DNA of 64,000 bases from Craspedostauros australis. Lineage: Eukaryota. Position numbers and translations under genes: made by a program. The notes below the pieces were generated by a model. That model ran no database searches. It worked only from the letters and a program-made list of their open reading frames with translations, and was not told where the DNA came from. Below are positions 1 to 64,000 of the stretch, piece after piece. Within the stretch, counting starts at the first letter, position 1. Every line of letters begins with the position of its first letter. The stretch covers positions 248,001 through 312,000 of the forward strand of contig JALAGF010004837.1 of NCBI GenBank assembly GCA_030167865.1, read 5' to 3'.

Positions 1-960
1 CATTGAGCCTATGCATATGAGACAAGATAAAGCACTTCGTGAGCCCGTGTGCGCGCTTCCACTGTTGTTTGTCTGTCGAGTCTGGGATTGGAGATGAATC
101 ACGAAGATTTTTCGGACTTATCGACTTGAGGCTGCATTGACATTAATGTGATAACGGTTGCGAAGCTAAACGAAGGAGTGTGACACAATCTGCATAATGG
201 CACTGTTGGTTGAGCAGGATCTGAATCACGATTTGCATGCCACAAGATCGATTCGCACAGACTGGGTTGTCTTGGTTGACGCAGACGCGCACAAAGTCAA
301 CGAGAACACGAACGCGTGACGCGTTTTGTTGGTGTGCTTCAAGGTGAGTGAGTGCTGTCATCTCTTGCTGGTTCGTGTGTCGGTTCTGCTCTCCTCGAGT
401 TCAGCGCCATTTCTCCACACCATCGATCGCGTTGGGAGCAGAGACACTCCCACCAGTGCGCATCAAGTGGCGAAACGAAAGGAGGGGGAGAAGGACGAGG
501 AGAGACGTTGGTTCAGCCCCTTCCCTGCTCCTCTTCCCCTTGTCCCTCTTGGGTGCGCGGTCGTTGAGCTTTGTGGTCTCCCATGGTTGCGGGAGTTTGC
601 CCGATCACAAAGAACTGAAGACCACCACTATCTCTCTCTCTCTCCATCCATCCATCCGTCAACCACTCCACAAGCACACCGCAAGCACGCCACGATCACG
701 GATCACAGCGTCATCCCAAGCAAACAGTTTGGACCCACCGACAGGGCACTGACGACAACAAGCAGCACCAACGACTAAGAGGGCCAAAGAACATTCCCAT
801 CACCAAAAACATCCCTGGAAAGCGAAGTCTGGTTGGTCCCAAAAGAAACAGAACGGAGAGTGCAGAATAGAGCAGCAACGACAGCAACGACAGCAACGGC
901 AGAAGGGGCACGAGCCACGATTTACCAGCAACGAGTCATTCCCACAAATAAACACGAAGG

Positions 961-1981
961 ATGACGATGAGACTGAAGATGAGAGGCTATTCAACGAACT
1001 TCATGCTTCCCACCCTCGCGGAGGAGACGGATCTCAAGATGCCAGGGAAGACCCCCGCGCCGCAGAAGGAGGACCGGAGGAGAGTCCAGTTCAACATGGA
1101 GCCCACGGTGCACCCCGTCGAGCATCTCAACGATATCTCCGACAGACAGATCCAGGCGGTGTGGATATCGTTCGACGAAATGGCGGCCATCAAACAGAGC
1201 TACGCGAACATCGTCAAGATCATGATGAGGTTGAGAGAGCAGTTCGTTGAAGACCTTGGCAAAGGAATATGCGCAAGAGGGTTAGGTACGTGCGAGATCT
1301 GCTTCACCTCTCTTGCGTCAATCGTGTCGCTCGTGTCGCCCATTCCGTTGGTGCCGTTGGTGTTGCTCGTGGTGCTCCTACCCTGCGTGCAACGTCACCT
1401 GTCCCTTCCTTGGCATCTATTGGTGGTCCGCCTTCTGCTGCTGTTGCGACATCGAAAAGAGAACACGATGTGCCATGCGTGTGGCTGACTCGCAATCATG
1501 CGCCATATCTTCGTCCATGCACATCTCACCAACACACGTGTATGAACTTGTATCGTATGGCGTCGCATCGCACTCGTTCCCACGCTGACCACTCTATTCC
1601 TGCTCTTGCACCTCTCGCTACCGACCGCCTGCTTTCACTTCAATCGCTCGATCACTCAACCACCCCCCGTTCGCAGAATTCCGCACACGAGAAGCTTCGA
1701 AACGACGCAAACGCAACAAAACAGCAGCGATACATGCTGTCCTCGACGAGCAGGAGATCCAGGACGAGGATGGCATTCATGATCCAGTGTTCATCGCAGA
1801 AGTGTATCGGGCTGTCACGGCACCTGTTCGGCAAGCAGCGAGACAACGCGGGCTCAAGGATGAGCTTGACATGATCTCATCCCTGCCCAAGCCACTGCGA
1901 GAAGAGAAACTGAAGGTGCTGTGCAGAAGCACCAGCCTGGATGTTCCCAGCTATCCCAAGCGCCGCACCAGTTTGGAGTAG
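961..1981 (+). CDS. Diatom-type hypothetical protein (CxRGLE...AVLDEQ family), 2 exons 961-1285 and 1677-1981
   Basis: Splicing G|gtacg (1286) to cgcag|AA (1676) gives RRVQF..V..H..W..CARGLEFRTREASKRRKRNKTAAIHAVLDEQ..IAEVY..A..RG..DE, a motif set typical of an expanded diatom family of unknown function. The start could also be ATG 1003. Confidence 0.7.
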
Positions 1982-2855
1982 CGTAGGTGTTCTTTCAAAT
2001 GTCCGTGCCATCACACCTGCACCACATGGTACCATTTTCTTTCTGCAATCTTCCATCTTCCGTCTGCATCCACAAGCACACAAACATATTATATTATTCT
2101 ACCTATTATACATTCAATCAATCGACCCAATCAGACAACCAATCAACCTAACCAACACACATACAGACGCAAACTCAAACGAAGGCGTAATCGCTACATC
2201 ACATCATCTTCCTGCATCCCAACACGATGGTCTTTGGAGGAACATCTCGTGTACAATACACGATTGAACCAAGTGGGGATCACATCACCAGCACAGTCTT
2301 TCCTGTTGGCTTCCCTGACATCAGTGAGCGGATCCGGAGCCCAAACAAATCGATACAAAACTGCAACGAACCATCAGGAGGTCTGTATTTCTATTACATT
2401 TCCCTCTTCCCACAAGTATTGTTGAGTTTCAGGACAAGGCACACTCGACCAGCAAGGATCGAAGGCAAATGTCTTACTCTATGTATTCTACAGTGACTAG
2501 TTCCTTCTCAACTGCATTTCCATCAGTGTACCATACCATGCAGTACGACCTATGCCCGTAGTAGATGTGTACCATACTATTGCATTTAGAAGGTAACGCT
2601 GTGATGTTGCGCGAGCAATGGCTACACATAACGGTGCAGTAGTAGAGGCCGCGAAGGTCACGAGCACTCGTACCCAGCAAGGCACGGGAATTCCGTTGAA
2701 ACTGACACTCGATCGCACTTGACCAAGACGACCACTCTAGAAACGCAATCACGATTCGACTACAGCGACCAATATGCACAACCAGCAGAATGATATATAA
2801 CGTCTATAACCGCAATTATTTTAAAATCCGAACACCCGGCCAATGGCAAATAAAC

Positions 2856-3065
2856 GTTGAAACTATCACTGATCTGTTGAAACTAATGACGAAACGTTGA
2901 AACTAATGAAGAACCGTTGAAACTAATGAAGAAACGTTGAAACTAATGAAGAAACGTTGAAACTANNNNNGAAACGTTGAAACTAATGAAGAAACGTTGA
3001 AACTATCGGCGAGGTGTTGAAACTATCGGCGAGGTGTTGAAACTAATAGAGAGCCGTTGAGAGCA
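2856..3065 (+). repeat. Array 1: GTTGAAACTA + 10 variable nt, 20-bp period, 10 copies plus 1 degenerate
   Basis: Motif starts at 2856, 2876 ... 3036, with degenerate GTTGAGAGCA at 3056. Linkers: TCACTGATCT, ATGACGAAAC, ATGAAGAACC, ATGAAGAAAC (repeated), TCGGCGAGGT x2, ATAGAGAGCC. Contains a 5-N gap. Confidence 0.95.
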
Positions 3066-3066
3066 G

Positions 3067-3369
3067 TCACGATTCATTCGCGAAGCCTTGTGACACTCCA
3101 GATGAAAAATGACACACATAATTTGATCGAGGCGATGTCATCACACAACAGGGCAACGGCGGAAAAGCCACCTTTTTTTGCCATTCGCTGTTTTCGCTCC
3201 CACTGTCGCAAATGAGCCGCTCTGACAGCGCCCCCTTGCCCATGCACCAAGCTTTCCATGGCGGTTCCGTTGACATGCTTGGATCTGGAATTGGGTTGAT
3301 GGTTGTTGCAATGCCGTACATGGTATTTGACGATCCTTGCAGAGTTTTGTTTTGTTTCCCCATTGTCAT
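3067..3369 (-). CDS. Possible ~100 aa ORF inside the TIR element, unknown function
   Basis: ATG at 3369 in a CAACAACATG context like other genes in the window; open to the stop at 3067, next to array 1. No recognisable domain. Confidence 0.2.
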   Translation of the reverse strand: MTMGKQNKTLQGSSNTMYGIATTINPIPDPSMSTEPPWKAWCMGKGALSERLICDSGSENSEWQKKVAFPPLPCCVMTSPRSNYVCHFSSGVSQGFANES

Positions 3370-3523
3370 GTTGTTGTGTTGGGTGTCTTGGTGACAGTCT
3401 TTTCTTGGTGTCAGGATGCGGACGAAAGCCGAAACCAGTGATGTCACTTGCCACGGATTGGCCCCGCAACCAACCGATGCTCTCAGGATCATCCAAACAC
3501 GAGTCAATCACTACTGTGCAACT

Positions 3524-3733
3524 GTTGAAACTATTGCTGACTTGTTGAAACTAATCAAGAACCGTTGAAACTAACACCGACTTGTTGAAACTAATCAAGA
3601 ACCNNNNNNNNNNNNNNNNNNNNNNNNNNNNNNNNNNNNNNNNNTTGAAACTAACGCCGACTTGTTGAAACTAATCAAGAACCGTTGAAACTAACCCCGA
3701 CTTGTTGAAACTAATAGAGAATCGTTGAAACTA
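3524..3733 (+). repeat. Array 2: GTTGAAACTA + 10 variable nt, 20-bp period with 40-bp higher-order alternation
   Basis: Motif at 3524, 3544, 3564, 3584, [N gap 3604-3644], 3644, 3664, 3684, 3704, 3724. Linkers alternate ATCAAGAACC and ACNCCGACTT. Same orientation as array 1. Confidence 0.95.
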
Positions 3734-4327
3734 GTTGGTCGCTAAATAATCGCCATAACGTATATTTAACGTTTATATGACACCTTCATTGTTGTTCGTG
3801 TGGCCGAATCGGCACGAGCATGTGTCCGGTGACGCACGATTGCATCCGGGACTGCTGGTTTATCTCTGAGTACCAGTTTCAACGAAATTCCCGTGCCTTG
3901 CAGGTAGAGCGTTCTCCTCTATTCTAACTACACCAAACTCTACTAGTCTGCCGAGTACTACTGATCAGTAAAATCCAGTTTTCTGTTTCCAGGGACTTGA
4001 ATCGCCCAATTGACAACGATAAAAACGCTTGCTCAACGCAAAGGACACAATTCCGCAGCCTCGCTGACCCAAACAAACACAATCATGATCACTAAGCTGA
4101 GGCACTCAAGTCTCTCTGTTGTTGATCTCTGCCCTGCGCTGCTCATCCTTCCGTCGCCCCCCTCTTCGGTTGCTTGGACACTCGATTCATCGTGCGATAC
4201 CATCATTGAGTGAGAACGAATCTCAACAGCAAGCTCTCTCAAGGACCCATCATCATCACACCGAGTCTTGCGACGCATCGATTTCACCAAAGACCGCCGT
4301 GAGCATCCAACCAAGGCAGAGGCCAAG

Positions 4328-6037
4328 ATGCGACGACAGAGCGCAACTGGAGGAGGGGCGAAGTCCGGCGCAGGCAGAACACATCAGTCATCCTCGCTCA
4401 TCAGGTGTTCACCCATCGCAGTGTTCGGAACCGGGCTCATTCTGGTTCAGATCGCCATCTTCCATGTGGGGATCCGCTTTTCAAATCAGCCTGTTGTTGG
4501 CAATGGCGCAAATGGTGCAAGTCCCTTCCTTCCTCAGCAAAAGGACTCCGCCAACCAAAACAGTCGTCGCACTGAAATGGACGCTTCATCAATCACGGGC
4601 GGAGATAGAGTGAACAAGGAACAGAGAAATCCGAGACCGCCCCTCAACTTTGCGGACGCCGATGCCGAGTTCCTCGGCTTTCCGCTGAAGTACACCGAGC
4701 GCGAGCGTGCATTCTCGACATCCCATTGCATCGGCGAGAACTACCAGAACGAAAAGGCATGGATGCAGCGATCCTGCAAGTTCTCATTCTTCTGCTTCGA
4801 TGTAACGCGGAGGGACTTTGTCATCTTCCAACCTCCCAAGGATGAGACGATCTACGAAAAGCTGGTGGACAGGCCCTTCATGGATGTCTCGCAGTCGTAC
4901 ATGAAGCGAGCGCACAATCAAACCAACACCATGTCGATCGGTGGCATCAACCAGAAATGGACGTGGAAGGAGAGCGGCATACCTCGTCTGGAATGGTCGC
5001 CGCGCATCCAGACCACGCCGCTTGATGAGATGACATCATTCTACGAACTGCCATCCAGCGTCGTGATGGCGCCCTTCCACAGCCTCAACGGGGCCAATCC
5101 GGGACACTTGGTGTGGGATGACTTCCTCCCGATCTACACGCTGCTGACGATGTTCCAGCTCGACAAAGGAAGCCATTTGCTGATGATGCGTTACGTGTTG
5201 TCGGGGGAACGAGGGCTGTGGGCATCCTGCGATTGGAGGGATGACAAGAGGGAGGCTTGCAAAGCCATGCAGAACAAGTTCCTGCCGCTCATGGTGGGAA
5301 CGGAATACGAGCACACGCTGGCATCGACAGCCGATGCCGCCGTCAAGATGAAGAACGGCAATGGCGAGCAGCCGAAGTCATCCCTCGTCTGCTCGCGTCA
5401 TGCCGTTGTCGGCATAGGCGGTCTTACCGATCACGGCACGGACAAATCGCACGGCTGGGATGAGAGGGATTACGCCACGACGCACAATCATGGCCGAGGT
5501 GGCATGCTGTACGACTTTCGCAACTTCATGCTGACGAACATCGGAGTCGATCCGCACACCAAGCTCGCCGCACCATTCCGCATCGTGTTCTCTGAAAAGT
5601 CATCCGACATTCCCAACCGCAGCGTCGACTTTCGCCAGCAAATCGAGCTGCTCAGAAACGCCTTCAATCCCAACTTCGTTTCTGTCGAATCCTACATCTT
5701 CAAGGATCTCACGTTGAAGGAGCAGATGGAGATTGCCAGTCAGACATCCATCTTCATCACGGGCTGCGGAGGAGGCTCGGTCACGGCCATGTTCCTGCCC
5801 AAGCAAGCCAGCGTGCTGATCTACTACAAGGAGACCGGTGGCGTGGTCAACAACAAGTACACGAATCTCCCAGCGCGGCTGGATTGGGATTTGTACAACA
5901 ACCTTGCCTACCTTCGCGTGCATTGGTTCCCGCGCAACACGATGGATTCGCAGGTGGATTCCGACGCGCTGCTGCTGCTCGTGAAGCATGAGCTGGATGG
6001 TATCTTGCGCGAGAACAGCTACGACTACTGGTTCTAA
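4328..6037 (+). CDS. Type II membrane glycosyltransferase, GT61-like
   Basis: N-terminal TM (IAVFGTGLILVQIAIFHVGI), NPGHLVWDDFLPIY motif, C-terminal EQMEIASQTSIFITGCGGG motif typical of GT61/DUF563; single long ORF. Confidence 0.7.
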   Translation: MRRQSATGGGAKSGAGRTHQSSSLIRCSPIAVFGTGLILVQIAIFHVGIRFSNQPVVGNGANGASPFLPQQKDSANQNSRRTEMDASSITGGDRVNKEQRNPRPPLNFADADAEFLGFPLKYTERERAFSTSHCIGENYQNEKAWMQRSCKFSFFCFDVTRRDFVIFQPPKDETIYEKLVDRPFMDVSQSYMKRAHNQTNTMSIGGINQKWTWKESGIPRLEWSPRIQTTPLDEMTSFYELPSSVVMAPFHSLNGANPGHLVWDDFLPIYTLLTMFQLDKGSHLLMMRYVLSGERGLWASCDWRDDKREACKAMQNKFLPLMVGTEYEHTLASTADAAVKMKNGNGEQPKSSLVCSRHAVVGIGGLTDHGTDKSHGWDERDYATTHNHGRGGMLYDFRNFMLTNIGVDPHTKLAAPFRIVFSEKSSDIPNRSVDFRQQIELLRNAFNPNFVSVESYIFKDLTLKEQMEIASQTSIFITGCGGGSVTAMFLPKQASVLIYYKETGGVVNNKYTNLPARLDWDLYNNLAYLRVHWFPRNTMDSQVDSDALLLLVKHELDGILRENSYDYWF

Positions 6038-7999
6038 ACATCAAGAGCGGGGATGAAGGAAGAAAGAGAGCGAGCGAGAGAGGCCGCTGTTCGCCGATGT
6101 CCGTTGTCGGCGACTTGTCATTTCGACAGAGGGAATAGCGACGCATCCATCCAAGCACCGAATTGGATCTGTACCGTGCCATGACGGTGTGGAGGTGATT
6201 GGGACTTACTCGTACGATGCCACAGCTTGGAGAATGTGAGCAAGAATCACACCGAATCCTCAAGTTGACGCACTTTCAGAGAGCTCATCGTGACCCACCG
6301 CAAGTAGTGGTAGCTGAACGCCCACAATGTGAATTGGCCGATGGTAGTTGTCTGATCTGAGCGCGGGGAAGCAAAGCGAGGATGCTCTCCAAGTCAACCA
6401 TCCGTCGACTAATGGGTGCGCCGTCACCTCATGCGCATGTGTCAACCTCCATACTGTGCGAGGGCCAACCATTTCGGCTTCTGCCACGGTCGATCGTTGA
6501 ATGCAAACACGAGAGTCCGTTTTGGGAACAACATGTACGTACTCGTACGGTACGCGGAGTCAAACATCAACGTTCAGCGACAACATGGACATGCCGCAAG
6601 AAGAAACAGGGCCGGTTCTGGATGTGGACAAGATGGCATCCATGCTACTCGTAGCAATGCAAGCAAGGGCATTCTCGTGGCTTTGCGGGATCTCACAGAT
6701 CGGACAGAAGCGACGGCAGACATTGTGTCCTTGAAGGAAGGCTCGTAACAATTCTCCCTTGGTTGGGGACTTCAACATGGATGGCGGCATCTCAGCAGCA
6801 TCTTCGGAATGCCCAACCCTCGAAATGGATGCACGATTGATTACCTTGCTGCCGCATCATTCAAGGCGCAACGGCGATGCCTCCCACACCATCCTTTGCG
6901 TACATACGATCACACGGAGCAGACCACGCGACCTACCAGCAAACCTAAACGTACCTAAGGTTGACTACTCTTGCACATAAGTACTTGCATGACACACCAG
7001 TCAAACCAGTAGTAGATCTGCCGGATGTTCTGTCAACCACGCTGCGCTGGACCAATCTCGCGCTGTGACACCCGCCTCCACCATGTTGGTACGGAAGGAA
7101 GAACCGGAAGTTCTGGCGCCAAATTAGCACACCCGGACATTGGCTGCCGAGGTGTGCTTTTCTCATGGCCACTACTATGACGGTGGTACTTCGACACACC
7201 ATTCATCGCTCAAGTGGCCACGATGGCAACTTCCGCCTTTGCCTCGTGAGAGGATGGAACGCTCTCCTCTGTCTGCCCCACTCCAGAGAGTGAGAGCAGA
7301 GCAGAGTCTCTGATTTCGAATGCATCACTCCCCGCTGTGGCGCATCCGCCACCATCAACAACATCAACGACAACATCAACGACAACATCAACATCAGCAA
7401 CAACAAGGCTTGTGCATTGCATACCACAGGTACGAGTGTGATGACGCACTTGTCCGGGGAGATGTCCTTGTTGGTGTGGGTGTTCCTGTGGGGAATCTCG
7501 AAGAAGACTCAGGGGTACAACGGGAGACAGTTGTGGCTGCGAAAGCCGGTGGGCCAGTGATCGTGATGTTGCAACGATGCTTGGCCGTCCTGCTCCGCAG
7601 CCTGTTTCGTTGCGCAGCCGATGTCAAAAGAAACCCTGGCAAGTCCAGTAGCGCACGAATAGAGCAGTGGTTTCATTCGTTTCATATAATTGTATTAGTG
7701 TTGTTGTTATTCCAGCTCAAAAATGTATGCAGAGCTACACATTTGCTGTACCTCTCCAGCTTCCCATGGGAGAGAGCTCCGCGGTCTATCATCGATTGTC
7801 TATCATCACACTCCAATCTCCTGCAACAGGAAGGCACCAAGATTGTGCCACGTGCTAAGTTTGAATAGATCACTCGGACACGCCAATGAGCGCTGCTGGT
7901 GCTGCCCAGGCCAACGCGAGGACTCGCGTTGTGAGTGTTCGGCGGTTGCGTTGGTATGGTCTGTGTGTGTACTTGTGTGTTGTGGGGGATGCAGGGTGC

Positions 8000-9394
8000 T
8001 TAGGCAGCAGAAGCGCGGAAGTTGTTGGACTTTCTGCTCTTGCGCTGCTGGCGTTGCAGGTTGGCAGCCATGAGCTGCTGGATCTGCAGCATGCGGGCCT
8101 GCTGTTGCTTGTGAGCTTGGATCTCGCGCATCTGCTGGCGCAAGGCAACTGGATCGAAGTTGGCGTTGGCTGCGGACACTGGAGCCGCCACGGCGGCGGC
8201 AGACAGGTTGGCCATGGCGCTGCCCATGAGGAATGGTCGAACGGCGTTGGCGTTGTTGGCGACGCAGTTGGTGTTCTGGATGATGCGGTTGATGTCCGCG
8301 TTCTTCTCCGTGAGGATGTTGAGCAGCTGGCTTTGGATGTTCTGCTGCGATGGCAGGGAGGCTCCCTGGTTGGCAGCAAGCGAGTTCTGCTGCTGCTGCT
8401 TTTGCTGCTGCAACTGGGACTGCTTGAGCTGCTCCAGCTGCTGCTGCTGCTTCATGAAGAGCAGCTGGCGTTCCACCAGCATGCGAGTCTGGCGGTCCAT
8501 GCCCTGTCCTGCGAGGTAGAGCTGCATGATGTCCATGGAACCGCCGGTGGAGAGCTTCTGCTCGAGCATCTTCTGTTCCTGGAAGAGCGGGTTGATGGCA
8601 GGCGCGGTTGCTGGGATGTTGTACTTGTTGGCGTTGGCGTTGTTGTTCGCGTTGTTGCTGCTGATGCTGGCGTTGTTGACGGTCTCGCTGTCGGATGGAA
8701 CGTTCTTTGCGACGTTGGCGGTTCCAGCAGTGTTGGCGTTCATGAGTGCCGATGCTGGAGAGACGGTCGGAGTGGACATGGCCATCTTGGTGCGCTGGTT
8801 CTTGCAGAACATCTGCGCAGCCAGCTGCGGCTTGTCGCGGAGGAAGAACTCGTGGTAGTAGGCGCCAAGTTCTGGCCCGCTGGAGACGCGTTGGAAGTCC
8901 CTGTTGGTGAAGAGAGTCAAAGCGCGATCATCGTTGTTGCATGGAGGTTCGAATGTGGTTGAAGGTGTGAGCTAAACAATAGGCATTGCAGAAGATGCAG
9001 GTGCAAGTAGTGCAGAAGCACGAATATGTCGCAAAGAGAAACGAAAGTTTCGCAAGCGGAGAGCACAAACGGTCCCCACCAGCAAGAAAAGAGAACGATG
9101 CGCTTGGACTCACCATCGGTTGAGCTTGCGGGTGAAGCTGCTGTACTTGGACTTGCGGGAGAAGTACTTGGGCATGACCTTCTCGGCGAAGGACTTGCGG
9201 TTGCGGATGATGAAGGCGCGGCCGTGCGGCAACCAGCAGATGGCATCGGTGTTGCTCTCGTCCGAAAGGATGTTCATGAGGCGTTGCGGGAAGATGGCCT
9301 GGCAGTCATCCTCATACTCTTCCATGTTGCTGCTTCCGCTCATGTCTTCGTTCTTGCTGTTGTTGGAGCTGCTGCTGTTCATCTTGGTGCTCAT
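8000..9394 (-). CDS. HSF: Heat shock transcription factor (HSF DNA-binding domain), exons 9394-9114 and 8900-8000
   Basis: FPQRLMNIL..AICWLPHGRAFII..KYSSFTRKLNRW|DFQRV..YYHEFFLRDKPQL, joined across a TG|gtgagt...aacag|G intron; Gln/Asn-rich C-terminus. Confidence 0.92.
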
Positions 9395-12082
9395 GGTTGC
9401 TATGGCTATCACTGTTGTTGGTGTTGTGTGATTGCTGAATGTGGTGGCTGCGGAGGAGTCGAGAGCGAGTTTGCAATTTTTTATGAGAAGAACGGTGGAG
9501 GACCACCAAATGATGTGGAAGACGTCGTTGTGCACAACACGTTGGTACGTGTTGCAACGAGGGGGCCTCGCACTGTCCAACGCGGCCCAACGCGGTCCAA
9601 CAGTGTTTCTGCGCGTGAGGGAAGTGCACGTTCCAAGGCACATCGCGCAGTTTCTGTGTAGCTGTCACACCAAACTGCGCTTCACTGCCGCGACAATTCT
9701 CCTCCCTTCGGAGCCAAAAAACACGGCGACACGTTGGGACAGACAGAGGGGGCAGAAGCGTTGCCTTGGATGTCCGCGGTTGGGCGTCTTCGTTCCCTCG
9801 CGATCGCGAATCCGACCAAGAAATGCCCTCGCTCAAAGCGGCAACCAAGCCCCACCAGCGAGTTGTCGCATCACGGCGAGAACACCCAATCAATCCCACC
9901 GTACGTATCCTCGTACGTGCCGTCAAACAGAGCTCTTTGTACGTGGTAGTTCAAAGCGCTTGTCGTTAAGTACAAAGAAATTTGTCATTTCGCGGTTTGT
10001 GTCCAACTGGATTGTCGAACCATCGAATCTTGGCCTGTTTGGCTAAGCTCTGCGCTTGCATTTTGTCCTACTGCGCTACGCAGTATCGTGTACGTATGTC
10101 GTCGACAAATCAATTTGTCTGCAAATGTACTTGCGCGCTTTGGAATTTCCCAAAGTGTCCAAGGGGCCATAAACCAACAACTATGGCTATTCTTCACAAG
10201 ATGTACTTATGCTCGATATTCGCACAACTATTTCTCCGAGATTTCGTGGCGCGAAAGCACTTGCTCCGCCCGACACAACTGTTCTTCTGTGTCCGAAAGT
10301 ACAGAACATTACGAAACCTCCTGAAGCGAGCCCAACACATAATCTGATGCGTGATACGACATGTACAAGACGTCCGCAAGACGAGAAAATAAGATCAGGG
10401 CCGTGCTACCGGCCCAGAGAATATACGGGTCTGCCATAATTCTTGGATTTCAACAGCCCACGGGCGACGTACAGACCTGCGACAGTAAGAAAGAATGTCA
10501 CACATCGTGACAAAGCTGTCAATGGCGCACTCCGATTGTCGCAACACAGCCAAGCCAAGTCGATTGACGCGACTAACACAGCACGCAAAGTTCCATAAGG
10601 ATGTGGGTTGGTGACCCTCACAACACCAACGTCTGGAGATAGCTGCGAACGCGAGGGACAAATTGACCACCACATCATCACAGCGAACACGGATGCAAGT
10701 TGCGTCTTGTGTGGTGATGCGTGCCTCAGGAAGGAAACGGCCGATGCAGACGTTGAGGTGGGTGCGGAACAGAGAAAGCACAATAATCTGTCCGACATTT
10801 ACTCTGCTTTCATCCCGGCCTCATGCTTCACAAGGTGGCCCTTGGCGAGGAGTTGTGCTCTCTTCGCTCGTTGCTCGTCCACATCATCGTCTCGGCAAGG
10901 TTTCGGCATCTCAGCTGATCCCCGAGCCGAATCATTCACTGGTTTTCGTGTTGCTCCCATGTTGCTGGTGCCAATGTTGACACGGACACCCACGTGGTTG
11001 GCGGAGGCGGTTTCGATGTTGCGAACTGTCCCCGGAAACGGCACAACCGCGAAACCGGACAAGTTGGGAAACAGAGGGGGAGCTGCGCACGGACCACGAT
11101 TAGACCATGGCCAACAAATAAGCATGACGACAACAAGGTTTCAGCGATGCCGTCGCGGGTCTCGGCTTTTCACATCTCCAGGCTCCAAACTTCCGGTAAA
11201 AGACGAGGAGACACACACAGAGATGGAGACGGAGTTGGCACAACTGGATGACATGGGAGCTTCACCAAGCCAGCAACGAACCTGCAAGTTGTCGAAATTG
11301 TCACCACGATAGCATGACGTCTCGCATCGTGTCTGATGCTTTGGGCATTTCGTGGCGGCTCTCAAGTGAATGCATGTGGCGCTCATGGTGTCTCTCTGAC
11401 ATTGACATCCATGTTCTGTTTGGGTTGGGACAGGGTGGCCCCAGAGTGATGGGAGCACAACCAAACAGACTTTTGGAGCGAAACGTCATGCCAATCCGAA
11501 TCAAGACTTCTTGTGCAATGATGTGTCTTGTTGACGATGTCTGTGTTGGTGTCGCTGCTCGGCAACTTTTGTCACCAACCCGGACTCAGGATTGGCCGGA
11601 CATCCGTGGCTCAATTGTTGTCCTTTCGTCATCCTCGTTCTCTTTCGTTTTGTCTCGATGTCCCAATCGGAAATCAGAATCGTGACGTCATCCCGCAGCT
11701 TCGTTGCGCTCGGAAGTAGTTCTTTGTGAATGTTCGATGTCCTGAAGTATTGCATGTTGTGAGCCTTCCGATGTTTGCAGAGATGTAGAAGAGGTTCAGC
11801 ATCCAAGACCCAAAAGAGATTCTCTGTCGCCGAAAGTACAGCCTTGTGGTTGGTGTCAACATCGCAACAGAAAAGGGTTGGTGGTCCTTCTCGTTCCTTC
11901 TGTCGATGCTCATGGCTGAGCTTGTTGCGGTTGGCGATGATCATGATGGCGACGACGGAAATGGAGTGCCGCTACAACCACAGCCACAGCTATAGCTATA
12001 GCTATAGCCAACACGGAAGCAACGACAACTCGCTTCATATAATACGATAGTTATTCTCGTATTCTATCCAGAATCAGCCGAC

Positions 12083-13280
12083 ATGGCAGACGGGTCACTC
12101 TCATTTGAAGCACTTCTCTCGAAATGTCGCCAGGCGGAAGCTGCTGAGCGGGATATCGCAGCCTTCGCGACAAGCAACGACACCCCAACGAATGAGGCCA
12201 ACAAGGCAACGCAAGAGAGTCAGCCATTCTGGAAAGAACACGATTTCCGTGGATTTGCATTCGTGCATCATCGTGAGCATGGATTGCTGCTGCTCAAGTG
12301 CACGAGGAAGTTGACGAAGCCCGTCCACTACCAGCTTCCGGGAGGCCATGTCGATGACTTTGAGTTCGAGGCGGCATCGAGCCAAACCAACTCGAAACGA
12401 GGGTGCCTCCAGATCGCGGCACGTCGTGGATGCGCTCGAGAGCTGTTTGAGGAAACGGGCATCGATGTCAGGTCACAATTGGGACGCTTGCGGCCAGTTC
12501 CGCTGGAGAATGATTCGGTCGGCGAAGATCATCCCAACCAGCTGGATCTTCCCAATAATCTCTTCAAGAGCCGCGTGTTCTACATGCTCGAAGTGGCTGA
12601 CTCGGATTTCTTCACCAGGGATGAATCGTCATCAGTATCGCATGCAACACAGCAGGAAGGCCTTTCCGCGGCTGAAAATGGCACAGCAGGAGGTCTTATG
12701 GTGAGTCTGGAAAATGGGTCGTGTCCCTGTGACGCGTTATACCCGACTCCAACCATACCCCAAGCCACGTTCGTGCATGTGTCTGAACGCATGCCTTGGA
12801 AAGGACTTGCCAACCTACATTCGATTTGTGGCGAAAGCTGTGTTGAAGTCGGCCATGGCATTCACATCAACACTGTCCTTGACTTTGACTTTGACTTTGG
12901 CATCCCTTACTTCCCCTTATGCTTTCTCCAGCGCAAATGACACCAGAATGCTATCACATCCGTTGCCTCACATTATGTCATTCATCCATCCCTTGTTGTT
13001 ACTGTGATGAAATCTGGGATCATGCCATTCCATCACACAATACTGTCACCATTGAATGGCACGATGAATGGAACGGTATGCATCATGACTGACTGCACGC
13101 CTTTGGAACTCCGTCAACGATGCGTACTGCACGTATGAACGCTTCTCATGATAGCTGAAGCTGTCCGTCGAACATGCGGGGTTTCGTTTCGAGAAGAGCG
13201 CCGACGCATGCTGCGATCTTTTGCAACATCATAGTGGGGGCAAAGTATCACGAGCGCTCAGAATGGCTTGCACGATTTAG
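12083..13280 (+). CDS. Nudix hydrolase, exons 12083-12700 and 13155-13280
   Basis: QLPGGHVD...ARELFEETG (Nudix box with an insertion); donor ATG|gtgagt at 12701 and acceptor atag|CTG give LKLSVEHAGFRF...HSGGK. Confidence 0.8.
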
Positions 13281-13465
13281 TCCGAGTATTGTATCGTGTG
13301 CGTCACGTGCATTGTCAATTGGTAGAATGGACCCGGCGCAGCTCCAACGACCGCCACATCCACTGTAATGGCTTGCGAAATCGTCAGAATATGTAGTACC
13401 ATACGAGTACGATAGAATACTATACGATAGATTTATTCCTGAATACTCCAAAGCATCGCACCGAG

Positions 13466-16400
13466 TCAGGGTCCAGCACTAGAGGGCTTTTCTGTGCCGT
13501 CATTCTCGCCATCTTCGTCGCTGTTGGTGGCCTCCTCTTCGACTCTCTCACTCTCATTGGCATCGAATTCACTGCCAGTGTCGATGTTGTCGTCGCCGCC
13601 GTCAATGTCTGCGTCGTCATCATTATCATCTTCGTCTCCGTCTTCGAATATGTCATCCTCCGTAGCTTCGAACGGCAGTGGGTCCTTCACTGGATATCGG
13701 TTCATCGTCTTGGCCGCGTCTCGGCATAACGAACGAACGTGCGGGTGCAGTCCCCGGGAAAATGGATCGACCAACGATCCGGATTCGTAATCCTCCTTGC
13801 GCATGGGAGAGTACTTCAGGTTACCGAATTGTCGGACCGCGTCCAACGCCCGGCTCAGCGTCCTGGCTAAATCGCCAGGTGCCGCGCCAGAGATCTCCAT
13901 CGCTTCAGTCCACGTGCATCCACCGGCCCATGCTGTGGCCACGGCGCAATTGGTGATGTCGAAGCCACATTTGGCAATCTTTTCATCCAGATCGAACTTC
14001 TTCTGCACATCGACGAAGTGCTCCATCACGTTGAGTGAGCTCTGGACCGCCCGTTGTTGATTGGGAGTCATCTTTTGGAACGTATCGAGGACCGATACGC
14101 TACCTCCGCTTCTGGCACCTTCCGATACCAAGCAGGACATGTACCCCGCGAGTTCGTACGGCTCGAGATTTCGGAGGTTGTTCAAATGCGCCTCGGTTTC
14201 CTCGTAGGCTGTCTTGGGTTGCTTCTTTGGGGCGTCGTAGATTCCAAATTCGAAGTCTTCATCCGCCCAACCGTCATCGTCGGCGTCCAAATCAAATGTG
14301 AATTCATCATCTTCATCGTCACTGGCTTGGGCGATGTCATTATTCGCTCCCGCTTCGTCTCCTTCCTCTCCCACCGGCGGTGACAACGATGGTGATTGGT
14401 CTACCAAGTACTCCCTCGTGATGTCGTAGGTCCCGCCCATCGACACGTAGCACCACAGCGAGTTTTCAAACCCGAGCATCCCCACGTCCTCTCCTGCAGG
14501 CGTGACCTGGAACGTCTTTTGCTCAAAGCTTTTGCCAAAGACGTCACCGTCATCATCTTCCTGCTCGTCATCTTCCTCCACCTTCGCGGACAGGCAACCG
14601 TACGCGACGAGGACCTTGGTAATCGCCACCATATCGTCCCAAGAATCATCGTTCGTTTCTTCCACCTTCGTCTGCTTCAGCAGCAGCTCCTCCGGGTCAA
14701 TTCCCGGATTCGATCTCGCAAGCTTCCGCAGCTTGCGACGGATGACGATGGTGGATTTGGCGAACGTCGACAGATCCCGCGGTGACAGCATTTGCACGTC
14801 ATCATCGGATGACTTTCGCAGCTTTCTGAGTGCCGCGAGCAAATTTCTTCCATCCTCCGAATCGCCTTCCATGAGCTCATTGGCGACAATGGCCACGCGG
14901 TTGTATGGGTGCCTCTTGATTTCCTTGGCGGCGGACTTGACGCGCTCCTCCTGATTCTCAATTTGCTCCAGCATCGCAGCACGGTCACCTTCGAACAGTT
15001 CCATGACGGAGTCGCCCCCCTCGCCCTCAAACACGGCCGGTGGCTGATTCTGCTCCAGATCGGAGAGTTCGGATTGCAGGTAGCTCAACGTCGTGGTTTC
15101 CAATTCGAACGACCGGCTCTTCCCGATGAACTGCTTAGAGCAGGATTTGAGAAGATCCCGGTCCTTCAGAACGGATACCATGGACTTCAACTTGCCGATG
15201 TCGTAGTTTGGATTCTTGCGATCGATGAGCCGCTGCAGTGTGTCCACAAGCAGTCCCATGAACTTCTCATGTGACGATGATTCCAGGATCTCTTCGACGC
15301 CTTCGTGCTGGTTGGCCGATGAGATGGACAGCTCGAGCTGCCGCTTCTCCCACATCGCGAAGGAGTTCCGCACCAGGTTCTTAGCGACATCCAGCTTGCC
15401 GCGACCTCTCCTCACGAGGTTGACGGTGAGGGAGTACGATGGCCGGAATTGAGATACCACAGGTTTGATCGGATTCGTCAGAATCAGCGCCGCGTCTTCA
15501 TGACTCTCGAAGGGCGTTGCGACGATGACGCACGTTCCGTCGGTGTCCATGCCACGCCGACCAGCACGCCCTGACATTTGAAGTAGATTGGCTGTCTCCA
15601 GCAAGTTCATGGCGCTGCTGTCGCCACGCTTGGCCAACGCGCAGATCACGGTGGACCGGGCCGGCATGTTGATGCCTGCAGCCAGTGTTTCTGTCGCGAA
15701 AACGGCCTTCATCAAGCCCGCACGGTACACGGTCTCGACGAACGCCTTGTGCGCCGGCAGCATACCTGCGTGGTGTGACCCGACGCCGAACATGAACTGC
15801 TTGCTGGCGCTGTCGTCGAAAGAGATCTCCGGGTTATCTTCGTTGAATTGGGTGATCCTGGATGCCACAGACTCCACTTCATGGTACTCCAGGAATCCGG
15901 CAGAGGCGTAGAAATCCCAGTTGTGCTGCGCCAGAACGGAGGTATCGTCGTACTCTTCCATTTCTGCACCATCGCCATCCATCATGGCCTTGATCACGTC
16001 ATCGCTGAGCTGATCACTTCCCGGGCGGAATGTCCGTCCGTTCTGATCGCGGAACACATCATCGGTAGCTTCTGGCTGGTGGCGACCACGTTGTCTCGTG
16101 GGGCGAGATTTCTTTCGTTGCGGCCGGCCCGAAGAGCCATCCGTCTCGTCACCGAACAGGACGTCCCGCGTCGGATCGCGAGGACCTTCGGAGTAGTTCA
16201 CGATGGTCTCCGCCGCTTGGTTGCACCCAGCGCGAGAGAAGATGAAGACGATGGCTGGAAGGAGCTTCTTCTGTTTCATCCGGGTCAAAAGCACCGGCAT
16301 GGATGGCACCGCCTTTCTCATCTCCCGTTTCAGCAGTCGCTCTCGTTCTCTGCGTTCCTCCCGCGGCGACATTTTGCGACGTTTGTCGACCTTGTACAAG

Positions 16401-17770
16401 CGGTCGCTCGATTCATCCTCCCATGGCTTCCTTTGCCGTTGGCGTTGCTGTTCCAACGACCGGTTGACCCGTTGCATGCGCCGTTGCGCCGCAGCTCGGA
16501 GGGCAGGATTCACCTGCAGCCCTCTTGGAATCTTGTCATCGGACTCATCCAGCGCGATCATCTCGTCGTATTCCGACACGAAGTTGCCCTTGCCTCGTCG
16601 TCGCTTGGGCTTCTTGGCCTCGGTCGACGTGGGTGGCACACCGTCACCTCTGTACCCCAGCAGGCCCAGAGGGGCGCCTGGTCCCGCATCTGGATTGCGA
16701 AACAGCGGGAACAGACCCTCTCGTGTGGCGTACGTGTACCTCAGCGGCACCGGTCGGGCTCCTGGGGCTTCGATCAGAACCGTCTTGCGTCCCGTGACGC
16801 CTTCGATCCATTCCGCGAGTTGCGCGGCGTTGGGTAGGGTCGCTGAAAGACCGACGATCTGCGTGTGCTTGGGAGATGTGATGATGCACTCCTCCCACAC
16901 ACCGCCACGACCAGGCTGACCCATGTAATGGAACTCATCCAGCACCACGACGGCATTGTCATTGAGATCGTTGACGGGATAGATGGAGTCGACTTCTTGC
17001 ACCACCGCTGTCCGGTTCTCATCGGAGGATCGTCCGCTTGCCCGCCACGCGATGTTGCGGTACACCTCCGTCGTCATGACGGTGACACGAGCATTACGCC
17101 GATTGATGGAAGTGTCACCAGTCGACAGCCCGACATGCTGCGAACCAAAGACTTGTCGCAGCTCGGAGTACTTTTGATTCGACAAAGCTTTGAGCGGCGT
17201 GGTGTAAATGCCTTCCAGGCCTTCGTTGTAGGCGGTGTGCAAGGCCATCTCGCCGACCACTGTTTTGCCGCTTCCCGTCGGAGCGCACACCACCACGTTG
17301 TGACCCTTGAGGATCTCGCCACCCGCCAGCAACTGCCAGTCATCGAGAGGGAAGTCGAACTTGTCCGCAAGCTCATCCTTTCCCAACTGTATGGTGCTTC
17401 TATCCATCGCGTAGTCGTTGCCTTCACCACTGTCTTCGCTGCCGTGATAGTTGTCGTTGTCAGCGTCTTCCACTGCAGCATCTTGCGAGGGGTCTGCTGA
17501 TTGCGACTGGACATTCCTTTGGAGAATTGACTGATGCCGGGGTTGACGATGCATGATGGGATGCGGAGTCTGCCCATTGCGTTGATGGGGACGATCCTGA
17601 TGGAGATGCGACTCTGCTTTTGTGCCATGGATCGCAAATCCTTTCGCAAAGAGGGTGTTGGTTGACCACAGGACGGTCAGTAGAGCGCATGAAAACCCCA
17701 TCCTTGCCATGCTGTGTTTGTGGGGCGTCGCACGTGCGCTGCTGGGTGGCTGGACGCTTCGTTGGCTCAT
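13466..17770 (-). CDS. Ski2/HelY-type DExH RNA helicase, probably plastid-targeted (ISE2-like)
   Basis: APTGSGKT, TPLKALSNQK, DEFH, SAT, HHAG, ATETLAAGINMPAR, QMSGRAGRRG, DSHCT-like C-terminus. Hydrophobic signal after Met at 17701 (GFSCALLTVLW...AKGF). Confidence 0.9.
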   Translation of the reverse strand: MSQRSVQPPSSARATPHKHSMARMGFSCALLTVLWSTNTLFAKGFAIHGTKAESHLHQDRPHQRNGQTPHPIMHRQPRHQSILQRNVQSQSADPSQDAAVEDADNDNYHGSEDSGEGNDYAMDRSTIQLGKDELADKFDFPLDDWQLLAGGEILKGHNVVVCAPTGSGKTVVGEMALHTAYNEGLEGIYTTPLKALSNQKYSELRQVFGSQHVGLSTGDTSINRRNARVTVMTTEVYRNIAWRASGRSSDENRTAVVQEVDSIYPVNDLNDNAVVVLDEFHYMGQPGRGGVWEECIITSPKHTQIVGLSATLPNAAQLAEWIEGVTGRKTVLIEAPGARPVPLRYTYATREGLFPLFRNPDAGPGAPLGLLGYRGDGVPPTSTEAKKPKRRRGKGNFVSEYDEMIALDESDDKIPRGLQVNPALRAAAQRRMQRVNRSLEQQRQRQRKPWEDESSDRLYKVDKRRKMSPREERRERERLLKREMRKAVPSMPVLLTRMKQKKLLPAIVFIFSRAGCNQAAETIVNYSEGPRDPTRDVLFGDETDGSSGRPQRKKSRPTRQRGRHQPEATDDVFRDQNGRTFRPGSDQLSDDVIKAMMDGDGAEMEEYDDTSVLAQHNWDFYASAGFLEYHEVESVASRITQFNEDNPEISFDDSASKQFMFGVGSHHAGMLPAHKAFVETVYRAGLMKAVFATETLAAGINMPARSTVICALAKRGDSSAMNLLETANLLQMSGRAGRRGMDTDGTCVIVATPFESHEDAALILTNPIKPVVSQFRPSYSLTVNLVRRGRGKLDVAKNLVRNSFAMWEKRQLELSISSANQHEGVEEILESSSHEKFMGLLVDTLQRLIDRKNPNYDIGKLKSMVSVLKDRDLLKSCSKQFIGKSRSFELETTTLSYLQSELSDLEQNQPPAVFEGEGGDSVMELFEGDRAAMLEQIENQEERVKSAAKEIKRHPYNRVAIVANELMEGDSEDGRNLLAALRKLRKSSDDDVQMLSPRDLSTFAKSTIVIRRKLRKLARSNPGIDPEELLLKQTKVEETNDDSWDDMVAITKVLVAYGCLSAKVEEDDEQEDDDGDVFGKSFEQKTFQVTPAGEDVGMLGFENSLWCYVSMGGTYDITREYLVDQSPSLSPPVGEEGDEAGANNDIAQASDDEDDEFTFDLDADDDGWADEDFEFGIYDAPKKQPKTAYEETEAHLNNLRNLEPYELAGYMSCLVSEGARSGGSVSVLDTFQKMTPNQQRAVQSSLNVMEHFVDVQKKFDLDEKIAKCGFDITNCAVATAWAGGCTWTEAMEISGAAPGDLARTLSRALDAVRQFGNLKYSPMRKEDYESGSLVDPFSRGLHPHVRSLCRDAAKTMNRYPVKDPLPFEATEDDIFEDGDEDDNDDDADIDGGDDNIDTGSEFDANESERVEEEATNSDEDGENDGTEKPSSAGP

Positions 17771-18370
17771 CAGCCGATCAATCGTTCCGTTGCCTGCAAT
17801 GTGCCTGCAACACCAACAACAGTCTTATCTCACACGAGTATGGGATGCTATTTTACTCTTGAGTGACAAGATGCCTCCTCATCAGGGCTGGTCAATGCCA
17901 ACAACTTCACGAGCCTTGGATCCTGACCAGCGCAGAATTGCGAGAAAGAACGGGTTGTGCAGAAAAAAGTGATGGGTGATGTTGGCGCGTGGTGAGGGGA
18001 CATCATTCAATCAATGATGGGCACCGCACACATTGGTGTGCGTGTGTTGTGGAGATGAGAATTTAGACTGGTATCAACGGTCGACGTACGATCTGGATGC
18101 TACGGAAGGAAACTAGAATGACTGGTGGTGACATTTCGAAACAACCAAATACCCTGATCGACCACACGCTGATCGAACAAGAAATACACTGTCTCCGGAG
18201 TTGCTGTACTCTGCTGGAGCATTGGTCATGAGAAGTAGAGCTGTGCAACAGTATAATCTATCAATACTGCACTATACTCCACTTGGGTTGGCGCTTGTCC
18301 CATTCTCATTCTCGTGTACTCAACGCCATCGTCGTCCGACAAGCCAACCCCATCCAACGGATGTCCTCCA

Positions 18371-18462
18371 TACGAGCACTGTCAGGCGTGGTGGATCATC
18401 CCAAAAGAATCAACGTGGATTCATGTCTGGTCGTCTCCATTCACACCGTCATTCGGTTCGTT
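18371..18462 (-). promoter_or_regulatory. Candidate SECIS element in the 3' UTR of the PDI-like selenoprotein
   Basis: Minus strand reads AUGAC-GGUGUG-AA-UGGA ... UCCA-C-CACGCC-UGAC: the UGAN/NGAN quartet flanking a pairing helix, with apical mini-stems (CCAGA/UUUGG, GAAUC/GAUUC). Canonical apical AA is not obvious. Confidence 0.45.
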
Positions 18463-18768
18463 CGGCGAATCATTCAATTCTGAAAACGCAGCGATTGCCT
18501 TTGAAGTGTCTCTGTTGGTTGGTTGTTGGGTGATGGACGGTTCGATATCGTGGAGCAGAATGAACGTATGATACGGAACATCGCACGGCTTGGCTCGAGT
18601 GCTGCGCCATCATGGCATGCTCTATCAGCATGTGCATTGGTGTCGCTGATTTCTGTGTGACATGTGACTGTTCGCTTGGGACATGCCCATGCAAGTGTCC
18701 ATTCTGCTGGTCATTTCATTGTTGTGCGATGTGCCAACGCTCGTTGCAACACGGGTGGTGCAACCTCT

Positions 18769-19985
18769 CTAAAGCTCAGCGTGTGGTTCGAGGGATCGCA
18801 GGATGTGCATGCGCTGCGAGATCCAGGCCTTCAGCTCGGCCTTCATGGAGTTGGCCTTCATTCCGTCCAATCGCTTCAACTGCTTGATGCGCTCTTCCGA
18901 TGGCTTGCCCTTCATCTTCTCGATGTACTTCTTTTCCTTCTCCGAGCACTCGGCTGGGTTCTCGATGTCGCAATTGACCACGAGCTCGTCCTCGACGAAC
19001 TTCTTGAGGCTGTCGAAGTCACGTCCTCCGTTGTAATCCTGACCCTTCTCGTCACCATCAGCGAAGTACTTGATGGTTGGGTCTGCAATGCCCATGCAAC
19101 AAAATGTAAGAATGGAGGAAGGACGGTATGTTTGGCAAAACAGAGCACAAAATAATGGAAAAAGTAGTCGCAGAGTGTCATGTTTGTGCGTAGAAACAAG
19201 AGAAGCGATTGAATGAGTAAGAATGATAGATGTCGCAAACCAAGTGAGATGAAGCTGTCTGTACTTTATCACAGGCTGTTGGAAGCCAGAGCAAAGGCTT
19301 GTGGCAACATGCATCAACGCGAAGCTCCCATGCTCTGCCTTCGTGTATTCATTCCACAAACTGATTCGACACTTACATCCGCGGATTTCAAAGTTGTCGC
19401 ACAATGCCTTTGCAGGTTCGGATGTGCAATCCACGTCGCCGATGACAACTGATGACGAAGCTGCGAATTCGTCACCAAGTTGGTCCCATGCTGGCTTCAT
19501 GGACTGCAATGGTGGGTATCGTGTGGTGTGTGGTATGTGGGACAGAGCAAACAATAGTTTGAGGCCACGGAAAAGTGAGCAATGAAAAGACAGCAGGAGA
19601 GAAAGCCACGTGATGTTCAGTGAGAGGACGAAAGCGGCAACGGTGACAACACATGCGCGAAGTGCGCAAACATTGAAACCCTCGACGTCCCAACGTCTCA
19701 ATGCCTCGACAACTCAACGTGGGTGCAGATGCCAGAGCTTCGGATGACCCAAGGATCGAATGGACAGACTTCCTGTACTCCACTAGGTCGTACTGTACCA
19801 ACACCGATACCAGTGGCAATACACACCTTGCAGTGGCCTCACCAAGGAGCAAGGAACTTCACGAAGGAGTTCTTGCCACCAACGGAGGCCTTGAAGTTGC
19901 TCTCGGTCAGCTCGACAGCGCCGTCGGCCGCAGTGCTTTGCAGCATGGCCAGCAGGGCCACGCCCGTAGCGATGATGGATCTCAT
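18769..19985 (-). CDS. ER thioredoxin/PDI-like selenoprotein (WUGHC); exons 19985-19827, 19503-19377, 19082-18769
   Basis: Signal peptide MRSIIATGVALLAMLQSTAA, then VKFLAPW-TGA-GHCK|SMKPAWDQL..VDCT..RG|YPTIKYF..YNGGR..HAEL*. The in-frame TGA at 19841-19839 occupies the first Cys of the WCGHC site, and all splice phases fit. Confidence 0.88.
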
Positions 19986-20588
19986 TGCTCTTCTCTTTAT
20001 CGTCCTGCGTCGTGCGTCGTGCGTCTTGGTTTTGTGTCTCTCTTGTCGCTCTTGTCGCTGAGTAACGCAAAGATGTCTCCTGTGTCCTCTACTGTGACCG
20101 TTTTGTCAGCGTTGTGGTGTTGGCAACCGTTGTTCTGTTTGTGTCGTCTTCGTGTTGTGGCGAAGCGTTGAGGGAAACATCTGCACTCATCGTGAGAAAT
20201 CGGCGAAGCCTTTTTGATTGCCAAGATCGCGGTCTGGTGACCCAAACTCGTGACTACCGATCCTCTCCTGTCACGAACACTAACGTCTTTGTCGTTCTTG
20301 CAGCTTCTTCTCGTCTAGTCTGTCCGTCACTCCCACTACATTCATTGATCCGCTCGACCCAACACATATCAGTCATTTTTTGGCGCCAAAACTGGGAACT
20401 CATCATCTCCAGCGAAAACGCTCGTTCCTTGTTGTCTGCAGTTGTTGTTGCCCCGATGTTCCGATGGACATGTGATGACGACGAAAGCCACGCCATTGCG
20501 CTCATGCACGAGTAACAAGTGAGAATGCGACTCGCCGAGGTTGACCATCACTCACTCACTCACTTGCGCACTCAAACGCACTCACACA

Positions 20589-21506
20589 ATGTCCCAAAGT
20601 CAGATACGCGGCGCCATCCGGAAGTTCATCAATGCCCAAGGCGGCACTGCCACCGCCGTCGATGTGTTGCGATCCATCGAGGTGGAGGCCATGCTGATGA
20701 GGGAGCAGGAGGAGCTGGTCGACATTCTGCGACAGGACCCGTTCGAAGAATTCGCGGACGTCCGATCCAAGATCGCGCATTTGACGCAGACGCTGAAGGT
20801 GACGTCGTGCCGTCGGGAGCGGGCGGGCAACGACTACGCCAGGATCCATGCCACCGTCAATTTCGAATGCGGTGTGCAGCTGACGTTTCATTACAAGAGG
20901 CGATGGGATACGAATGCGGATGGTTCCAGGCATTATCATGTTTGGTATTCGATCGAGTCGTCGCATGAATACGGCCCGAAGCAGAATGTGCTTGTTGCGC
21001 AGGTGTGGTCTCAGAACAGCACGCCGAATATGGCCGTGCCAGCCGTGTCGATGGCAGATGCGGCGGAGGAAGGAAATGACGATGATGGTGCGAACACTTC
21101 TGACAAGGACGATGACGCGGAGCACGCCAACAAACGAGCACGGCTGGCCAAAGAAGGTGGTAACGACTCAACTGCTTCAAGCACGCAAGGGGAGACAGCT
21201 TCCACGACCAAGACCGTGTCCGCAGACATGAAAGCATTCGCCGACCGAGATCGGTACATGGGATTCATGGATCCAGAGGTGCTAGATGAGACGCTGACGA
21301 CATTGGGTCTGCAGCCGATGAACGAAGCCACGGCGTTCTTTCTGCTCATGACGTTTCCTTTTTACGAACACGAGTGGGACCTTGTGGGTTTCGTACTGAA
21401 TGATGTGTTTGGTGTTGCGGATGGAGGCAGTGATGATGAGAATGGTGACGGTGGTATGAAGGAGGGGGCGGACGACGATGACTGGTCCGACGTCTCTGAG
21501 TCGTAA
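20589..21506 (+). CDS. Hypothetical protein, 305 aa, acidic C-terminus
   Basis: Long ORF with coding-like codon use and a globular-looking segment (FFLLMTFPFYEHEWDLVG); divergent from the PDI gene. Confidence 0.7.
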   Translation: MSQSQIRGAIRKFINAQGGTATAVDVLRSIEVEAMLMREQEELVDILRQDPFEEFADVRSKIAHLTQTLKVTSCRRERAGNDYARIHATVNFECGVQLTFHYKRRWDTNADGSRHYHVWYSIESSHEYGPKQNVLVAQVWSQNSTPNMAVPAVSMADAAEEGNDDDGANTSDKDDDAEHANKRARLAKEGGNDSTASSTQGETASTTKTVSADMKAFADRDRYMGFMDPEVLDETLTTLGLQPMNEATAFFLLMTFPFYEHEWDLVGFVLNDVFGVADGGSDDENGDGGMKEGADDDDWSDVSES

Positions 21507-21655
21507 CGACTTGGCAGCACTTGCACGCGCGCAACGGAGTACCCTTGTGGAAGATTGGAGATGCCAAGGACCAGCCACAGACAAAGCTACAGTCAAAGCT
21601 ACTCCAGTTTACAACTACAACTACAATTACAATAGCTCCGCCGATTTTATCGCCT

Positions 21656-23095
21656 CTAGTTGCTTTGCTGGATTTCATTCTGCGCGGCAGCTTTTTGCAT
21701 CGTGGTCGACACTGTGTTCTTTGTGACATCTGCCACAGCTCGGATGCTGGCCTTCCTTGCCAAAGTCACGGGGCAGCTAGGTGCAGCTTCTGTCCCATTC
21801 GCAGCATCCTGGGTCCCATTCGCAGCTTCGATCTGCAGGTTCGTTTGGTGCTGAACGACATGCTCATGGATGCAGGCCTCTCTTCCCTTCTGACGTGCGC
21901 TGTGGACAAGATCGACGATCGCATCGCGCAACAAGTCGCTGTCCTTCTCCTCGTCCCAAACCTTGGAATGGAGAAGGAACAGCACAAGCCAGCTGGGGAG
22001 GTACCACAGCGACGTGAGGAAGACCTTGCGCGCGTTGGCGTTGGTCCTCTCCTTCTTGAACTTGTAGGCACGGTGCAGGGCGTAGGCGTTGAGCGCGATG
22101 CCTTCCAACGCGAACATGGAACTGGTGACGCCGGCGTAGGTGGTGAAGAAGGGGACGGTGGACAGATACGCCGCGTATCGCAGGATGATGTTGGCCGTCC
22201 TCTCTCCGTCCGGCTCCATGACGGGGACCATGGCGAAGCCGCCGCGCTTGTAATCCACCCTGTGCATGTAACTGAGCGCGAAGAAGTGCGGCATCTGCCA
22301 CAGATACAGCGTCGTTCCCAGCACCATGGCGTCCACATCGAAGAGCGATCCGCCGGTCGCCGCAGTCCAACCCATCAGCGGCGGAATGGCACCCACAACA
22401 GCACCCACCCAAGTATTGTAAATGGACCTCGGCTTCATGTAGGTGTACAATCCCGAGTACAGCGCAATGTTGCCCACGCCCAACGCCGTCGTGACAGGAT
22501 CCGTTCCGAACCAAAGAAGACCAGTCCCCGCCGCAGCCCATGCCGACGCCGCCAGCGACGCCTCGCGCATCGACAGCGTGTTGGTCACCAACGGGCGTTG
22601 CTGCGTTCGTTTCATGCGCGCATCACGATCCACCTCGAATATCTGATTCCAAGCTGCCGCGGAAGAGGAGCACAGCGCGGTGCCGATGACGCAGCAACCC
22701 GCGATGCTGGCCTGCTCCCACATCGGCCCTCCGGCCGCAACGAAGCCAGCCGCCGTCGTCGCCACCACCAGCGCGGAGAGCTTGGCCTTGGCGAGTTCCG
22801 CGTAAGCTGCAGGTTTGGTCTGCTTCTTCGCATCGGACTTGTTCTTGCCTTCGTCCTCATCAGCGGAAGCATTGTTAGTAGCATTGCTAGTAGCATTGCC
22901 AGGCGGAACGGGAGTGGCCATGCGCATTGGCTGTCTGCCATGGTCGTCGACGCCGGTGGAGAGGATGCGAGCAGCTCCCTGCCATCCAGCAGCGGCGACA
23001 GCGGGAGATGGTCGTGTCACATCCAATGATGATGACTGCGACAACCGCAGAATGCTTCTCGTTCTCCGTCTGGAGACGGCTATGACGAATGACAT
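21656..23095 (-). CDS. COX10: Protoheme IX farnesyltransferase (heme O synthase), mitochondrial
   Basis: NQIFEVDRDARMKRTQQRPL, YTYMKP..NTWVGAVVGAIPPLMGW, LWQMPHFFAL..RVDYKRGG; Arg/Ser-rich presequence. Confidence 0.93.
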   Translation of the reverse strand: MSFVIAVSRRRTRSILRLSQSSSLDVTRPSPAVAAAGWQGAARILSTGVDDHGRQPMRMATPVPPGNATSNATNNASADEDEGKNKSDAKKQTKPAAYAELAKAKLSALVVATTAAGFVAAGGPMWEQASIAGCCVIGTALCSSSAAAWNQIFEVDRDARMKRTQQRPLVTNTLSMREASLAASAWAAAGTGLLWFGTDPVTTALGVGNIALYSGLYTYMKPRSIYNTWVGAVVGAIPPLMGWTAATGGSLFDVDAMVLGTTLYLWQMPHFFALSYMHRVDYKRGGFAMVPVMEPDGERTANIILRYAAYLSTVPFFTTYAGVTSSMFALEGIALNAYALHRAYKFKKERTNANARKVFLTSLWYLPSWLVLFLLHSKVWDEEKDSDLLRDAIVDLVHSARQKGREACIHEHVVQHQTNLQIEAANGTQDAANGTEAAPSCPVTLARKASIRAVADVTKNTVSTTMQKAAAQNEIQQSN

Positions 23096-23099
23096 GGCT

Positions 23100-23140
23100 G
23101 TGATGAACGATGTGATGAACGATGTGATGAACGATGTGAT
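23100..23140. repeat. 12-bp tandem repeat (GTGATGAACGAT)x3+ just upstream of the COX10 start
   Basis: Exact units at 23100, 23112 and 23124. Confidence 0.9.
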
Positions 23141-23928
23141 GTGATGTACACAATGCCTGGTGCTATCTGCTGCTATCTGCTGCCCTGCGTCCGAGTACTA
23201 TAATGATTTGGATACGGTCTGTTTGAGCACGAGACACGAGTAGTGCGGAGACGATGACAACCAAGAGGATCAAGGCGGCTCCTGCTCTGGATCTTCGTGC
23301 TTGTGTTCCTCCGAATGGATACACGTACCAACACTCAGTTGTTGTTCCAAGGTTCGGCCGCTGGACAGTTGTCGTTGGCCAAAGCGAACAGATCGCGTCA
23401 CGGTGCTGGTGACAACGACGCTGACGAAAGCAAGAAAAGAAGAAACGGTTTGTTGGTTTGCGGCGAGGAAGCCCAGAACGAACGAATCATTCGTGATTAA
23501 ACCACGTGACTGCACAAACACGACGACACCGTGATCGCGAGTGTCTATGACAGATGCTGTAAATGAAGCTAGAGAGAAGGAGAGACGCAAGGACTGCCGC
23601 ACGTGAGGGAGGAGAGGACGAGCTACAGGCACCATACAAGCGCAAGCATGGCAACACCGAGAAGGCGGAACAGCAGGTGCACACTAATAATCCGGACTGG
23701 CATGTAGAAGCCCGCTGCAACATCGTCGAGTGTTCTCACTTGTATAGCTGTGCCTCAGCGATGCTCCAAATCCAAACGTCGACCGCTTGCGAGCCAACAA
23801 TCCCCGCTATTTGTGCTCCATTCCATGCCAATTTGTCCCTCCTCCGTTGTGACCTGCGTACGGGAGTAAGAGAGGCGCATCGCTCTGGCCATCCTGTCTC
23901 ACGTCCAATCATTTACCTCTTGCATCCA

Positions 23929-24843
23929 TCACTTGTGCGGCTTAGTGACAGTTATCAGCATTCCCAATGACACTCCCGCGATGAAAGACATGCCAATGTG
24001 CATCCAATTCGTTTCAGATCTTCGAGAAGCATCATGCGCGGAATGTTCGTCGGCTGCTTTCGAAGCTGGGGCTGCGTGGTGGTAGTTCTCCGTGACTGGC
24101 TCCGAAAGGAAGGAGCTGCGTTTCAGCTTGGTCAATCGGCGCTTCAGCTTTGGTTTCGGTGATCTGGACGGTTTCGACATCTCCTTCTCCAACCACACGA
24201 CGGCTTCTTCGGAAGTCGAGACGAAGCTGATGATCTCATCCGGTTTGTGCTTGATCAGATCATGCTTGTACCCATTCTCCAGCATCGTCCGGAACGGCGC
24301 GTAATACCCGTCCACATCCACGCACACGATGGGCAACGTCGTCATGCCCAAATTGCGAGCACACGCCATCTCCCACAGCTCATCCCACGTGCCGGGCCCG
24401 CCTGGCAGCACGATCAGCCCGTCGGCATGTTCCACGAGCAACCGCTTGCGCTCTTGCAGGTCGTTGCCACTGGCAATGAGGATCTCGCGCTTGGGTCCGC
24501 CCTCTGCCGCGGGTTTGGTGCTGAACACTTTGTGGGCGTGCCCGTCGCGATCCAACCAGTCGCCGCCGTCCACCAGGAACATCTCGTGGATGACGCCCAG
24601 GATGTCGCCGTTGCCGTTGCAAGCGCCATCGTTCAACGCCGCCATGCATCCGAAGGATCCCGCGCCGTTGATGCAGACGTGGCCTCGTTTGGCGAGGATG
24701 TATCCCAGGGTGTACGCCTCCTTGCAAAAGCGCGGTGGTGTCTTGGCCGACGAGGAACCGTAGCATGTCACCCTCAGCGGTTTCTTGGCCTTTTCTTGCA
24801 GCAGAGGCAGTTCATCCAGCGCGGTTGCAACAGCCTCCATCAT
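23929..24843 (-). CDS. LOG: LOG-family nucleotide phosphoribohydrolase with C-terminal hydrophobic tail
   Basis: VTCYGSS, GAGSFGCM, ERKRLL, LPGGPGTWDELWE (PGGxGTxxE), DGYY; tail WMHIGMSFIAGVSLGMLITV. Confidence 0.85.
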   Translation of the reverse strand: MMEAVATALDELPLLQEKAKKPLRVTCYGSSSAKTPPRFCKEAYTLGYILAKRGHVCINGAGSFGCMAALNDGACNGNGDILGVIHEMFLVDGGDWLDRDGHAHKVFSTKPAAEGGPKREILIASGNDLQERKRLLVEHADGLIVLPGGPGTWDELWEMACARNLGMTTLPIVCVDVDGYYAPFRTMLENGYKHDLIKHKPDEIISFVSTSEEAVVWLEKEMSKPSRSPKPKLKRRLTKLKRSSFLSEPVTENYHHAAPASKAADEHSAHDASRRSETNWMHIGMSFIAGVSLGMLITVTKPHK

Positions 24844-25593
24844 TCTTTCTGTGCTATTGTATCGCAGCGGTTGTGGTTGCGATTATGATTATGATCAGTT
24901 GCAGTGTATTGGTCGAGTCCTTCTTGTGCTGGTGATGGTGTGGACGAGGCTGTTTGTGTTCATTCTTGTGGTCGCCCCTCTTTGCTCTGCTTTGGTGTAG
25001 TTGGATGATGGATGATGGGTTGATGTTTTCGGGGGGTCAGGCAGAACATCGGTTTGGTTGGAGTTTGCATTCTACGGTCTATCAGATTAGAGGAACAGAA
25101 TAGTCACAGAGTATCAGAATAGCATCCTGAGAAAAACAGACAAAGCTTGATCCAGTTCACATCACATCACAACCACCTCCTCAGCCAGCTGTTGCTGTCA
25201 ACAACATCGATGCAAAGCTCGTTCATGTGGACCTGAATTCACAGCAGAGCCAAGGATTGGGTCAGCGGAAGGAGCTGCCAGGAGGTGATGGACAAGTTTT
25301 CGTTTGGGGCATCTCTTTCAGACTCTCTCCAACAACGCCGCTAATCTGGACCAGCAACACTACTCGAACAAGGGCGACGACTGTTGCAAACAAGCGAAAA
25401 AGGAACATAATACGTACTCGAGGTATTTGGTTTGTCGCTGCAGAGTCTATGGTTTGTTTACAGCAGGCTACGGCGACTGTCCAACACAATTTGCATCATC
25501 CATGTGCGATGAGTGCGCGTTGCATCTTCCAGGGGTTGCGGTACGAATCGGGGGTACGGAAAAGTTGATTTGCATGGTACTCCTTGTGCGCGC

Positions 25594-26639
25594 TTAGAAG
25601 AATCCCTCGCCATCGTTGAATGGGTTGAAGTGTCCAGCGGCGTACTGCTCGTACATTGTCTGTCCAGTGAGCTCCTCGGCGACCATGTTTCCGATGATTC
25701 CCATCATAGCAGCACGTCCGTTGTTGATCTCGGCGTTCAGCTTGCGGGCCTTCTCCTCTGGGTCGAAGATGTCTCCGCCGAAGTAACCAATTCCGTAGTC
25801 ACCATCGTACTGGGATGCTGGCCACCAGGCGATCTCGACGAATCCAAGGAAGGCCAGGATCTGGGCGAGTCCGGCGGATGGGACGGAGAAGATTCCGTCA
25901 ATTCCGGTTGGGATGTCGGAGAACTTCAGGTCGTTGGATGGGGAGATGTATCCATCAAAGACGATGTGGTTGTTGTGGACGATGCATCCGACAACGGCAG
26001 CCATGGCAACACGTCCGTGCTTGCGCTCGACGGCACGGCGGCGCTCGAAGGACTCTGGCTGGCTCTCGATCCAGCCAAGTGGATCGAAGACACCGAGTGG
26101 CTCAGTGACACCGAGCTCGAGCTCGTTGACATTGAGGGCGGTGGAGGACTGCGCATGTCCAAGTACAAGTGCGTGCAGCGCATGTGACGATTGCGTGAAG
26201 TATTGCGCATTGAGGTGATACAAAGAAAGGAAGAGGTGAGTTGCGCTCTGTACCGAACATGCACTACTGTTGGCTCTTTCAACTTCAATTCATCGTCCAT
26301 CTTCCATCTTCATCACTCCGTTGCCTGTCGCATCTCTCAACAAATTGCCGCAGAGGCCGATCCGGATCGGCAGGAATCGGAAGGCAAGAAACAGAGGGAG
26401 GAAGGAAAGAATCCAAAGTGGAGAAAAGACCTCTTGTCGCCCATCCACACCGCGCCGCAAGACAAAGCGCAACGGATGCTTCTTCCGACCCCTCGAAGAC
26501 GCCGTCGGCTTTGTTCATGCCCCAACATTTCATCTTGGAATAACGCAGCGCACACAACAGGTACTCGTACCTTGCCAGTCTGGGCTGGGGCGAAGGCGGC
26601 GGCCGAAGCGACCAAGGCGGAAAGGAGAGCGAGCTTCAT
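25594..26639 (-). CDS. Fucoxanthin-chlorophyll a/c light-harvesting protein, Lhcf15-like; exons 26639-26571 and 26148-25594
   Basis: MKLALLSALVASAAAFAP presequence; FDPLG, ERKHGRVAM, EINNGRAAM; intron AAG|gtacga...gcgcag|TCC. Confidence 0.93.
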
Positions 26640-27777
26640 GGTGATGTCGTTTGGTGTCGTCAATTTGGTGTTGTGGGAACTTGGCGGATCGACGCATCAA
26701 CAGACCGAACAGAGCCAACAGAGAGACACAGAGAGAGACGGAGACAAACAGCCGTCGCTTCCGCACCACACGAACCGCACATCTCCTCACGCAGAGATGG
26801 AGCAACGTGTCAACGAAACGAAAAGGAATCGATCTTTTCGTCTGGCCACACCGTTCCACCGGCGTCCACGCTACACCAAATGCGCATCCAAACTGTACCG
26901 TGTGAAGATACGTAACCGAAGTTCAACAAAAGAAAAGGAATCGCACGAATCGTGTGTCGTGATTGTGACAGAATGATCGTATGGGTCAAACTAGACTTAC
27001 TATGACTCCCATTCATTCACGACATATCACGAAACACGAATGACAACCAAAAAGGCGAAGTCACACAAGAGCGAGAGGAACGACCAAAACCAACCAAAAA
27101 CAAGAACCCGAAAAGGATCGAACAAAACGAAAACAAGGGATGGATCCGAAGAACAAAATAGCGATGGGGGTGTGCGTAGGTACTGAGACGAGCAGTCTCG
27201 TACGACCATTCCCAGTGTGGATGACGAAGAGGTGGGAGCTGGGAGCGAGTGAGAGCCCAGGAGGAGAGCGGCCAGTCCCTCACTCCACTCCACTTCCATC
27301 CTCGCACACGGCTCGTAGGGAGGAGCAGGTGACGACAATGCAAGGGATGCAAGAATGCAAGAATCGTGCAGCCCAGGTCACCAAACAGGCACAGGATCAG
27401 GGTCAGGTCGCGAGGGAGTCAAACGGCTGATCCACGGAGGCGAAGGTAAAGAAGAGGAAGGCCAACTGCGTCATTGCGAGACATCAAAGACATCAGAGGT
27501 GATTGCTGGCACGGATATTTGTTACTCCATTCATACTCGATCTCGTGTTGGCACTCGCGTTGGCACCCCCGTTGGCATTGGCATAGACCAACAGGCGCGT
27601 TCAGAGCTCATTCAAGGCCGGTCAACGTCTGCCACAAGCAGGAACAGTAAAAGCAAAAGTGAAGAAGCGGACCTAGAACTCTTAGCACCGACAGAGCAAG
27701 GTCCAAGCCATCACAGAAAGCGAAAGAGCCCTGTTCTGGCACAACCAGAAGAGACACGCTCACACGCCAGTACTAGC

Positions 27778-28968
27778 ATGAGCACTACGTCTTCGTCAGC
27801 TACGAGAAGGACGGTGACGATCACAAATGCCGTGCAATCGTCTAGCTCACCTCCTGTCACCGAAGGCACGCCCACTCTCAGTGACCCTGCTACCAACGAC
27901 GATGACAACGACACTGTCAATGACACCAGCCCCACCCACAGCAACGACAGCAGCAACAGCAGCAGCAGCAGAAACAGCCGTACCCCACCAGGTCCTTCCA
28001 ACGATCTTCTCATCACCTGGATCTACGAAGAGTTTTGGGATGTTTGGATCAACTTTCTGAATTTTCACAAACAGAATCCCAACATCATCGCCCAGCTCCG
28101 AACCATCCGCAACGACCACGGCGATGGTATCCTGCACATGATGTGCAGCCACGAATCTCTCCCGCTCGCGTTGATCGAACAGGTCTTCAGTCTGTTGGAG
28201 AACCGCTTCTCTGTCAACCCGGCCGGACACACGGTGCTGCATCAAATCACGATCCATATCCCAACGCGCAACGACATAATCCGCAAGGTGATCGCCATCG
28301 ATCCATCCCTGCCCAACACGCCCGATGAAAACTTCATGCGTCCGATGGACTACCTCAGCCTGCGCATGATTATGAACGAAGAGCGAGCACGGTACCGGCA
28401 GGAAGAGGAGTCGATATCGCGTGCCCTGTGGACATCGGCCAAGGTGCTGGCGCTGGCATCCATGGGGATGGCGGAGGACGCTCTGCCCGTCGCGCATGCG
28501 TGTCTGCTGGCGGAGAACGTGCCGTTCGCGTTGAAGCAGCGCGTCATCAAGAAGCACCGGGCAAGGCTGCTGCTGGAGAAGGACGTAGATGGCAACCTGC
28601 CGTTGCACATGGTAACGCGGCGGTATGCGGACGAAAATGGCGTTGGCGACAACGATGATGATGACGACGTTTCGGATCATCATGACTTTCTGTTTGAGCT
28701 GATTCGGAAGTGTCCCGAAGCGGCCACGAAGACGAATGACGCGATGCAGACACCGCTGGATGTTGCCATCGACGAGACAACGAGGGGTTGGTCGACGGGC
28801 GTGCTTGCGCTGTTGGAATGCCACCCAGGTGCGTTGCAAAGGCGCAACCTGCCGATGGTGATGTACCCGCATCTGTTTGCTCGATTGGCGCAGGAACGGC
28901 AGCACTCAACGTTGTTTTCGATACTTCAAAGCAGGCCCGGTGTCGTCTACAATCACGCGCTACGATAA
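27778..28968 (+). CDS. Ankyrin-repeat-like protein
   Basis: GDGILHMMC, GHTVLH, DGNLPLH, QTPLDVAI ankyrin-type motifs after a Ser/Thr-rich N-terminus. Start uncertain; the ORF opens at 27355. Confidence 0.75.
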   Translation: MSTTSSSATRRTVTITNAVQSSSSPPVTEGTPTLSDPATNDDDNDTVNDTSPTHSNDSSNSSSSRNSRTPPGPSNDLLITWIYEEFWDVWINFLNFHKQNPNIIAQLRTIRNDHGDGILHMMCSHESLPLALIEQVFSLLENRFSVNPAGHTVLHQITIHIPTRNDIIRKVIAIDPSLPNTPDENFMRPMDYLSLRMIMNEERARYRQEEESISRALWTSAKVLALASMGMAEDALPVAHACLLAENVPFALKQRVIKKHRARLLLEKDVDGNLPLHMVTRRYADENGVGDNDDDDDVSDHHDFLFELIRKCPEAATKTNDAMQTPLDVAIDETTRGWSTGVLALLECHPGALQRRNLPMVMYPHLFARLAQERQHSTLFSILQSRPGVVYNHALR

Positions 28969-29349
28969 GATCCGGTATACTATTTGTACTCTAGATACTG
29001 TTGCATGCATACTCTGACTTTCCTCGTGCAGTTATACTCAAGGAGTATGGTACACTCCAACATTGCAGCAGTATCGCTTCACTATGCTTGCACTTCGTGT
29101 ACGCGCGCTTGAGGACTGTCATGTGTCTGTGCCATGTGTGTGCATGCACACACGACTACGAGGATGTAGATATGATCTAATGGAAGATGCTATCTTTTTG
29201 TATGCTTCTATGATTGCTGACGCCGACGCGATGATGTGCTTCAAGAGTACTGCGCTACCTGGCAACATACCGCCGGGCAGATTGCCGTGACATCACACAA
29301 CGTGACTCACTCCACTCCACTCGGCTCCACTTCACTGTTCTTCACCATC

Positions 29350-30282
29350 TCAAAGCTTCCCAACACCACCGAAGAGACTTTGGAACCATTCGTCTTGCTG
29401 CAGGTTGGAAACGCTTCTTCGGGATAACGGGAACGTGAAGTTGACCAACTTGGGGAGCTCGTGGTACCGGATCTTGCGTCCTTTGCTGGCTCTGCGATCG
29501 ACATCCTTGCGTTTCTTTTGCATTTGCTTCTTGGCCAGAAGCGGGTTGTCGTCTGCATTTTGGGTGCTGGATGCGGCATTGAGCACCAAGAACTCCTTCA
29601 GCAGCTGCTGGTACAGTCTGGAATCATCGAATGCGGCGGCTTGTCGCGGCTGCTTCCGCTGAAGTTTGCCGAACTCCACCGTGGACTCGACCTGTCCCCA
29701 GAAGGAGGAATCCACCATCTTGAACTTGTCCTTGCCGCTTCCACCTCGTGTCTGTATCTCCTCCTGGCGTTTGTTGAGCACGGTCTTCCAACGTTGACGG
29801 CAGACGTCGTACTCCTGTTGCAGGACCTCATCCAGCTGTTGCGATGATGACGACTTGATCATTTCGGTGTAGTCCGATGAGACGTCGTCATTGTCATCGT
29901 CGTCATTGTTATCATCGTCGTCATCACCATTCTCTTTGCTGCTGCCCTCCAACGATGCAATGGAGTTGGTGGCCAACGCTTGCCGAATGGGCAGCAGAAC
30001 ATTGAGGAGCTGGTTGCAGACCTTGTCCACCGATTTGGAGTACCTGCCCGTTTCCGAACTGGCCGTGGCGGTCAACGCACGCTGTGCCAGGATGCGGCAC
30101 TCCAGCATCTGGTTGTACACCTTGATCTGGTGGTGCATGGCCTTGGCCCGTTTGGCATCGCGCGTTGCCTTGAGACGGCGCCTGGTCTCCGCCTGGGCAT
30201 CCTCCGACTCGAACGCATCCACCGCATCGAAGACGGAGAAATCGCGTTTGTTGGACTTTGATTTCGATTTGGACTTTGCCAT
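29350..30282 (-). CDS. AATF: AATF/Bfr2 ribosome biogenesis factor
   Basis: LECRILAQRAL, FDDSRLYQQLLKEF, VDRRASKGRKIRYHELPKLVNF (TRAUB domain), FQSLFG C-terminus. Confidence 0.9.
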   Translation of the reverse strand: MAKSKSKSKSNKRDFSVFDAVDAFESEDAQAETRRRLKATRDAKRAKAMHHQIKVYNQMLECRILAQRALTATASSETGRYSKSVDKVCNQLLNVLLPIRQALATNSIASLEGSSKENGDDDDDNNDDDDNDDVSSDYTEMIKSSSSQQLDEVLQQEYDVCRQRWKTVLNKRQEEIQTRGGSGKDKFKMVDSSFWGQVESTVEFGKLQRKQPRQAAAFDDSRLYQQLLKEFLVLNAASSTQNADDNPLLAKKQMQKKRKDVDRRASKGRKIRYHELPKLVNFTFPLSRRSVSNLQQDEWFQSLFGGVGKL

Positions 30283-30790
30283 TGTTGCTATGTGTACAGT
30301 GTGATGGATGGTGGATGATGGATAGTTACTATACAGCGACACTTGCAGTTGTATTCTCTCTCTCTCTCTATTCGTATGATGAGTATGGCTGCGTCTCTTG
30401 ATGCGTCTTCGACCCACTGGCCATCCAACTCAAGGGGGCGGAAAGACCAGCGTGAGAACATGTTCTGTTGTTGTGTGCCAAGCAATGTGGTGAGGGGTGC
30501 AGAAACTGTATTTTTTGGGTGGTTGTTGTTGGCTTTGACTCGTTCGATTACTTCACCGGAACTAAAAGTATCCAAATCCGTCACCTGATGCCGATACTCC
30601 GCTGATGCTTCACCCAGGCACACTCGCCCCACAGCAACACGCAGACACAGTCATCCATAAATCCTCACAACCACCATCGCTCCTCACAAAGAAGAGCGTG
30701 TCCAACTCCAACTGTCTCTCTTCCCGACATCCGCAAGCTTACATCAAGCTTGAGTCGAGGCAAAGTCAGAGCAAAGAACAACGCAAGCCA

Positions 30791-33274
30791 ATGATCTTGG
30801 CAGCCATCAAGATGGTTTCGTTGGCCAAGGTCCTGTCCTCGTGCATCGATGCCAGCCGCCAGGGATGCGAGATCATTCGCGATTACCACGGTGCGGCCAA
30901 CGGCAACGTGCAAGGGAGTCTCAAGGAGGCCAACGAGATCAAGTCCGTCGTCACCCAGGCCGACATTGACGCTCAGAACCAGATCATCGGCACCCTGCGT
31001 CAGATCTGGGGTGAGGATCTCAAGATCGTCGGCGAAGAGGACGGCAGCGCGGATAATACTGCGAAAACCCCGGCGCCGAGTTCGGACGACCTGCCATCGT
31101 ACATCGACGCCTCCATCTTCGGCGACGATGATTCGGTTCCGTTGGAAGAGCTCTGCGTCTTTGTGGATCCGTTGGATGGAACGCGCGAGTTCGTGGAGGG
31201 GCGCCTGCACAACGTGGCCTGCCTCATCGGCATCATGCGCAACCAGCGGTCCATCGCGGGTGTGGTGGGACTGCCATTCCCCGATGGCACCTCGGATTCC
31301 GAGGTCGTCACGTACTATGCCATGACGGACGTCAAGAATCAGGTCGGGCGGTATCCGCCGCTGCAAGAGGACGAGCAGGCCTCCGGTCAGTATGACAACA
31401 CCATCCTGACGGGCGATTCCAGCGACCCCATCCTCCTCAATGCTACCAAGTTCACCAAGCAGTTTGCCGAAGCGGCTGACCTCGGTGCCGAGCACAAGTT
31501 CGTCGGGGGAACGGCCGCCAAGCTCATCAAGGTCGCCACGAACACCGAGAGCATCGCCGTTCTCCATTTCAAGACGGAACAGTGGGACACCTGCGCACCA
31601 GAGGCCTTGCTCAAATCCAACGGCGGCATGATCACGGATCTCTTCGGTGCACCGCTCTCCTACTCTCCCACGCGCCCGTTCGGCAACGTCTTCGGAGTTG
31701 TGGCGTCGAGCGGAGCTGCCATGACCAAGGTCCACCAGCAGCTCTGCGCCAAGATGAGAACGGATCATGCATCCATGCAACGCATCTACGGGGACTACAT
31801 GGGCGAGTACACGATTAGCGACGCCAACGATCAGGAATCGCAGGCGATGGATGTTGCCTACGATCTTGATGGCATTCCGTTGAAGAAAGAAGACTTGCAG
31901 CAGAACATCTTGGACGTTGTTGCGGGACGCACTGCATCATCTTCTGTCCATGATGATACGGCAGCCGCGAAGCCAACTTTGCGAGGATACTCCGTTCCAG
32001 AATCGGGTGCTTGGCGCGGTCTCATGTCCACGGGATGTCGCCTCATGTTGGACTGGGACGGTGACACTGTCGCAGAATCAGCCGCAGACGGAACTGCTTC
32101 CGCCCTGCCGAAGAGCGTCTTTTACAAGCGCATCGTCATGAGCAACCTCGATCATTCGCGCAAAAAGCTCGTCATCTCGCCGCACAAGGTCACCCGCGAC
32201 GTGCGATCGTACCAGATCGAAAGTGGCTTCCTCACCAGCGACGCCTGTCAGAAGGGACTCATCGGAGAAGTGGGCCTCAACATCAACAAGGTCTACGCCA
32301 GCACCTTGCGACCCATCGAAGGCCCCACTCCGAAGGAACAAATTGAAAGTCGCTTCTCCTTACTCTTGGAAGATTTCAACCAAGACGATGGTTGGAAGCA
32401 GCAGTGGTTGCTGGATGAGACGGCTGCCAAGGCCGCCCTCGATACGCTGGCGTCCATGCATGCCTACTTTTGGGCTGGCTCCGACTTTTGGCAAAAGGAC
32501 GGTGGCAGACAAGGCGAGGAGTTGGAGAAGGTGATTTGGCCCAACGGATCTTACACCCAGCCCCAGTTGCAGGGCTTGTCGCAGCTCACAAGAATCGATG
32601 CCGGTTGGAGGAAGAGGTTGCCGGACTTCGAAGAAGCGTGCAAAAGCATTCTGGAATTGAACGATGTCGATCTCGCCACGATTGGATCTCGTTTGGAAGG
32701 CATCGCTGCCATCACGGGCAGCCAGGCGCATCCATTCTCCGACAACAATCCTGCCTCAAAGGATCTGCAACAGTACCGCACCTTCATCCACGGCGATCCC
32801 AAACAAGCGAATCTGTTCTTCCGATCACAAGATGGTGCGGCATCACCTGAAGTTGGTTTGATCGATTTTCAATGGAGCGGGTTTGGATTGGCTGCGAGCG
32901 ATGTTGCGCACTTCATCAGTGCCGCCGTGCATCCGTCTCATCTTTCCTTCGATGGGTCCAAGGAAACCATGTTCTTGGATTATTACTACGAGCAGTTGAC
33001 GTCCAAACTGGTCAAGTACGGCGTGGCCAAGACAGCGGAAGAGGTTCAAACATCAGTCTTCCCACGCTCCGTCCTGCAGCATCAATACGAAATTGCCGTG
33101 CTGGACATGTGTCGGTTGGTGTTTGCGTATGCCTGGCAACGATGGAAGCCGGAGACGGAGCCCACCGCTGCCTCGCTCAATCGCAATTCGTACAACAAGT
33201 CGTTGGACAGTGCGTTGTGGCTCATTACTCGATGCAGTCAGTTGTTGTCCAAGCACGAGCAGACATTAAAGTAA
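30791..33274 (+). CDS. Inositol monophosphatase/BPNT-family phosphatase fused to an EcKinase/APH-choline kinase-like domain
   Basis: N-terminal VTQAD, GEE, VDPLDGTREF, WDTCAPEA; C-terminal HGDPKQANLFF and IDFQWSG; one uninterrupted ORF. Confidence 0.85.
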   Translation: MILAAIKMVSLAKVLSSCIDASRQGCEIIRDYHGAANGNVQGSLKEANEIKSVVTQADIDAQNQIIGTLRQIWGEDLKIVGEEDGSADNTAKTPAPSSDDLPSYIDASIFGDDDSVPLEELCVFVDPLDGTREFVEGRLHNVACLIGIMRNQRSIAGVVGLPFPDGTSDSEVVTYYAMTDVKNQVGRYPPLQEDEQASGQYDNTILTGDSSDPILLNATKFTKQFAEAADLGAEHKFVGGTAAKLIKVATNTESIAVLHFKTEQWDTCAPEALLKSNGGMITDLFGAPLSYSPTRPFGNVFGVVASSGAAMTKVHQQLCAKMRTDHASMQRIYGDYMGEYTISDANDQESQAMDVAYDLDGIPLKKEDLQQNILDVVAGRTASSSVHDDTAAAKPTLRGYSVPESGAWRGLMSTGCRLMLDWDGDTVAESAADGTASALPKSVFYKRIVMSNLDHSRKKLVISPHKVTRDVRSYQIESGFLTSDACQKGLIGEVGLNINKVYASTLRPIEGPTPKEQIESRFSLLLEDFNQDDGWKQQWLLDETAAKAALDTLASMHAYFWAGSDFWQKDGGRQGEELEKVIWPNGSYTQPQLQGLSQLTRIDAGWRKRLPDFEEACKSILELNDVDLATIGSRLEGIAAITGSQAHPFSDNNPASKDLQQYRTFIHGDPKQANLFFRSQDGAASPEVGLIDFQWSGFGLAASDVAHFISAAVHPSHLSFDGSKETMFLDYYYEQLTSKLVKYGVAKTAEEVQTSVFPRSVLQHQYEIAVLDMCRLVFAYAWQRWKPETEPTAASLNRNSYNKSLDSALWLITRCSQLLSKHEQTLK

Positions 33275-33704
33275 AGTCACATCTGTTCGCGTGGTACGAG
33301 TACCGGAGTGGCATTATACATGCTGTGCTGCAACATGTTGAGTTGCCTTGGACTGCGGGGTTTTCTGAAGGGTGTCGCAATTGGGCTGTGGTTGTCCTCC
33401 TGTCACATGTTGGGAATGGTCGTTGATACGAGTTGTGGGAATCCACGATGCTTCCACGGTTGATGATTGGTGCGGAGACTTTATTGTACCAGTAGCATGC
33501 TAGTATGCAACCATACCTCCCTTCAGCCATGACATACCAATGATGCACTCGCTTCCACATGTTAGTGCGTACGCTTCGGGTACGGTGGTCTGGACCGTCA
33601 TCGTTCATTGCACGAAATAACATAGATCTAATTCCTTCATTCACGCGCCCATCCTTGCATCAGTGCGTATTTGTACACTATCATTCACATCTCGTCGATG
33701 AGGT

Positions 33705-36700
33705 CTACAATGCAATTTCATCCTCGTACTTTTGGCTCTCCGTCGCTTTGATACCTGCTTTGGATGCCTTGATATCGGCGTGATTCGGTTCCAGATGCTC
33801 CTGCCGGATCCTGAGGGCAATCTTGTGATGTCGCATGGCATCCTCGAAGGAGCCTTGTCGATTGTGCACGGAACCCAGCCAGTAATGCGCCTCGGCTGTG
33901 CCAAGATCTTCCGTCCCCAACATCGCCTTGCGGATGGTGACGGCGCGCTCGAACTCATTCTGCGCATCGTCAAATTCGTGATCTTCATTGTACAATCGGC
34001 CCATGTTGAGACGCGCGGTCGCGGTTTGCAAATGCTGCTCTCCGTACAGATGAACAGCGGCGGCCAGCGCCTGTCGGTAGGCCATTTTGGCTCCGGGGAT
34101 GTCATTCTTGCGCAACAGGAGCTCCGCTATCTGATTGCACGACTCCGCCGTCTTGGGATGATACTTGCCCAGCAGGCTGTTGCGGATGCTCAACGCCTTG
34201 CTGAAATTTTCCAATGCCAACCCCTGATTGCATTTGACGATGTAGACGTCGCCGATGCATTGGTAGGTGTCGGCGACAAGCGGATGATTCTCGGTAACGA
34301 TGCGGACCAGGATGCTCATCGATTTCTCGTACTCGCCCAACGGAATATCGGCGGCCTTTTTGGTCTTCAATTTGATGGTGGCAATGCAATTCATGGCGAC
34401 GGCAGTGGATGGATGGTTCTTTCCATGGATGCTCTTGCGAATGGTGAGAACGTGCTTGTAGCATTGCAACGCTGCACCGTAGTTGTGAGTGTCTTCGTAG
34501 GCATGGCCCAATTGTTCAAACGCATCCGCCACAGTGACATTGGTTTTGCCCAGCTCATTGATGAGGATCGTGATGGCCTTGCGGATGGTCTCGATGCCAT
34601 CCTTGGAGGACGACTTGCATTTGGATTTTCCCATCTGGATCATCGACGCCGCGCAGTCAGGATGGTCCGTGGTGCCCTGCACATTCTCTCGAATTTGCAA
34701 CGCTTTGCGGTAGTACTGTTCTGCCTTGATGTAGTGCTCCTGACGATATTCCAAATCACCCAAACACGTCATGGATTCTGCGACGGACGGGTGCGTCTTT
34801 CCCAACGCGGATTCCCGAATGGATAACGCCGTTTGAAAGGATTCCTTGGCCTGGCCGAGATCGCCCTGCTCAAGATGCATGCGTCCGATACTGGCGTGGG
34901 TCGGCGCCACGTCTTCATGCTTCTCACCCAGCACCGATTGCTGCACCAGCAAGGCCGTCTGGTACTCATCCAACGCGCGCTTCGTTTCTCCCTTGTGAGC
35001 CAAGCAATGTCCCACGCAGCTGTACGACTCGGCCACCAGCAGATGGTCCTCGCCTAGCAGACGTTCTCTAATTTGCAATGCCATCTGATGCTCCTTGAGC
35101 GCCGTGTTGTAGTGCCCCTTTTCTATGTACACCGTGCCCATGGAAGCATGGACCGCGGCGACCTGCGGATGCGAATCTCCCAACTTCTGCTTGTAAATGT
35201 CAAATCCTTCCCGCAGGTAGAGCAACGATCCGTCCGTGTCCGTTTGCTTCAGCAGCACCATTCCAATGAGGATGTAGGTGGCCGCCGTCTTGACATGATC
35301 CTTCCCGATCGTCGTTTCCTCCATGACGAGAACTCGCTTGAACAATTCCAACGATCTCTCCGTTTCGCCAAGATGCTCGAAGAAGAGACGACCGAAGAGC
35401 TTGACTTGGTCCGGATCCTCCGCGTTCATGAGGAACTCCATGAATTCATCGTCAATCCTGCCGACCTTGTGGAGGATGTCAAGATCGCCGAGCACGTTCT
35501 CCTGGTTCCTGCCCGTGGATTCTGCAAAGTAGGGACGGAAGAATGGCATGTTGCTGCTGATGCCGAAATGCAGCTTGAAGTCGCGGTGGTGGACCTGGAC
35601 CTCGCAGGTGTGCGCAAGCTCATCCTTGTAAGGCACGGATATGTGGTAGATGATGTCACGGTAGCCGTCAAATCTGGGAATGGCGAATCGGTTGTTGCAG
35701 TCCACGATGTGGATGTTCTCGCGGAACCACTTGTTGACGTCCGACATCTGCTTGATCGTTTTGCAGACGATGCCGGCACGCACGACGTCGAAGATCCATG
35801 ATTCGCCGGGGCCCGGGTTGCGAAATGCGAACTGCTCCTGCGCCTTCTCTGAGGCGCGCACACGTCGTTTGATGGGTGAGAAGATGATGTCCTGCGCGGA
35901 GAGACCGTTGACGCTGTCGACAAGCTGCGTGATGAGCGTTTTGAATGAGGATTCCGCCTGTTCGGCCGCGCCGTAGAGGTCCGAGAGGGTCTTGACGCGC
36001 CTGCCACGAAGATCCTGCTGCTGGTAGGCCTGTTTGTGAGTGACGCCGTCTCGTTCCAGCAAGCCCTTGGTGTGTGATTTGACCTTCATGTTGGCAAGCT
36101 TGCAGTGCGGATCCACGACGATGTTGCGTTCGTCACCAGAAACAATGTTCTCAAAGAATTGGCCGAGACGAGCGAAGAACTTTTGCTGCTTGGCGGTGAC
36201 GGCGGAGGATTCTGGGTTGATGTTCTCGAAGGGCGTGAGAATGTCCACATCGAACGCATCATCGTCGTTATCATCCAGCTCGAGCTCCTGGAAGGCGGAT
36301 ATGTTGCGTTGTGACAGACGTTTATACTGCGACGACATCCGCGACGATCGTTTGTGGTTGCTTCCGCCGTTGAGAGAGGTGTTGTCTCCATTCGCTTGCC
36401 CATTTCCATTGGCCGAACCGCCCCCGTTCGTCTTGCTGGAGCGCTTGCCAGCCTTGGCCTTGGGACTGAGGATCTTCGGAGGTGGGACGGCTGACTTCCT
36501 GTCGTGGCTGCTGCCTCCGGCGAGGTTGGCGGACGAGTTGCGGCGCGTGTTTGCTGGCCTTGGGCTCGTGGTGGGCGTCTTCCTGTCGTGGTTGCTGCCG
36601 TTGGCGAGGCCGCTGAAGGATGCCTGGCGCTTGCTGCCGGGCCTGTCCTTGTTCTTCTTCCCAAGCGACGCGTGGTCCTCTTCGGCCTCCTCATCGTGGG

Positions 36701-37319
36701 TCATGGCGAAGTTGAGGTTGGCCACCGAGGCTGAGAAGTTGGCCGTGGACGCCGCCTCGAGATCGCTGACGCTGTTGATGTTGTCGTCGATGGCCTTCTT
36801 GTACGCCACCATGCGGCGCTCTATGGTTTCGATGGAGTCTGCCAGCGGTTCGAGGATGGCGTACTTCATGTTGTTGACCATCGTCATGAGCACCTGCAGC
36901 TCGCCACCCAGCTCGCCGTAGTCCTCATTGCGCTGTATGGTGTTGACCATGGCCGTGAGGCGCTTGTCGGTCTCCTTCCCCGTCTTGATCTTCTTCTTGT
37001 CCTGGAAGGACTTGGTCATGTGCTGTGCCTTCTTGCATCGTATGATGGCCTTTGCGACAGATCGATTGGGGTCAGTTGGTGGATGCGGGTGGAGATGCAG
37101 GAGTAGATGCAGGAATAGATGCAGGTGGAGATGCACTGTGTGAGCATGAATGAGAGTATGGGCAGCCCGTAGCGGCAACATGGGCAGTAGTAACCGTATG
37201 GCAGTCCAGCATCAATCACCAAAGATGCACAGGTGCGGAAAGTCCAGCCCACTCCACTTCGGCCCCAAAGGATTGGCTTTACTCACCTTCTCGATGATGC
37301 TGTCTGGAGCCTTCCCCAT
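33705..37319 (-). CDS. RelA/SpoT-like nucleotidyltransferase domain + long TPR array (paralogue A); exons 37319-37287 and 37049-33705
   Basis: PIKRRVRASEKA..FDVVRAGIV..NRF..GYRDIIYH..CEVQVHH followed by about 14 kinesin-light-chain-type 42-aa TPRs. Exon 1 MGKAPDSIIEK|gtgagt, CTGAC branch point, aag|GCC acceptor in frame. Confidence 0.8.
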
Positions 37320-38595
37320 GGTGCGAACGTCTTGGTGTGGATGTGTCTCCTTTCCTTCGGTTTTGTTGCGATGCTCTTGCTTCTGTTTCAACTGTTGATG
37401 CTGCGGTTGATGTCCCCCTTCTGGCGTACGAGCTACCAACAAGTATGAGCTGCGAGTGCGAGGCGCCAGTGATTGCGGGATTGGGTTGATGGGACAGCTG
37501 AGAAGTGGACAGGCAAGAAGAATAGAGAAGCTGGGGAGGCTGGACAGGAGGCGGTCGTTTGCGTTGCGCAAGTCCACGTTTCACTCTGCGCTTTGGTCAA
37601 GCTGCCAAGGAGACAAGATCGAATGGTATGGTCGAGGCAATGCCGAGGTGATTGATTGTGGTGCTTCTTCCTTGTGGCTTGTACTACTACTCGTCCGAAC
37701 AACTCTCCAGATGTGAATGCCTCTGCTTCCACTTCGGGTGCATTCACAGACAAGAGTGCAACCAACGCGTTTGTCGGAAGCAAGTGGAGCGCTGTTTTCG
37801 CGCCCAAAGTGTCCACGACAGCGGTTTCTTTGCTGTGTCTTTCTGCCCACAGTGGTGCTTTGGCCACTGTTCGTGCGAAAACGCTGGTTGGCGCGTCGGT
37901 ATGTCATCTACGGGTATGTCCAACAAAGAGACATCGATGACAGCATCTGCGACGGTGGGAGGGAAAGGATCCGTGTCCCACCAGTCACGGACATCGCAAA
38001 GGTCACCATTTCATGCCCCAAAGTGCACCCCTTTTCGTCACAAATTGGTTGTAACATCGCCTCTTCGGCAAATGACTGCAACATCAACGCGATCATCGTC
38101 ATCATGGATACAAGCAGCAACAACAGCAACAACAGCAGCAGTAGGAACTCCTTGACAATTGAACTTGTTCGGTCGGGTTAGTAGTTTGGGTGGCGTTGCA
38201 TTTCGCTGCGTTGAGAGGCATTCGTAGGAGCAGCAATGATACTCTACTCCACTCCCTACTCGGATGCAGATGTGTGTTTATCATGCATTATGGTCTACCT
38301 GCTGCATGGCACGCTGCGGGTAGAGTGCTGGGAGAGTATCGACACTAATGCACAGCGCTCCCTTCAGTGCAAGCCGATGGTTGCTTCGGTGTGCGTCGAT
38401 AGCGAGGATCGCATCCGGTTCATTAACATGGAATTCCCTCGCCACCCAACCACCCAGTCATGTTACTGCCCAACTATCCTTCCGTGTCGACATAATATAT
38501 GTCATGATGGTGGTGGTGATGGAAGTGGTGGTGAATGAATGGGGCATGGAGAGGGAGGTAGAGCATTGGAGTTGCTTGGAGTTGCGGTGGTAATC

Positions 38596-40836
38596 TTAAT
38601 CCTCTTCTTCTTCGCTTCCGCTCTCTTCTCCTTCGGCGTATTCCTCGTCATCGTCATATTCCTCTTCACTGTGGCCTTCCTCTTCTTCTTCTTCGTCATC
38701 CTCGTCCATCAGACCTTCGCGCTGACGATTCTCATTCAGATGGATGCTCTGCAACGACGCGCGCGTGTCTGCGTTTCGGGAGCCCAGAATCTTATCGCGG
38801 ATGGCGTACGCATTTCGGTGCATCGCCAAGGCGCCGTCATAGTCGCTCTTCTGGTTCAGAATGAAACCAACGTTGGCCATGGAGGCGGCGACTTCCGGGC
38901 TTTCCTTGCCGCACACGATCTCGCGGGTGCGCAACGCCTTGCGATGTCGGGCCTCGGCCTCTTCGTAGTCCTCGACCTCGCCCAGCAGGATGCCGATCTC
39001 CGTGTGAGATTCGGCGGTCATGGGATGGCTCTTACCAAACACTTCCTCGCGGATGGCCAGCGCCATTTCGTACTCCTCCATGGAGCCCTCGAAGTCGCCC
39101 TGCTGGTGCAGCACTCCGCCGAGCAGGCTGTGGGATGCAGCGACGTCGGCGTGGTTCTCGCCCAGCAACGACTCCAGGATGGACAGGGACTCGCGGTAGG
39201 CCGCGAGCGCACCCTCGAAGTCGCCCAGCTGGCACAGCGACTCGCCGATGTGCTGGTAGGAGTCGGCGACGTCAAGATGGTCCTCACCCAGGCAGCGTTC
39301 CCGGATCACCAGAGCCTTGCGGTACTGCTGCAGAGCACCACGGTGCTCCAGCAGATCGTTGTTGGCCTCGCCGCGTTTTCGGATGGTGTTGCCCAAGTGG
39401 CTGCGCGTGATTGCGACTTCCGGGCTGTAGGCGCCGAACACCTCCTCCTGGATCTCCAGGCACTTTTGCAGGTTCCGCAGCGCGTTGTCGCAGAGCCCCT
39501 TCTTGGCCTGCACCAGACCAACGGACTGGTAGGTGGCCGCCGTGTCGGGATGCATCTCGCCGATGGACTCCTCCTGCAGCGTGAGGACGCGGGTGAAGAT
39601 CTGCAGGGATCGGTTGTAGTCGTCCAGCTTCTGGTCGAACAGCTTGCCGAACACCGTGAGCTGGTCGGGGTTGTCGAAGCTGAGAATTTTGTCCATCGTC
39701 AGATCGTCGATCTTGCCCATCCTGAGGAGCATGTCGAGGTCCCTCATGGTCTCGATGGTGGTGCGGTTGGGCCCGGCGAAGCAGGAGCGGAAGTACTTGT
39801 AGTGGTTGAGCGTACCCAGCATCTTCTCGATGTTGTTGGCCTCCTTGTGATGGACCTGGATCTCGGCGACGAAGAAGACGTTCTCCTTGTACTGCCAGTC
39901 GATGAGGACGTGGTAGAGCAGGTCGCGGTATCCGCTGTAGGCAGGCGAGACGAATCTGTTTTTGGACTGCACGATGTGCGCCTTCTTGGAGAGGAACTTG
40001 TTGACGCTCTCCATCTGCTTAATGGTCTTGCAGGTGATGCTGCAGCGCAGCACGTCCCACAGCCACGTCTCCGGCGGGCCTGGCAATCTGGTGAGGTACT
40101 CCTCGCGCGCCTTCTGGTTGGCGCGGTCGCGCGGCTTGAGCTCGACGATCTTGGCGTCGACGTAGTCCATGCCCTTGACCTTGTCCACGATCTTGTCGAG
40201 CAAGTCGCGCAGGCTCTGCTTGATCTGGTAGGCGGCCTCGTAGACCTCTCCTAGGTTGCGTGCGATGTCGCCCTCCGCATCCTGCTGCTGGTACTTGGTC
40301 TTGTAGGTGCCGTCCTCCTCGATGAGTCCGCCGGAGTGGTCGATGACCTCGATCTCCTTGAGACGTCCCTTGGGGTCGATGCGCTCCATGCGCTCCTCCA
40401 CCTTGCGCTGCACGTTCATGAAATGATTGAGGCGTTCGTAGAACTTCTCCTGCTTGGCAAGGAGCAGGGCGCTTCCTTCTTCGTCGTCCTCCTCCTCGTC
40501 GTCGCCGTCCATTCCGCGAGCACGCGCTCCGTTGGTCTGGTTCGCGCCGCCGTCATCGTCTTCCTCTTCGTCGGAGTACACCTCGCGTTGCACCATGTCA
40601 TCCGCGAGCGGTGCCAGTTCGTCGTTGACCTCGGAATCCTCCGGCTCTTCGCCTTCATCTTCATCACTGCCGCTGTCGTCGCCGCCGCCGGCTGTGCTGC
40701 TTGCGACGGAGGTGGCCTCCTCGGCTTCGCTGCTGTCATCATCGTCCTCGACGGAGCTGATATCGACGGACTCGCCACCGCTGCTGCTGCTGTCGCTGTC
40801 ACTGTCGCTATCGCTGTGCATGTTGAAGATCGTCAT
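38596..40836 (-). CDS. RelA/SpoT-like nucleotidyltransferase domain + TPR array (paralogue B), acidic termini
   Basis: LKPRDRANQKA..WDVLRCSI..KNRF..GYRDLLYH..AEIQVHH followed by about 7-8 42-aa TPRs; clearly homologous to the neighbouring gene. Confidence 0.82.
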   Translation of the reverse strand: MTIFNMHSDSDSDSDSSSSGGESVDISSVEDDDDSSEAEEATSVASSTAGGGDDSGSDEDEGEEPEDSEVNDELAPLADDMVQREVYSDEEEDDDGGANQTNGARARGMDGDDEEEDDEEGSALLLAKQEKFYERLNHFMNVQRKVEERMERIDPKGRLKEIEVIDHSGGLIEEDGTYKTKYQQQDAEGDIARNLGEVYEAAYQIKQSLRDLLDKIVDKVKGMDYVDAKIVELKPRDRANQKAREEYLTRLPGPPETWLWDVLRCSITCKTIKQMESVNKFLSKKAHIVQSKNRFVSPAYSGYRDLLYHVLIDWQYKENVFFVAEIQVHHKEANNIEKMLGTLNHYKYFRSCFAGPNRTTIETMRDLDMLLRMGKIDDLTMDKILSFDNPDQLTVFGKLFDQKLDDYNRSLQIFTRVLTLQEESIGEMHPDTAATYQSVGLVQAKKGLCDNALRNLQKCLEIQEEVFGAYSPEVAITRSHLGNTIRKRGEANNDLLEHRGALQQYRKALVIRERCLGEDHLDVADSYQHIGESLCQLGDFEGALAAYRESLSILESLLGENHADVAASHSLLGGVLHQQGDFEGSMEEYEMALAIREEVFGKSHPMTAESHTEIGILLGEVEDYEEAEARHRKALRTREIVCGKESPEVAASMANVGFILNQKSDYDGALAMHRNAYAIRDKILGSRNADTRASLQSIHLNENRQREGLMDEDDEEEEEEGHSEEEYDDDEEYAEGEESGSEEEED

Positions 40837-41871
40837 TTTGTCGTCGGTTCCTGCGATTGAAGGGGAGCTGATGGCCCTGTTGTTGGCTTCTTCGATTCAC
40901 CCTATCGAGTGGCAAATCAAATCGCGCTGTCCTCGCCTGTTGGCCACCTCAGATGAGATGATGCCAAGCGACAATTGCGTTGCTTGAAGCTTGTGTTCGT
41001 GTGTATGGTATGTTATGGTATGGTAGATGATGTCTCGTTGATGCTGGCCACGGAGAGGTCGACAGCGCGGTTCAATAATACTCCACTGGTACGAGAGCCG
41101 CGGATAGTGGTGGACGAAGCCAAGAGATGCGACTGCGGAGAAGCGAAACACTCCAAAAGGGGGAGAGGAGGAGAGAGAGGCGAAGGTGATGGGGGACACG
41201 AGACAGAGAGGCAGAGAGCCTTGGAGAACGAGGAGGAAAGATGTGAGGCACCACAACCAACGAATCACAACAGAGGATCACAACAGAGAGAGGGAGAGTG
41301 CGGACAGAACCGAACAAAACCAGATCGAAGGATTCGGCAGTCATAGTCATTTCGACATCGTGCCAGTTTGCCGTGTGTTGCCACAAAAACCCAGGGTTTT
41401 TTCAGTCATGTTTGTTTTAGTCATCGTGATCGGTGGTGTGCGTTTGTCCGCCTCAACTGAATATTGGTGCCCATTTCAAATGAGTCATACTCACCCACGA
41501 CTCGCCGAAGCGGCAGGTTGAAGTATCCTCACTTCAGACAATCTCGTGAAACCGAAATCTGTCGGAATCCAATGTTCAAATCCTCGCTGCCAATCGCCTG
41601 CAACACTCGCAGCTGTCCACCTGTTCCGGTGTTTCTGCACCAAAGATCTTTCTTCTTCTCTTGTCCTGTCTGCCTCCATCTGTCTCTGTTTCGTGTGTCG
41701 TTTCTTCTCTTCCTGTCCTTTTGTGGTGGATTTCGCGTGTGGGTGTCCTTCCTTTCACCGTCTGTCTTCGCGGTGGATGTTGGTGTGTTGATTGATGCTG
41801 AGCTGTGACAAGTTCACACCCACAAAAAGTCAAATATCCCCCTTTGCAAGTCAACCATCAACACCATCAAA

Positions 41872-42495
41872 ATGAAGCTCGCCATCGCCGCCCTCCTCGC
41901 CGGTTCCGCCGCCGCCTTTGCCCCATCCCAGTCTGCCAAGACCACCTCTGCCCTTCAGGTCAGCGAGCTCGAGCTTGGTGTCACCGAGCCACTCGGTGTC
42001 TACGACCCACTCGGATGGGTTGAGACCCAGCCAGAGTCCTTCGAGCGCCGTCGTGCCGTCGAGCGCAAGCACGGACGTGTTGCCATGGCTGCCGTTGTCG
42101 GATGCATCGTCCACAACAACCACATCGTCTTCGACGGATACCTTTCCCCATCCGCCGGCCTCAAGTTCTCCGACATCCCAACCGGAACTGACGGAATCCG
42201 CGCCATCCCAACCGCCGGACTCGCCCAGATCTTGGCCTTCTTCGCCCTTGTTGAGCTCGCATGGATGCCAGCCTCCAAGTACGACGGAGACTACGGCGTT
42301 GGCTACTTCGGTTCCAACATCGAGGACCCAGAGGAGAAGGCCCGCAAGCTGAACGTCGAGCTCAACAACGGACGTGCCGCCATGATGGGTATCTTCGGAA
42401 ACATGGTTGCCGAGCAGCTCACTGGCCAGACCATGTACGAGCAGTACGCCGCTGGACACATCTCCCCATTCGGTGATGGCCAGGGTGTCTTCTAA
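41872..42495 (+). CDS. Fucoxanthin-chlorophyll a/c light-harvesting protein, Lhcf15-like, intronless
   Basis: GSAAAFAP presequence; YDPLG, ERKHGRVAM, ELNNGRAAM; strong codon bias; close paralogue of 25594-26639. Confidence 0.95.
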   Translation: MKLAIAALLAGSAAAFAPSQSAKTTSALQVSELELGVTEPLGVYDPLGWVETQPESFERRRAVERKHGRVAMAAVVGCIVHNNHIVFDGYLSPSAGLKFSDIPTGTDGIRAIPTAGLAQILAFFALVELAWMPASKYDGDYGVGYFGSNIEDPEEKARKLNVELNNGRAAMMGIFGNMVAEQLTGQTMYEQYAAGHISPFGDGQGVF

Positions 42496-43332
42496 GTACT
42501 CACGCACTGACCACGTGTGTACAGTACAGCTCGCCACGGGCAAGGCCTCACCATGCATCAATTATTGTCTAAGCAATAGTAGTCCTCAATAGTTTTGCAT
42601 AACAACACCGACTGTCTTCATCGCAGTCACGAGCAGATAGTCTTACTTCCTCTCTCTCTCTCCAGAGATCCTGCTGGATACGCCAAAGGAATGGCTACCG
42701 CCACTCTGCCCCACAACGAACGTACTCCAATCCACTTGTACACACGCCAACCATGAGAAAGCGTTCGCTGTTCCACATGCGAGCCCCAAACTTGTGGCTC
42801 TTGTCCGCAGGGGTCTCTTCACGTATCATAAAATAGATCTTACCATGCACATGAGAGCCACTAAGTCCCGGTGACATCACCCAGCTGTTCCAACCTGTCT
42901 GAAGTATCCTGGACTCTGCAGAACATCCATCTGCTGATTGTCCATGAGAACAGGTCAACCAGCTGGATTGACACGATGGTCATCCCTCTCCACCCTCGTC
43001 AAGCCCATTGCCGATGTTGCTGCGAGCAAACCGGTCTTGTGTGGTGTGCATACCCGTTGTTGCAATAGCCTATGCTTCTGCAACTAACCCCAGCATCCTC
43101 TGCTCCAGATCGTATTGTATCACAGTACTCCCATCACCAATCACTCTAATGCGACGACTTGAACTATTCACGAGTTTGCTAGCTGGCTGGAGGAGGTATT
43201 ATGGCATGGTATTATATCCATGGTGAGTTTTTTTCTTACGACGACAACCATACAGATGCATGGTAGACTACCATTAATCAATCATCTGTCGGTTGGTTCA
43301 TTTGTTGCCCGGCCTGGCGCATGCATCCCTGC

Positions 43333-45046
43333 TTAATCGCGTCCAGCCATGGATTGACTGTCGAGGGCCATTCCCATGGCGTGCAGACCGTTGTCGACGT
43401 AAAGGGTGACGCCGGTGACAGTTCTGGCCATTGGAGAGCAAAGGAAGAGGGCGGAGTTGCCGACATCGTCGCTGTACAGGTCCTGGGCCAGTGGGGCGTT
43501 GGCCTTGGAGTAGTCGATGGCGTACTCGATGAAGGTCTTCTGGCCTGGCTCCTTTCCGATGGCGGAGGCGGCACGGGACTTGAGTGGTCCGGCGCTGATG
43601 GTGTTGATTCGGATTCCGTGCTTGCGCCCGGCTTCGAATGCGAGCGTTCTGGTGTCACTCTCGAGCTGGGCCTTGGCGGACGACATACCACCGCCATATC
43701 CTGGGATGACCTTCTCCGAGGCGATGTATGTGAGGGAGAGGGCGCTGCCACCCTCGTTCATGAGGGGACCGAATTTCTGGACGAGGGAGACGTAGGAGTA
43801 CGCGGAGGCAGAAGCGGCGGCGAGGTATCCTTTGCGGCTGGTCTCCAGGAGTGGCTTGGTGACCTCTGGGCCATTGGCAAGCGAGTGGACGAGGATGTCA
43901 ATCTTTCCGTAATCGGCCTCGATGGCCTTGGCAACCTCGGAGATGGTGTATCCGTCGAGTCCTGCGTAACGCTTGTTGTCCTTGATCTCGTCTGGGACAT
44001 CCTCCGGGACATCGAACACGGCATCGAGTGGGTAGATCTTGTCAATTGTCATCTTGGAACCGTCGGAAAGGATGGAGTCCTCGTCGAACTGGCCCTTCTT
44101 CAAGCTCATCTGAAAGATCTTGAGCACAGGTGGCCAGGTTCCAACAATGATGGTGGCACCGGCGTCAGCAAGAGCCTTGGCGATGGCCCAACCGTATCCG
44201 GTGGAATCGGCAACACCGGCGATGAACGCGACCTTACCCTTCAAGTCAACAGAGGCGGCCATGGAGAGCTCGGTGCTTCCGCGGGCAGATGCCGAAGACG
44301 ATCGAACCTCATAGGTGGTGGACTTTGCGCTGAAGCTGCTCTGTCCGATTGCTGTCGATGGGTATGGCGGAAGCGCGGGAATTGATTTTGAGTGTTGACG
44401 GCCGTCGTCATTGGGTAATCAAGGCGTCAACAGCACCGTATTTGTGATTGTTTTTGCGGTTGACCGAACCGATTTGCATTTAATCAATTGGGAGAGTATA
44501 ATAGATTGGAGTCGAGTAGATTGGTTGCCATCGTCGTCGTCGCACAAACGCAATTCGTGTGACCACCAGCAATTCATCAGTGCGTTCATGTACCAATAAT
44601 GGTTCAGCGAGTTGTGTTGTTTGGTCGGATTTTGGTGTTGATGATGTGAGATTGGCTAAGGGGAAAGGTGTAGTCTTCCATTGTCGCATGCTGCCGCATG
44701 GTGCTGCTTCTGCTGCTATGACTGCCGTTGCTGTTGCAATCGCAGATGTAAAGGCAAGGGAATGGTGTGCCTCGCGGACCTCCGTCTGAATAGAAGGACA
44801 TCCAATGTCAACACAATTGTTGATGTCTGCACACCAACGAACCTGAATGCAATCAACACATACACAGACACAGACTTTTGGAATCCACATCAACGATCCA
44901 CCAAGGACGCTGACAGCGACAATAGCAATGGTATCATCACATCATCACAGCATCACTCCGCACAACTTACGCAGAGATGGGCTGAAGGCAACAGCCGTGG
45001 AGATGAAGACGCTGGTGGCGACGGCGAAGAGGCTTCGGAACATCAT
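43333..45046 (-). CDS. fabI: Plastid enoyl-ACP reductase; exons 45046-44971 and 44351-43333
   Basis: [44 protein letters not shown]. The signal exon [25 protein letters not shown] splices in phase 1 to a Ser-rich transit peptide. Confidence 0.95.
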
Positions 45047-45832
45047 GATGGATATTGTTTTGGTCGTGGTGGTTTGTGTTGTGGGATGTCGAGAGGGCTC
45101 CAGTTCGGCAGCTGGGTGGGATGTGAGTGGTGTGATGGCTTGGTGGCGGTGATGCAAGTGTTCACGGTGTGGATACGGTTTGGATGGGAAGATGTCGTGA
45201 GTGATTGATCGATTGGCATGAAAACACGTACTTGTGCCGACTGGGCGTGACGGGAGTCGATGTGGATCGACTAAGTTGACTTGATGACGTGACCACGCAG
45301 GTGGGTTGGGATCGACAAATCTGTGGCGTTGAGGGCTGATCTTTTCACGATGCAGTGGTGCGAATACGATAGATCGGGGGTAGAGAGTCTGGGAGAGACA
45401 GGAATCGATGAAAGGGGAGGATGAATGGATCCAAACAAACACAGATTTGCATGCATGGGTACTAACACGTACTCGCAATCGTATTTGTGCTCTCTTGTTG
45501 TGATTAGAAGACTGTGTCGTAACTCCGTCGAATAGAATGTATTGTATCGTTTTTGTCTTGTGGAAGATGTATTGCAACGCGGGGCAAGGCAAGCAGTTGA
45601 ATGTTAATCTTTTGGAGTTTCCCTCCAATGGTCCCCTGCGTCCCATGAAATGCTCTGCTCCATTTGTGGTGATCGTACGGGTGTGAAGATGGCGATCCAT
45701 TCTTCTCCTGCCCTGTTTCAGCCCTCCTCTCTGTCTCTGCTGCTCCACATATAACATAACGGCTTGTTTGTTAGGGATACAATTGAACGTTTGTGACATG
45801 AAGGTAGTCTGACATGCGGCAGTACCGTTCTA

Positions 45833-46564
45833 TCAGCCGTGGAATCCTTGGGGCAGGGAGCCGCCGGTGGCAAACGAAGACATCTCCATCTCACGCATTT
45901 GGGATGACTCCATCCGTCCTCTTATCCTCTCCTTGCTCTTGACCAGGCTCCTGCCCAAGGCATCCAGATGCTTCCAACGCGTTGGATACGGCACGTGGTT
46001 GGCATGGCCCATCCTCCTCGTGATGGCCTCTTGCTTGGCCTGATCGATGCTCTGCATCCACACGCGTGCCTCCTCCGCGTTGGCGACGGCGTAGACATGT
46101 TGCTTGCGCAAGGTGGACACCGTGACCAAGGCCCGGTAGCCTGATCCCAGCTGCGATGCTGCATCGACGAAGTCGGTCGACGCTATGCCCGCTTCCACGG
46201 ACTCCAGATCGAACGGCGATCCCTTGGGATCTGGCGAAGTCGCGGTGGAGAACTTGTAAAGGAACGACCCGCAGAGGATGAGGTACCGGTGTTTCCAGCT
46301 AGGACATAGGAAGCTGAGAAAGCTGATGGAGCTGACCCAGCGCTGCAGGAACTCCGGCAGGATGGAGTAGAGCGGCGGGGTGTGCAGCTTCATGACGGAT
46401 CCGTGTTGCTGCGGAGACGAATCGAGCAACGTCAGCGCGGATAGGCCGGATCTGCCCGAAGTCCTCAATACCCCATCGCGTGCGGGTGGTGACGCACCAG
46501 TCGCGGTGACATCCACCGGTGGTGACGGGCGTCGCTGTCTCATAGATCCTGACTCGGAACCCAT
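45833..46564 (-). CDS. PH-domain protein
   Basis: WKHRYLILCGSFLYKF..PKG..L and YAVANAEEARVWMQSI (PH signature). Confidence 0.75.
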   Translation of the reverse strand: MGSESGSMRQRRPSPPVDVTATGASPPARDGVLRTSGRSGLSALTLLDSSPQQHGSVMKLHTPPLYSILPEFLQRWVSSISFLSFLCPSWKHRYLILCGSFLYKFSTATSPDPKGSPFDLESVEAGIASTDFVDAASQLGSGYRALVTVSTLRKQHVYAVANAEEARVWMQSIDQAKQEAITRRMGHANHVPYPTRWKHLDALGRSLVKSKERIRGRMESSQMREMEMSSFATGGSLPQGFHG

Positions 46565-47567
46565 GGTGGAAGGAGGAGGACGTAACGGCGTTGGCGACGT
46601 TCGGTCGTATTCTATTCCGGAGCTCTGATTTGGCGTGCTGTGGGGCGGATGAATGTGTCCAGTGCTGGTGTTTCTACGGAAGAGCAGAACGATTGCGATT
46701 GCGCGCTGTTATCGATTGAGAACGATGATCAACCGTCGACGAACGCGAATGTGATCGACCTTGGTTCCTTCTTTCGAATTGTGTGTACGTACGTTTGGAT
46801 TGCATCCACAAGAGAGAGCATTCGTCTGAGTTGTTGATGCCGGTGTCCAAGCGCGCTCTTGGGGGCGCTCTCGTCTCATCGTTTCGTTGACGCAGCAATC
46901 ATTCGAAAACTGTTGTGCTGGCGGCTGCAGTTGTGGCGTCTGGGACATTGGGACGATTTGCTTCTTTTGTGTTCTTCGTGTTGTTCAGTGATTGAGACAG
47001 TCCTGTTGTATTCTTGACTCGTGAATCGACCGCTTGGACTGTTGGTGACAAGACTCCAAGGATCGTGTGTTTGTGTTCGTGGAGCGTCACGCGATAACTC
47101 TATTTGTGGCGACAGTGGCAGAGTCCATGAAAACGGCATGCAACAATCAACAGAACACACCAGGGGGCAACATCAGGAGGCTTCCATCCGACTCGGCAAG
47201 AAGACGAGAGAGAGAGAGAGAGAGACATGCGAACATCGCACGAGACACAAGAACAAGAAGGAAAAGACGAGGTATTTCATGAATCAGCCATTCCATTTGT
47301 GGCCACCATCGCATCAGTACCCCCAAGACGACGTGAAGGTTGCAAGTTGATAGCAATTTGCCAAGCATCCGCTGGACAGAAGGCTGATCCGATCAATAGA
47401 AGTGGGGGATAGCACTCTGGTGGAGCAGTGCACTCTCGAGAGTCGCGTATTGGCGGCAAAGCAGTCCGAGAGAGCATATCGATACAGACATCACCGCAGA
47501 GCGTACATTGCAGAGGTCTCTGCCATACTATTCCATACTATACTATACCATACCCTGCTATAACAGC

Positions 47568-49525
47568 ATGATGAACGGTGCGACCAACGACGCCGCCGAT
47601 GCCGCGGACGGAGGCAAAAGCAACGACGGGGTCACCATGATCGCGAAGTTCGGGAAGGAGCGGATAACGCTGGAAGACTTGGAGCCAGATTGCACGATCG
47701 GCCAGGTCAAAGAACTGCTGCAGCAGAAGACGCGGGTGCTGCCAAAGCGGCAGAAGCTCATCGGTTTGGCGCTCCAGAACAAGGGACCCGTTAGCGACGA
47801 TGTCATGCTCAAGGCACTCAAGGTGAAGGCGTCCAATAAAAAAGCTAACGCGGCCAGCGCAAGTGCAGGTGTGGTGCATCAGTTCATCCTCATGGGGACG
47901 CCGGAGAAGGACATCTTCGTGGATCCTGGCGACCGTGATGATCTTCCCGATGTCGTGGATGACTTTGATCTGGATTTCAATGCAGGGAGCGACGAGGTGA
48001 GTGAAGAGCTGAGTTCTTCCAGAATTGTTACCACATCATACTCGAATGGTCCAGGAACAATAATGATGCAAATGGCGCCTTTGAATGAGACTGAATCCTT
48101 GACGGATTCTTTGGCGAGGCATCACTTGGTCAATGAGTGGGATCCTCCATCAACATGTGAATCTCACCCAACTTCGCCCTCACAATACGATACGATACGA
48201 TGCGTTCGATGCAATTTTACACTCCATATGGTGCAGTGGCTGAATCATGTGGCGAACGATGGAAAGCTAAAGAAATTCACGGCGAGTACGCAGATCCCCA
48301 TCATGAGTCAGCCGAGACAAGGGAAGCCTTTGCTCGTGCTCGATCTGGATCATACTTTGCTGGACTTCAGCAGCAAGTCCCTGCAACAGGACTCGGCGTC
48401 TCATGCGGTTGGAGCAGGTGCCGCGGCAGTCATGAAGAGGTGAGTTCAAGATACCTGAAGTTGAATGCAGTGCTGTATTACCGTGTCGTAGCAGCGTATT
48501 TTGCATCGGAAAACATGATGAACGAAATGTAGTGCTTGGCGTCGCGTTGCGCTGGGTGGGGACGCAGTTTCATGACCGAACCTCTTCACTCCTCACAATA
48601 TTTTGCGTTGCACACATCAAACGTTCGTCTCCTCGTCGCATCGCATGTAATTGCACCTTGCACTCAACCACACACACACACACACACACACAAACACGCC
48701 GCCTTGAAAACGTAGACCCTTCATGGATGAATTCTTGACGAACGCATACAAGTATTACGACCTAGTGGTGTGGTCGCAAACATCGTGGCGGGTAAGTAAA
48801 AAGGCAGACAGTGACGCAGGACGAGTGTGTGTGAGAGAGGGAGATGTTCCTTCAAGGTTTCGTGCACCAAAATGCCTTTCTACTTTCTACGTTGGGAGTG
48901 AAGATTGCTGCCAACTCCCATGCGTTCGATGCTGATGCCAAAGTTATCACATGGAATCATGGCTTTGCTGCATTGTGGAGCACCGTGATACATGACCTCA
49001 CCATAATCCCAGATCAACCCTTCCCTTCCTTCCTTTCTCGCTTGTTTGCTTGTTTGAATTTGAATCGCGTAGTGGCTGGAGACCAAGTTGACGGAACTAG
49101 GGATGCTGATTCATCCGGGGTACCGATTTTGCTTCGTGCTGGACAAGACGTCCATGTTCACCGTGAAGAGCACGAGACGGAATGGCACCAGCGTCAACCA
49201 TCACGTGAAGCCATTGCAAATCATTTGGTCGAAATTCCCTCAATGGGGCAGCCACAACACTGTCCATATCGATGACCTATCGCGGAACTTCGCGCTGAAC
49301 ATGGGCTCGGGACTGAAGATCTCCGCATACTACCGCAAGAAGAGCAAGGCCAAACGGGATGTGGCGCTGCAGGCATTGAGCCAGTATCTGGAGCAGCTGG
49401 TCAAAGCGGAAGTGAATTTTGATAATGTGAACTTTGACGTGTGGGAGGATGTCGTGGCGGGCAAAGCATCCATGATATCGCCGTCGGCATCAGCACCCGA
49501 TGACAAGACGGAAGGTGATTCGTGA
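47568..49525 (+). CDS. UBLCP1: Ubiquitin-like domain CTD phosphatase; exons 47568-47996, 48237-48439, 48716-48791, 49073-49525
   Basis: UBL domain (TRVLPKRQKLIGL), LLVLDLDHTL, MKR|PFMDEFL, VWSQTSWR|WLETKL, VKPLQIIW, HIDDLSRNF; GT-AG introns in phase. Confidence 0.9.
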
Positions 49526-49751
49526 TGCACGAGTATGATGTATGTACGTACAAGTACTCCATGATACTAGAGAGGAGTAATAGAGCATACAAATTTGCTG
49601 CTCTTGAGTTCATCTCCTTGCGATCAGAAGTGTTTGTGGATGGCATGAGAAGGACACCGAAGCAGCACAAGAGTATCAGCAGCGGCACGTAGCTTTTGCA
49701 GTGGAGTGCCGTCGAGTAGATCATACGTAGAGAAAGGGAATGCAAGTTGCT

Positions 49752-50930
49752 TTAGAAGTTCCGATCACCCACATCACCTCTTTTGTTGCCGCTGCCTCTT
49801 GGATTGGCCTCACGGAAGTTGTCCCAGTCTCTATCAAGCTTCGCACTGGCATCCACAAGGTCGGCATCGTCCTCCATCCCGTCCTGAACGAGCTGATCAT
49901 ACCGTCTCGGCGCTTTCGATTGCTCCTTCTCCGATTCCTTCTGGCGCGCCTCGCGTTCCTTGGCCTCCCGAACCTCGCGGTCCGCCAACTCCTCCAACGA
50001 CATCGTGGGCTGGTTCCATCCCGGTCGGAAGACCTGCGACTTGAGCTCCTCGCGTTTGAATCGGAGCTGGCCCGTGGCATTGTCCTTCGTAACGCGGGTG
50101 ACCTTCAATGTGCCCTGCCGGTGCTGCGCCAACCGCGGATCGTTGGGCGAAGCTTGCATGTGCGAGGACGGTCCACCGCGGTGCCGATTCTTGGCCTGCA
50201 TGTCCTGCTCGCGTGCCAGCATCATGTGGACCATGGGCAATTCGCGCTGCGCAGACTGCATCTGTTCGAATGCCTCCGATTTGTAGATTTGCAGCTGCTG
50301 CAAGGCGACGGTGCGTTCCAGCTGATCCGAATCGAACCCGTCGAGATCTTCGTTGTCCTCCATTCCCAGCCGTTGCCGACGCTGCTGCAGTCCCTGCAAC
50401 CGTTGCATCTCCTGCTGACATTGCTGTTTGAGCTTGAAGCGTGCAATCTTGTCCTCGCGCTGTTGGGCAGCATTGATGGTTGCCATCTGCGCAGACAAAG
50501 CGCCATTGTTGTTGCCACTGCTGTTGCCACTGCTGTTTCCGCCGTTGTCATCACCGCTCCCCTGCTCCATGATCGCCTCCAGCTGCATCTTCTCCGTCTG
50601 CGACAACTGCTCCAGCTGCTCCAACTGATTGAGGAAGTGCACCCACGTATCGACCGCCTTGAGGATGTTCTCCTTGCGGATCTGCATCTTGCCTACCTCC
50701 ATGGGGAGGTTCATGGTTGCGATCGCCACGAAGTGGGACACCGCCAGCAACGGAATGGACTTGTTGCTGACATCCTCCAAGGTCTCGTTGGAGGAGAAGA
50801 GCGACAGCGCAGAGCAGTCCCTCTGCACTTGCTGCAGGATCTCCAACGCTTCTTGGGGTGATGATTCCACCAGCGACATTCCCTTGCGGTACGTCGCCGC
50901 CAGGCCTTGGGGGTTGCCGTTGCTCGCCAT
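49752..50930 (-). CDS. TAP42: TAP42/alpha4 (IGBP1) PP2A regulatory protein
   Basis: LFSSNETLEDV, REDKIARFK, VFRPGWNQPTMSLEE, RDWDNFREANPRGSGNK. Confidence 0.92.
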   Translation of the reverse strand: MASNGNPQGLAATYRKGMSLVESSPQEALEILQQVQRDCSALSLFSSNETLEDVSNKSIPLLAVSHFVAIATMNLPMEVGKMQIRKENILKAVDTWVHFLNQLEQLEQLSQTEKMQLEAIMEQGSGDDNGGNSSGNSSGNNNGALSAQMATINAAQQREDKIARFKLKQQCQQEMQRLQGLQQRRQRLGMEDNEDLDGFDSDQLERTVALQQLQIYKSEAFEQMQSAQRELPMVHMMLAREQDMQAKNRHRGGPSSHMQASPNDPRLAQHRQGTLKVTRVTKDNATGQLRFKREELKSQVFRPGWNQPTMSLEELADREVREAKEREARQKESEKEQSKAPRRYDQLVQDGMEDDADLVDASAKLDRDWDNFREANPRGSGNKRGDVGDRNF

Positions 50931-51311
50931 GTTTGCAGTATAACGATGACTATACAGTATTATAATATTCTATGTCCGTAGGTACGGATGAGCGTGTCGG
51001 ATGATGCTGGCTGCCGAATGTTGTGGAACGTTGAACACAGAAGTGTGGTTGTTTGTTTTGGTGTTGGGTTTGTGTTGTCATCTTTCTCCATTTCTGTCTT
51101 GTTTCACTTCATTCGGACTCATCATGAAGGTACCATGAGGTATTGTGCCACCATTAAAGAAGTACTATTTCCTCCCAACCAATGATGGTGAAAGTCCGGA
51201 CACAACCCCAACCACTTCAACCACCACAACGACTGCAGCCATCATCCTCATCATTCATTGTCTCTCATCACATCACACCATCGAACACACAAGCCAAGCA
51301 AAAGGAGCAAG

Positions 51312-52841
51312 ATGAGAGAACTGTTGCAATTTACGGAGGACGGGGAGTATGCAGTGGCTGCGCTGGGCAGCGTGGTGTACTTGCTGAAGGGTGGGGAACG
51401 ATGCATCGAGCTGATGCACTCGCCGCAGCCATCCAATGTACCAAAGAAGAAGCAGCAGTCGAAAAAGAAGAATTCATCGAAAGAGAAACAGGACGATCAG
51501 CAGCAGCAACGGCAGCAGCAGAGTGGATCTGAGGGAAAAGAGGACGATGCAGGTGCCTCGGCTGCAGCAGCCAACAGGGCCAAGCAGCTGGAGGATAGAT
51601 TGGACGTGGAGACGGTTGCCGTCAAGGAGATCGATTCCGCGATTTGTTGCGTCGTTTCCAGACAGGACAAAACGGTCTGCATTTACAGACTAGCAGCGAG
51701 TACTATCAGCGAGGCAGCGTCCGCGAAGCCATCGATCATCCACAGGGTTCCAAAGCGCATCTCGTCCCTCACATTTGCAGCAGCAACTGGCAAGAGCGGC
51801 AGCGACTTCGTGCTCCTGTTGGTGGGCGATCTCGTTGGCGATATCTGGGCCTTGAGCTTGGACAAGCAGCAGCGTAGATTGATGCTCGGTCACACGGCTT
51901 CCATGATCACGGGAATGTGCGTGTCACACACATCTAGCACCACCGACGACAATGCCACCAACGACAATGCCAACGGGAGTTACCTGCTCAGCGCAGATCG
52001 TGATGAAAAGGTGCGCATCAGCCAGTTCCCCAACACGGAGAACACAACAGGCTTTCTCCTCGGCCACACGGCGTTCATCACTTCCATGGTCTGCATTACA
52101 AAAGATGGTGGCAAGCAGGTGGCGTTCACGGCCAGCGCCGATGGCACCATTCGCACGTGGGATATTCCAACCATGGCACAGCTCCATGTCACGCAAGTCG
52201 CCAAGGATGTGCACGAGAACAGAGGCGAGGACAACGAAGATGCAGACGTCAATGATCAATGTCTCATTCCCACGAGCCTGGCGATCAACGAGAGCGCGAC
52301 CTTGCTTTCGGTGATTTATGATGGGAGCAAGGCCGTCCAGTTGTATTCGATCGCGGAACGTACGCACGCATTGCAGCTCGTGACATCCGCTACATGTGAT
52401 GCGCAACCGCTGTCCATCCAATTCAACAAGGATGACGAACTCAGCGTGCTGCTGGAAGCGCCACATTACTGCACGAGATTCAAGGCGGCAGCGGATGGAT
52501 TGACCGTCATCGATGACAAAGAAGTCAACGCGAGTGCCATGTCCGTGCTGAAGCAAACCGCAACCGATCAGGCGGTGAAGACGCTGTCATCGGTCGTGGA
52601 GAAGGACAAGAAGGGTTTCCCACAGTTACGGAAACTGGAAGAGAAGAGGGGACCCGGAGGCGATTACAAGCCGTGGGAGCGCGTCGAGCGCATCGAGGTT
52701 GCCAAGAAGCGTGATCAGCGTGCCAAGAAGAGACGACGCACCCAGCTCCTGCAACAGAAGCAGCAAGAACAGGGAGCTGAAGCTGAAACTGGTGAAGAGG
52801 AGACAGAACAGAAGCCCTCTCAAGAAAAGGAACAGCAGTAG
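51312..52841 (+). CDS. TRM82: WD40 subunit of the tRNA m7G46 methyltransferase (WDR4/Trm82)
   Basis: VPKR, GDLVGD, LGHTASMIT, SADRDEKVRISQFP, FLLGHTAFITS, SADGTIRTWD. Confidence 0.85.
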   Translation: MRELLQFTEDGEYAVAALGSVVYLLKGGERCIELMHSPQPSNVPKKKQQSKKKNSSKEKQDDQQQQRQQQSGSEGKEDDAGASAAAANRAKQLEDRLDVETVAVKEIDSAICCVVSRQDKTVCIYRLAASTISEAASAKPSIIHRVPKRISSLTFAAATGKSGSDFVLLLVGDLVGDIWALSLDKQQRRLMLGHTASMITGMCVSHTSSTTDDNATNDNANGSYLLSADRDEKVRISQFPNTENTTGFLLGHTAFITSMVCITKDGGKQVAFTASADGTIRTWDIPTMAQLHVTQVAKDVHENRGEDNEDADVNDQCLIPTSLAINESATLLSVIYDGSKAVQLYSIAERTHALQLVTSATCDAQPLSIQFNKDDELSVLLEAPHYCTRFKAAADGLTVIDDKEVNASAMSVLKQTATDQAVKTLSSVVEKDKKGFPQLRKLEEKRGPGGDYKPWERVERIEVAKKRDQRAKKRRRTQLLQQKQQEQGAEAETGEEETEQKPSQEKEQQ

Positions 52842-53186
52842 CATCCGCAATCCACTCTGCTCTCTTTGGTGTCACATTCATCATCGAACGTCTTGTGTGT
52901 GTGAGTAGAAATAAAGCGAGAAAGAGAGAGGGAGAGAGTACTCTAGGGCATTTGATGTTCTGCCTTTTTGATGCGTGCAATTCTACATCCACAAGTGTGG
53001 TTGCTGTCTAACTTGGTTGATACTTGCTCTCTCGAGTGTTGGGCAACAGTGACGCAAAAGGAAGACTACGCTGCAACACAACTTGTCTTGAGCACTCTCC
53101 ACGTACAAATACTCTAGTATTCTACCCTCGATTATTCCACGTTGCTCGTTTACTTCTGATTTGCCGCTTTGCAATCTCCCAACGCT

Positions 53187-54130
53187 TCACGACGAAGTAA
53201 TGAGCTCGTACTGCGGCTGAGCATTCTGCGAATCATTCTCCGGTGGGATGCCCCGATACGGCTTGGCCTTGTGGATGGTTATCGGGTTGTTTGGCTTGTC
53301 CTGTTTGTCCGTCGCCACCAATCCCATGCGCTGAATGACGGCCATGCCGCTGTATATCCTGCCAAAGATCGTGTGCTTGCCATCCAGCCACGGGGTCGGT
53401 TTCAGCGTGACGAAGAATTGCGATCCGTTCGTGTTGGGTCCGGCGTTGGCCATGCTGACGACACCAGCGCCGGTGTGCTTCAGGTTCCTCGTGATTTCGT
53501 CTTCGAATTTGCCGCCGTAGATCTGTTTGCACAGAGTGTGGGCGCAGAATGTTCATGATAATGTTCATGTTCATGCCATCGTGGCCGTCGTTGCCGTTGA
53601 AATGATCGTGAAAAGAAAGAACGTTCAAGGAATGGAATTAGTTGAATTGAATGTTGGAAGAGAATGAATGATGGTACCAATAACAGGGAGGAGCGCATGG
53701 AAGATGCACATGTACAATACAAAGCAACCAACGCATACTGTGTCTGGAAGAACGCTGTTCTTGCACGTTCAACCTTCCACCAAACGGCACCGACAGCTTC
53801 ATCATCAACGCAAAGTCCAAGCAAGTGCGAGATCGCACTATTCTGTGGAATAGAATGACGGAATGGACGGCGACGATGACGATAACGATCACGACAACTT
53901 ACCGATTCACCACCACGTCCAGTTCCCGTTGGATCACCACCCTGGATCATGAAGTCACGGATGACGCGATGGAAGACGGTGTTGTCGTAATACCCCTCAT
54001 GGGCCAACCCAGCGACATTGTAGCATGCGCGTGGTGCGTGCTTGTGGTACAATTCGATAACGAAACTTCCCACGCTGGTGTCGAACTTGACGTACGACCA
54101 TGGGGCGTTGGGATCCGTGGATGTGCTCAT
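53187..54130 (-). CDS. PPIL1: Cyclophilin-type PPIase; exons 54130-53903 and 53522-53187
   Basis: [64 protein letters not shown]. Confidence 0.9.
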
Positions 54131-54660
54131 GTTGCTACACGGTTTCTTGTTTCAATGTGGAGTTAAGCCTGTGCTTCTGTGGATGCGGGTGGTTGTGATG
54201 GGCGCCGTTGATCGGAATGTTGTCGCAAGACCAATCCAAATACGCAGATGGACATGAAGATGGGGATGAACATGGGCGTGGAAGAAAGAGGGAGACGCGC
54301 AGCCATCATCGCCGTGGATCACCATGGTCACCACGTGAATGGAGATGTTTGGCGTTTGGTTCCAGGAAAGCAAAAAATGGGATGATGTTTGTAGTCGAAG
54401 GGATCGGATTCAGCTTGGTTGGCGGTTCGACGCCCCCAAAACCTACAGAAGGACAGACAGTGGATCTGAGCGACAATTCGAAAATTGACATGATCCTCCG
54501 ATTGTGTGATGGCAACGCGCGAGGCTTCCACGAGACCAAGAGAGGCAATCAATCTGCGACACTTGCACTGACCGTGCATCAGCCAACCACCATCGACAAG
54601 CTCACAAATAGCAACACACACAAGCAAATACGACAGGACAGCAAGACACTCCGAGACGAG

Positions 54661-56288
54661 ATGAAGTTCACTGGCACGGCTCTTGTATTCACGGCGCTCC
54701 TGGCGGACGCCTCCGGTTTCTCATTGACCATGGGAACCGGCAACACCTTCGGCAGAGTGTTTCGAATTTCCACATGGGGCGAATCGCACGGTGGCGGCGT
54801 CGGCGTGGTGCTGGACGGCTGCCCACCCCGCATCCCGCTGACGCGAGAGGAGATCCAGGTGGATCTGGATCGCAGACGGCCGGGACAATCCCGCATCACT
54901 ACTCCTCGCAATGAGGCGGATGCTGTGGAGATCATGTCGGGCCTCACTCCGGACGGTCTGACCTTGGGAACGCCCATCGCCATGGTGGTTCGCAACAAGG
55001 ATCAGCGATCGCAGGATTACCTCGAAAATGACATGAAGGTGGCCTACCGACCATCCCACGCGGATGCCACGTACGATGCCAAGTACGGCGTGCGTGCCAT
55101 CGCCGGTGGTGGACGGTCCTCGGCGCGTGAGACCATCGGACGCGTCGCCGCCGGTGCGATCGCCAGGAAGATCCTGCACAAGTTCAATGGCATCGAGGTT
55201 CTGGCCTACGTTTCCAAGGTGCAGGACATCGAGACCAAGGACGTCGATCACGACACCTTCACCATGGAGGAGGTCGATTCCAACATGGTGCGCTGCCCCG
55301 ATGCCGACAAGGCCGACGAGATGCTTGCCCGAATCGACGAGATCCGCAAATCTGGAAACTCCATTGGCGGCGTTGTCACCTGCGTCGCGCGCAACGTCCC
55401 AGCCGGTCTGGGCTCCCCAGTCTTCGACAAGCTCGAGGCCGAGCTGGCCAAGGCCTGCATGTCCATCCCTGCCGCGAAGGGCTTCGAATCCGGCATGGGC
55501 TTCGAGGGAACGCTGTACACCGGCAAGGAACACAACGATGAGTTCTACATCGACCCGGAGACAGGTGCCACACGAACCAGGACCAACCGATCCGGTGGAA
55601 TCCAGGGAGGTATCAGCAACGGAGAGAACATCGTCGTGCGCGTCGCCTTCAAGCCAACATCCACCATCGGACAAGCGCAGGTATGTTTTAGTCTTTGCTG
55701 CCTATTGTCTTTTGGATTGATTTGTGGGCATTGCACAGGTTTCGAGTACGATTGGACGCAGGTATGAGCAGAGGCATGCAGATGAAGATGGGGTTGGGCA
55801 TCCTGTGTTTTGCATGCTTCAATAAACGCATCGGTTGTGCGTGTGCTCAACTTCCAACCATGTTCGCATCATCTCACGTTGCATCGCTAATCTGTTTTTC
55901 TCGCGTGCTGCTCGTTTGCTTACGCAATGATCGATCTACGGACCTACCAAACACCCAACGAATGAATGAATGCCAACGAATGAATGAACACGCGCAGGGA
56001 ACCGTGACAAGAGACGGACAAGAAGTGGAACTAAGAGGAAAGGGACGTCACGACCCCTGCGTCCTGCCACGCGCCGTTCCGATGGTCGAATCCATGGTGG
56101 CGCTGACACTGGCGGATGCTCTGATGATGCAGCAGGCACAATGCGAGCTGTTCCCCAACGACACACCATTGGAAAAGCAGCCCAACCCAATGGGAACCAC
56201 CGCAGTTCGTGAGGGCGGCCCAGCCGTGTTCGAGGAGGATGCCGTTCCAGCCGGAGGTCCTGTCAGCCAGAGGGTGGATGAAGAGTAA
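54661..56288 (+). CDS. aroC: Plastid chorismate synthase; exons 54661-55680 and 55998-56288
   Basis: [61 protein letters not shown] presequence. Confidence 0.96.
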
Positions 56289-56769
56289 AACTAACAAACA
56301 ACGATACGTGGAATTTGCAGACTTTCATTCGTACTCTTGCACGCAGGAGGCAACTCGATGTCACTATTCTACAAGCGTGGTCCGAGCATACAAGTCCATT
56401 GGTCGATGTGAGTGTCTCTGTGCCTCTTTCGAATGAACGAACGAGAGTATTGTCCTCTGAAGAGTTACTGAAGAGTCTGTTGGAAGTTCATTCCGACCAT
56501 CACAACTTGTCGCGTTTGCCGCATGCTTATGCTCAACACTATACAGATCCGCAAAGTACTGTACACATTAGAAAATGCCAACAAGTCAAGATATGATACC
56601 ATACATAGATGTGCTGGTGTGATAAGTTCAAAAGGTTCCGTTCGTTGTTGTGGGTTGGTTGCTAGGCTGGTTGTTTTGGCTGATGGACGAAATGCTACGT
56701 TAGTTGTATCATAGCGTATTCGATCGCAAGTGTATTAGTGGGTGCTCTTATTGTGACAGGGCGGAACGT

Positions 56770-57654
56770 TTATTTCTCCTCGGCGTTTGGTGCTGGTCCG
56801 GTGATGAAGCACTTGGTGATGAATTCGTTCTCCTCCTGTCTGGCCTTGCTGGCCTGTGCCTTCTTGAGGAGCTTTCGTCGGCTGGTTCCGCGGCGTCCTG
56901 GGGTGGCGAATTTGCGCATGTTCTCGCGGTTACGCTTGATCTTCTGCTTCTTGGCGTTCACGCGGCATCCGAAGAGAGCGGTGGTGGATGGGAGGGCACC
57001 GCTCTGGACTGGGGATGGGGCGAATGCCTGTGGTGGACGATTGTTAATGAACGAACGACCGAACGAGTGGTTGTGAAGAGTGGATGATAGAGTTGTGTTG
57101 ATGTACAAAAGAAAGAAGAAAGAAGAGAGAGAGAGAAAAGCATGCAGTGTTGTGATGGGGTTGGGTGAGTGGATGGAGCTGGCATGGGGTGATTGTGAGT
57201 GAGCCCCAACTGGGGTTGATTGGTTGGTCGAGATGTATGACTGGCTGGTTGTTGATGTGTTTTCGATGTTCGCCAGCCCGTCGGTTCGCAACATAGCAGA
57301 AACGCCATTCGCAGCAACGGTACCACATCAAGCCATGTCGTTCTATGAAATGCAACGGCAGGTGATGTGCATGGCTCGATGTGGCATCATTGTTGTGAGG
57401 TGAAAGCCCTGATGGGTGCTTGCTTCACTTGGAACAGAATGGTTTTCCATTTCCGCCTTGTTGCGAACGCCGGACAACGTCAGTCAGTCGAGACTCCTGA
57501 CACTTCAAATTGAGGGCGACAGCTGGCCACCATGCAAGGTATGTTGTGACGCTGCTCGGTTGAGCCAAGCCTTCCCATCTTCGCTTGATGCTCGTACCTC
57601 AGCGGAGAGGGCAACGATGGCCACGAGAAGGATGACGAGGAGCTTGGAGATCAT
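56770..57654 (-). CDS. Small, very basic plastid-targeted protein; exons 57654-57598 and 57027-56770
   Basis: MISKLLVILLVAIVALSAE|AFAPSP..TTALF bipartite presequence, then CRVNAKKQKIKRNRENMRKF..GTSRRKLLKK. Confidence 0.75.
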
Positions 57655-58885
57655 CTTGATGGGTTTCTTTTCGACAGTCGAAGGTTTGGTTGTTTGTGTT
57701 GCTGCGCAAGGTCTGCTTTCTGGTGTTGTTGATGGGTGTTGGTCCGAGAGTGCCGTTGCCGTTGCTGGGTGAGAGAGGTGATGTTCGTGTTGTTGGGGTT
57801 GGTGGCCAAGACAACGACCAGTTGTCGTTCTTGCTTTCCCTGAGTCGGCTGATGTCCGCACAACCACCCACTGACTGACGTTCCTCCTTCCACCGTTCGC
57901 CGCTCACCGCTCACCCACACACCATGTTTCTCCACGATGTTCCGTGGAAAAACGCTTTGTCTGCCTTTTCGTGTCGTGTTGTTCGAACAGCATGCATTTA
58001 ATCGTATGAGTCATTCATCGTGATTCTCCAACGATGGACACTGAAATTCCGTATTCCTGGACAGCGCTTCTGGTCCAGGTAGTCATGTACACCGCAAATC
58101 GATGTCGGACAAACGGACGGACTGTTGTTTATCGCGCCGACAATGCGGCGAGGGGAACAGCACGACAAGAAAAACTGTGGCCAAAATGGCGAGGAAGCTC
58201 ATGTCCGCACGAGCGAGGAGGAAAGACTCACACACATGGATGGAAGACCAAGAAGAGGCAACGACGGGAGCAAAGCTGGGCTGCCAACCATCGAACACCT
58301 CGGACACAAACGGAGAACGGCTGCAATTGTTGGACAAGCAGAGCTGAGTCGAGGAGCGTGGAACAGTTTCGTCCTTTGAACACCACTTGCATCTCAGGCA
58401 ACAAGGACAATCGCCACGGTCACAACCACGATCGCATTGCATTCAACTGCATTCAACTGCATCGCACAGCGCCGCATCGCATTGCATTGAGCCGCGCAGA
58501 AAGTCCGCACTGCATCCGACCTGAGCAAAGACAATCAGAGCCTCGTCGATCGTATCTGATCCGATCCCATCCTTACACCATTCCATTGCCGCAACTTCGC
58601 TTTGCGTCGGTATCAACACGGCTTGCACACTCGCAGCACGCTCGTTGTTGTCGCCACCGCCAACTTGGTCGAAGCAGCCTTCCGAGTATCTCGCTACGAA
58701 ACGCAAAAAGCTGCAATCGCAACTACTACAGCAACTACTACAGTTGCAGCCTCACACGCAGCCTCACACGCAGTTTCAGGCACAGCCAACACAGTACACA
58801 ACGGGCAGTTTTGCGTCTGTGGGACACAAGCGCCTCATCCAACTGGCACACTCCCATTCGAACACGATCACACTTCGCTGACAAC

Positions 58886-60407
58886 ATGAGCAGGGCAAGG
58901 TGCGTCTCTCTATGTTGCTTCGTATTATGCTGAAGCTTCCTCTGGGCTCAGTCGATTGTTCACTGCAGCAGAGCTTGTGACAGCCCCTTTGCTTCACACT
59001 TCGTGCAGCTCATTCGTTTGCAAGTTCACACTGAGGACCGTCTGCGTTGTCGTTCTACATTCCATTCATCCCATCTCACGCAACATCCTTCCACCCAACC
59101 ACCCCGCTCATTCAATTCCATTCCATTTTTGTTCACGACACTCACAACAACAAGCAGAGTTTACGCGGACGTCAACGTCCACCGACCCAGAGACTACTGG
59201 GATTACGAGGCCCTGACGGTCAACTGGGGAGACCAGGAGGAATACGAAGTCATTCGCAAGATCGGAAGAGGAAAATACAGTGAGGTACGCGCATCAAATG
59301 CATCAGCCAATCGAACATGGCATGTACGAAGGAATTGATGAGTCGACAAGACAAGGCATGAATGGGCGTCACTATTGATCTCCGTTGGATGGACAGTATC
59401 CTCGGAACCGCGTCCATTCTACGAGTACAACCTTGTCATACCAATCGACTCTCTGCAACCATCGCTCACCTATCCCACTGCCTTGCCACCTTCGCTTTAC
59501 GCAACAATGACAACAACAACAACTACAACAGGTCTTCGAGGGCATCAATGTCGTCAACAACACAAAGTGTGTCATCAAAATACTCAAGCCTGTCAAGAAG
59601 AAGAAGATCAAGAGAGAAATCAAAATATTACAGAACATGTGCGGCGGCACCAATATCATTCAGCTCCTCGATGTCGTCCGTGATACGCAGTCGAAGACGC
59701 CGTCCCTCATCTTCGAACATGTCAACAACACAGACTTCAAAATCCTCTACCCCACCCTCTCCGACTACGACATCAGATACTACATCTTCGAACTCCTCAA
59801 GGCGCTCGATTATTGCCATTCGAACGGTGTCATGCACAGAGACGTCAAGCCGCACAACGTCATGATTGACCACGAGAAGCGTCAGCTGCGGTTGATCGAC
59901 TGGGGACTTGCCGAATTCTACCACCCAGGACGCGAGTACAACGTGCGCGTCGCCTCCCGCTACTTCAAGGGACCGGAACTCCTTGTCGATCTGCAGGAGT
60001 ACGACTACTCCCTCGACATGTGGAGTCTCGGATGCATGTTCGCAGGAATGATCTTCCGAAAGGAACCCTTCTTCCACGGCCATGACAACTACGATCAGCT
60101 CGTCAAGATCGCAAAGGTCTTGGGCACGGAGGAACTCTTCCACTACCTCGACACCTACGACTTGGAACTCGATCCTCACTTCGATGGCATCCTCGGCCGC
60201 CACTCCAAGAAGTCCTGGCAGAAATTCATCACGCCGGAGAACCAGCATTTGGTGTCGGACGAGGCCATCGACTTTGTATCCAAGCTGCTCAGATACGACC
60301 ATCAGGAAAGACTGTCTGCCAAGGAGGCCATGGCGCATGCCTACTTCGCTCCGGTCCGTGAAGCAGCAGCCAGAAATCAAGCGCAGGGAGCCAGCTTCAA
60401 TGCCTAA
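58886..60407 (+). CDS. CKA1: Casein kinase II alpha subunit; exons 58886-58899, 59158-59284, 59532-60407
   Basis: [76 protein letters not shown]. Confidence 0.97.
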
Positions 60408-60778
60408 GTCGCAAGTCCGTCACTATCTGGGTCAGCGTCACCAGGCGAATCGATGTGCCCACCTACCCTCATTCCTTTGCTTTTTACTCCAACGAAGCCA
60501 TGCCCGTGCGTATCTACATCAGCACTTGTCCGCACACGAATGCCATCGCCAACAATCGGAGTGTAAACATATAACACCGCACCATGCTCTTCAACCAGTA
60601 CTGCGCTCCCGCTCTCAGCCAGATCTTTTCGGTTTAGGGCAACACACAAGTAATCTTGCTACGGCGAGTCGTCTATCGAAGTGTGCTTCTGCAACGCAAC
60701 TTGTTCTGTTCAGCTATTCCATGCCATCTGACACCAAAGTGTCGCTGCATCTATCGCGTCGAGAGAATACACACTCCA

Positions 60779-63048
60779 TTACAGTTCATCCTTGCCATCG
60801 GGACTCGTACCTTCGACTGCTAGCTTCTTCATCACAAAGAGATGTCCGCGAACTTCAATGCCCTTCTCAAAGCGGAAGCCATCCATCGGTTCATAGTGCA
60901 CGATGTCGAAGCCGTGCGCCGTTCCTGCATCCTTGACGTACTCTGCTCGATGGGCAAACCGTCCTGATGCTGTCAATTGCCATCTCCAATCAGGTTTCGA
61001 TTCGGCCAATCTGTTTGCGTGGGTTGGTTGGTTGAGGGAGAGAGGGAGGAAGAGAAAGACAGAAATACGCATGAGAAGCAGTGGATGATCAGTTCAATGC
61101 AACGCAACGCGATGCAATTCGGTCGTTGGCCTTCGGCTCGATGTGAACGATAGCACAATTCAACACAGCAATGTCCAGGCATTTCCAACGAGAAACTCAC
61201 GCTTGTTCGACCTCGATGCCAACGTTCTCCAACGTAAATGCGCTGTATCCACCAATCTCGAGGCTCTGCGACATGGCGTCGAACAGCGGTGTGAGATCAC
61301 CAAAGTAGATGTAGGAATCGGCCGCCACAATGAGGGAGATGGGCTTCTTGGCCTCGAAGGCTTCGATCACATCCCCTGCGATGGTTTCATCGTAAAGACC
61401 GGGCCTCGCGGTCTCTGCCTCCTGCAAGATGACTGCACTCAAGTCGACGCCGATCAGAGTGTCGCTGATATTTCGAAACTGGTGGAGGTAGAGTCAATGG
61501 AGTGAAAGCGCATGGGCGAGTGAGTGAGTGAGTAAATACATGCATGTGAGGTGGCAATGCCACAAATCACATTCAAAATCCATGAATGCAATGGACAAGG
61601 ATTGATCACCCACAGGAGGTTATGATTTGCGCTATTGACATTCACACCATATAGTATGGTGACAATAGGATGCATCAAACGTACCTGTTCACCAACCAGA
61701 CCTGTACCACATCCTGCGTCGACGACGAGACGATATTTCTGTTCATCAGCACCCGTAGACTTTAAGGCTCTGTCGAAGCCTCTTCGGAGCCGTTCGTATC
61801 CGCTGTATCCCAGCTCATCCACCAGTGAATGTTCGAAGCTGACATATGGTAGTAGTAGTAGTAGTAGGAATTGTTGCGAGTGGTGGTGGTATTTGTTGGC
61901 GTATGTGAGTGCGTGCGTGTATCATATGCGCATGTGTAAGGAAGAGGCAAGGGTTAGAAAAACAATATCTTGTGCTTGATGTCTTGGCTTTGCACTTGAC
62001 ATGAAACACAACATCGCATCTTCCAAATGCACACACATATAGTACTCGTGTACATACTTGTGCAAGCACATCCTATCAATGAAGCCCGTCAATATATGTA
62101 TATTCCTCAATGACAAACACTCGACGCCCAAATCTCAACTCCATTCCGACTCTGCAGCGTATGGCATTGTACTCACTTCGATGCGTACTCGTCGAACAGA
62201 CTCTTGATGTAAGAATTGGAGGCACGCTCCACAGTTGCATCCGCCGTGACGGATGCCAGCATGTGCTTCGCGGCCTCGTTGTTTTCGTCGTACTGCAGTG
62301 CCAACGAAAAGGCATGCGCCGCCATCTGCTGACAGTCGATTTCCTGATCCGGCGCATCCTCCATGGCGCATTTGCGTTCATCATCGGCCGTGAGACAGAG
62401 ACCGATACGATACTGGATTTGCGACAGGATGGGCTCCGGATGTGCTGGTCGCTCAATGTCATCGTTGTCCATGTCCGTGAGCAAGGCATAGACCTGGTTG
62501 TATGCCCACAGTGCGTCCTCTGGCAACTTGAGCTGATCGAACAGCACGGAGGCCATGTTCGCAAAGGCCGACCAGTGGTTTGGGTTGAGATCGATGGCGA
62601 ACTTGTACCCCTGGATGGCGAGCTGCGGTTGCTGGGAGTCCTGGTACACCATGCCCAAATAGAAGGCCGACTGCGAGGCTATGTCCTTTGCCGACGAGAG
62701 CATGTCGTTATCTACGATGTCCTCGATTTGTGCGAGATAGGTCGTGATGGCCTTCTTGTAGTGCACGGACGCGTCCTTGTTCATGCCCTGGGAGGAGAGT
62801 GCCGTGCCCAGATTGCTGTGCAATGACATGATGGTGATCAAGGACTCGTCGTCCTCCACCAACGCGGAGATGCCGCTCTGATACAGCTTGACTGCATTAT
62901 CCACCTGGTCGCTGACCAAGGCCTCGTCAGCCTCAGAAAGGTGCCTCTCTGCATCTGAGAATGCTTGGCACATGCCGCAATGTGATATCAATAGCATCGT
63001 TAGCAGAAGCAAACGGCGCACGCTGGTTGTCCAGGTGAATGCCGCCAT
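60779..63048 (-). CDS. TPR + SAM-dependent methyltransferase with signal peptide and KDEL; exons 63048-62177, 61838-61685, 61478-61201, 61010-60779
   Basis: Signal peptide, TPRs, YIKSLFDEYAS|NFEHSLVDELGY, VDAGCGTGLVG, GVDLS, AADSYIYFGDL, SGRFAH, C-terminal GKDEL*. Confidence 0.85.
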
Positions 63049-64000
63049 TGTGCGTTGGTACTTGGTGCTGTGTCGGTGCTACTCCTCTGCAGAACTTGAG
63101 TATCCGTCGAATGAAGGCCGACAGTGATGTCCGTGAATGATGAATGATGAGTGATGAGTGATGTCCGTGAATAGATAAGGATGAATGATGAATGATGGTG
63201 ATGTGATGTGAATTCTCGTCGTGACTGTGGTACGTGCGTTGGTGTGGGTGAACAGAGCGCGATGTGATGGTGATTGATGTGTTCCAAGACATTCCACGTG
63301 GAAGGTATCCATCAAGAATTTGCGGATGATCGGAGAAGCCCAGCGGCAAAGGATCGTCGCGCTCCTCCGCTGTCACACCAGCAGTGCTTACTCACCACAC
63401 ATTCACCAATTCCATTCTATTCGCCGCTCCATTCTGCTCTACTCTGCTCTACTCTCCTCTCCTCGACGCGAGTCTCCATCCAGAAGCGCCAGCAGAGGCT
63501 GCAACTATCATTAGTTGAAGGAATACTAGTGCCATAACCAGGGAGGCAGCGCAGCGACTGCAAAGCACAAAGCACAAAGCAGATCGCCAATGATGCGCCG
63601 TCCATTCCGATCGCAATCTTTCGTTCGCATCGGACGAAGACTGCGTTCACCTCTGCCGCCGTCGTTTCTCACCATCGGAGGCAATGGCGGTATTGGCCGA
63701 TACGCAGCTCGGGCGCACGCTTCAAGCATCACGCTGCAACGAGCACCCCGGTTCTCTTCCTCAACATGCTCATCGTTCTTCTTTGACAACCACAGCGAGC
63801 GTCATCGCCGTTGCCAGCAGCGGCAGCAGCTGTTTCTGCAACCACGTCGGGATCTCTTCTCTGTTTCACATCCTGGTGGCAACAGTATACCAGTATCAGT
63901 ATCTGCAAGATCACAGACGCAATCGCGGCAACTTTCAACAACGCCAAAGGTTCCCAAGTACTTCAATCACGACCACCTATCATCCACCAAGATACTCTAC

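What the first reader, a model, noticed from the sequence alone, without database searches (positions are those of the whole stretch)
2678..3900. TIR element with two co-oriented 20-bp 'constant + variable' arrays
Seen: 33-bp terminal inverted repeats, a CAG duplication on both flanks, and about 21 copies of GTTGAAACTA at exact 20-bp spacing. The two blocks sit symmetrically, 178 and 167 bp from the ends. Both blocks point the same way rather than mirroring the TIRs. The motif core GTTGAAACT also occurs inside each TIR. Established: subterminal repeats of CACTA, hAT and P elements are transposase binding sites, and CWG duplications occur in some Harbinger elements. Inference: this is a non-autonomous member of a possibly undescribed diatom element family. 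Its protein partner may bind phased sites about two helical turns apart, as at iterons.
Basis: partly seen in the sequence, partly recalled or inferred. Interest (0 to 1): 0.8.

Follow-up and report, generated by a model that had tools for sequence, protein, structure and literature searches.

The report
Diatom transposon with polar end arrays
This is a shortened, still-spreading copy of a cut-and-paste transposon, probably from a diatom, whose two ends carry evenly spaced repeat arrays pointing the same way instead of mirroring each other; the full-length parent has three extra genes of unnamed families that may bind those arrays.

Summary
Window 2678-3900 has 33-bp TIRs, a CAG duplication and 19 visible motif copies (21 if the N gap holds two) at a 20-bp period, all on one strand. 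It is an internal-deletion copy of a ~7.5-kb PHIS-type (DDE_Tnp_4) transposon, and the same junction occurs at three loci. The genome holds 99 related ends; 89 of 95 flanks are CWG, and an empty site shows a single CTG.

In five subfamilies, the most distant near saturation at synonymous sites, the ends keep one layout: a TIR, a TAAC[GC] block, then a TGAAASTA array ~170-185 bp in. The order is mirrored at the two ends, but every internal motif lies on the same strand.

Parents encode a transposase plus three genes with no Pfam family: a tandem three-helix protein, a helical-domain plus alpha-crystallin-like protein (moderate fold evidence), and a fast-evolving ORF. Homologues of the first two recur beside related transposases in metagenomes. 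The transposase lacks the Nuwa and Pangu motifs, so CWG looks convergent with NuwaI.

Best reading: the arrays are cis-acting docking sites for element-encoded proteins, as with Harbinger's Myb partner. Binding is untested and Repbase was not checked.

The parts
2678..3900 (+). Whole non-autonomous element (1,223 bp), an internal-deletion derivative of the ~7.5-kb subfamily A parent; + is the parent's transposase strand
2675..2677 (+). Left target-site duplication CAG
   Evidence: family CWG 89 of 95 flanks; empty site
2678..2710 (+). Left TIR; 27-bp core 2678-2704 contains GTTGAAAC pointing inward
2798..2815 (+). Left TAAC[GC] pair, 9 bp apart, conserved at offsets 119-132 in 9 of 9 elements examined (one has a single copy)
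2856..3045 (+). Left array: 10 units of 20 bp, core TGAAACTA pointing inward; 5 N at 2966-2970
3167..3169 (+). Deletion junction (GCC microhomology) joining the parent's left ~490 bp to its right ~730 bp; same junction at two other loci
   Evidence: window, L002, L008 against L053, L055, L056
3192..3411 (.). Remnant (81% identical) of a separate 1.5-kb TA-flanked MITE nested in subfamilies A and B
3524..3733 (+). Right array: 9 visible 20-bp units (41-N gap 3604-3644), same strand as the left array, so pointing outward
3756..3775 (+). Right TAACG pair, same strand as the left pair, between the array and the TIR
3868..3900 (-). Right TIR
3901..3903 (+). Right target-site duplication CAG

Best explanation
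The window element is a non-autonomous copy of a PHIS-superfamily (IS5/Harbinger-related) cut-and-paste transposon. It was made by a microhomology deletion of the parent's coding core and then moved in trans into C(A/T)G sites. SHOWN: identity, target preference, four parent ORFs under purifying selection, and conservation of the end layout. INFERRED: the arrays and the TAAC[GC] blocks are cis-acting docking sites for the element's accessory proteins. These are ORF2 (two tandem three-helix domains) and/or ORF3 (helical domain plus alpha-crystallin-like domain). They would load at each end and help the transposase, bound at the 27-bp TIR cores, to pair and cut the ends, as the Myb-like partner does on Harbinger3_DR subterminal motifs. 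Because each internal motif points inward on the left and outward on the right, the two ends are non-equivalent. Side by side in a paired-end complex the arrays would run antiparallel, which would favour left-right pairing (geometric inference, about even odds).
For: (1) Parent: DDE_Tnp_4 E 8.6e-16, split by a GC-AG intron, with the D22, D98, E130 triad conserved in 67 aligned sequences. (2) Mobility: 99 TIR ends, control 0; CWG on 89 of 95 flanks with no other flank bias; matching CWG pairs in 10 of 11 distinct complete elements with flanks; a single CTG at a paralogous empty site; the window's left 178 bp are identical to another insertion with a different flank. (3) Selection on the ends: arrays lie on the same strand in 10 of 10 complete elements with two separate arrays. 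The first motif sits at offsets 180-185 (left) or 171-176 (right) wherever the first unit is readable. The motif centre is constant over 151 units (partly by construction, since units were picked on it) while the other positions vary. Synonymous sites between subfamilies A and C are at or near saturation (pS 0.71-0.86). (4) All 12 distinct complete elements carry array units, including the non-coding ones, as expected of cis-acting sites. (5) CpG o/e is 1.3-1.6 in spacers and arrays but 0.73 inside. Codon 3-1 CpG is 44 against 73.6 expected in element ORFs, and 110 against 111.6 in two host ORFs. (6) ORF2 models at pLDDT 93.7 as two three-helix domains; many top matches are homeodomain, Myb or GARP DNA-binding domains, at Z 6.2 or less. 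ORF2 sits beside related transposases in 26 of 80 metagenome loci and ORF3-N in 14 of 80; 11 of 12 loci with both have them head-to-head. dN/dS A-B is 0.05 (transposase), 0.09 (ORF2) and 0.15-0.19 (ORF3). (7) Precedent: the Harbinger3_DR Myb-like protein binds a subterminal 9-bp motif (PMC9710019, passages).
Against: No binding or transposition data. The fold matches are in the range the tool calls a common arrangement: ORF2 Z 6.2 or less, with FF domains as high as homeodomains; ORF3 Z 7.8 or less on a pLDDT 59 model from 7 sequences. Relatives with the same ORF2 and ORF3 genes have mirrored or palindromic end repeats (L219, L220, L096, L218), so same-strand arrays are not required in the wider clade. 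One ~190-bp subfamily A mini-element lacks arrays, and 5 of 97 ends break off at or before the array. These may be post-insertion damage, but they show that array-less ends exist. The subfamilies share ancestry, so their agreement is not independent.
Confidence: 0.6

Rival explanations
1. VANC-like anti-silencing. An accessory protein (most plausibly ORF3, whose alpha-crystallin-like domain could oligomerise or recruit chromatin factors) binds the arrays to keep the ends unmethylated and accessible. Orientation would then matter for the protein's footprint, not for end pairing.
For: Ends have escaped the CpG loss seen inside the element. Array cores differ by subfamily, and left and right arrays are homogenised within a subfamily: variable-position identity is 0.99 (B), 0.94 (C3) and 0.92 (E), against 0.21-0.62 when B or E is compared with other subfamilies. 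VANC targets behave similarly: tandem repeats that evolve synchronously (PMC10398659, passages). Alpha-crystallin proteins IDM2 and IDM3 act with Harbinger-derived HDP1 and HDP2 in demethylation (PMC5339849, passages).
Against: The central TGAAASTA is constant across subfamilies, and the predicted recognition helices of ORF2 are nearly identical in A, B, C and E. That is unlike the rapid specificity turnover described for VANC. Fixed offsets from the termini fit a geometric role. Homogenisation is weak in A (0.62) and C (0.60). CpG retention could simply reflect selection on CpG-containing sites. No methylation data.
Confidence: 0.2
2. The transposase itself binds the arrays through its N-terminal helical domain, because the TIR core carries the same motif centre. 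The accessory ORFs do something else.
For: TGAAAC or a close variant is present in every TIR at offsets 19-25. Subterminal transposase sites are established for CACTA, hAT and P elements (recalled).
Against: TIR and array motifs do not co-vary: subfamily B has GCTGAAAC in the TIR but GTTGAAAG in the array; D has GCCGAAAG against GATGAAAG. In tested PIF/Harbinger systems, DNA binding was shown only for the Myb-like partner.
Confidence: 0.13
3. The arrays are neutral minisatellites that arose once, were copied to the other end and are homogenised by gene conversion; co-orientation is historical.
For: Left and right arrays share variable positions and even a 40-bp higher-order unit in subfamily E. 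Unit numbers vary from 5 to 13. A 438-bp element with one in-register fused array suggests recombination between the direct repeats.
Against: Period, offsets and core survive near-saturation of synonymous sites. The TAAC[GC]-array order is mirrored while each motif keeps its strand, which neither a direct nor an inverted block duplication would produce.
Confidence: 0.07

Closest known systems
[quoted passage not shown] 2015, PMC4482050)
   Same: DDE_Tnp_4 transposase, short TIRs, 3-bp TSD, accessory ORFs, non-autonomous deletion derivatives.
   Different: Four ORFs instead of two; TIRs start CAAG rather than with G or A; accessory proteins have no Pfam match; polar arrays at the ends.
NuwaI (including Harbinger3_DR-type CWG elements)
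   Same: CWG target-site duplication.
   Different: NuwaI has GGG termini, one Myb/SANT ORF, occurs only in animals, and has transposase blocks of the NRK..HS and WPGS.HD type. Here the termini are CAAG and the blocks are YSHK..G..YE and W.NGPFPA..D.
Harbinger3_DR (zebrafish) Myb-like partner system
   Same: An accessory DNA-binding protein recognising repeated subterminal motifs is the working model.
   Different: Here there are two candidate partners, two classes of directional motif, about ten units per end at an exact 20-bp period, on the same strand at both ends.
Pangu / Harbinger2
   Same: Present in heterokonts; second ORF without a known motif.
   Different: Pangu has ANT TSDs. Pangu-type transposases in this same genome lie on a very long separate branch.
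VANDAL/VANC (Arabidopsis MULEs)
   Same: Element-borne tandem arrays with short constant motifs that change between subfamilies; extra element-encoded proteins.
   Different: Different transposase superfamily; arrays here sit at fixed distances from both termini; anti-silencing is untested.
Thalassiosira Harbinger4_TP (Repbase; termini in the PMC12730594 supplement)
   Same: Diatom PHIS element with a 3-bp TSD.
   Different: GGG termini, TNA-type TSD, ~3.7 kb, long mirrored ends.

Membership tests
PHIS superfamily | DDE transposase of the DDE_Tnp_4 / IS5 type | tested here: met
   PF13359 E 8.6e-16, over the cut-off; 19 of 24 aligned members match; weak IS5_4 hit in 10 of 24
PHIS superfamily | TIRs and a short sequence-specific TSD | tested here: met
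   27-33-bp TIRs; CWG 89 of 95 flanks, 10 of 11 matched pairs, one empty site
PIF/Harbinger sensu stricto | TWA TSD | tested here: not met
   0 of 95 flanks are TWA
PIF/Harbinger and Nuwa | Second ORF with a Myb/SANT/MADF domain | tested here: inconclusive
   No Myb/SANT/MADF family among the rows shown for 110 ORF2 or 22 ORF3-N sequences; fold matches to homeodomain/Myb-type domains only at Z about 5-6
NuwaI | CWG TSD | tested here: met
NuwaI | TIR begins GGG | tested here: not met
   the family's ends begin CAAG
NuwaI | Transposase blocks of the Nuwa clade | tested here: not met
   by-eye comparison of Han Fig. S3 blocks with the consensus of 67 sequences; no tree with labelled Nuwa sequences was built
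Pangu/Harbinger2 | ANT TSD and Pangu-type catalytic blocks | tested here: not met
   TSD is CWG; three Pangu-type proteins of this genome, labelled by motif, are separated by branches of 4.2 + 2.1 changes per column
ISL2EU | AT TSD, THAP domain, YqaJ second ORF | tested here: not met
   TSD is CWG; no THAP or YqaJ hit in the parent ORFs
PHIS superfamily | Accessory protein needed for transposition and interacting with the transposase | not testable with these tools
   needs a transposition assay
HSP20/alpha-crystallin/CS fold (ORF3 C-terminal domain) | beta-sandwich matching ACD/CS structures | tested here: inconclusive
   about half of the top 50 structural matches are sHSP/CS chains, best Z 7.8 (rmsd 5.2, 111 aligned) and 7.1 (rmsd 2.7, 80 aligned); no sequence-level support
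VANDAL/VANC-type anti-silencing system | Element protein binds its own arrays and removes methylation | not testable with these tools
   only indirect CpG counts
Catalogued Repbase/Dfam family | Sequence match to a deposited consensus | not testable with these tools
   no such library on hand; the Repbase-based tree in the PMC12730594 supplement was cut when stored

The most novel reading that the evidence does not exclude
An undescribed four-gene diatom lineage of PHIS transposons in which an element-encoded DNA-binding plus alpha-crystallin-fold protein polymerises along 20-bp arrays and zips the two ends together antiparallel. Motif orientation alone would then enforce left-right end selection and shield the ends from CG methylation: a polarity code not described for a eukaryotic cut-and-paste element in the papers searched.
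Probability: 0.15. Interest if true: 0.85.

Novelty: new variant of a known kind. Interest (0 to 1): 0.58.

Why it matters
How PIF/Harbinger-type transposons use their accessory proteins has been worked out for very few elements. This lineage offers three new accessory protein families, one with over 590 sequence clusters and no Pfam entry, plus a very regular, naturally varied set of candidate binding sites in five subfamilies. That makes the protein-to-motif assignment and the role of end polarity directly testable. It also gives a function to recurrent unannotated diatom ORFs, some of which appear fused to the transposase in Nitzschia gene models. It shows CWG targeting apparently arising separately from NuwaI. 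A recently active element with a 3-bp GC-rich target could become a native tagging tool in diatoms.

Tried and rejected
Complex prediction of the two transposase exons with ORF2: no verdict (score 0.00, alignments not used), so it is not used either way. Sequencing runs: none was listed for the parent, so the N gaps, expression and the reality of the 438-bp fused-array element (possible assembly collapse) stay open. Empty allele of the window site: the left flank matches only its own contig. Word-index homologue searches for ORF2 and ORF3 found nothing; the exhaustive search found ORF2 relatives. ESM Atlas gave only weak FF-domain leads for ORF2 (0.81 or less) and nothing for ORF3. Foldseek had no match at E <= 0.001 for either model. 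Profile searches of PDB sequences with transposase, ORF2, ORF3-N and ORF3-C found nothing significant. No relative in plasmids or viral contigs. The idea that ORF3 is specific to the same-strand family was rejected: iterated profiles found it across the clade, including elements with mirrored ends. A clade-wide two-turn period was rejected. A promoter role for the arrays is disfavoured because the right array lies downstream of all genes and non-coding copies keep both arrays. A nucleosome-length spacer is noted but not relied on (146-151 bp left, only 130-134 bp right). Two look-ups of earlier scan findings returned nothing. Ten literature searches listed no description of this lineage or of same-strand end arrays; subscription journals and Repbase Reports are not covered.

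Full report
OBSERVATION. The feature is as described. TIRs lie at 2678-2710 and 3868-3900, with CAG on both flanks. There are 10 + 9 visible copies of GTTGAAACTA, all on +, in a 20-bp register; chance gives 2.18 matches per window against 21 seen, two of them in the TIRs. The count of 21 array units assumes two units in the 41-N gap.

WHAT IT IS. A DNA search of the own genome (65.9 Mb, 6,734 contigs) gave 62 matches. Two contigs continue the left end and two continue the right end into a shared 5,095-bp core that is 100% identical in all four. This is an assembly-collapsed repeat, so ends cannot be paired; the implied parent length is 7,479-7,570 bp. The window copy joins the parent's left ~490 bp to its right ~730 bp at a GCC microhomology. 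The same junction is at two other loci with other flanks, so the deleted form has itself moved. Its left 178 bp differ at 0 positions from one of them.

The parent encodes a transposase with a GC-AG intron whose second exon matches DDE_Tnp_4 (E 8.6e-16). The 80 longer homologues are up to 57% identical, and those naming an organism are Nitzschia. A diatom host is inferred from this.

MOBILITY. A degenerate TIR pattern has 99 matches, reversed control 0. Of 97 distinct ends retrieved, 95 have a flank: 47 CTG, 42 CAG and 6 others, with no bias further out. Of 13 paired elements examined, two are the same insertion and one lacks flanks; 10 of the remaining 11 have matching CWG duplications. A D-type element inserted in an E-type element sits between two CTG (its two ends are on separate contigs), and uninterrupted E copies have one.

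END ARCHITECTURE. Of the 97 ends, 43 were classed as array pointing inward, 42 as pointing outward, and 12 unclassified. Of those 12, 7 are cut short by contig ends and 5 break off at or before the array; one of the 43 is misassigned through a nested insertion. Where the first unit is readable, it lies at offsets 180-185 (left) or 171-176 (right). All 10 distinct complete elements with two separate arrays have them on the same strand, including a 6,361-bp coding element; two more show one fused or gapped array.

Over 151 units from 9 elements the centre is TGAAASTA (partly fixed by how units were picked). The preceding bases differ by subfamily (GT, AA, GA, GG/AC) and the remaining half of each unit varies. 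A second directional motif, TAAC[GC], occurs 17 times at left ends and 22 times at right ends on the array strand, against 2 and 2 on the other strand, always between TIR and array. So the order of blocks is mirrored but each motif keeps its strand; no single duplication gives this. Synonymous sites between subfamilies A and C are at or near saturation, so the layout is under selection.

Left and right arrays are homogenised in B, C3 and E (0.92-0.99 at variable positions) but less so in A and C (0.60-0.62). CpG o/e is 1.3-1.6 at the ends and 0.73 inside, and element ORFs, unlike two host ORFs, have lost codon 3-1 CpG.

ACCESSORY GENES. ORF2 (157 aa) has 595 relatives at the 50% cluster level and no Pfam family. 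It models with high confidence as two tandem three-helix domains, resembling homeodomain, Myb/GARP and FF domains at Z 6.2 or less. ORF3 (370 aa) models at pLDDT 59 as an N-terminal helical domain, a disordered linker and a beta-sandwich. About half of its top 50 structural matches are small-heat-shock or CS domains (best Z 7.8), and most others are winged-helix regulators; sequence searches do not confirm either. ORF4 is fast-evolving, with one short motif also seen in two metagenome loci. dN/dS between A and B is 0.05, 0.09, 0.15-0.19 and 0.52 for transposase, ORF2, ORF3 and ORF4. Among 80 mostly short metagenome loci of the transposase, 26 hold ORF2 and 14 hold ORF3-N; 11 of 12 with both have them head-to-head. 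Some Nitzschia inconspicua gene models appear to fuse ORF2 to the transposase.

WIDER CLADE. Subfamilies with a transposase in hand (A, B, C types, E) form one clade (100/100) within a group far from this genome's Pangu-type transposases (49 rows, no labelled reference rows). Relatives carry other end repeats: long mirrored ends (L219, L220), mirrored or palindromic motifs (L096, L218, L073), and inward TGAAA-type arrays of period 15, 21 or 30 (L069, L081, L088, L090). L090 also has a CAAG-type end preceded by CTG. Their right ends are not held, so same-strand arrays are shown only in this genome.

MECHANISM. Shown: a cut-and-paste PHIS element, CWG targeting, conserved polar ends, and real accessory genes. 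Inferred (0.6): arrays and TAAC[GC] blocks are docking sites for ORF2 and/or ORF3 that assist end pairing by the transposase. TAAC[GC] resembles the Myb-site consensus (recalled). With the termini side by side the arrays would be antiparallel, so a two-fold bridging protein would favour left-right pairs; asymmetric ends are known in Mu and Tn7 (recalled). The rivals are VANC-like protection from methylation (0.2, not exclusive), transposase-only binding (0.13) and neutral minisatellites (0.07). Against the polarity idea, relatives with the same genes work with mirrored ends, and an array-less mini-element exists.

COMPARISON. Han et al. (PMC4482050; parts 1-3 of 4 of the text, supplement 2 whole, term searches in the others) define NuwaI by CWG, GGG termini and a Myb ORF, in animals. 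Only CWG is met here, and the catalytic blocks differ. Kojima (PMC12730594; passages, section 3.1.4, supplement part 19) lists PHIS lineages and diatom Harbinger4_TP, whose ends differ. The tree file was cut, so a match among its other taxa cannot be excluded. Harbinger3_DR binding comes from passages of PMC9710019 and bioRxiv 10.64898/2026.05.26.728016, VANC from passages of PMC10398659, IDM/HDP from passages of PMC5339849, and diatom Harbingers from passages of PMC2806351. Ten searches listed no account of this lineage; Repbase and Dfam were not available.

VERDICT. Real and mobile, and works like a PHIS/Harbinger element, but it is not a member of any PHIS group tested. It is a new variant, with four genes and polar ends. 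Interest 0.58; most novel reading 0.15 probable, 0.85 if true.

Noticed in passing
L065:686-2215; remnant at window 3192-3411: A separate 1,530-bp non-coding MITE with TA flanks and ~55-bp TIRs, in many copies; an old truncated copy (~80% identical) is nested in the right part of subfamilies A and B.
   Followed up: partly
L210:3559-3640 and 9560-9726 (G000:C5614): Three TIR starts in tandem at 27-bp spacing: a C-type element sits at the CTG inside the left TIR of a ~190-bp array-less subfamily A mini-element. The TIR contains the family's own target triplet.
   Followed up: partly
L256:243-680 (G000:C4754); L047:1501-2112: 438-bp and 612-bp elements with one array fused in register from left and right units, like solo-LTR formation between the direct repeats; assembly collapse not excluded.
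   Followed up: partly
L053:850-1750: Long degenerate GC-rich repeat (units of about 57-60 bp) open in several frames upstream of the transposase core; may encode a low-complexity N-terminus, and differs in length between the two parent copies.
   Followed up: no
L288-L310, L317 (G000): A second, abundant PHIS group in this genome with intronless 420-480-aa ORFs and Pangu-type motifs.
   Followed up: partly
L219 (C863), L220 (C6630), L218 (C3155): Related ORF2/ORF3-bearing elements in the same genome with 270-450-bp near-perfect inverted ends rich in CATCCAT repeats, or with a 29-bp palindromic array ~165 bp from the end.
   Followed up: partly
L221, L222, L223 (C5779, C4927, C5436): ORF2 (tandem copies in L221) and ORF3 homologues with no transposase seen in the stretches held; one lies near a tRNA-like sequence. 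Could be another element type or captured genes.
   Followed up: no
L255, L259, L260: Complete 4.1-4.8-kb elements with intact ends but none of the four ORFs; cargo unidentified.
   Followed up: no
window 4214-6037 +: The insertion lies about 310 bp upstream of a 607-codon frame with a weak glycosyltransferase-61 match (E 2e-5); an HSF-domain gene lies at about 8000-9664 on -.
   Followed up: partly
P0056, P0058, P0060, P0062: Nitzschia inconspicua protein models that appear to fuse ORF2 segments to the transposase, probably mis-spliced gene models.
   Followed up: no
L094:2391-3164 -; P0081 and others: Some ORF2 relatives have three rather than two helical repeats (one longer protein has six matched stretches).
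   Followed up: no

Follow-up and report, generated by a model that had tools for sequence, protein, structure and literature searches.

A divergent RelA/SpoT synthetase-like domain joined to kinesin light chain-type TPRs in two neighbouring genes of Craspedostauros australis

Two co-oriented minus-strand neighbours, geneA (33705-37319) and geneB (38596-40836), lie within the 64,000-nucleotide stretch of the Craspedostauros australis genome analysed here (the window), and the initial annotation read them as adjacent paralogues in which a RelA/SpoT-like (p)ppGpp synthetase domain precedes a TPR array. This raises the questions of whether the domain belongs to the RelA/SpoT (RSH) superfamily, whether it is likely to be catalytically active and what the repeats contribute. 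The paralogy was borne out: the products of the two long open reading frames (33705..37181, 1158 aa; 38596..40836, 746 aa) are 39% identical across 570 aa (E 1e-124), and genes of this type number two in the whole window. Both share a ~275-aa non-TPR domain followed by TPR arrays with a period of 42 aa (Table 1), and the domain spans proposed earlier (about 35590-35990 and 39850-40260) fall inside it (35382-36209 and 39637-40473). The arrays had been said to follow the catalytic core directly; instead some 45 aa of helical linker intervene. We also revised the model of geneA, whose true ATG is at 37319 rather than 37181: splicing yields a protein of 1125 aa with an orthologue-like N-terminus, and the 42 His/Leu-rich residues that the intron contributes to the unspliced frame are missing from 15/15 aligned geneA-type orthologues. 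A Pfam scan gave no family for the N-terminal helical region of geneA. The geneB domain is 92% identical to that of its closest relative.

Table 1. Features of geneA and geneB in coordinates of the window
Feature	Position	Strand	Residues	Remarks
geneA exon 1	37287..37319	-		encodes MGKAPDSIIEK; donor GTGAGT adjoins; spliced N-terminus fits orthologues P0235, P0071, P0238
geneA intron	37050..37286	-		237 nt, GTGAGT...AG
geneA exon 2, to stop codon	33705..37049	-		spliced join to exon 1 at 37049
geneA conserved N-terminal helical region	36702..37049	-	P0001 aa 45-160	mean identity 40.4% to 15 orthologues
geneA low-complexity Ser/Asn/Gly-rich spacer	36210..36701	-	P0001 aa 161-324	by composition; unalignable among orthologues
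geneA RSH-like synthetase domain	35382..36209	-	P0001 aa 325-600	includes family-specific N-terminal extension and C-terminal helical linker
geneA synthetase core	35514-35906	-		
geneA putative catalytic Asp	35787-35789	-	Asp465	
geneA putative catalytic Glu	35601-35603	-	Glu527	
geneA KLC-type TPR array	33762..35381	-	P0001 aa 601-1140	about 12-13 units of 42 aa
geneB single ORF	38596..40836	-	746 aa	in-frame stop upstream of ATG
geneB acidic, Ser-rich N-terminal tail	40474..40836	-	aa 1-121	D+E 38%; mean identity 40% among orthologues
geneB RSH-like synthetase domain	39637..40473	-	aa 122-400	
geneB synthetase core	39772-40173	-		
geneB putative catalytic Asp	40054-40056	-	Asp261	
geneB putative catalytic Glu	39862-39864	-	Glu325	
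geneB KLC-type TPR array	38737..39636	-	aa 401-700	about 7 units of 42 aa
geneB acidic C-terminal tail	38599..38736	-	aa 701-746	D+E 61%

AlphaFold (AF2) models of the two domains (geneB: pLDDT 93.1, pTM 0.88; geneA: pLDDT 85.1) retrieved RSH synthetases as their top matches, as the earlier assignment had anticipated. Foldseek searches with the geneB model returned SAS1/RelQ, RelP, RelSeq, RelA, Tas1 and FaRel2, each with a probability of 0.99-1.00. In VIA-align comparisons RSH synthetases alone occupied ranks 1-11, with Z 8.4-11.6 for geneB (rank 12 at 5.9; 48,161 target chains) and Z 8.6-13.1 for geneA (rank 12 at 6.3), the best match of the latter being 6fgk (rmsd 2.6 Å over 133 residues). 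Likewise, a TPR-free profile of the family (A4) matched nine PDB sequences at E<=1, all nine of them RSH synthetases, with YwaC/RelP best at 1.2e-9. Models and profiles thus strongly support a predicted RelA/SpoT synthetase fold in both genes. PF04607 is matched by 14/39 family members at E<=0.01, and the Pfam RelA_SpoT threshold is not reached by geneB (18.5 bits against 27), while geneA gives no match; because of this, and because both donor-site arginines are replaced (see below), the domain is a non-canonical member of the superfamily. The Pfam scan detected no HD domain in either protein, as had been claimed, and no TGS, ACT or NOD (NACHT/NB-ARC) domain.

Close structural counterparts are the bacterial small alarmone synthetases RelQ/SAS1 and RelP/SAS2 (5dec, 5ded, 6fgk, 6ewz; Z 11.2-13.1), which likewise consist of a synthetase domain without a hydrolase domain, and with which the family shares the Mg-binding Asp, the Glu-x-Gln, the GYR of the G-loop and two lysines of the helix after beta1. 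Unlike these, geneA and geneB are eukaryotic nuclear genes that encode other residues in place of the donor-site arginines and the Gly of DxxGxR, have NRF, GYRD, R238 and R264 as family-specific invariant residues, and add a conserved extension at the N-terminus of the domain as well as 7-13 TPRs fused to its C-terminal side; RelQ and RelP, by the available text of PMC11782079, oligomerise through a C-terminal four-helix bundle. The plastid RSHs of diatoms and plants belong to the same superfamily and the same organism group. An ordinary RSH4-type plastid (p)ppGpp synthetase that acquired TPRs has a precedent in the C-terminal TPRs on RSH4 of some green algae (Ito et al. 2017, via PMC6881373, as far as the latter relates). 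However, PtRSH1, PtRSH4a and PtRSH4b are described in the accessible part of PMC6881373 as chloroplast-targeted proteins with intact or degraded hydrolase domains, in agreement with the contrast drawn in the initial annotation, and as strongly homologous to bacterial synthetase domains, which geneA and geneB are not. The latter show no hydrolase remnant and no signal peptide, and their sub-threshold Pfam score and rebuilt donor site also speak against this origin, which we regard as very improbable. The lack of a presequence noted earlier was upheld, no hydrophobic presequence or signal peptide showing up when hydropathy was taken over 12 residues within the N-terminal 52 aa (maxima: spliced geneA 0.38, geneB 0.13). 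The proteins are most likely non-plastid and cytosolic, a call that comes from this simple hydropathy test and the N-termini of orthologues rather than from a dedicated predictor.

A divergent, unclassifiable, synthetase-only eukaryotic RSH in diatoms also recalls divRel[S], a set of unplaced sequences from fungi, Dictyostelium, T. pseudonana and P. tricornutum (Atkinson, Tenson and Hauryliuk 2011). Its P. tricornutum entry, Phatr2 49781 (supplement s005), is not among the three RSHs studied in 2019, and hence may belong to the present family, with which it was compared by description and not by sequence; the available text of PMC6881373 reports that BLAST of P. tricornutum found only 11099, 7629 and 33947. 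Neither 'TPR' nor 'tetratricopeptide' occurs in the text of Atkinson et al. 2011, which ascribes divRel[S]-like genes to sporadic transfer from bacteria, whereas the family described here runs to hundreds of clusters in which the fusion to TPRs is constant.

All motifs quoted in the initial annotation (K..RA..K, D..R, NRF, GYRD..YH, E[VI]QVH) are present in both genes, in the form LK..R/RA..KA, D.(V/L)R, NRF, GYRD..YH and E(V/I)QVHH, and go far beyond chance, since 231 aligned family proteins hardly vary at these positions. Counting rows with a residue at the position (geneB numbering), we found D261 in 222/224, E325 in 217/219 and Q327 in 213/219, with K234 (221/225), K242 (223/225), Y/F303 (217/223), N293 (225/226) and R294 (222/226) similarly retained; the putative catalytic Asp and Glu are thus conserved, as predicted, and 148 diverse representatives alone give the same picture (D261 142/143, E325 135/137). 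Equating these motifs with those of (p)ppGpp synthetases was nonetheless too ready. Five of the 11 donor-ATP-binding positions that PMC11782079, in its available part, names in FaRel2 are replaced in the family: R64 by Leu (206/225), S70 by Arg (202/225), R77 by Asp/Glu (150/220), G93 by Arg (220/224) and R95 by Ser/Thr (187/224), the positions being mapped by motif spacing and RelQ/RelP alignments rather than by direct alignment with FaRel2. Two new near-invariant arginines, R238 (202/225) and R264 (220/224), appear in turn. Hence pyrophosphotransfer from ATP to GDP/GTP cannot be assumed, and the enzyme may draw on a different donor, catalyse another reaction or do no more than bind a nucleotide.

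The last of these options would make the domain a pseudoenzyme, a ligand- or protein-binding module on a kinesin light chain-like scaffold with, for instance, a role in cargo or cytoskeletal association. The lost donor-clamping arginines and the replaced Gly, whose counterpart beside the first Arg is essential in bacterial RSHs according to the accessible text of PMC6881373, fit such an adaptor, as do the kinesin light chain-type TPRs and the CAP-Gly, MSP or CCDC53 domains of some family members, which suggest cytoskeletal or trafficking roles. Yet according to the same portion of that source PtRSH4a and PtRSH4b produce (p)ppGpp although this Gly is substituted in them, and the essentially invariant Asp and Glu, together with the replacement arginines, form the pattern expected of a rebuilt working site and not of a decayed one, so that we rate loss of activity as rather unlikely. 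An active domain might instead be a pyrophosphokinase of RNA 3' ends (tRNA CCA) serving host translational control and not immunity. The RSH fold does support tRNA pyrophosphorylation in FaRel2 and CapRel, and the ordered N-terminal helical region of FaRel2, which anchors tRNA near the G-loop (PMC11782079, accessible part, for FaRel2), has a possible parallel in the conserved extension before the core of our family (pLDDT above 90 in geneB). However, FaRel2 is the weakest RSH match (Z 5.5 for geneB and 6.2 for geneA; Foldseek E about 1e-3), and the conserved basic residues beside the G-loop (K292 205/226, R294 222/226, R304 213/223) are of the kind linked to nucleotide acceptors in the same part of PMC11782079, which renders this quite improbable.

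The repeats are well supported as 42-aa TPRs, in line with the earlier description, by TPR_12 (E 1.2e-70 in geneA, 3.2e-48 in geneB), TPR_10 (6e-56 and 6.4e-41) and an autocorrelation that peaks at offsets 42 and 84 in each array. They are of the type found in kinesin light chain, which lacks the enzyme domain; KLC1 and KLC2 are the top PDB profile matches of the repeat part (E 7e-29). The initial annotation likened the architecture to immune or stress receptors; on such a reading the TPRs would sense a viral or non-self ligand and free a toxic synthetase that depletes ATP through (p)ppApp or blocks translation by tRNA pyrophosphorylation. The fold suits the toxSAS enzymes (Tas1, a (p)ppApp synthetase; FaRel, FaRel2 and CapRel, tRNA pyrophosphokinases) as well as housekeeping SAS: Tas1 is a top or near-top match of the geneB model (Z 11.6, rmsd 3.0 Å over 153 residues; Z 11.0 for geneA) and CapRel reaches Z 9.9/10.0 (geneB/geneA). 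Conceptually, CapRel as described in the available accounts also joins its enzyme to a C-terminal sensor, although this is a pseudo-Zn-finger antitoxin domain and not a TPR array, and geneA and geneB have no obvious antitoxin or immunity gene to go with them. Fungal NLRs (Dyrka et al. 2014) offer a further parallel, a eukaryotic non-plastid RelA_SpoT-type domain N-terminal to superstructure-forming repeats; the accessible text of PMC4986451 lists RelA_SpoT among their effector domains and PF13374, a TPR of the same Pfam type, among their repeats. By the same text, however, fungal NLRs carry a central NACHT/NB-ARC (e.g. RelA_SpoT-NACHT-WD40) and highly similar, polymorphic repeats, whereas our proteins have only the short linker between core and TPRs, and their units, conserved between species, are mutually diverged with a maximum pairwise identity of 43%. 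While the geneA TPRs are less conserved than the core (41.8% against 60.4%), those of geneB are nearly as conserved (71.7% against 78.8%, 54 orthologues), and PADLOC gave two weak matches, to different models and neither of them convincing, in 2/6 proteins.

The family counts 849 clusters at 50% identity in stramenopile algae, with TPR_12/TPR_10 after the synthetase domain in 20/20 long members scanned. This size and the shuffling of N-terminal domains within the family, among them the COR-A and LRR domains characteristic of signalling and immune proteins, could be cited for an immune role. Against this, A-clade and B-clade copies, each clade with 100/99 tree support, are linked in 4/4 pairs examined (the window, L008, L014 and genes 006270 and 006271 on scaffold131 of Nitzschia sp. 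Nitz4), and such one-to-one orthology with linkage conserved across genera is not a birth-and-death pattern; on balance we hold the immune analogy to be unlikely. The two genes are ancient paralogues kept as neighbours, though tandem duplicates of such age may have remained linked through inertia and not for a functional reason. The geneA branch is long (0.64, the median being 0.21), possibly because constraint has been relaxed in the Craspedostauros australis lineage.

Beyond fold, homology, residue conservation, architecture, family size and linkage, which are directly supported, we favour with moderate confidence a non-plastid, working pyrophosphokinase in which a divergent SAS-like domain with a rebuilt donor pocket is joined to KLC-type TPRs. 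We infer that the enzyme would be Mg-dependent, with the metal bound by the Asp of strand beta2, catalysis involving the Glu-x-Gln of strand beta5 and the G-loop Tyr/Phe, flanked by the conserved basic residues, stacking on a purine acceptor, whereas the two ATP-clamping arginines would have given way to the two new invariant ones a turn or rung away. The most likely product would be a purine nucleotide that is pyrophosphorylated at its 3' position, as are (p)ppGpp and (p)ppApp. For the TPR array the likeliest role is to bind a protein or peptide partner, endogenous and conserved, by which the enzyme would be positioned or gated. A property of kinesin light chain further prompts the speculation that geneB carries pseudo-ligands for its own TPR groove in the form of its acidic tails. 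Transcription in relatives is indicated by some homologues that come from MMETSP transcriptomes and by one that is named 'expressed tetratricopeptide repeat protein'. The expectation that pipelines would call such proteins 'kinesin light chain' holds for one relative (UniRef), but the databases label the proteins themselves 'TPR repeat protein', and it is under such labels that the enzyme domain of a large, uncharacterised algal family has been hidden.

The domain shared by geneA (P0001) and geneB (P0002), the two paralogous TPR-protein genes of the window, is not seen when the whole proteins are scanned. In whole-protein Pfam scans both products match TPR families only (TPR_12, TPR_10, TPR_NPHP3 and others), and the domain becomes visible only when scanned by itself: that of geneB then matches PF04607 with 18.5 bits (E 0.0025), under the gathering score of 27 bits, that of geneA has no Pfam match to PF04607, and NCBIfam returns nothing relevant for either. 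PF04607 is detected at E ≤ 0.01 in 14 of 39 short family members scanned, and a precomputed match exists for 2 of 68 relatives. A single-sequence phmmer search of the PDB with the geneA domain gave a chance match only (E 1.4), and the family profile A3 was dominated by TPR matches, with YwaC at rank 28. The TPR-free profile (A4) removes this swamping; every one of its nine PDB matches at E ≤ 1 is a synthetase of the RelA/SpoT homologue (RSH) superfamily, with YwaC/RelP the best (1.2e-9) and S. aureus RelP, YjbM/RelQ, two streptococcal small alarmone synthetases and Tas1 among the others. In the ESM Atlas the best scores (0.83-0.84) were those of leads at most, and one listed cluster carries PF04607 in 34% of its members.

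The AlphaFold model of the geneB domain (pLDDT 93.1, pTM 0.88) retrieves only RSH enzymes as top Foldseek matches, with probability 1.00. A Foldseek-independent search of 48,161 chains likewise places RSH synthetases at all of ranks 1-11 (lowest Z 8.4), including Tas1 (Z 11.6; 3.0 A over 153 residues), SAS1 (11.3), RelP (11.2) and CapRel (9.9), before generic Pol-beta-type nucleotidyltransferases appear at rank 12 with Z 5.9. A separate model of the geneA domain (pLDDT 85.1) again yields RSH synthetases at ranks 1-11 (Z 8.6-13.1), the next match scoring 6.3. The initial annotation had proposed a RelA/SpoT fold and had offered a different predicted fold as its refutation; since the top structural matches of both models are exclusively RSH synthetases, the fold test does not refute it, and on the predicted structures the assignment to the RelA/SpoT synthetase kind is correct. 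Ahead of the RSH core lies a family-specific extension, modeled with high confidence and with an equivalent in geneA, which in the geneB model comprises a long helix followed by a small beta element in which a YQQQ stretch is conserved; its conserved positions include Q184 (210/212) and Y199 (195/220).

For the active site, 231 of 233 family proteins were aligned to the A4 HMM (68 close relatives from pennate diatoms, 148 diverse representatives and 15 other proteins), with denominators that vary by position and residue numbers following geneB. As described in the accessible part of PMC11782079, FaRel2 contacts the donor ATP through R64, K66, S70, K74, R77, G93, R95, Q147 and E145, binds Mg through D90 and the acceptor base through Y128; these positions were transferred to the family by RelQ/RelP alignments and motif spacing rather than by direct alignment of FaRel2. 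On this numbering the Mg-binding Asp is kept as D261 (222/224), the Glu-x-Gln as E325 (217/219) and Q327 (213/219), and the G-loop Tyr as Y/F303 (217/223), and both donor-motif lysines are present (K234 221/225, K242 223/225). The remaining donor contacts are replaced: R64 by Leu233 (206/225), S70 by Arg238 (202/225), R77 by Asp/Glu245 (150/220), G93 by Arg264 (220/224) and R95 by Ser/Thr266 (187/224), so that the two motifs for donor ATP, RxKxxxSxxxKxxR and DxxGxR, and the arginines that clamp it are not found in the family alignment. Additionally, the family has invariants of its own at N293 (225/226), R294 (222/226), D305 (218/223) and R350 (207/210), and the same conservation pattern is seen on the 148 diverse representatives alone. 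The claim that the domains carry (p)ppGpp-synthetase motifs therefore holds for the lysines, the Asp, the Glu-x-Gln and the G-loop Tyr/Phe, including the conservation of the catalytic acids, but not for the clamping arginines, Ser and Gly. As catalytic acids and replacement residues are both invariant, we read the domain as that of a working enzyme and not as a product of decay. Such an enzyme would have a re-engineered donor pocket, with the arginines shifted by one helical turn and one beta-rung. The G-loop is flanked by the conserved basic residues K292, R294 and R304, and by the criterion given in the accessible part of PMC11782079 we lean towards a nucleotide rather than tRNA as the probable acceptor. 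The activity, product and biological role of the family proteins are inferred.

An exhaustive HMMER search at E ≤ 1e-3 recovered representatives of 849 clusters, and 345 of these reach E ≤ 1e-10. TPR_12/TPR_10 repeats lie C-terminal to the domain in 20 of 20 long members scanned, and N-terminal additions vary, comprising COR-A (Roc-COR type), LRR (LRR_6), MSP, CAP-Gly and the WASH subunit CCDC53 (among the relatives P0149, P0117, P0139, P0153 and P0097). In two further members the 'TPR-S' sensor model PF20308 is weakly matched (P0161, 2.1e-5; P0236, precomputed). Taxon names are available for few members, which are diatoms and one pinguiophyte: Nitzschia, Cylindrotheca, Bacillariaceae metagenome bins, MMETSP transcriptomes and Pinguiococcus. 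In a scan of prokaryotes, none of 31 matches to A2-derived sequence patterns encodes a relative, these patterns being diatom-specific and of low sensitivity to distant bacterial kin. Database entries are labeled 'tetratricopeptide (TPR) repeat protein', 'expressed tetratricopeptide repeat protein', 'hypothetical protein' or, as had been anticipated from the sequence of the window, 'Kinesin light chain' (one such label). We conclude that the family is a newly recognized form of the RSH synthetase kind, rebuilt at the donor site, fused to TPRs and probably non-plastid.

At the locus itself, transcription runs from geneB towards geneA, geneB being the upstream gene. The two proteins share 39% identity across 570 residues (E 1e-124) and a TPR period of 42 residues in both arrays, in agreement with the description of the genes as adjacent, co-oriented paralogues with a common domain; no third copy occurs within the 64-kb window. 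The surrounding genes are ordinary diatom nuclear genes (see table). In geneB an in-frame stop lies 5' of the ATG. For geneA a start at the ORF-initial ATG was rejected, as orthologues start about 10 residues before a conserved EKAIIRCKKAQ. Splicing of an upstream mini-exon with removal of 237 nt gives an open 1125-aa protein whose N-terminus agrees with the orthologues, and the 42 His/Leu-rich residues with which the unspliced ORF begins, considered as a presequence, are accordingly intronic and were discarded. The ORF adjoining geneA combines an inositol-monophosphatase-family domain (E 7.5e-28) with an EcKL/APH-type kinase-like domain. The inositol-monophosphatase family includes 3'-phosphoadenosine-5'-phosphate phosphatases, so a tie to geneA through nucleotide metabolism is conceivable. 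The window is GC-rich and long antisense ORFs are common in it, including one opposite geneB and one opposite the light-harvesting-protein gene; these are probably not genes. The only public run with part of this region, whose kind is only guessed, yielded two contigs identical to the window, which cover the 3' ends of geneA and geneB and continue about 100 and 420 nt past the stop codons, with nothing between them. This pattern looks like 3'-biased transcripts, and with the kind of run only guessed we do not count it as expression. Two stretches were masked as repeats in the read search.

Features of the geneA/geneB locus, in window coordinates, and of the corresponding gene pair of Nitzschia sp. 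Nitz4
Feature	Coordinates	Strand	Remark
Longest other ORF in window	13466-17770	minus	1434 aa
AATF homologue	29350-30282		neighboring gene
Inositol-phosphatase/kinase-like fusion	30605-33274	plus	889-aa ORF adjoining geneA
Read contig at geneA	33608-34438		identical to window
geneA ORF (P0001)	33705..37181	minus	1158 aa unspliced
Shared domain of geneA	35382-36209	minus
geneA acceptor	AG precedes 37049	minus	37049 is codon base 1 for Ala of AIIRCKKAQ
geneA mini-exon	37319-37287	minus	encodes MGKAPDSIIEK, then GTGAGT donor
Read contig at geneB	38175-38981		identical to window
Masked repeat	38504-38533
Antisense ORF	38539-40254		opposite geneB
geneB ORF (P0002)	38596..40836	minus	746 aa
Masked repeat	38637-38709		within codons of the geneB Glu/Asp-rich C-terminal tail
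Shared domain of geneB	39637-40473	minus
Extension before RSH core of geneB	39940-40473	minus	aa 122-299
Antisense ORF	41851-42558	minus	235 aa, antisense to light-harvesting-protein gene
Chlorophyll a/c-type light-harvesting protein	41872-42495		neighboring gene
Nitzschia sp. Nitz4 006270	19464-21530		scaffold131
Nitzschia sp. Nitz4 006271	22256-25383		scaffold131

In a maximum-likelihood tree of 68 domains, geneA and geneB fall into separate clades, each of 17 rows and each supported at 100/99; the A clade has as its sister a clade of 1500-2300-aa proteins (97/80), and the B clade is sister to another clade. Copies from the two clades, one from each, adjoin in four places, namely the window, metagenome contig L008, contig L014 and Nitzschia sp. 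Nitz4. The order and orientation in L008 are those of the window, and in L014 the adjacent copies are divergently oriented. On another long contig, L002 (7.5 kb), a B-type copy is present and the 6 kb downstream of it lack an A-type copy; on the upstream side the contig is too short to judge. A complex prediction for the two domains, run without alignments and without controls, scored 0.00, which speaks neither for nor against an association. The closest relative is 58% identical for geneA and 92% for geneB, and the terminal branch of the geneA domain in the tree is 0.64 against a median of 0.21, reflecting either fast evolution in this lineage or an unsampled geneA of close relatives.

Long and plastid RSH enzymes (Rel, RSH1-4) have an active or degraded HD hydrolase domain N-terminal to the synthetase and a plastid presequence, and neither was detected in geneA and geneB. 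Neither whole protein has a Pfam match to HD, TGS, ACT, NACHT or NB-ARC, nor any HD-type match at E ≤ 1, and in geneB only an acidic stretch of 121 residues lies ahead of the synthetase-like domain (D+E 38%, compared to 61% in its C-terminal 46 residues). The N-terminal part of geneA comprises a conserved helical region and a low-complexity spacer. The N-termini are polar, with a maximal 12-residue Kyte-Doolittle value in the first 52 aa of 0.38 in geneA and 0.13 in geneB, those of the orthologues are likewise short and polar, and this simple hydropathy test detects in neither protein the signal peptide that starts a bipartite plastid presequence. PtRSH proteins have such a bipartite targeting peptide, according to the accessible part of PMC6881373. 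Both statements of the initial annotation, on the lack of an HD domain and on that of a plastid presequence, are thus supported. The toxSAS and CapRel proteins have a cognate antitoxin or a neutralizing C-terminal pseudo-Zn-finger domain, whereas the C-terminal part of geneA and geneB is TPR only in Pfam and their neighbors are ordinary eukaryotic genes. With kinesin light chain the pair has in common the 42-aa array of the TPR_10/TPR_12 type.

The initial annotation had further likened the pair to immune or stress receptors joining an effector to a repeat sensor. RelA_SpoT is given as an effector domain of fungal NLRs in the accessible part of Dyrka et al. 2014 (PMC4986451). The bacterial library of PADLOC gives two weak matches, to different models, in two of six proteins (PDC-M34B, 4.5e-4; capH, 0.031), neither of them convincing. 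NLR/STAND proteins with this effector have a central NACHT or NB-ARC NOD and highly similar, fast-evolving repeats, whereas in geneA and geneB a helical linker of about 45 residues separates core and TPR array, and the repeat units have diverged within each array (highest unit-to-unit identity 43% in geneA and 40.5% in geneB). Identity among 54 geneB orthologues is 71.7% in the TPR array and 78.8% in the enzyme core; among 15 geneA orthologues it is 41.8% and 60.4%, respectively. The diverged, non-homogenized units, the lack of a NOD and the one-to-one orthology with linkage point to a conserved endogenous partner, at least for geneB, over a fast-evolving non-self ligand as what the TPRs bind. 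As the family is large and shuffles its domains, a signaling or immune role is possible for other members.

Animal cells, in which ppGpp has been reported, possess the hydrolase Mesh1 and are not known to have a ppGpp synthetase. In photosynthetic eukaryotes (p)ppGpp synthesis is treated as a plastid matter carried out by RSH1-4, in the accessible part of PMC6881373 (Avilan et al. 2019), where the genes 11099, 7629 and 33947 all have a hydrolase domain and chloroplast targeting, and where Ito et al. 2017 is relayed as reporting TPRs on green-algal RSH4. In Atkinson et al. 2011 the P. tricornutum gene Phatr2 49781 is listed as a 'divRel' that has only a synthetase and is unplaced, with no mention of TPRs in the accessible part of that paper, and our search found no literature on gene 49781 beyond this listing. 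Nor did it find any literature that links alarmone synthetases to TPRs of the kinesin-light-chain type; extra domains of algal RSHs are listed in Table S2 of Avilan et al., which may bear on precedent.

We tentatively propose, as a possibility we hold to be rather unlikely as a whole, that ochrophytes have a cytosolic alarmone system of their own, in which a large TPR-coupled, donor-site-rebuilt RSH family would make, outside the plastid, a hyperphosphorylated nucleotide that is possibly not (p)ppGpp; TPR partners would switch on or place the enzyme, and the anciently linked geneA and geneB would form a two-component module. Hundreds of entries labeled 'TPR repeat protein' or 'kinesin light chain' conceal an enzyme domain missed by Pfam thresholds, and its rebuilt donor pocket is a natural experiment in RSH substrate choice. 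With a large and conserved RSH-fold family that lies outside the plastid and retains intact catalytic acids, alarmone signaling in the eukaryote cytosol would become directly testable, and in diatoms this concerns ecologically dominant primary producers. If the proposal is true, the family would be the first of alarmone synthetases in the cytosol of eukaryotes.
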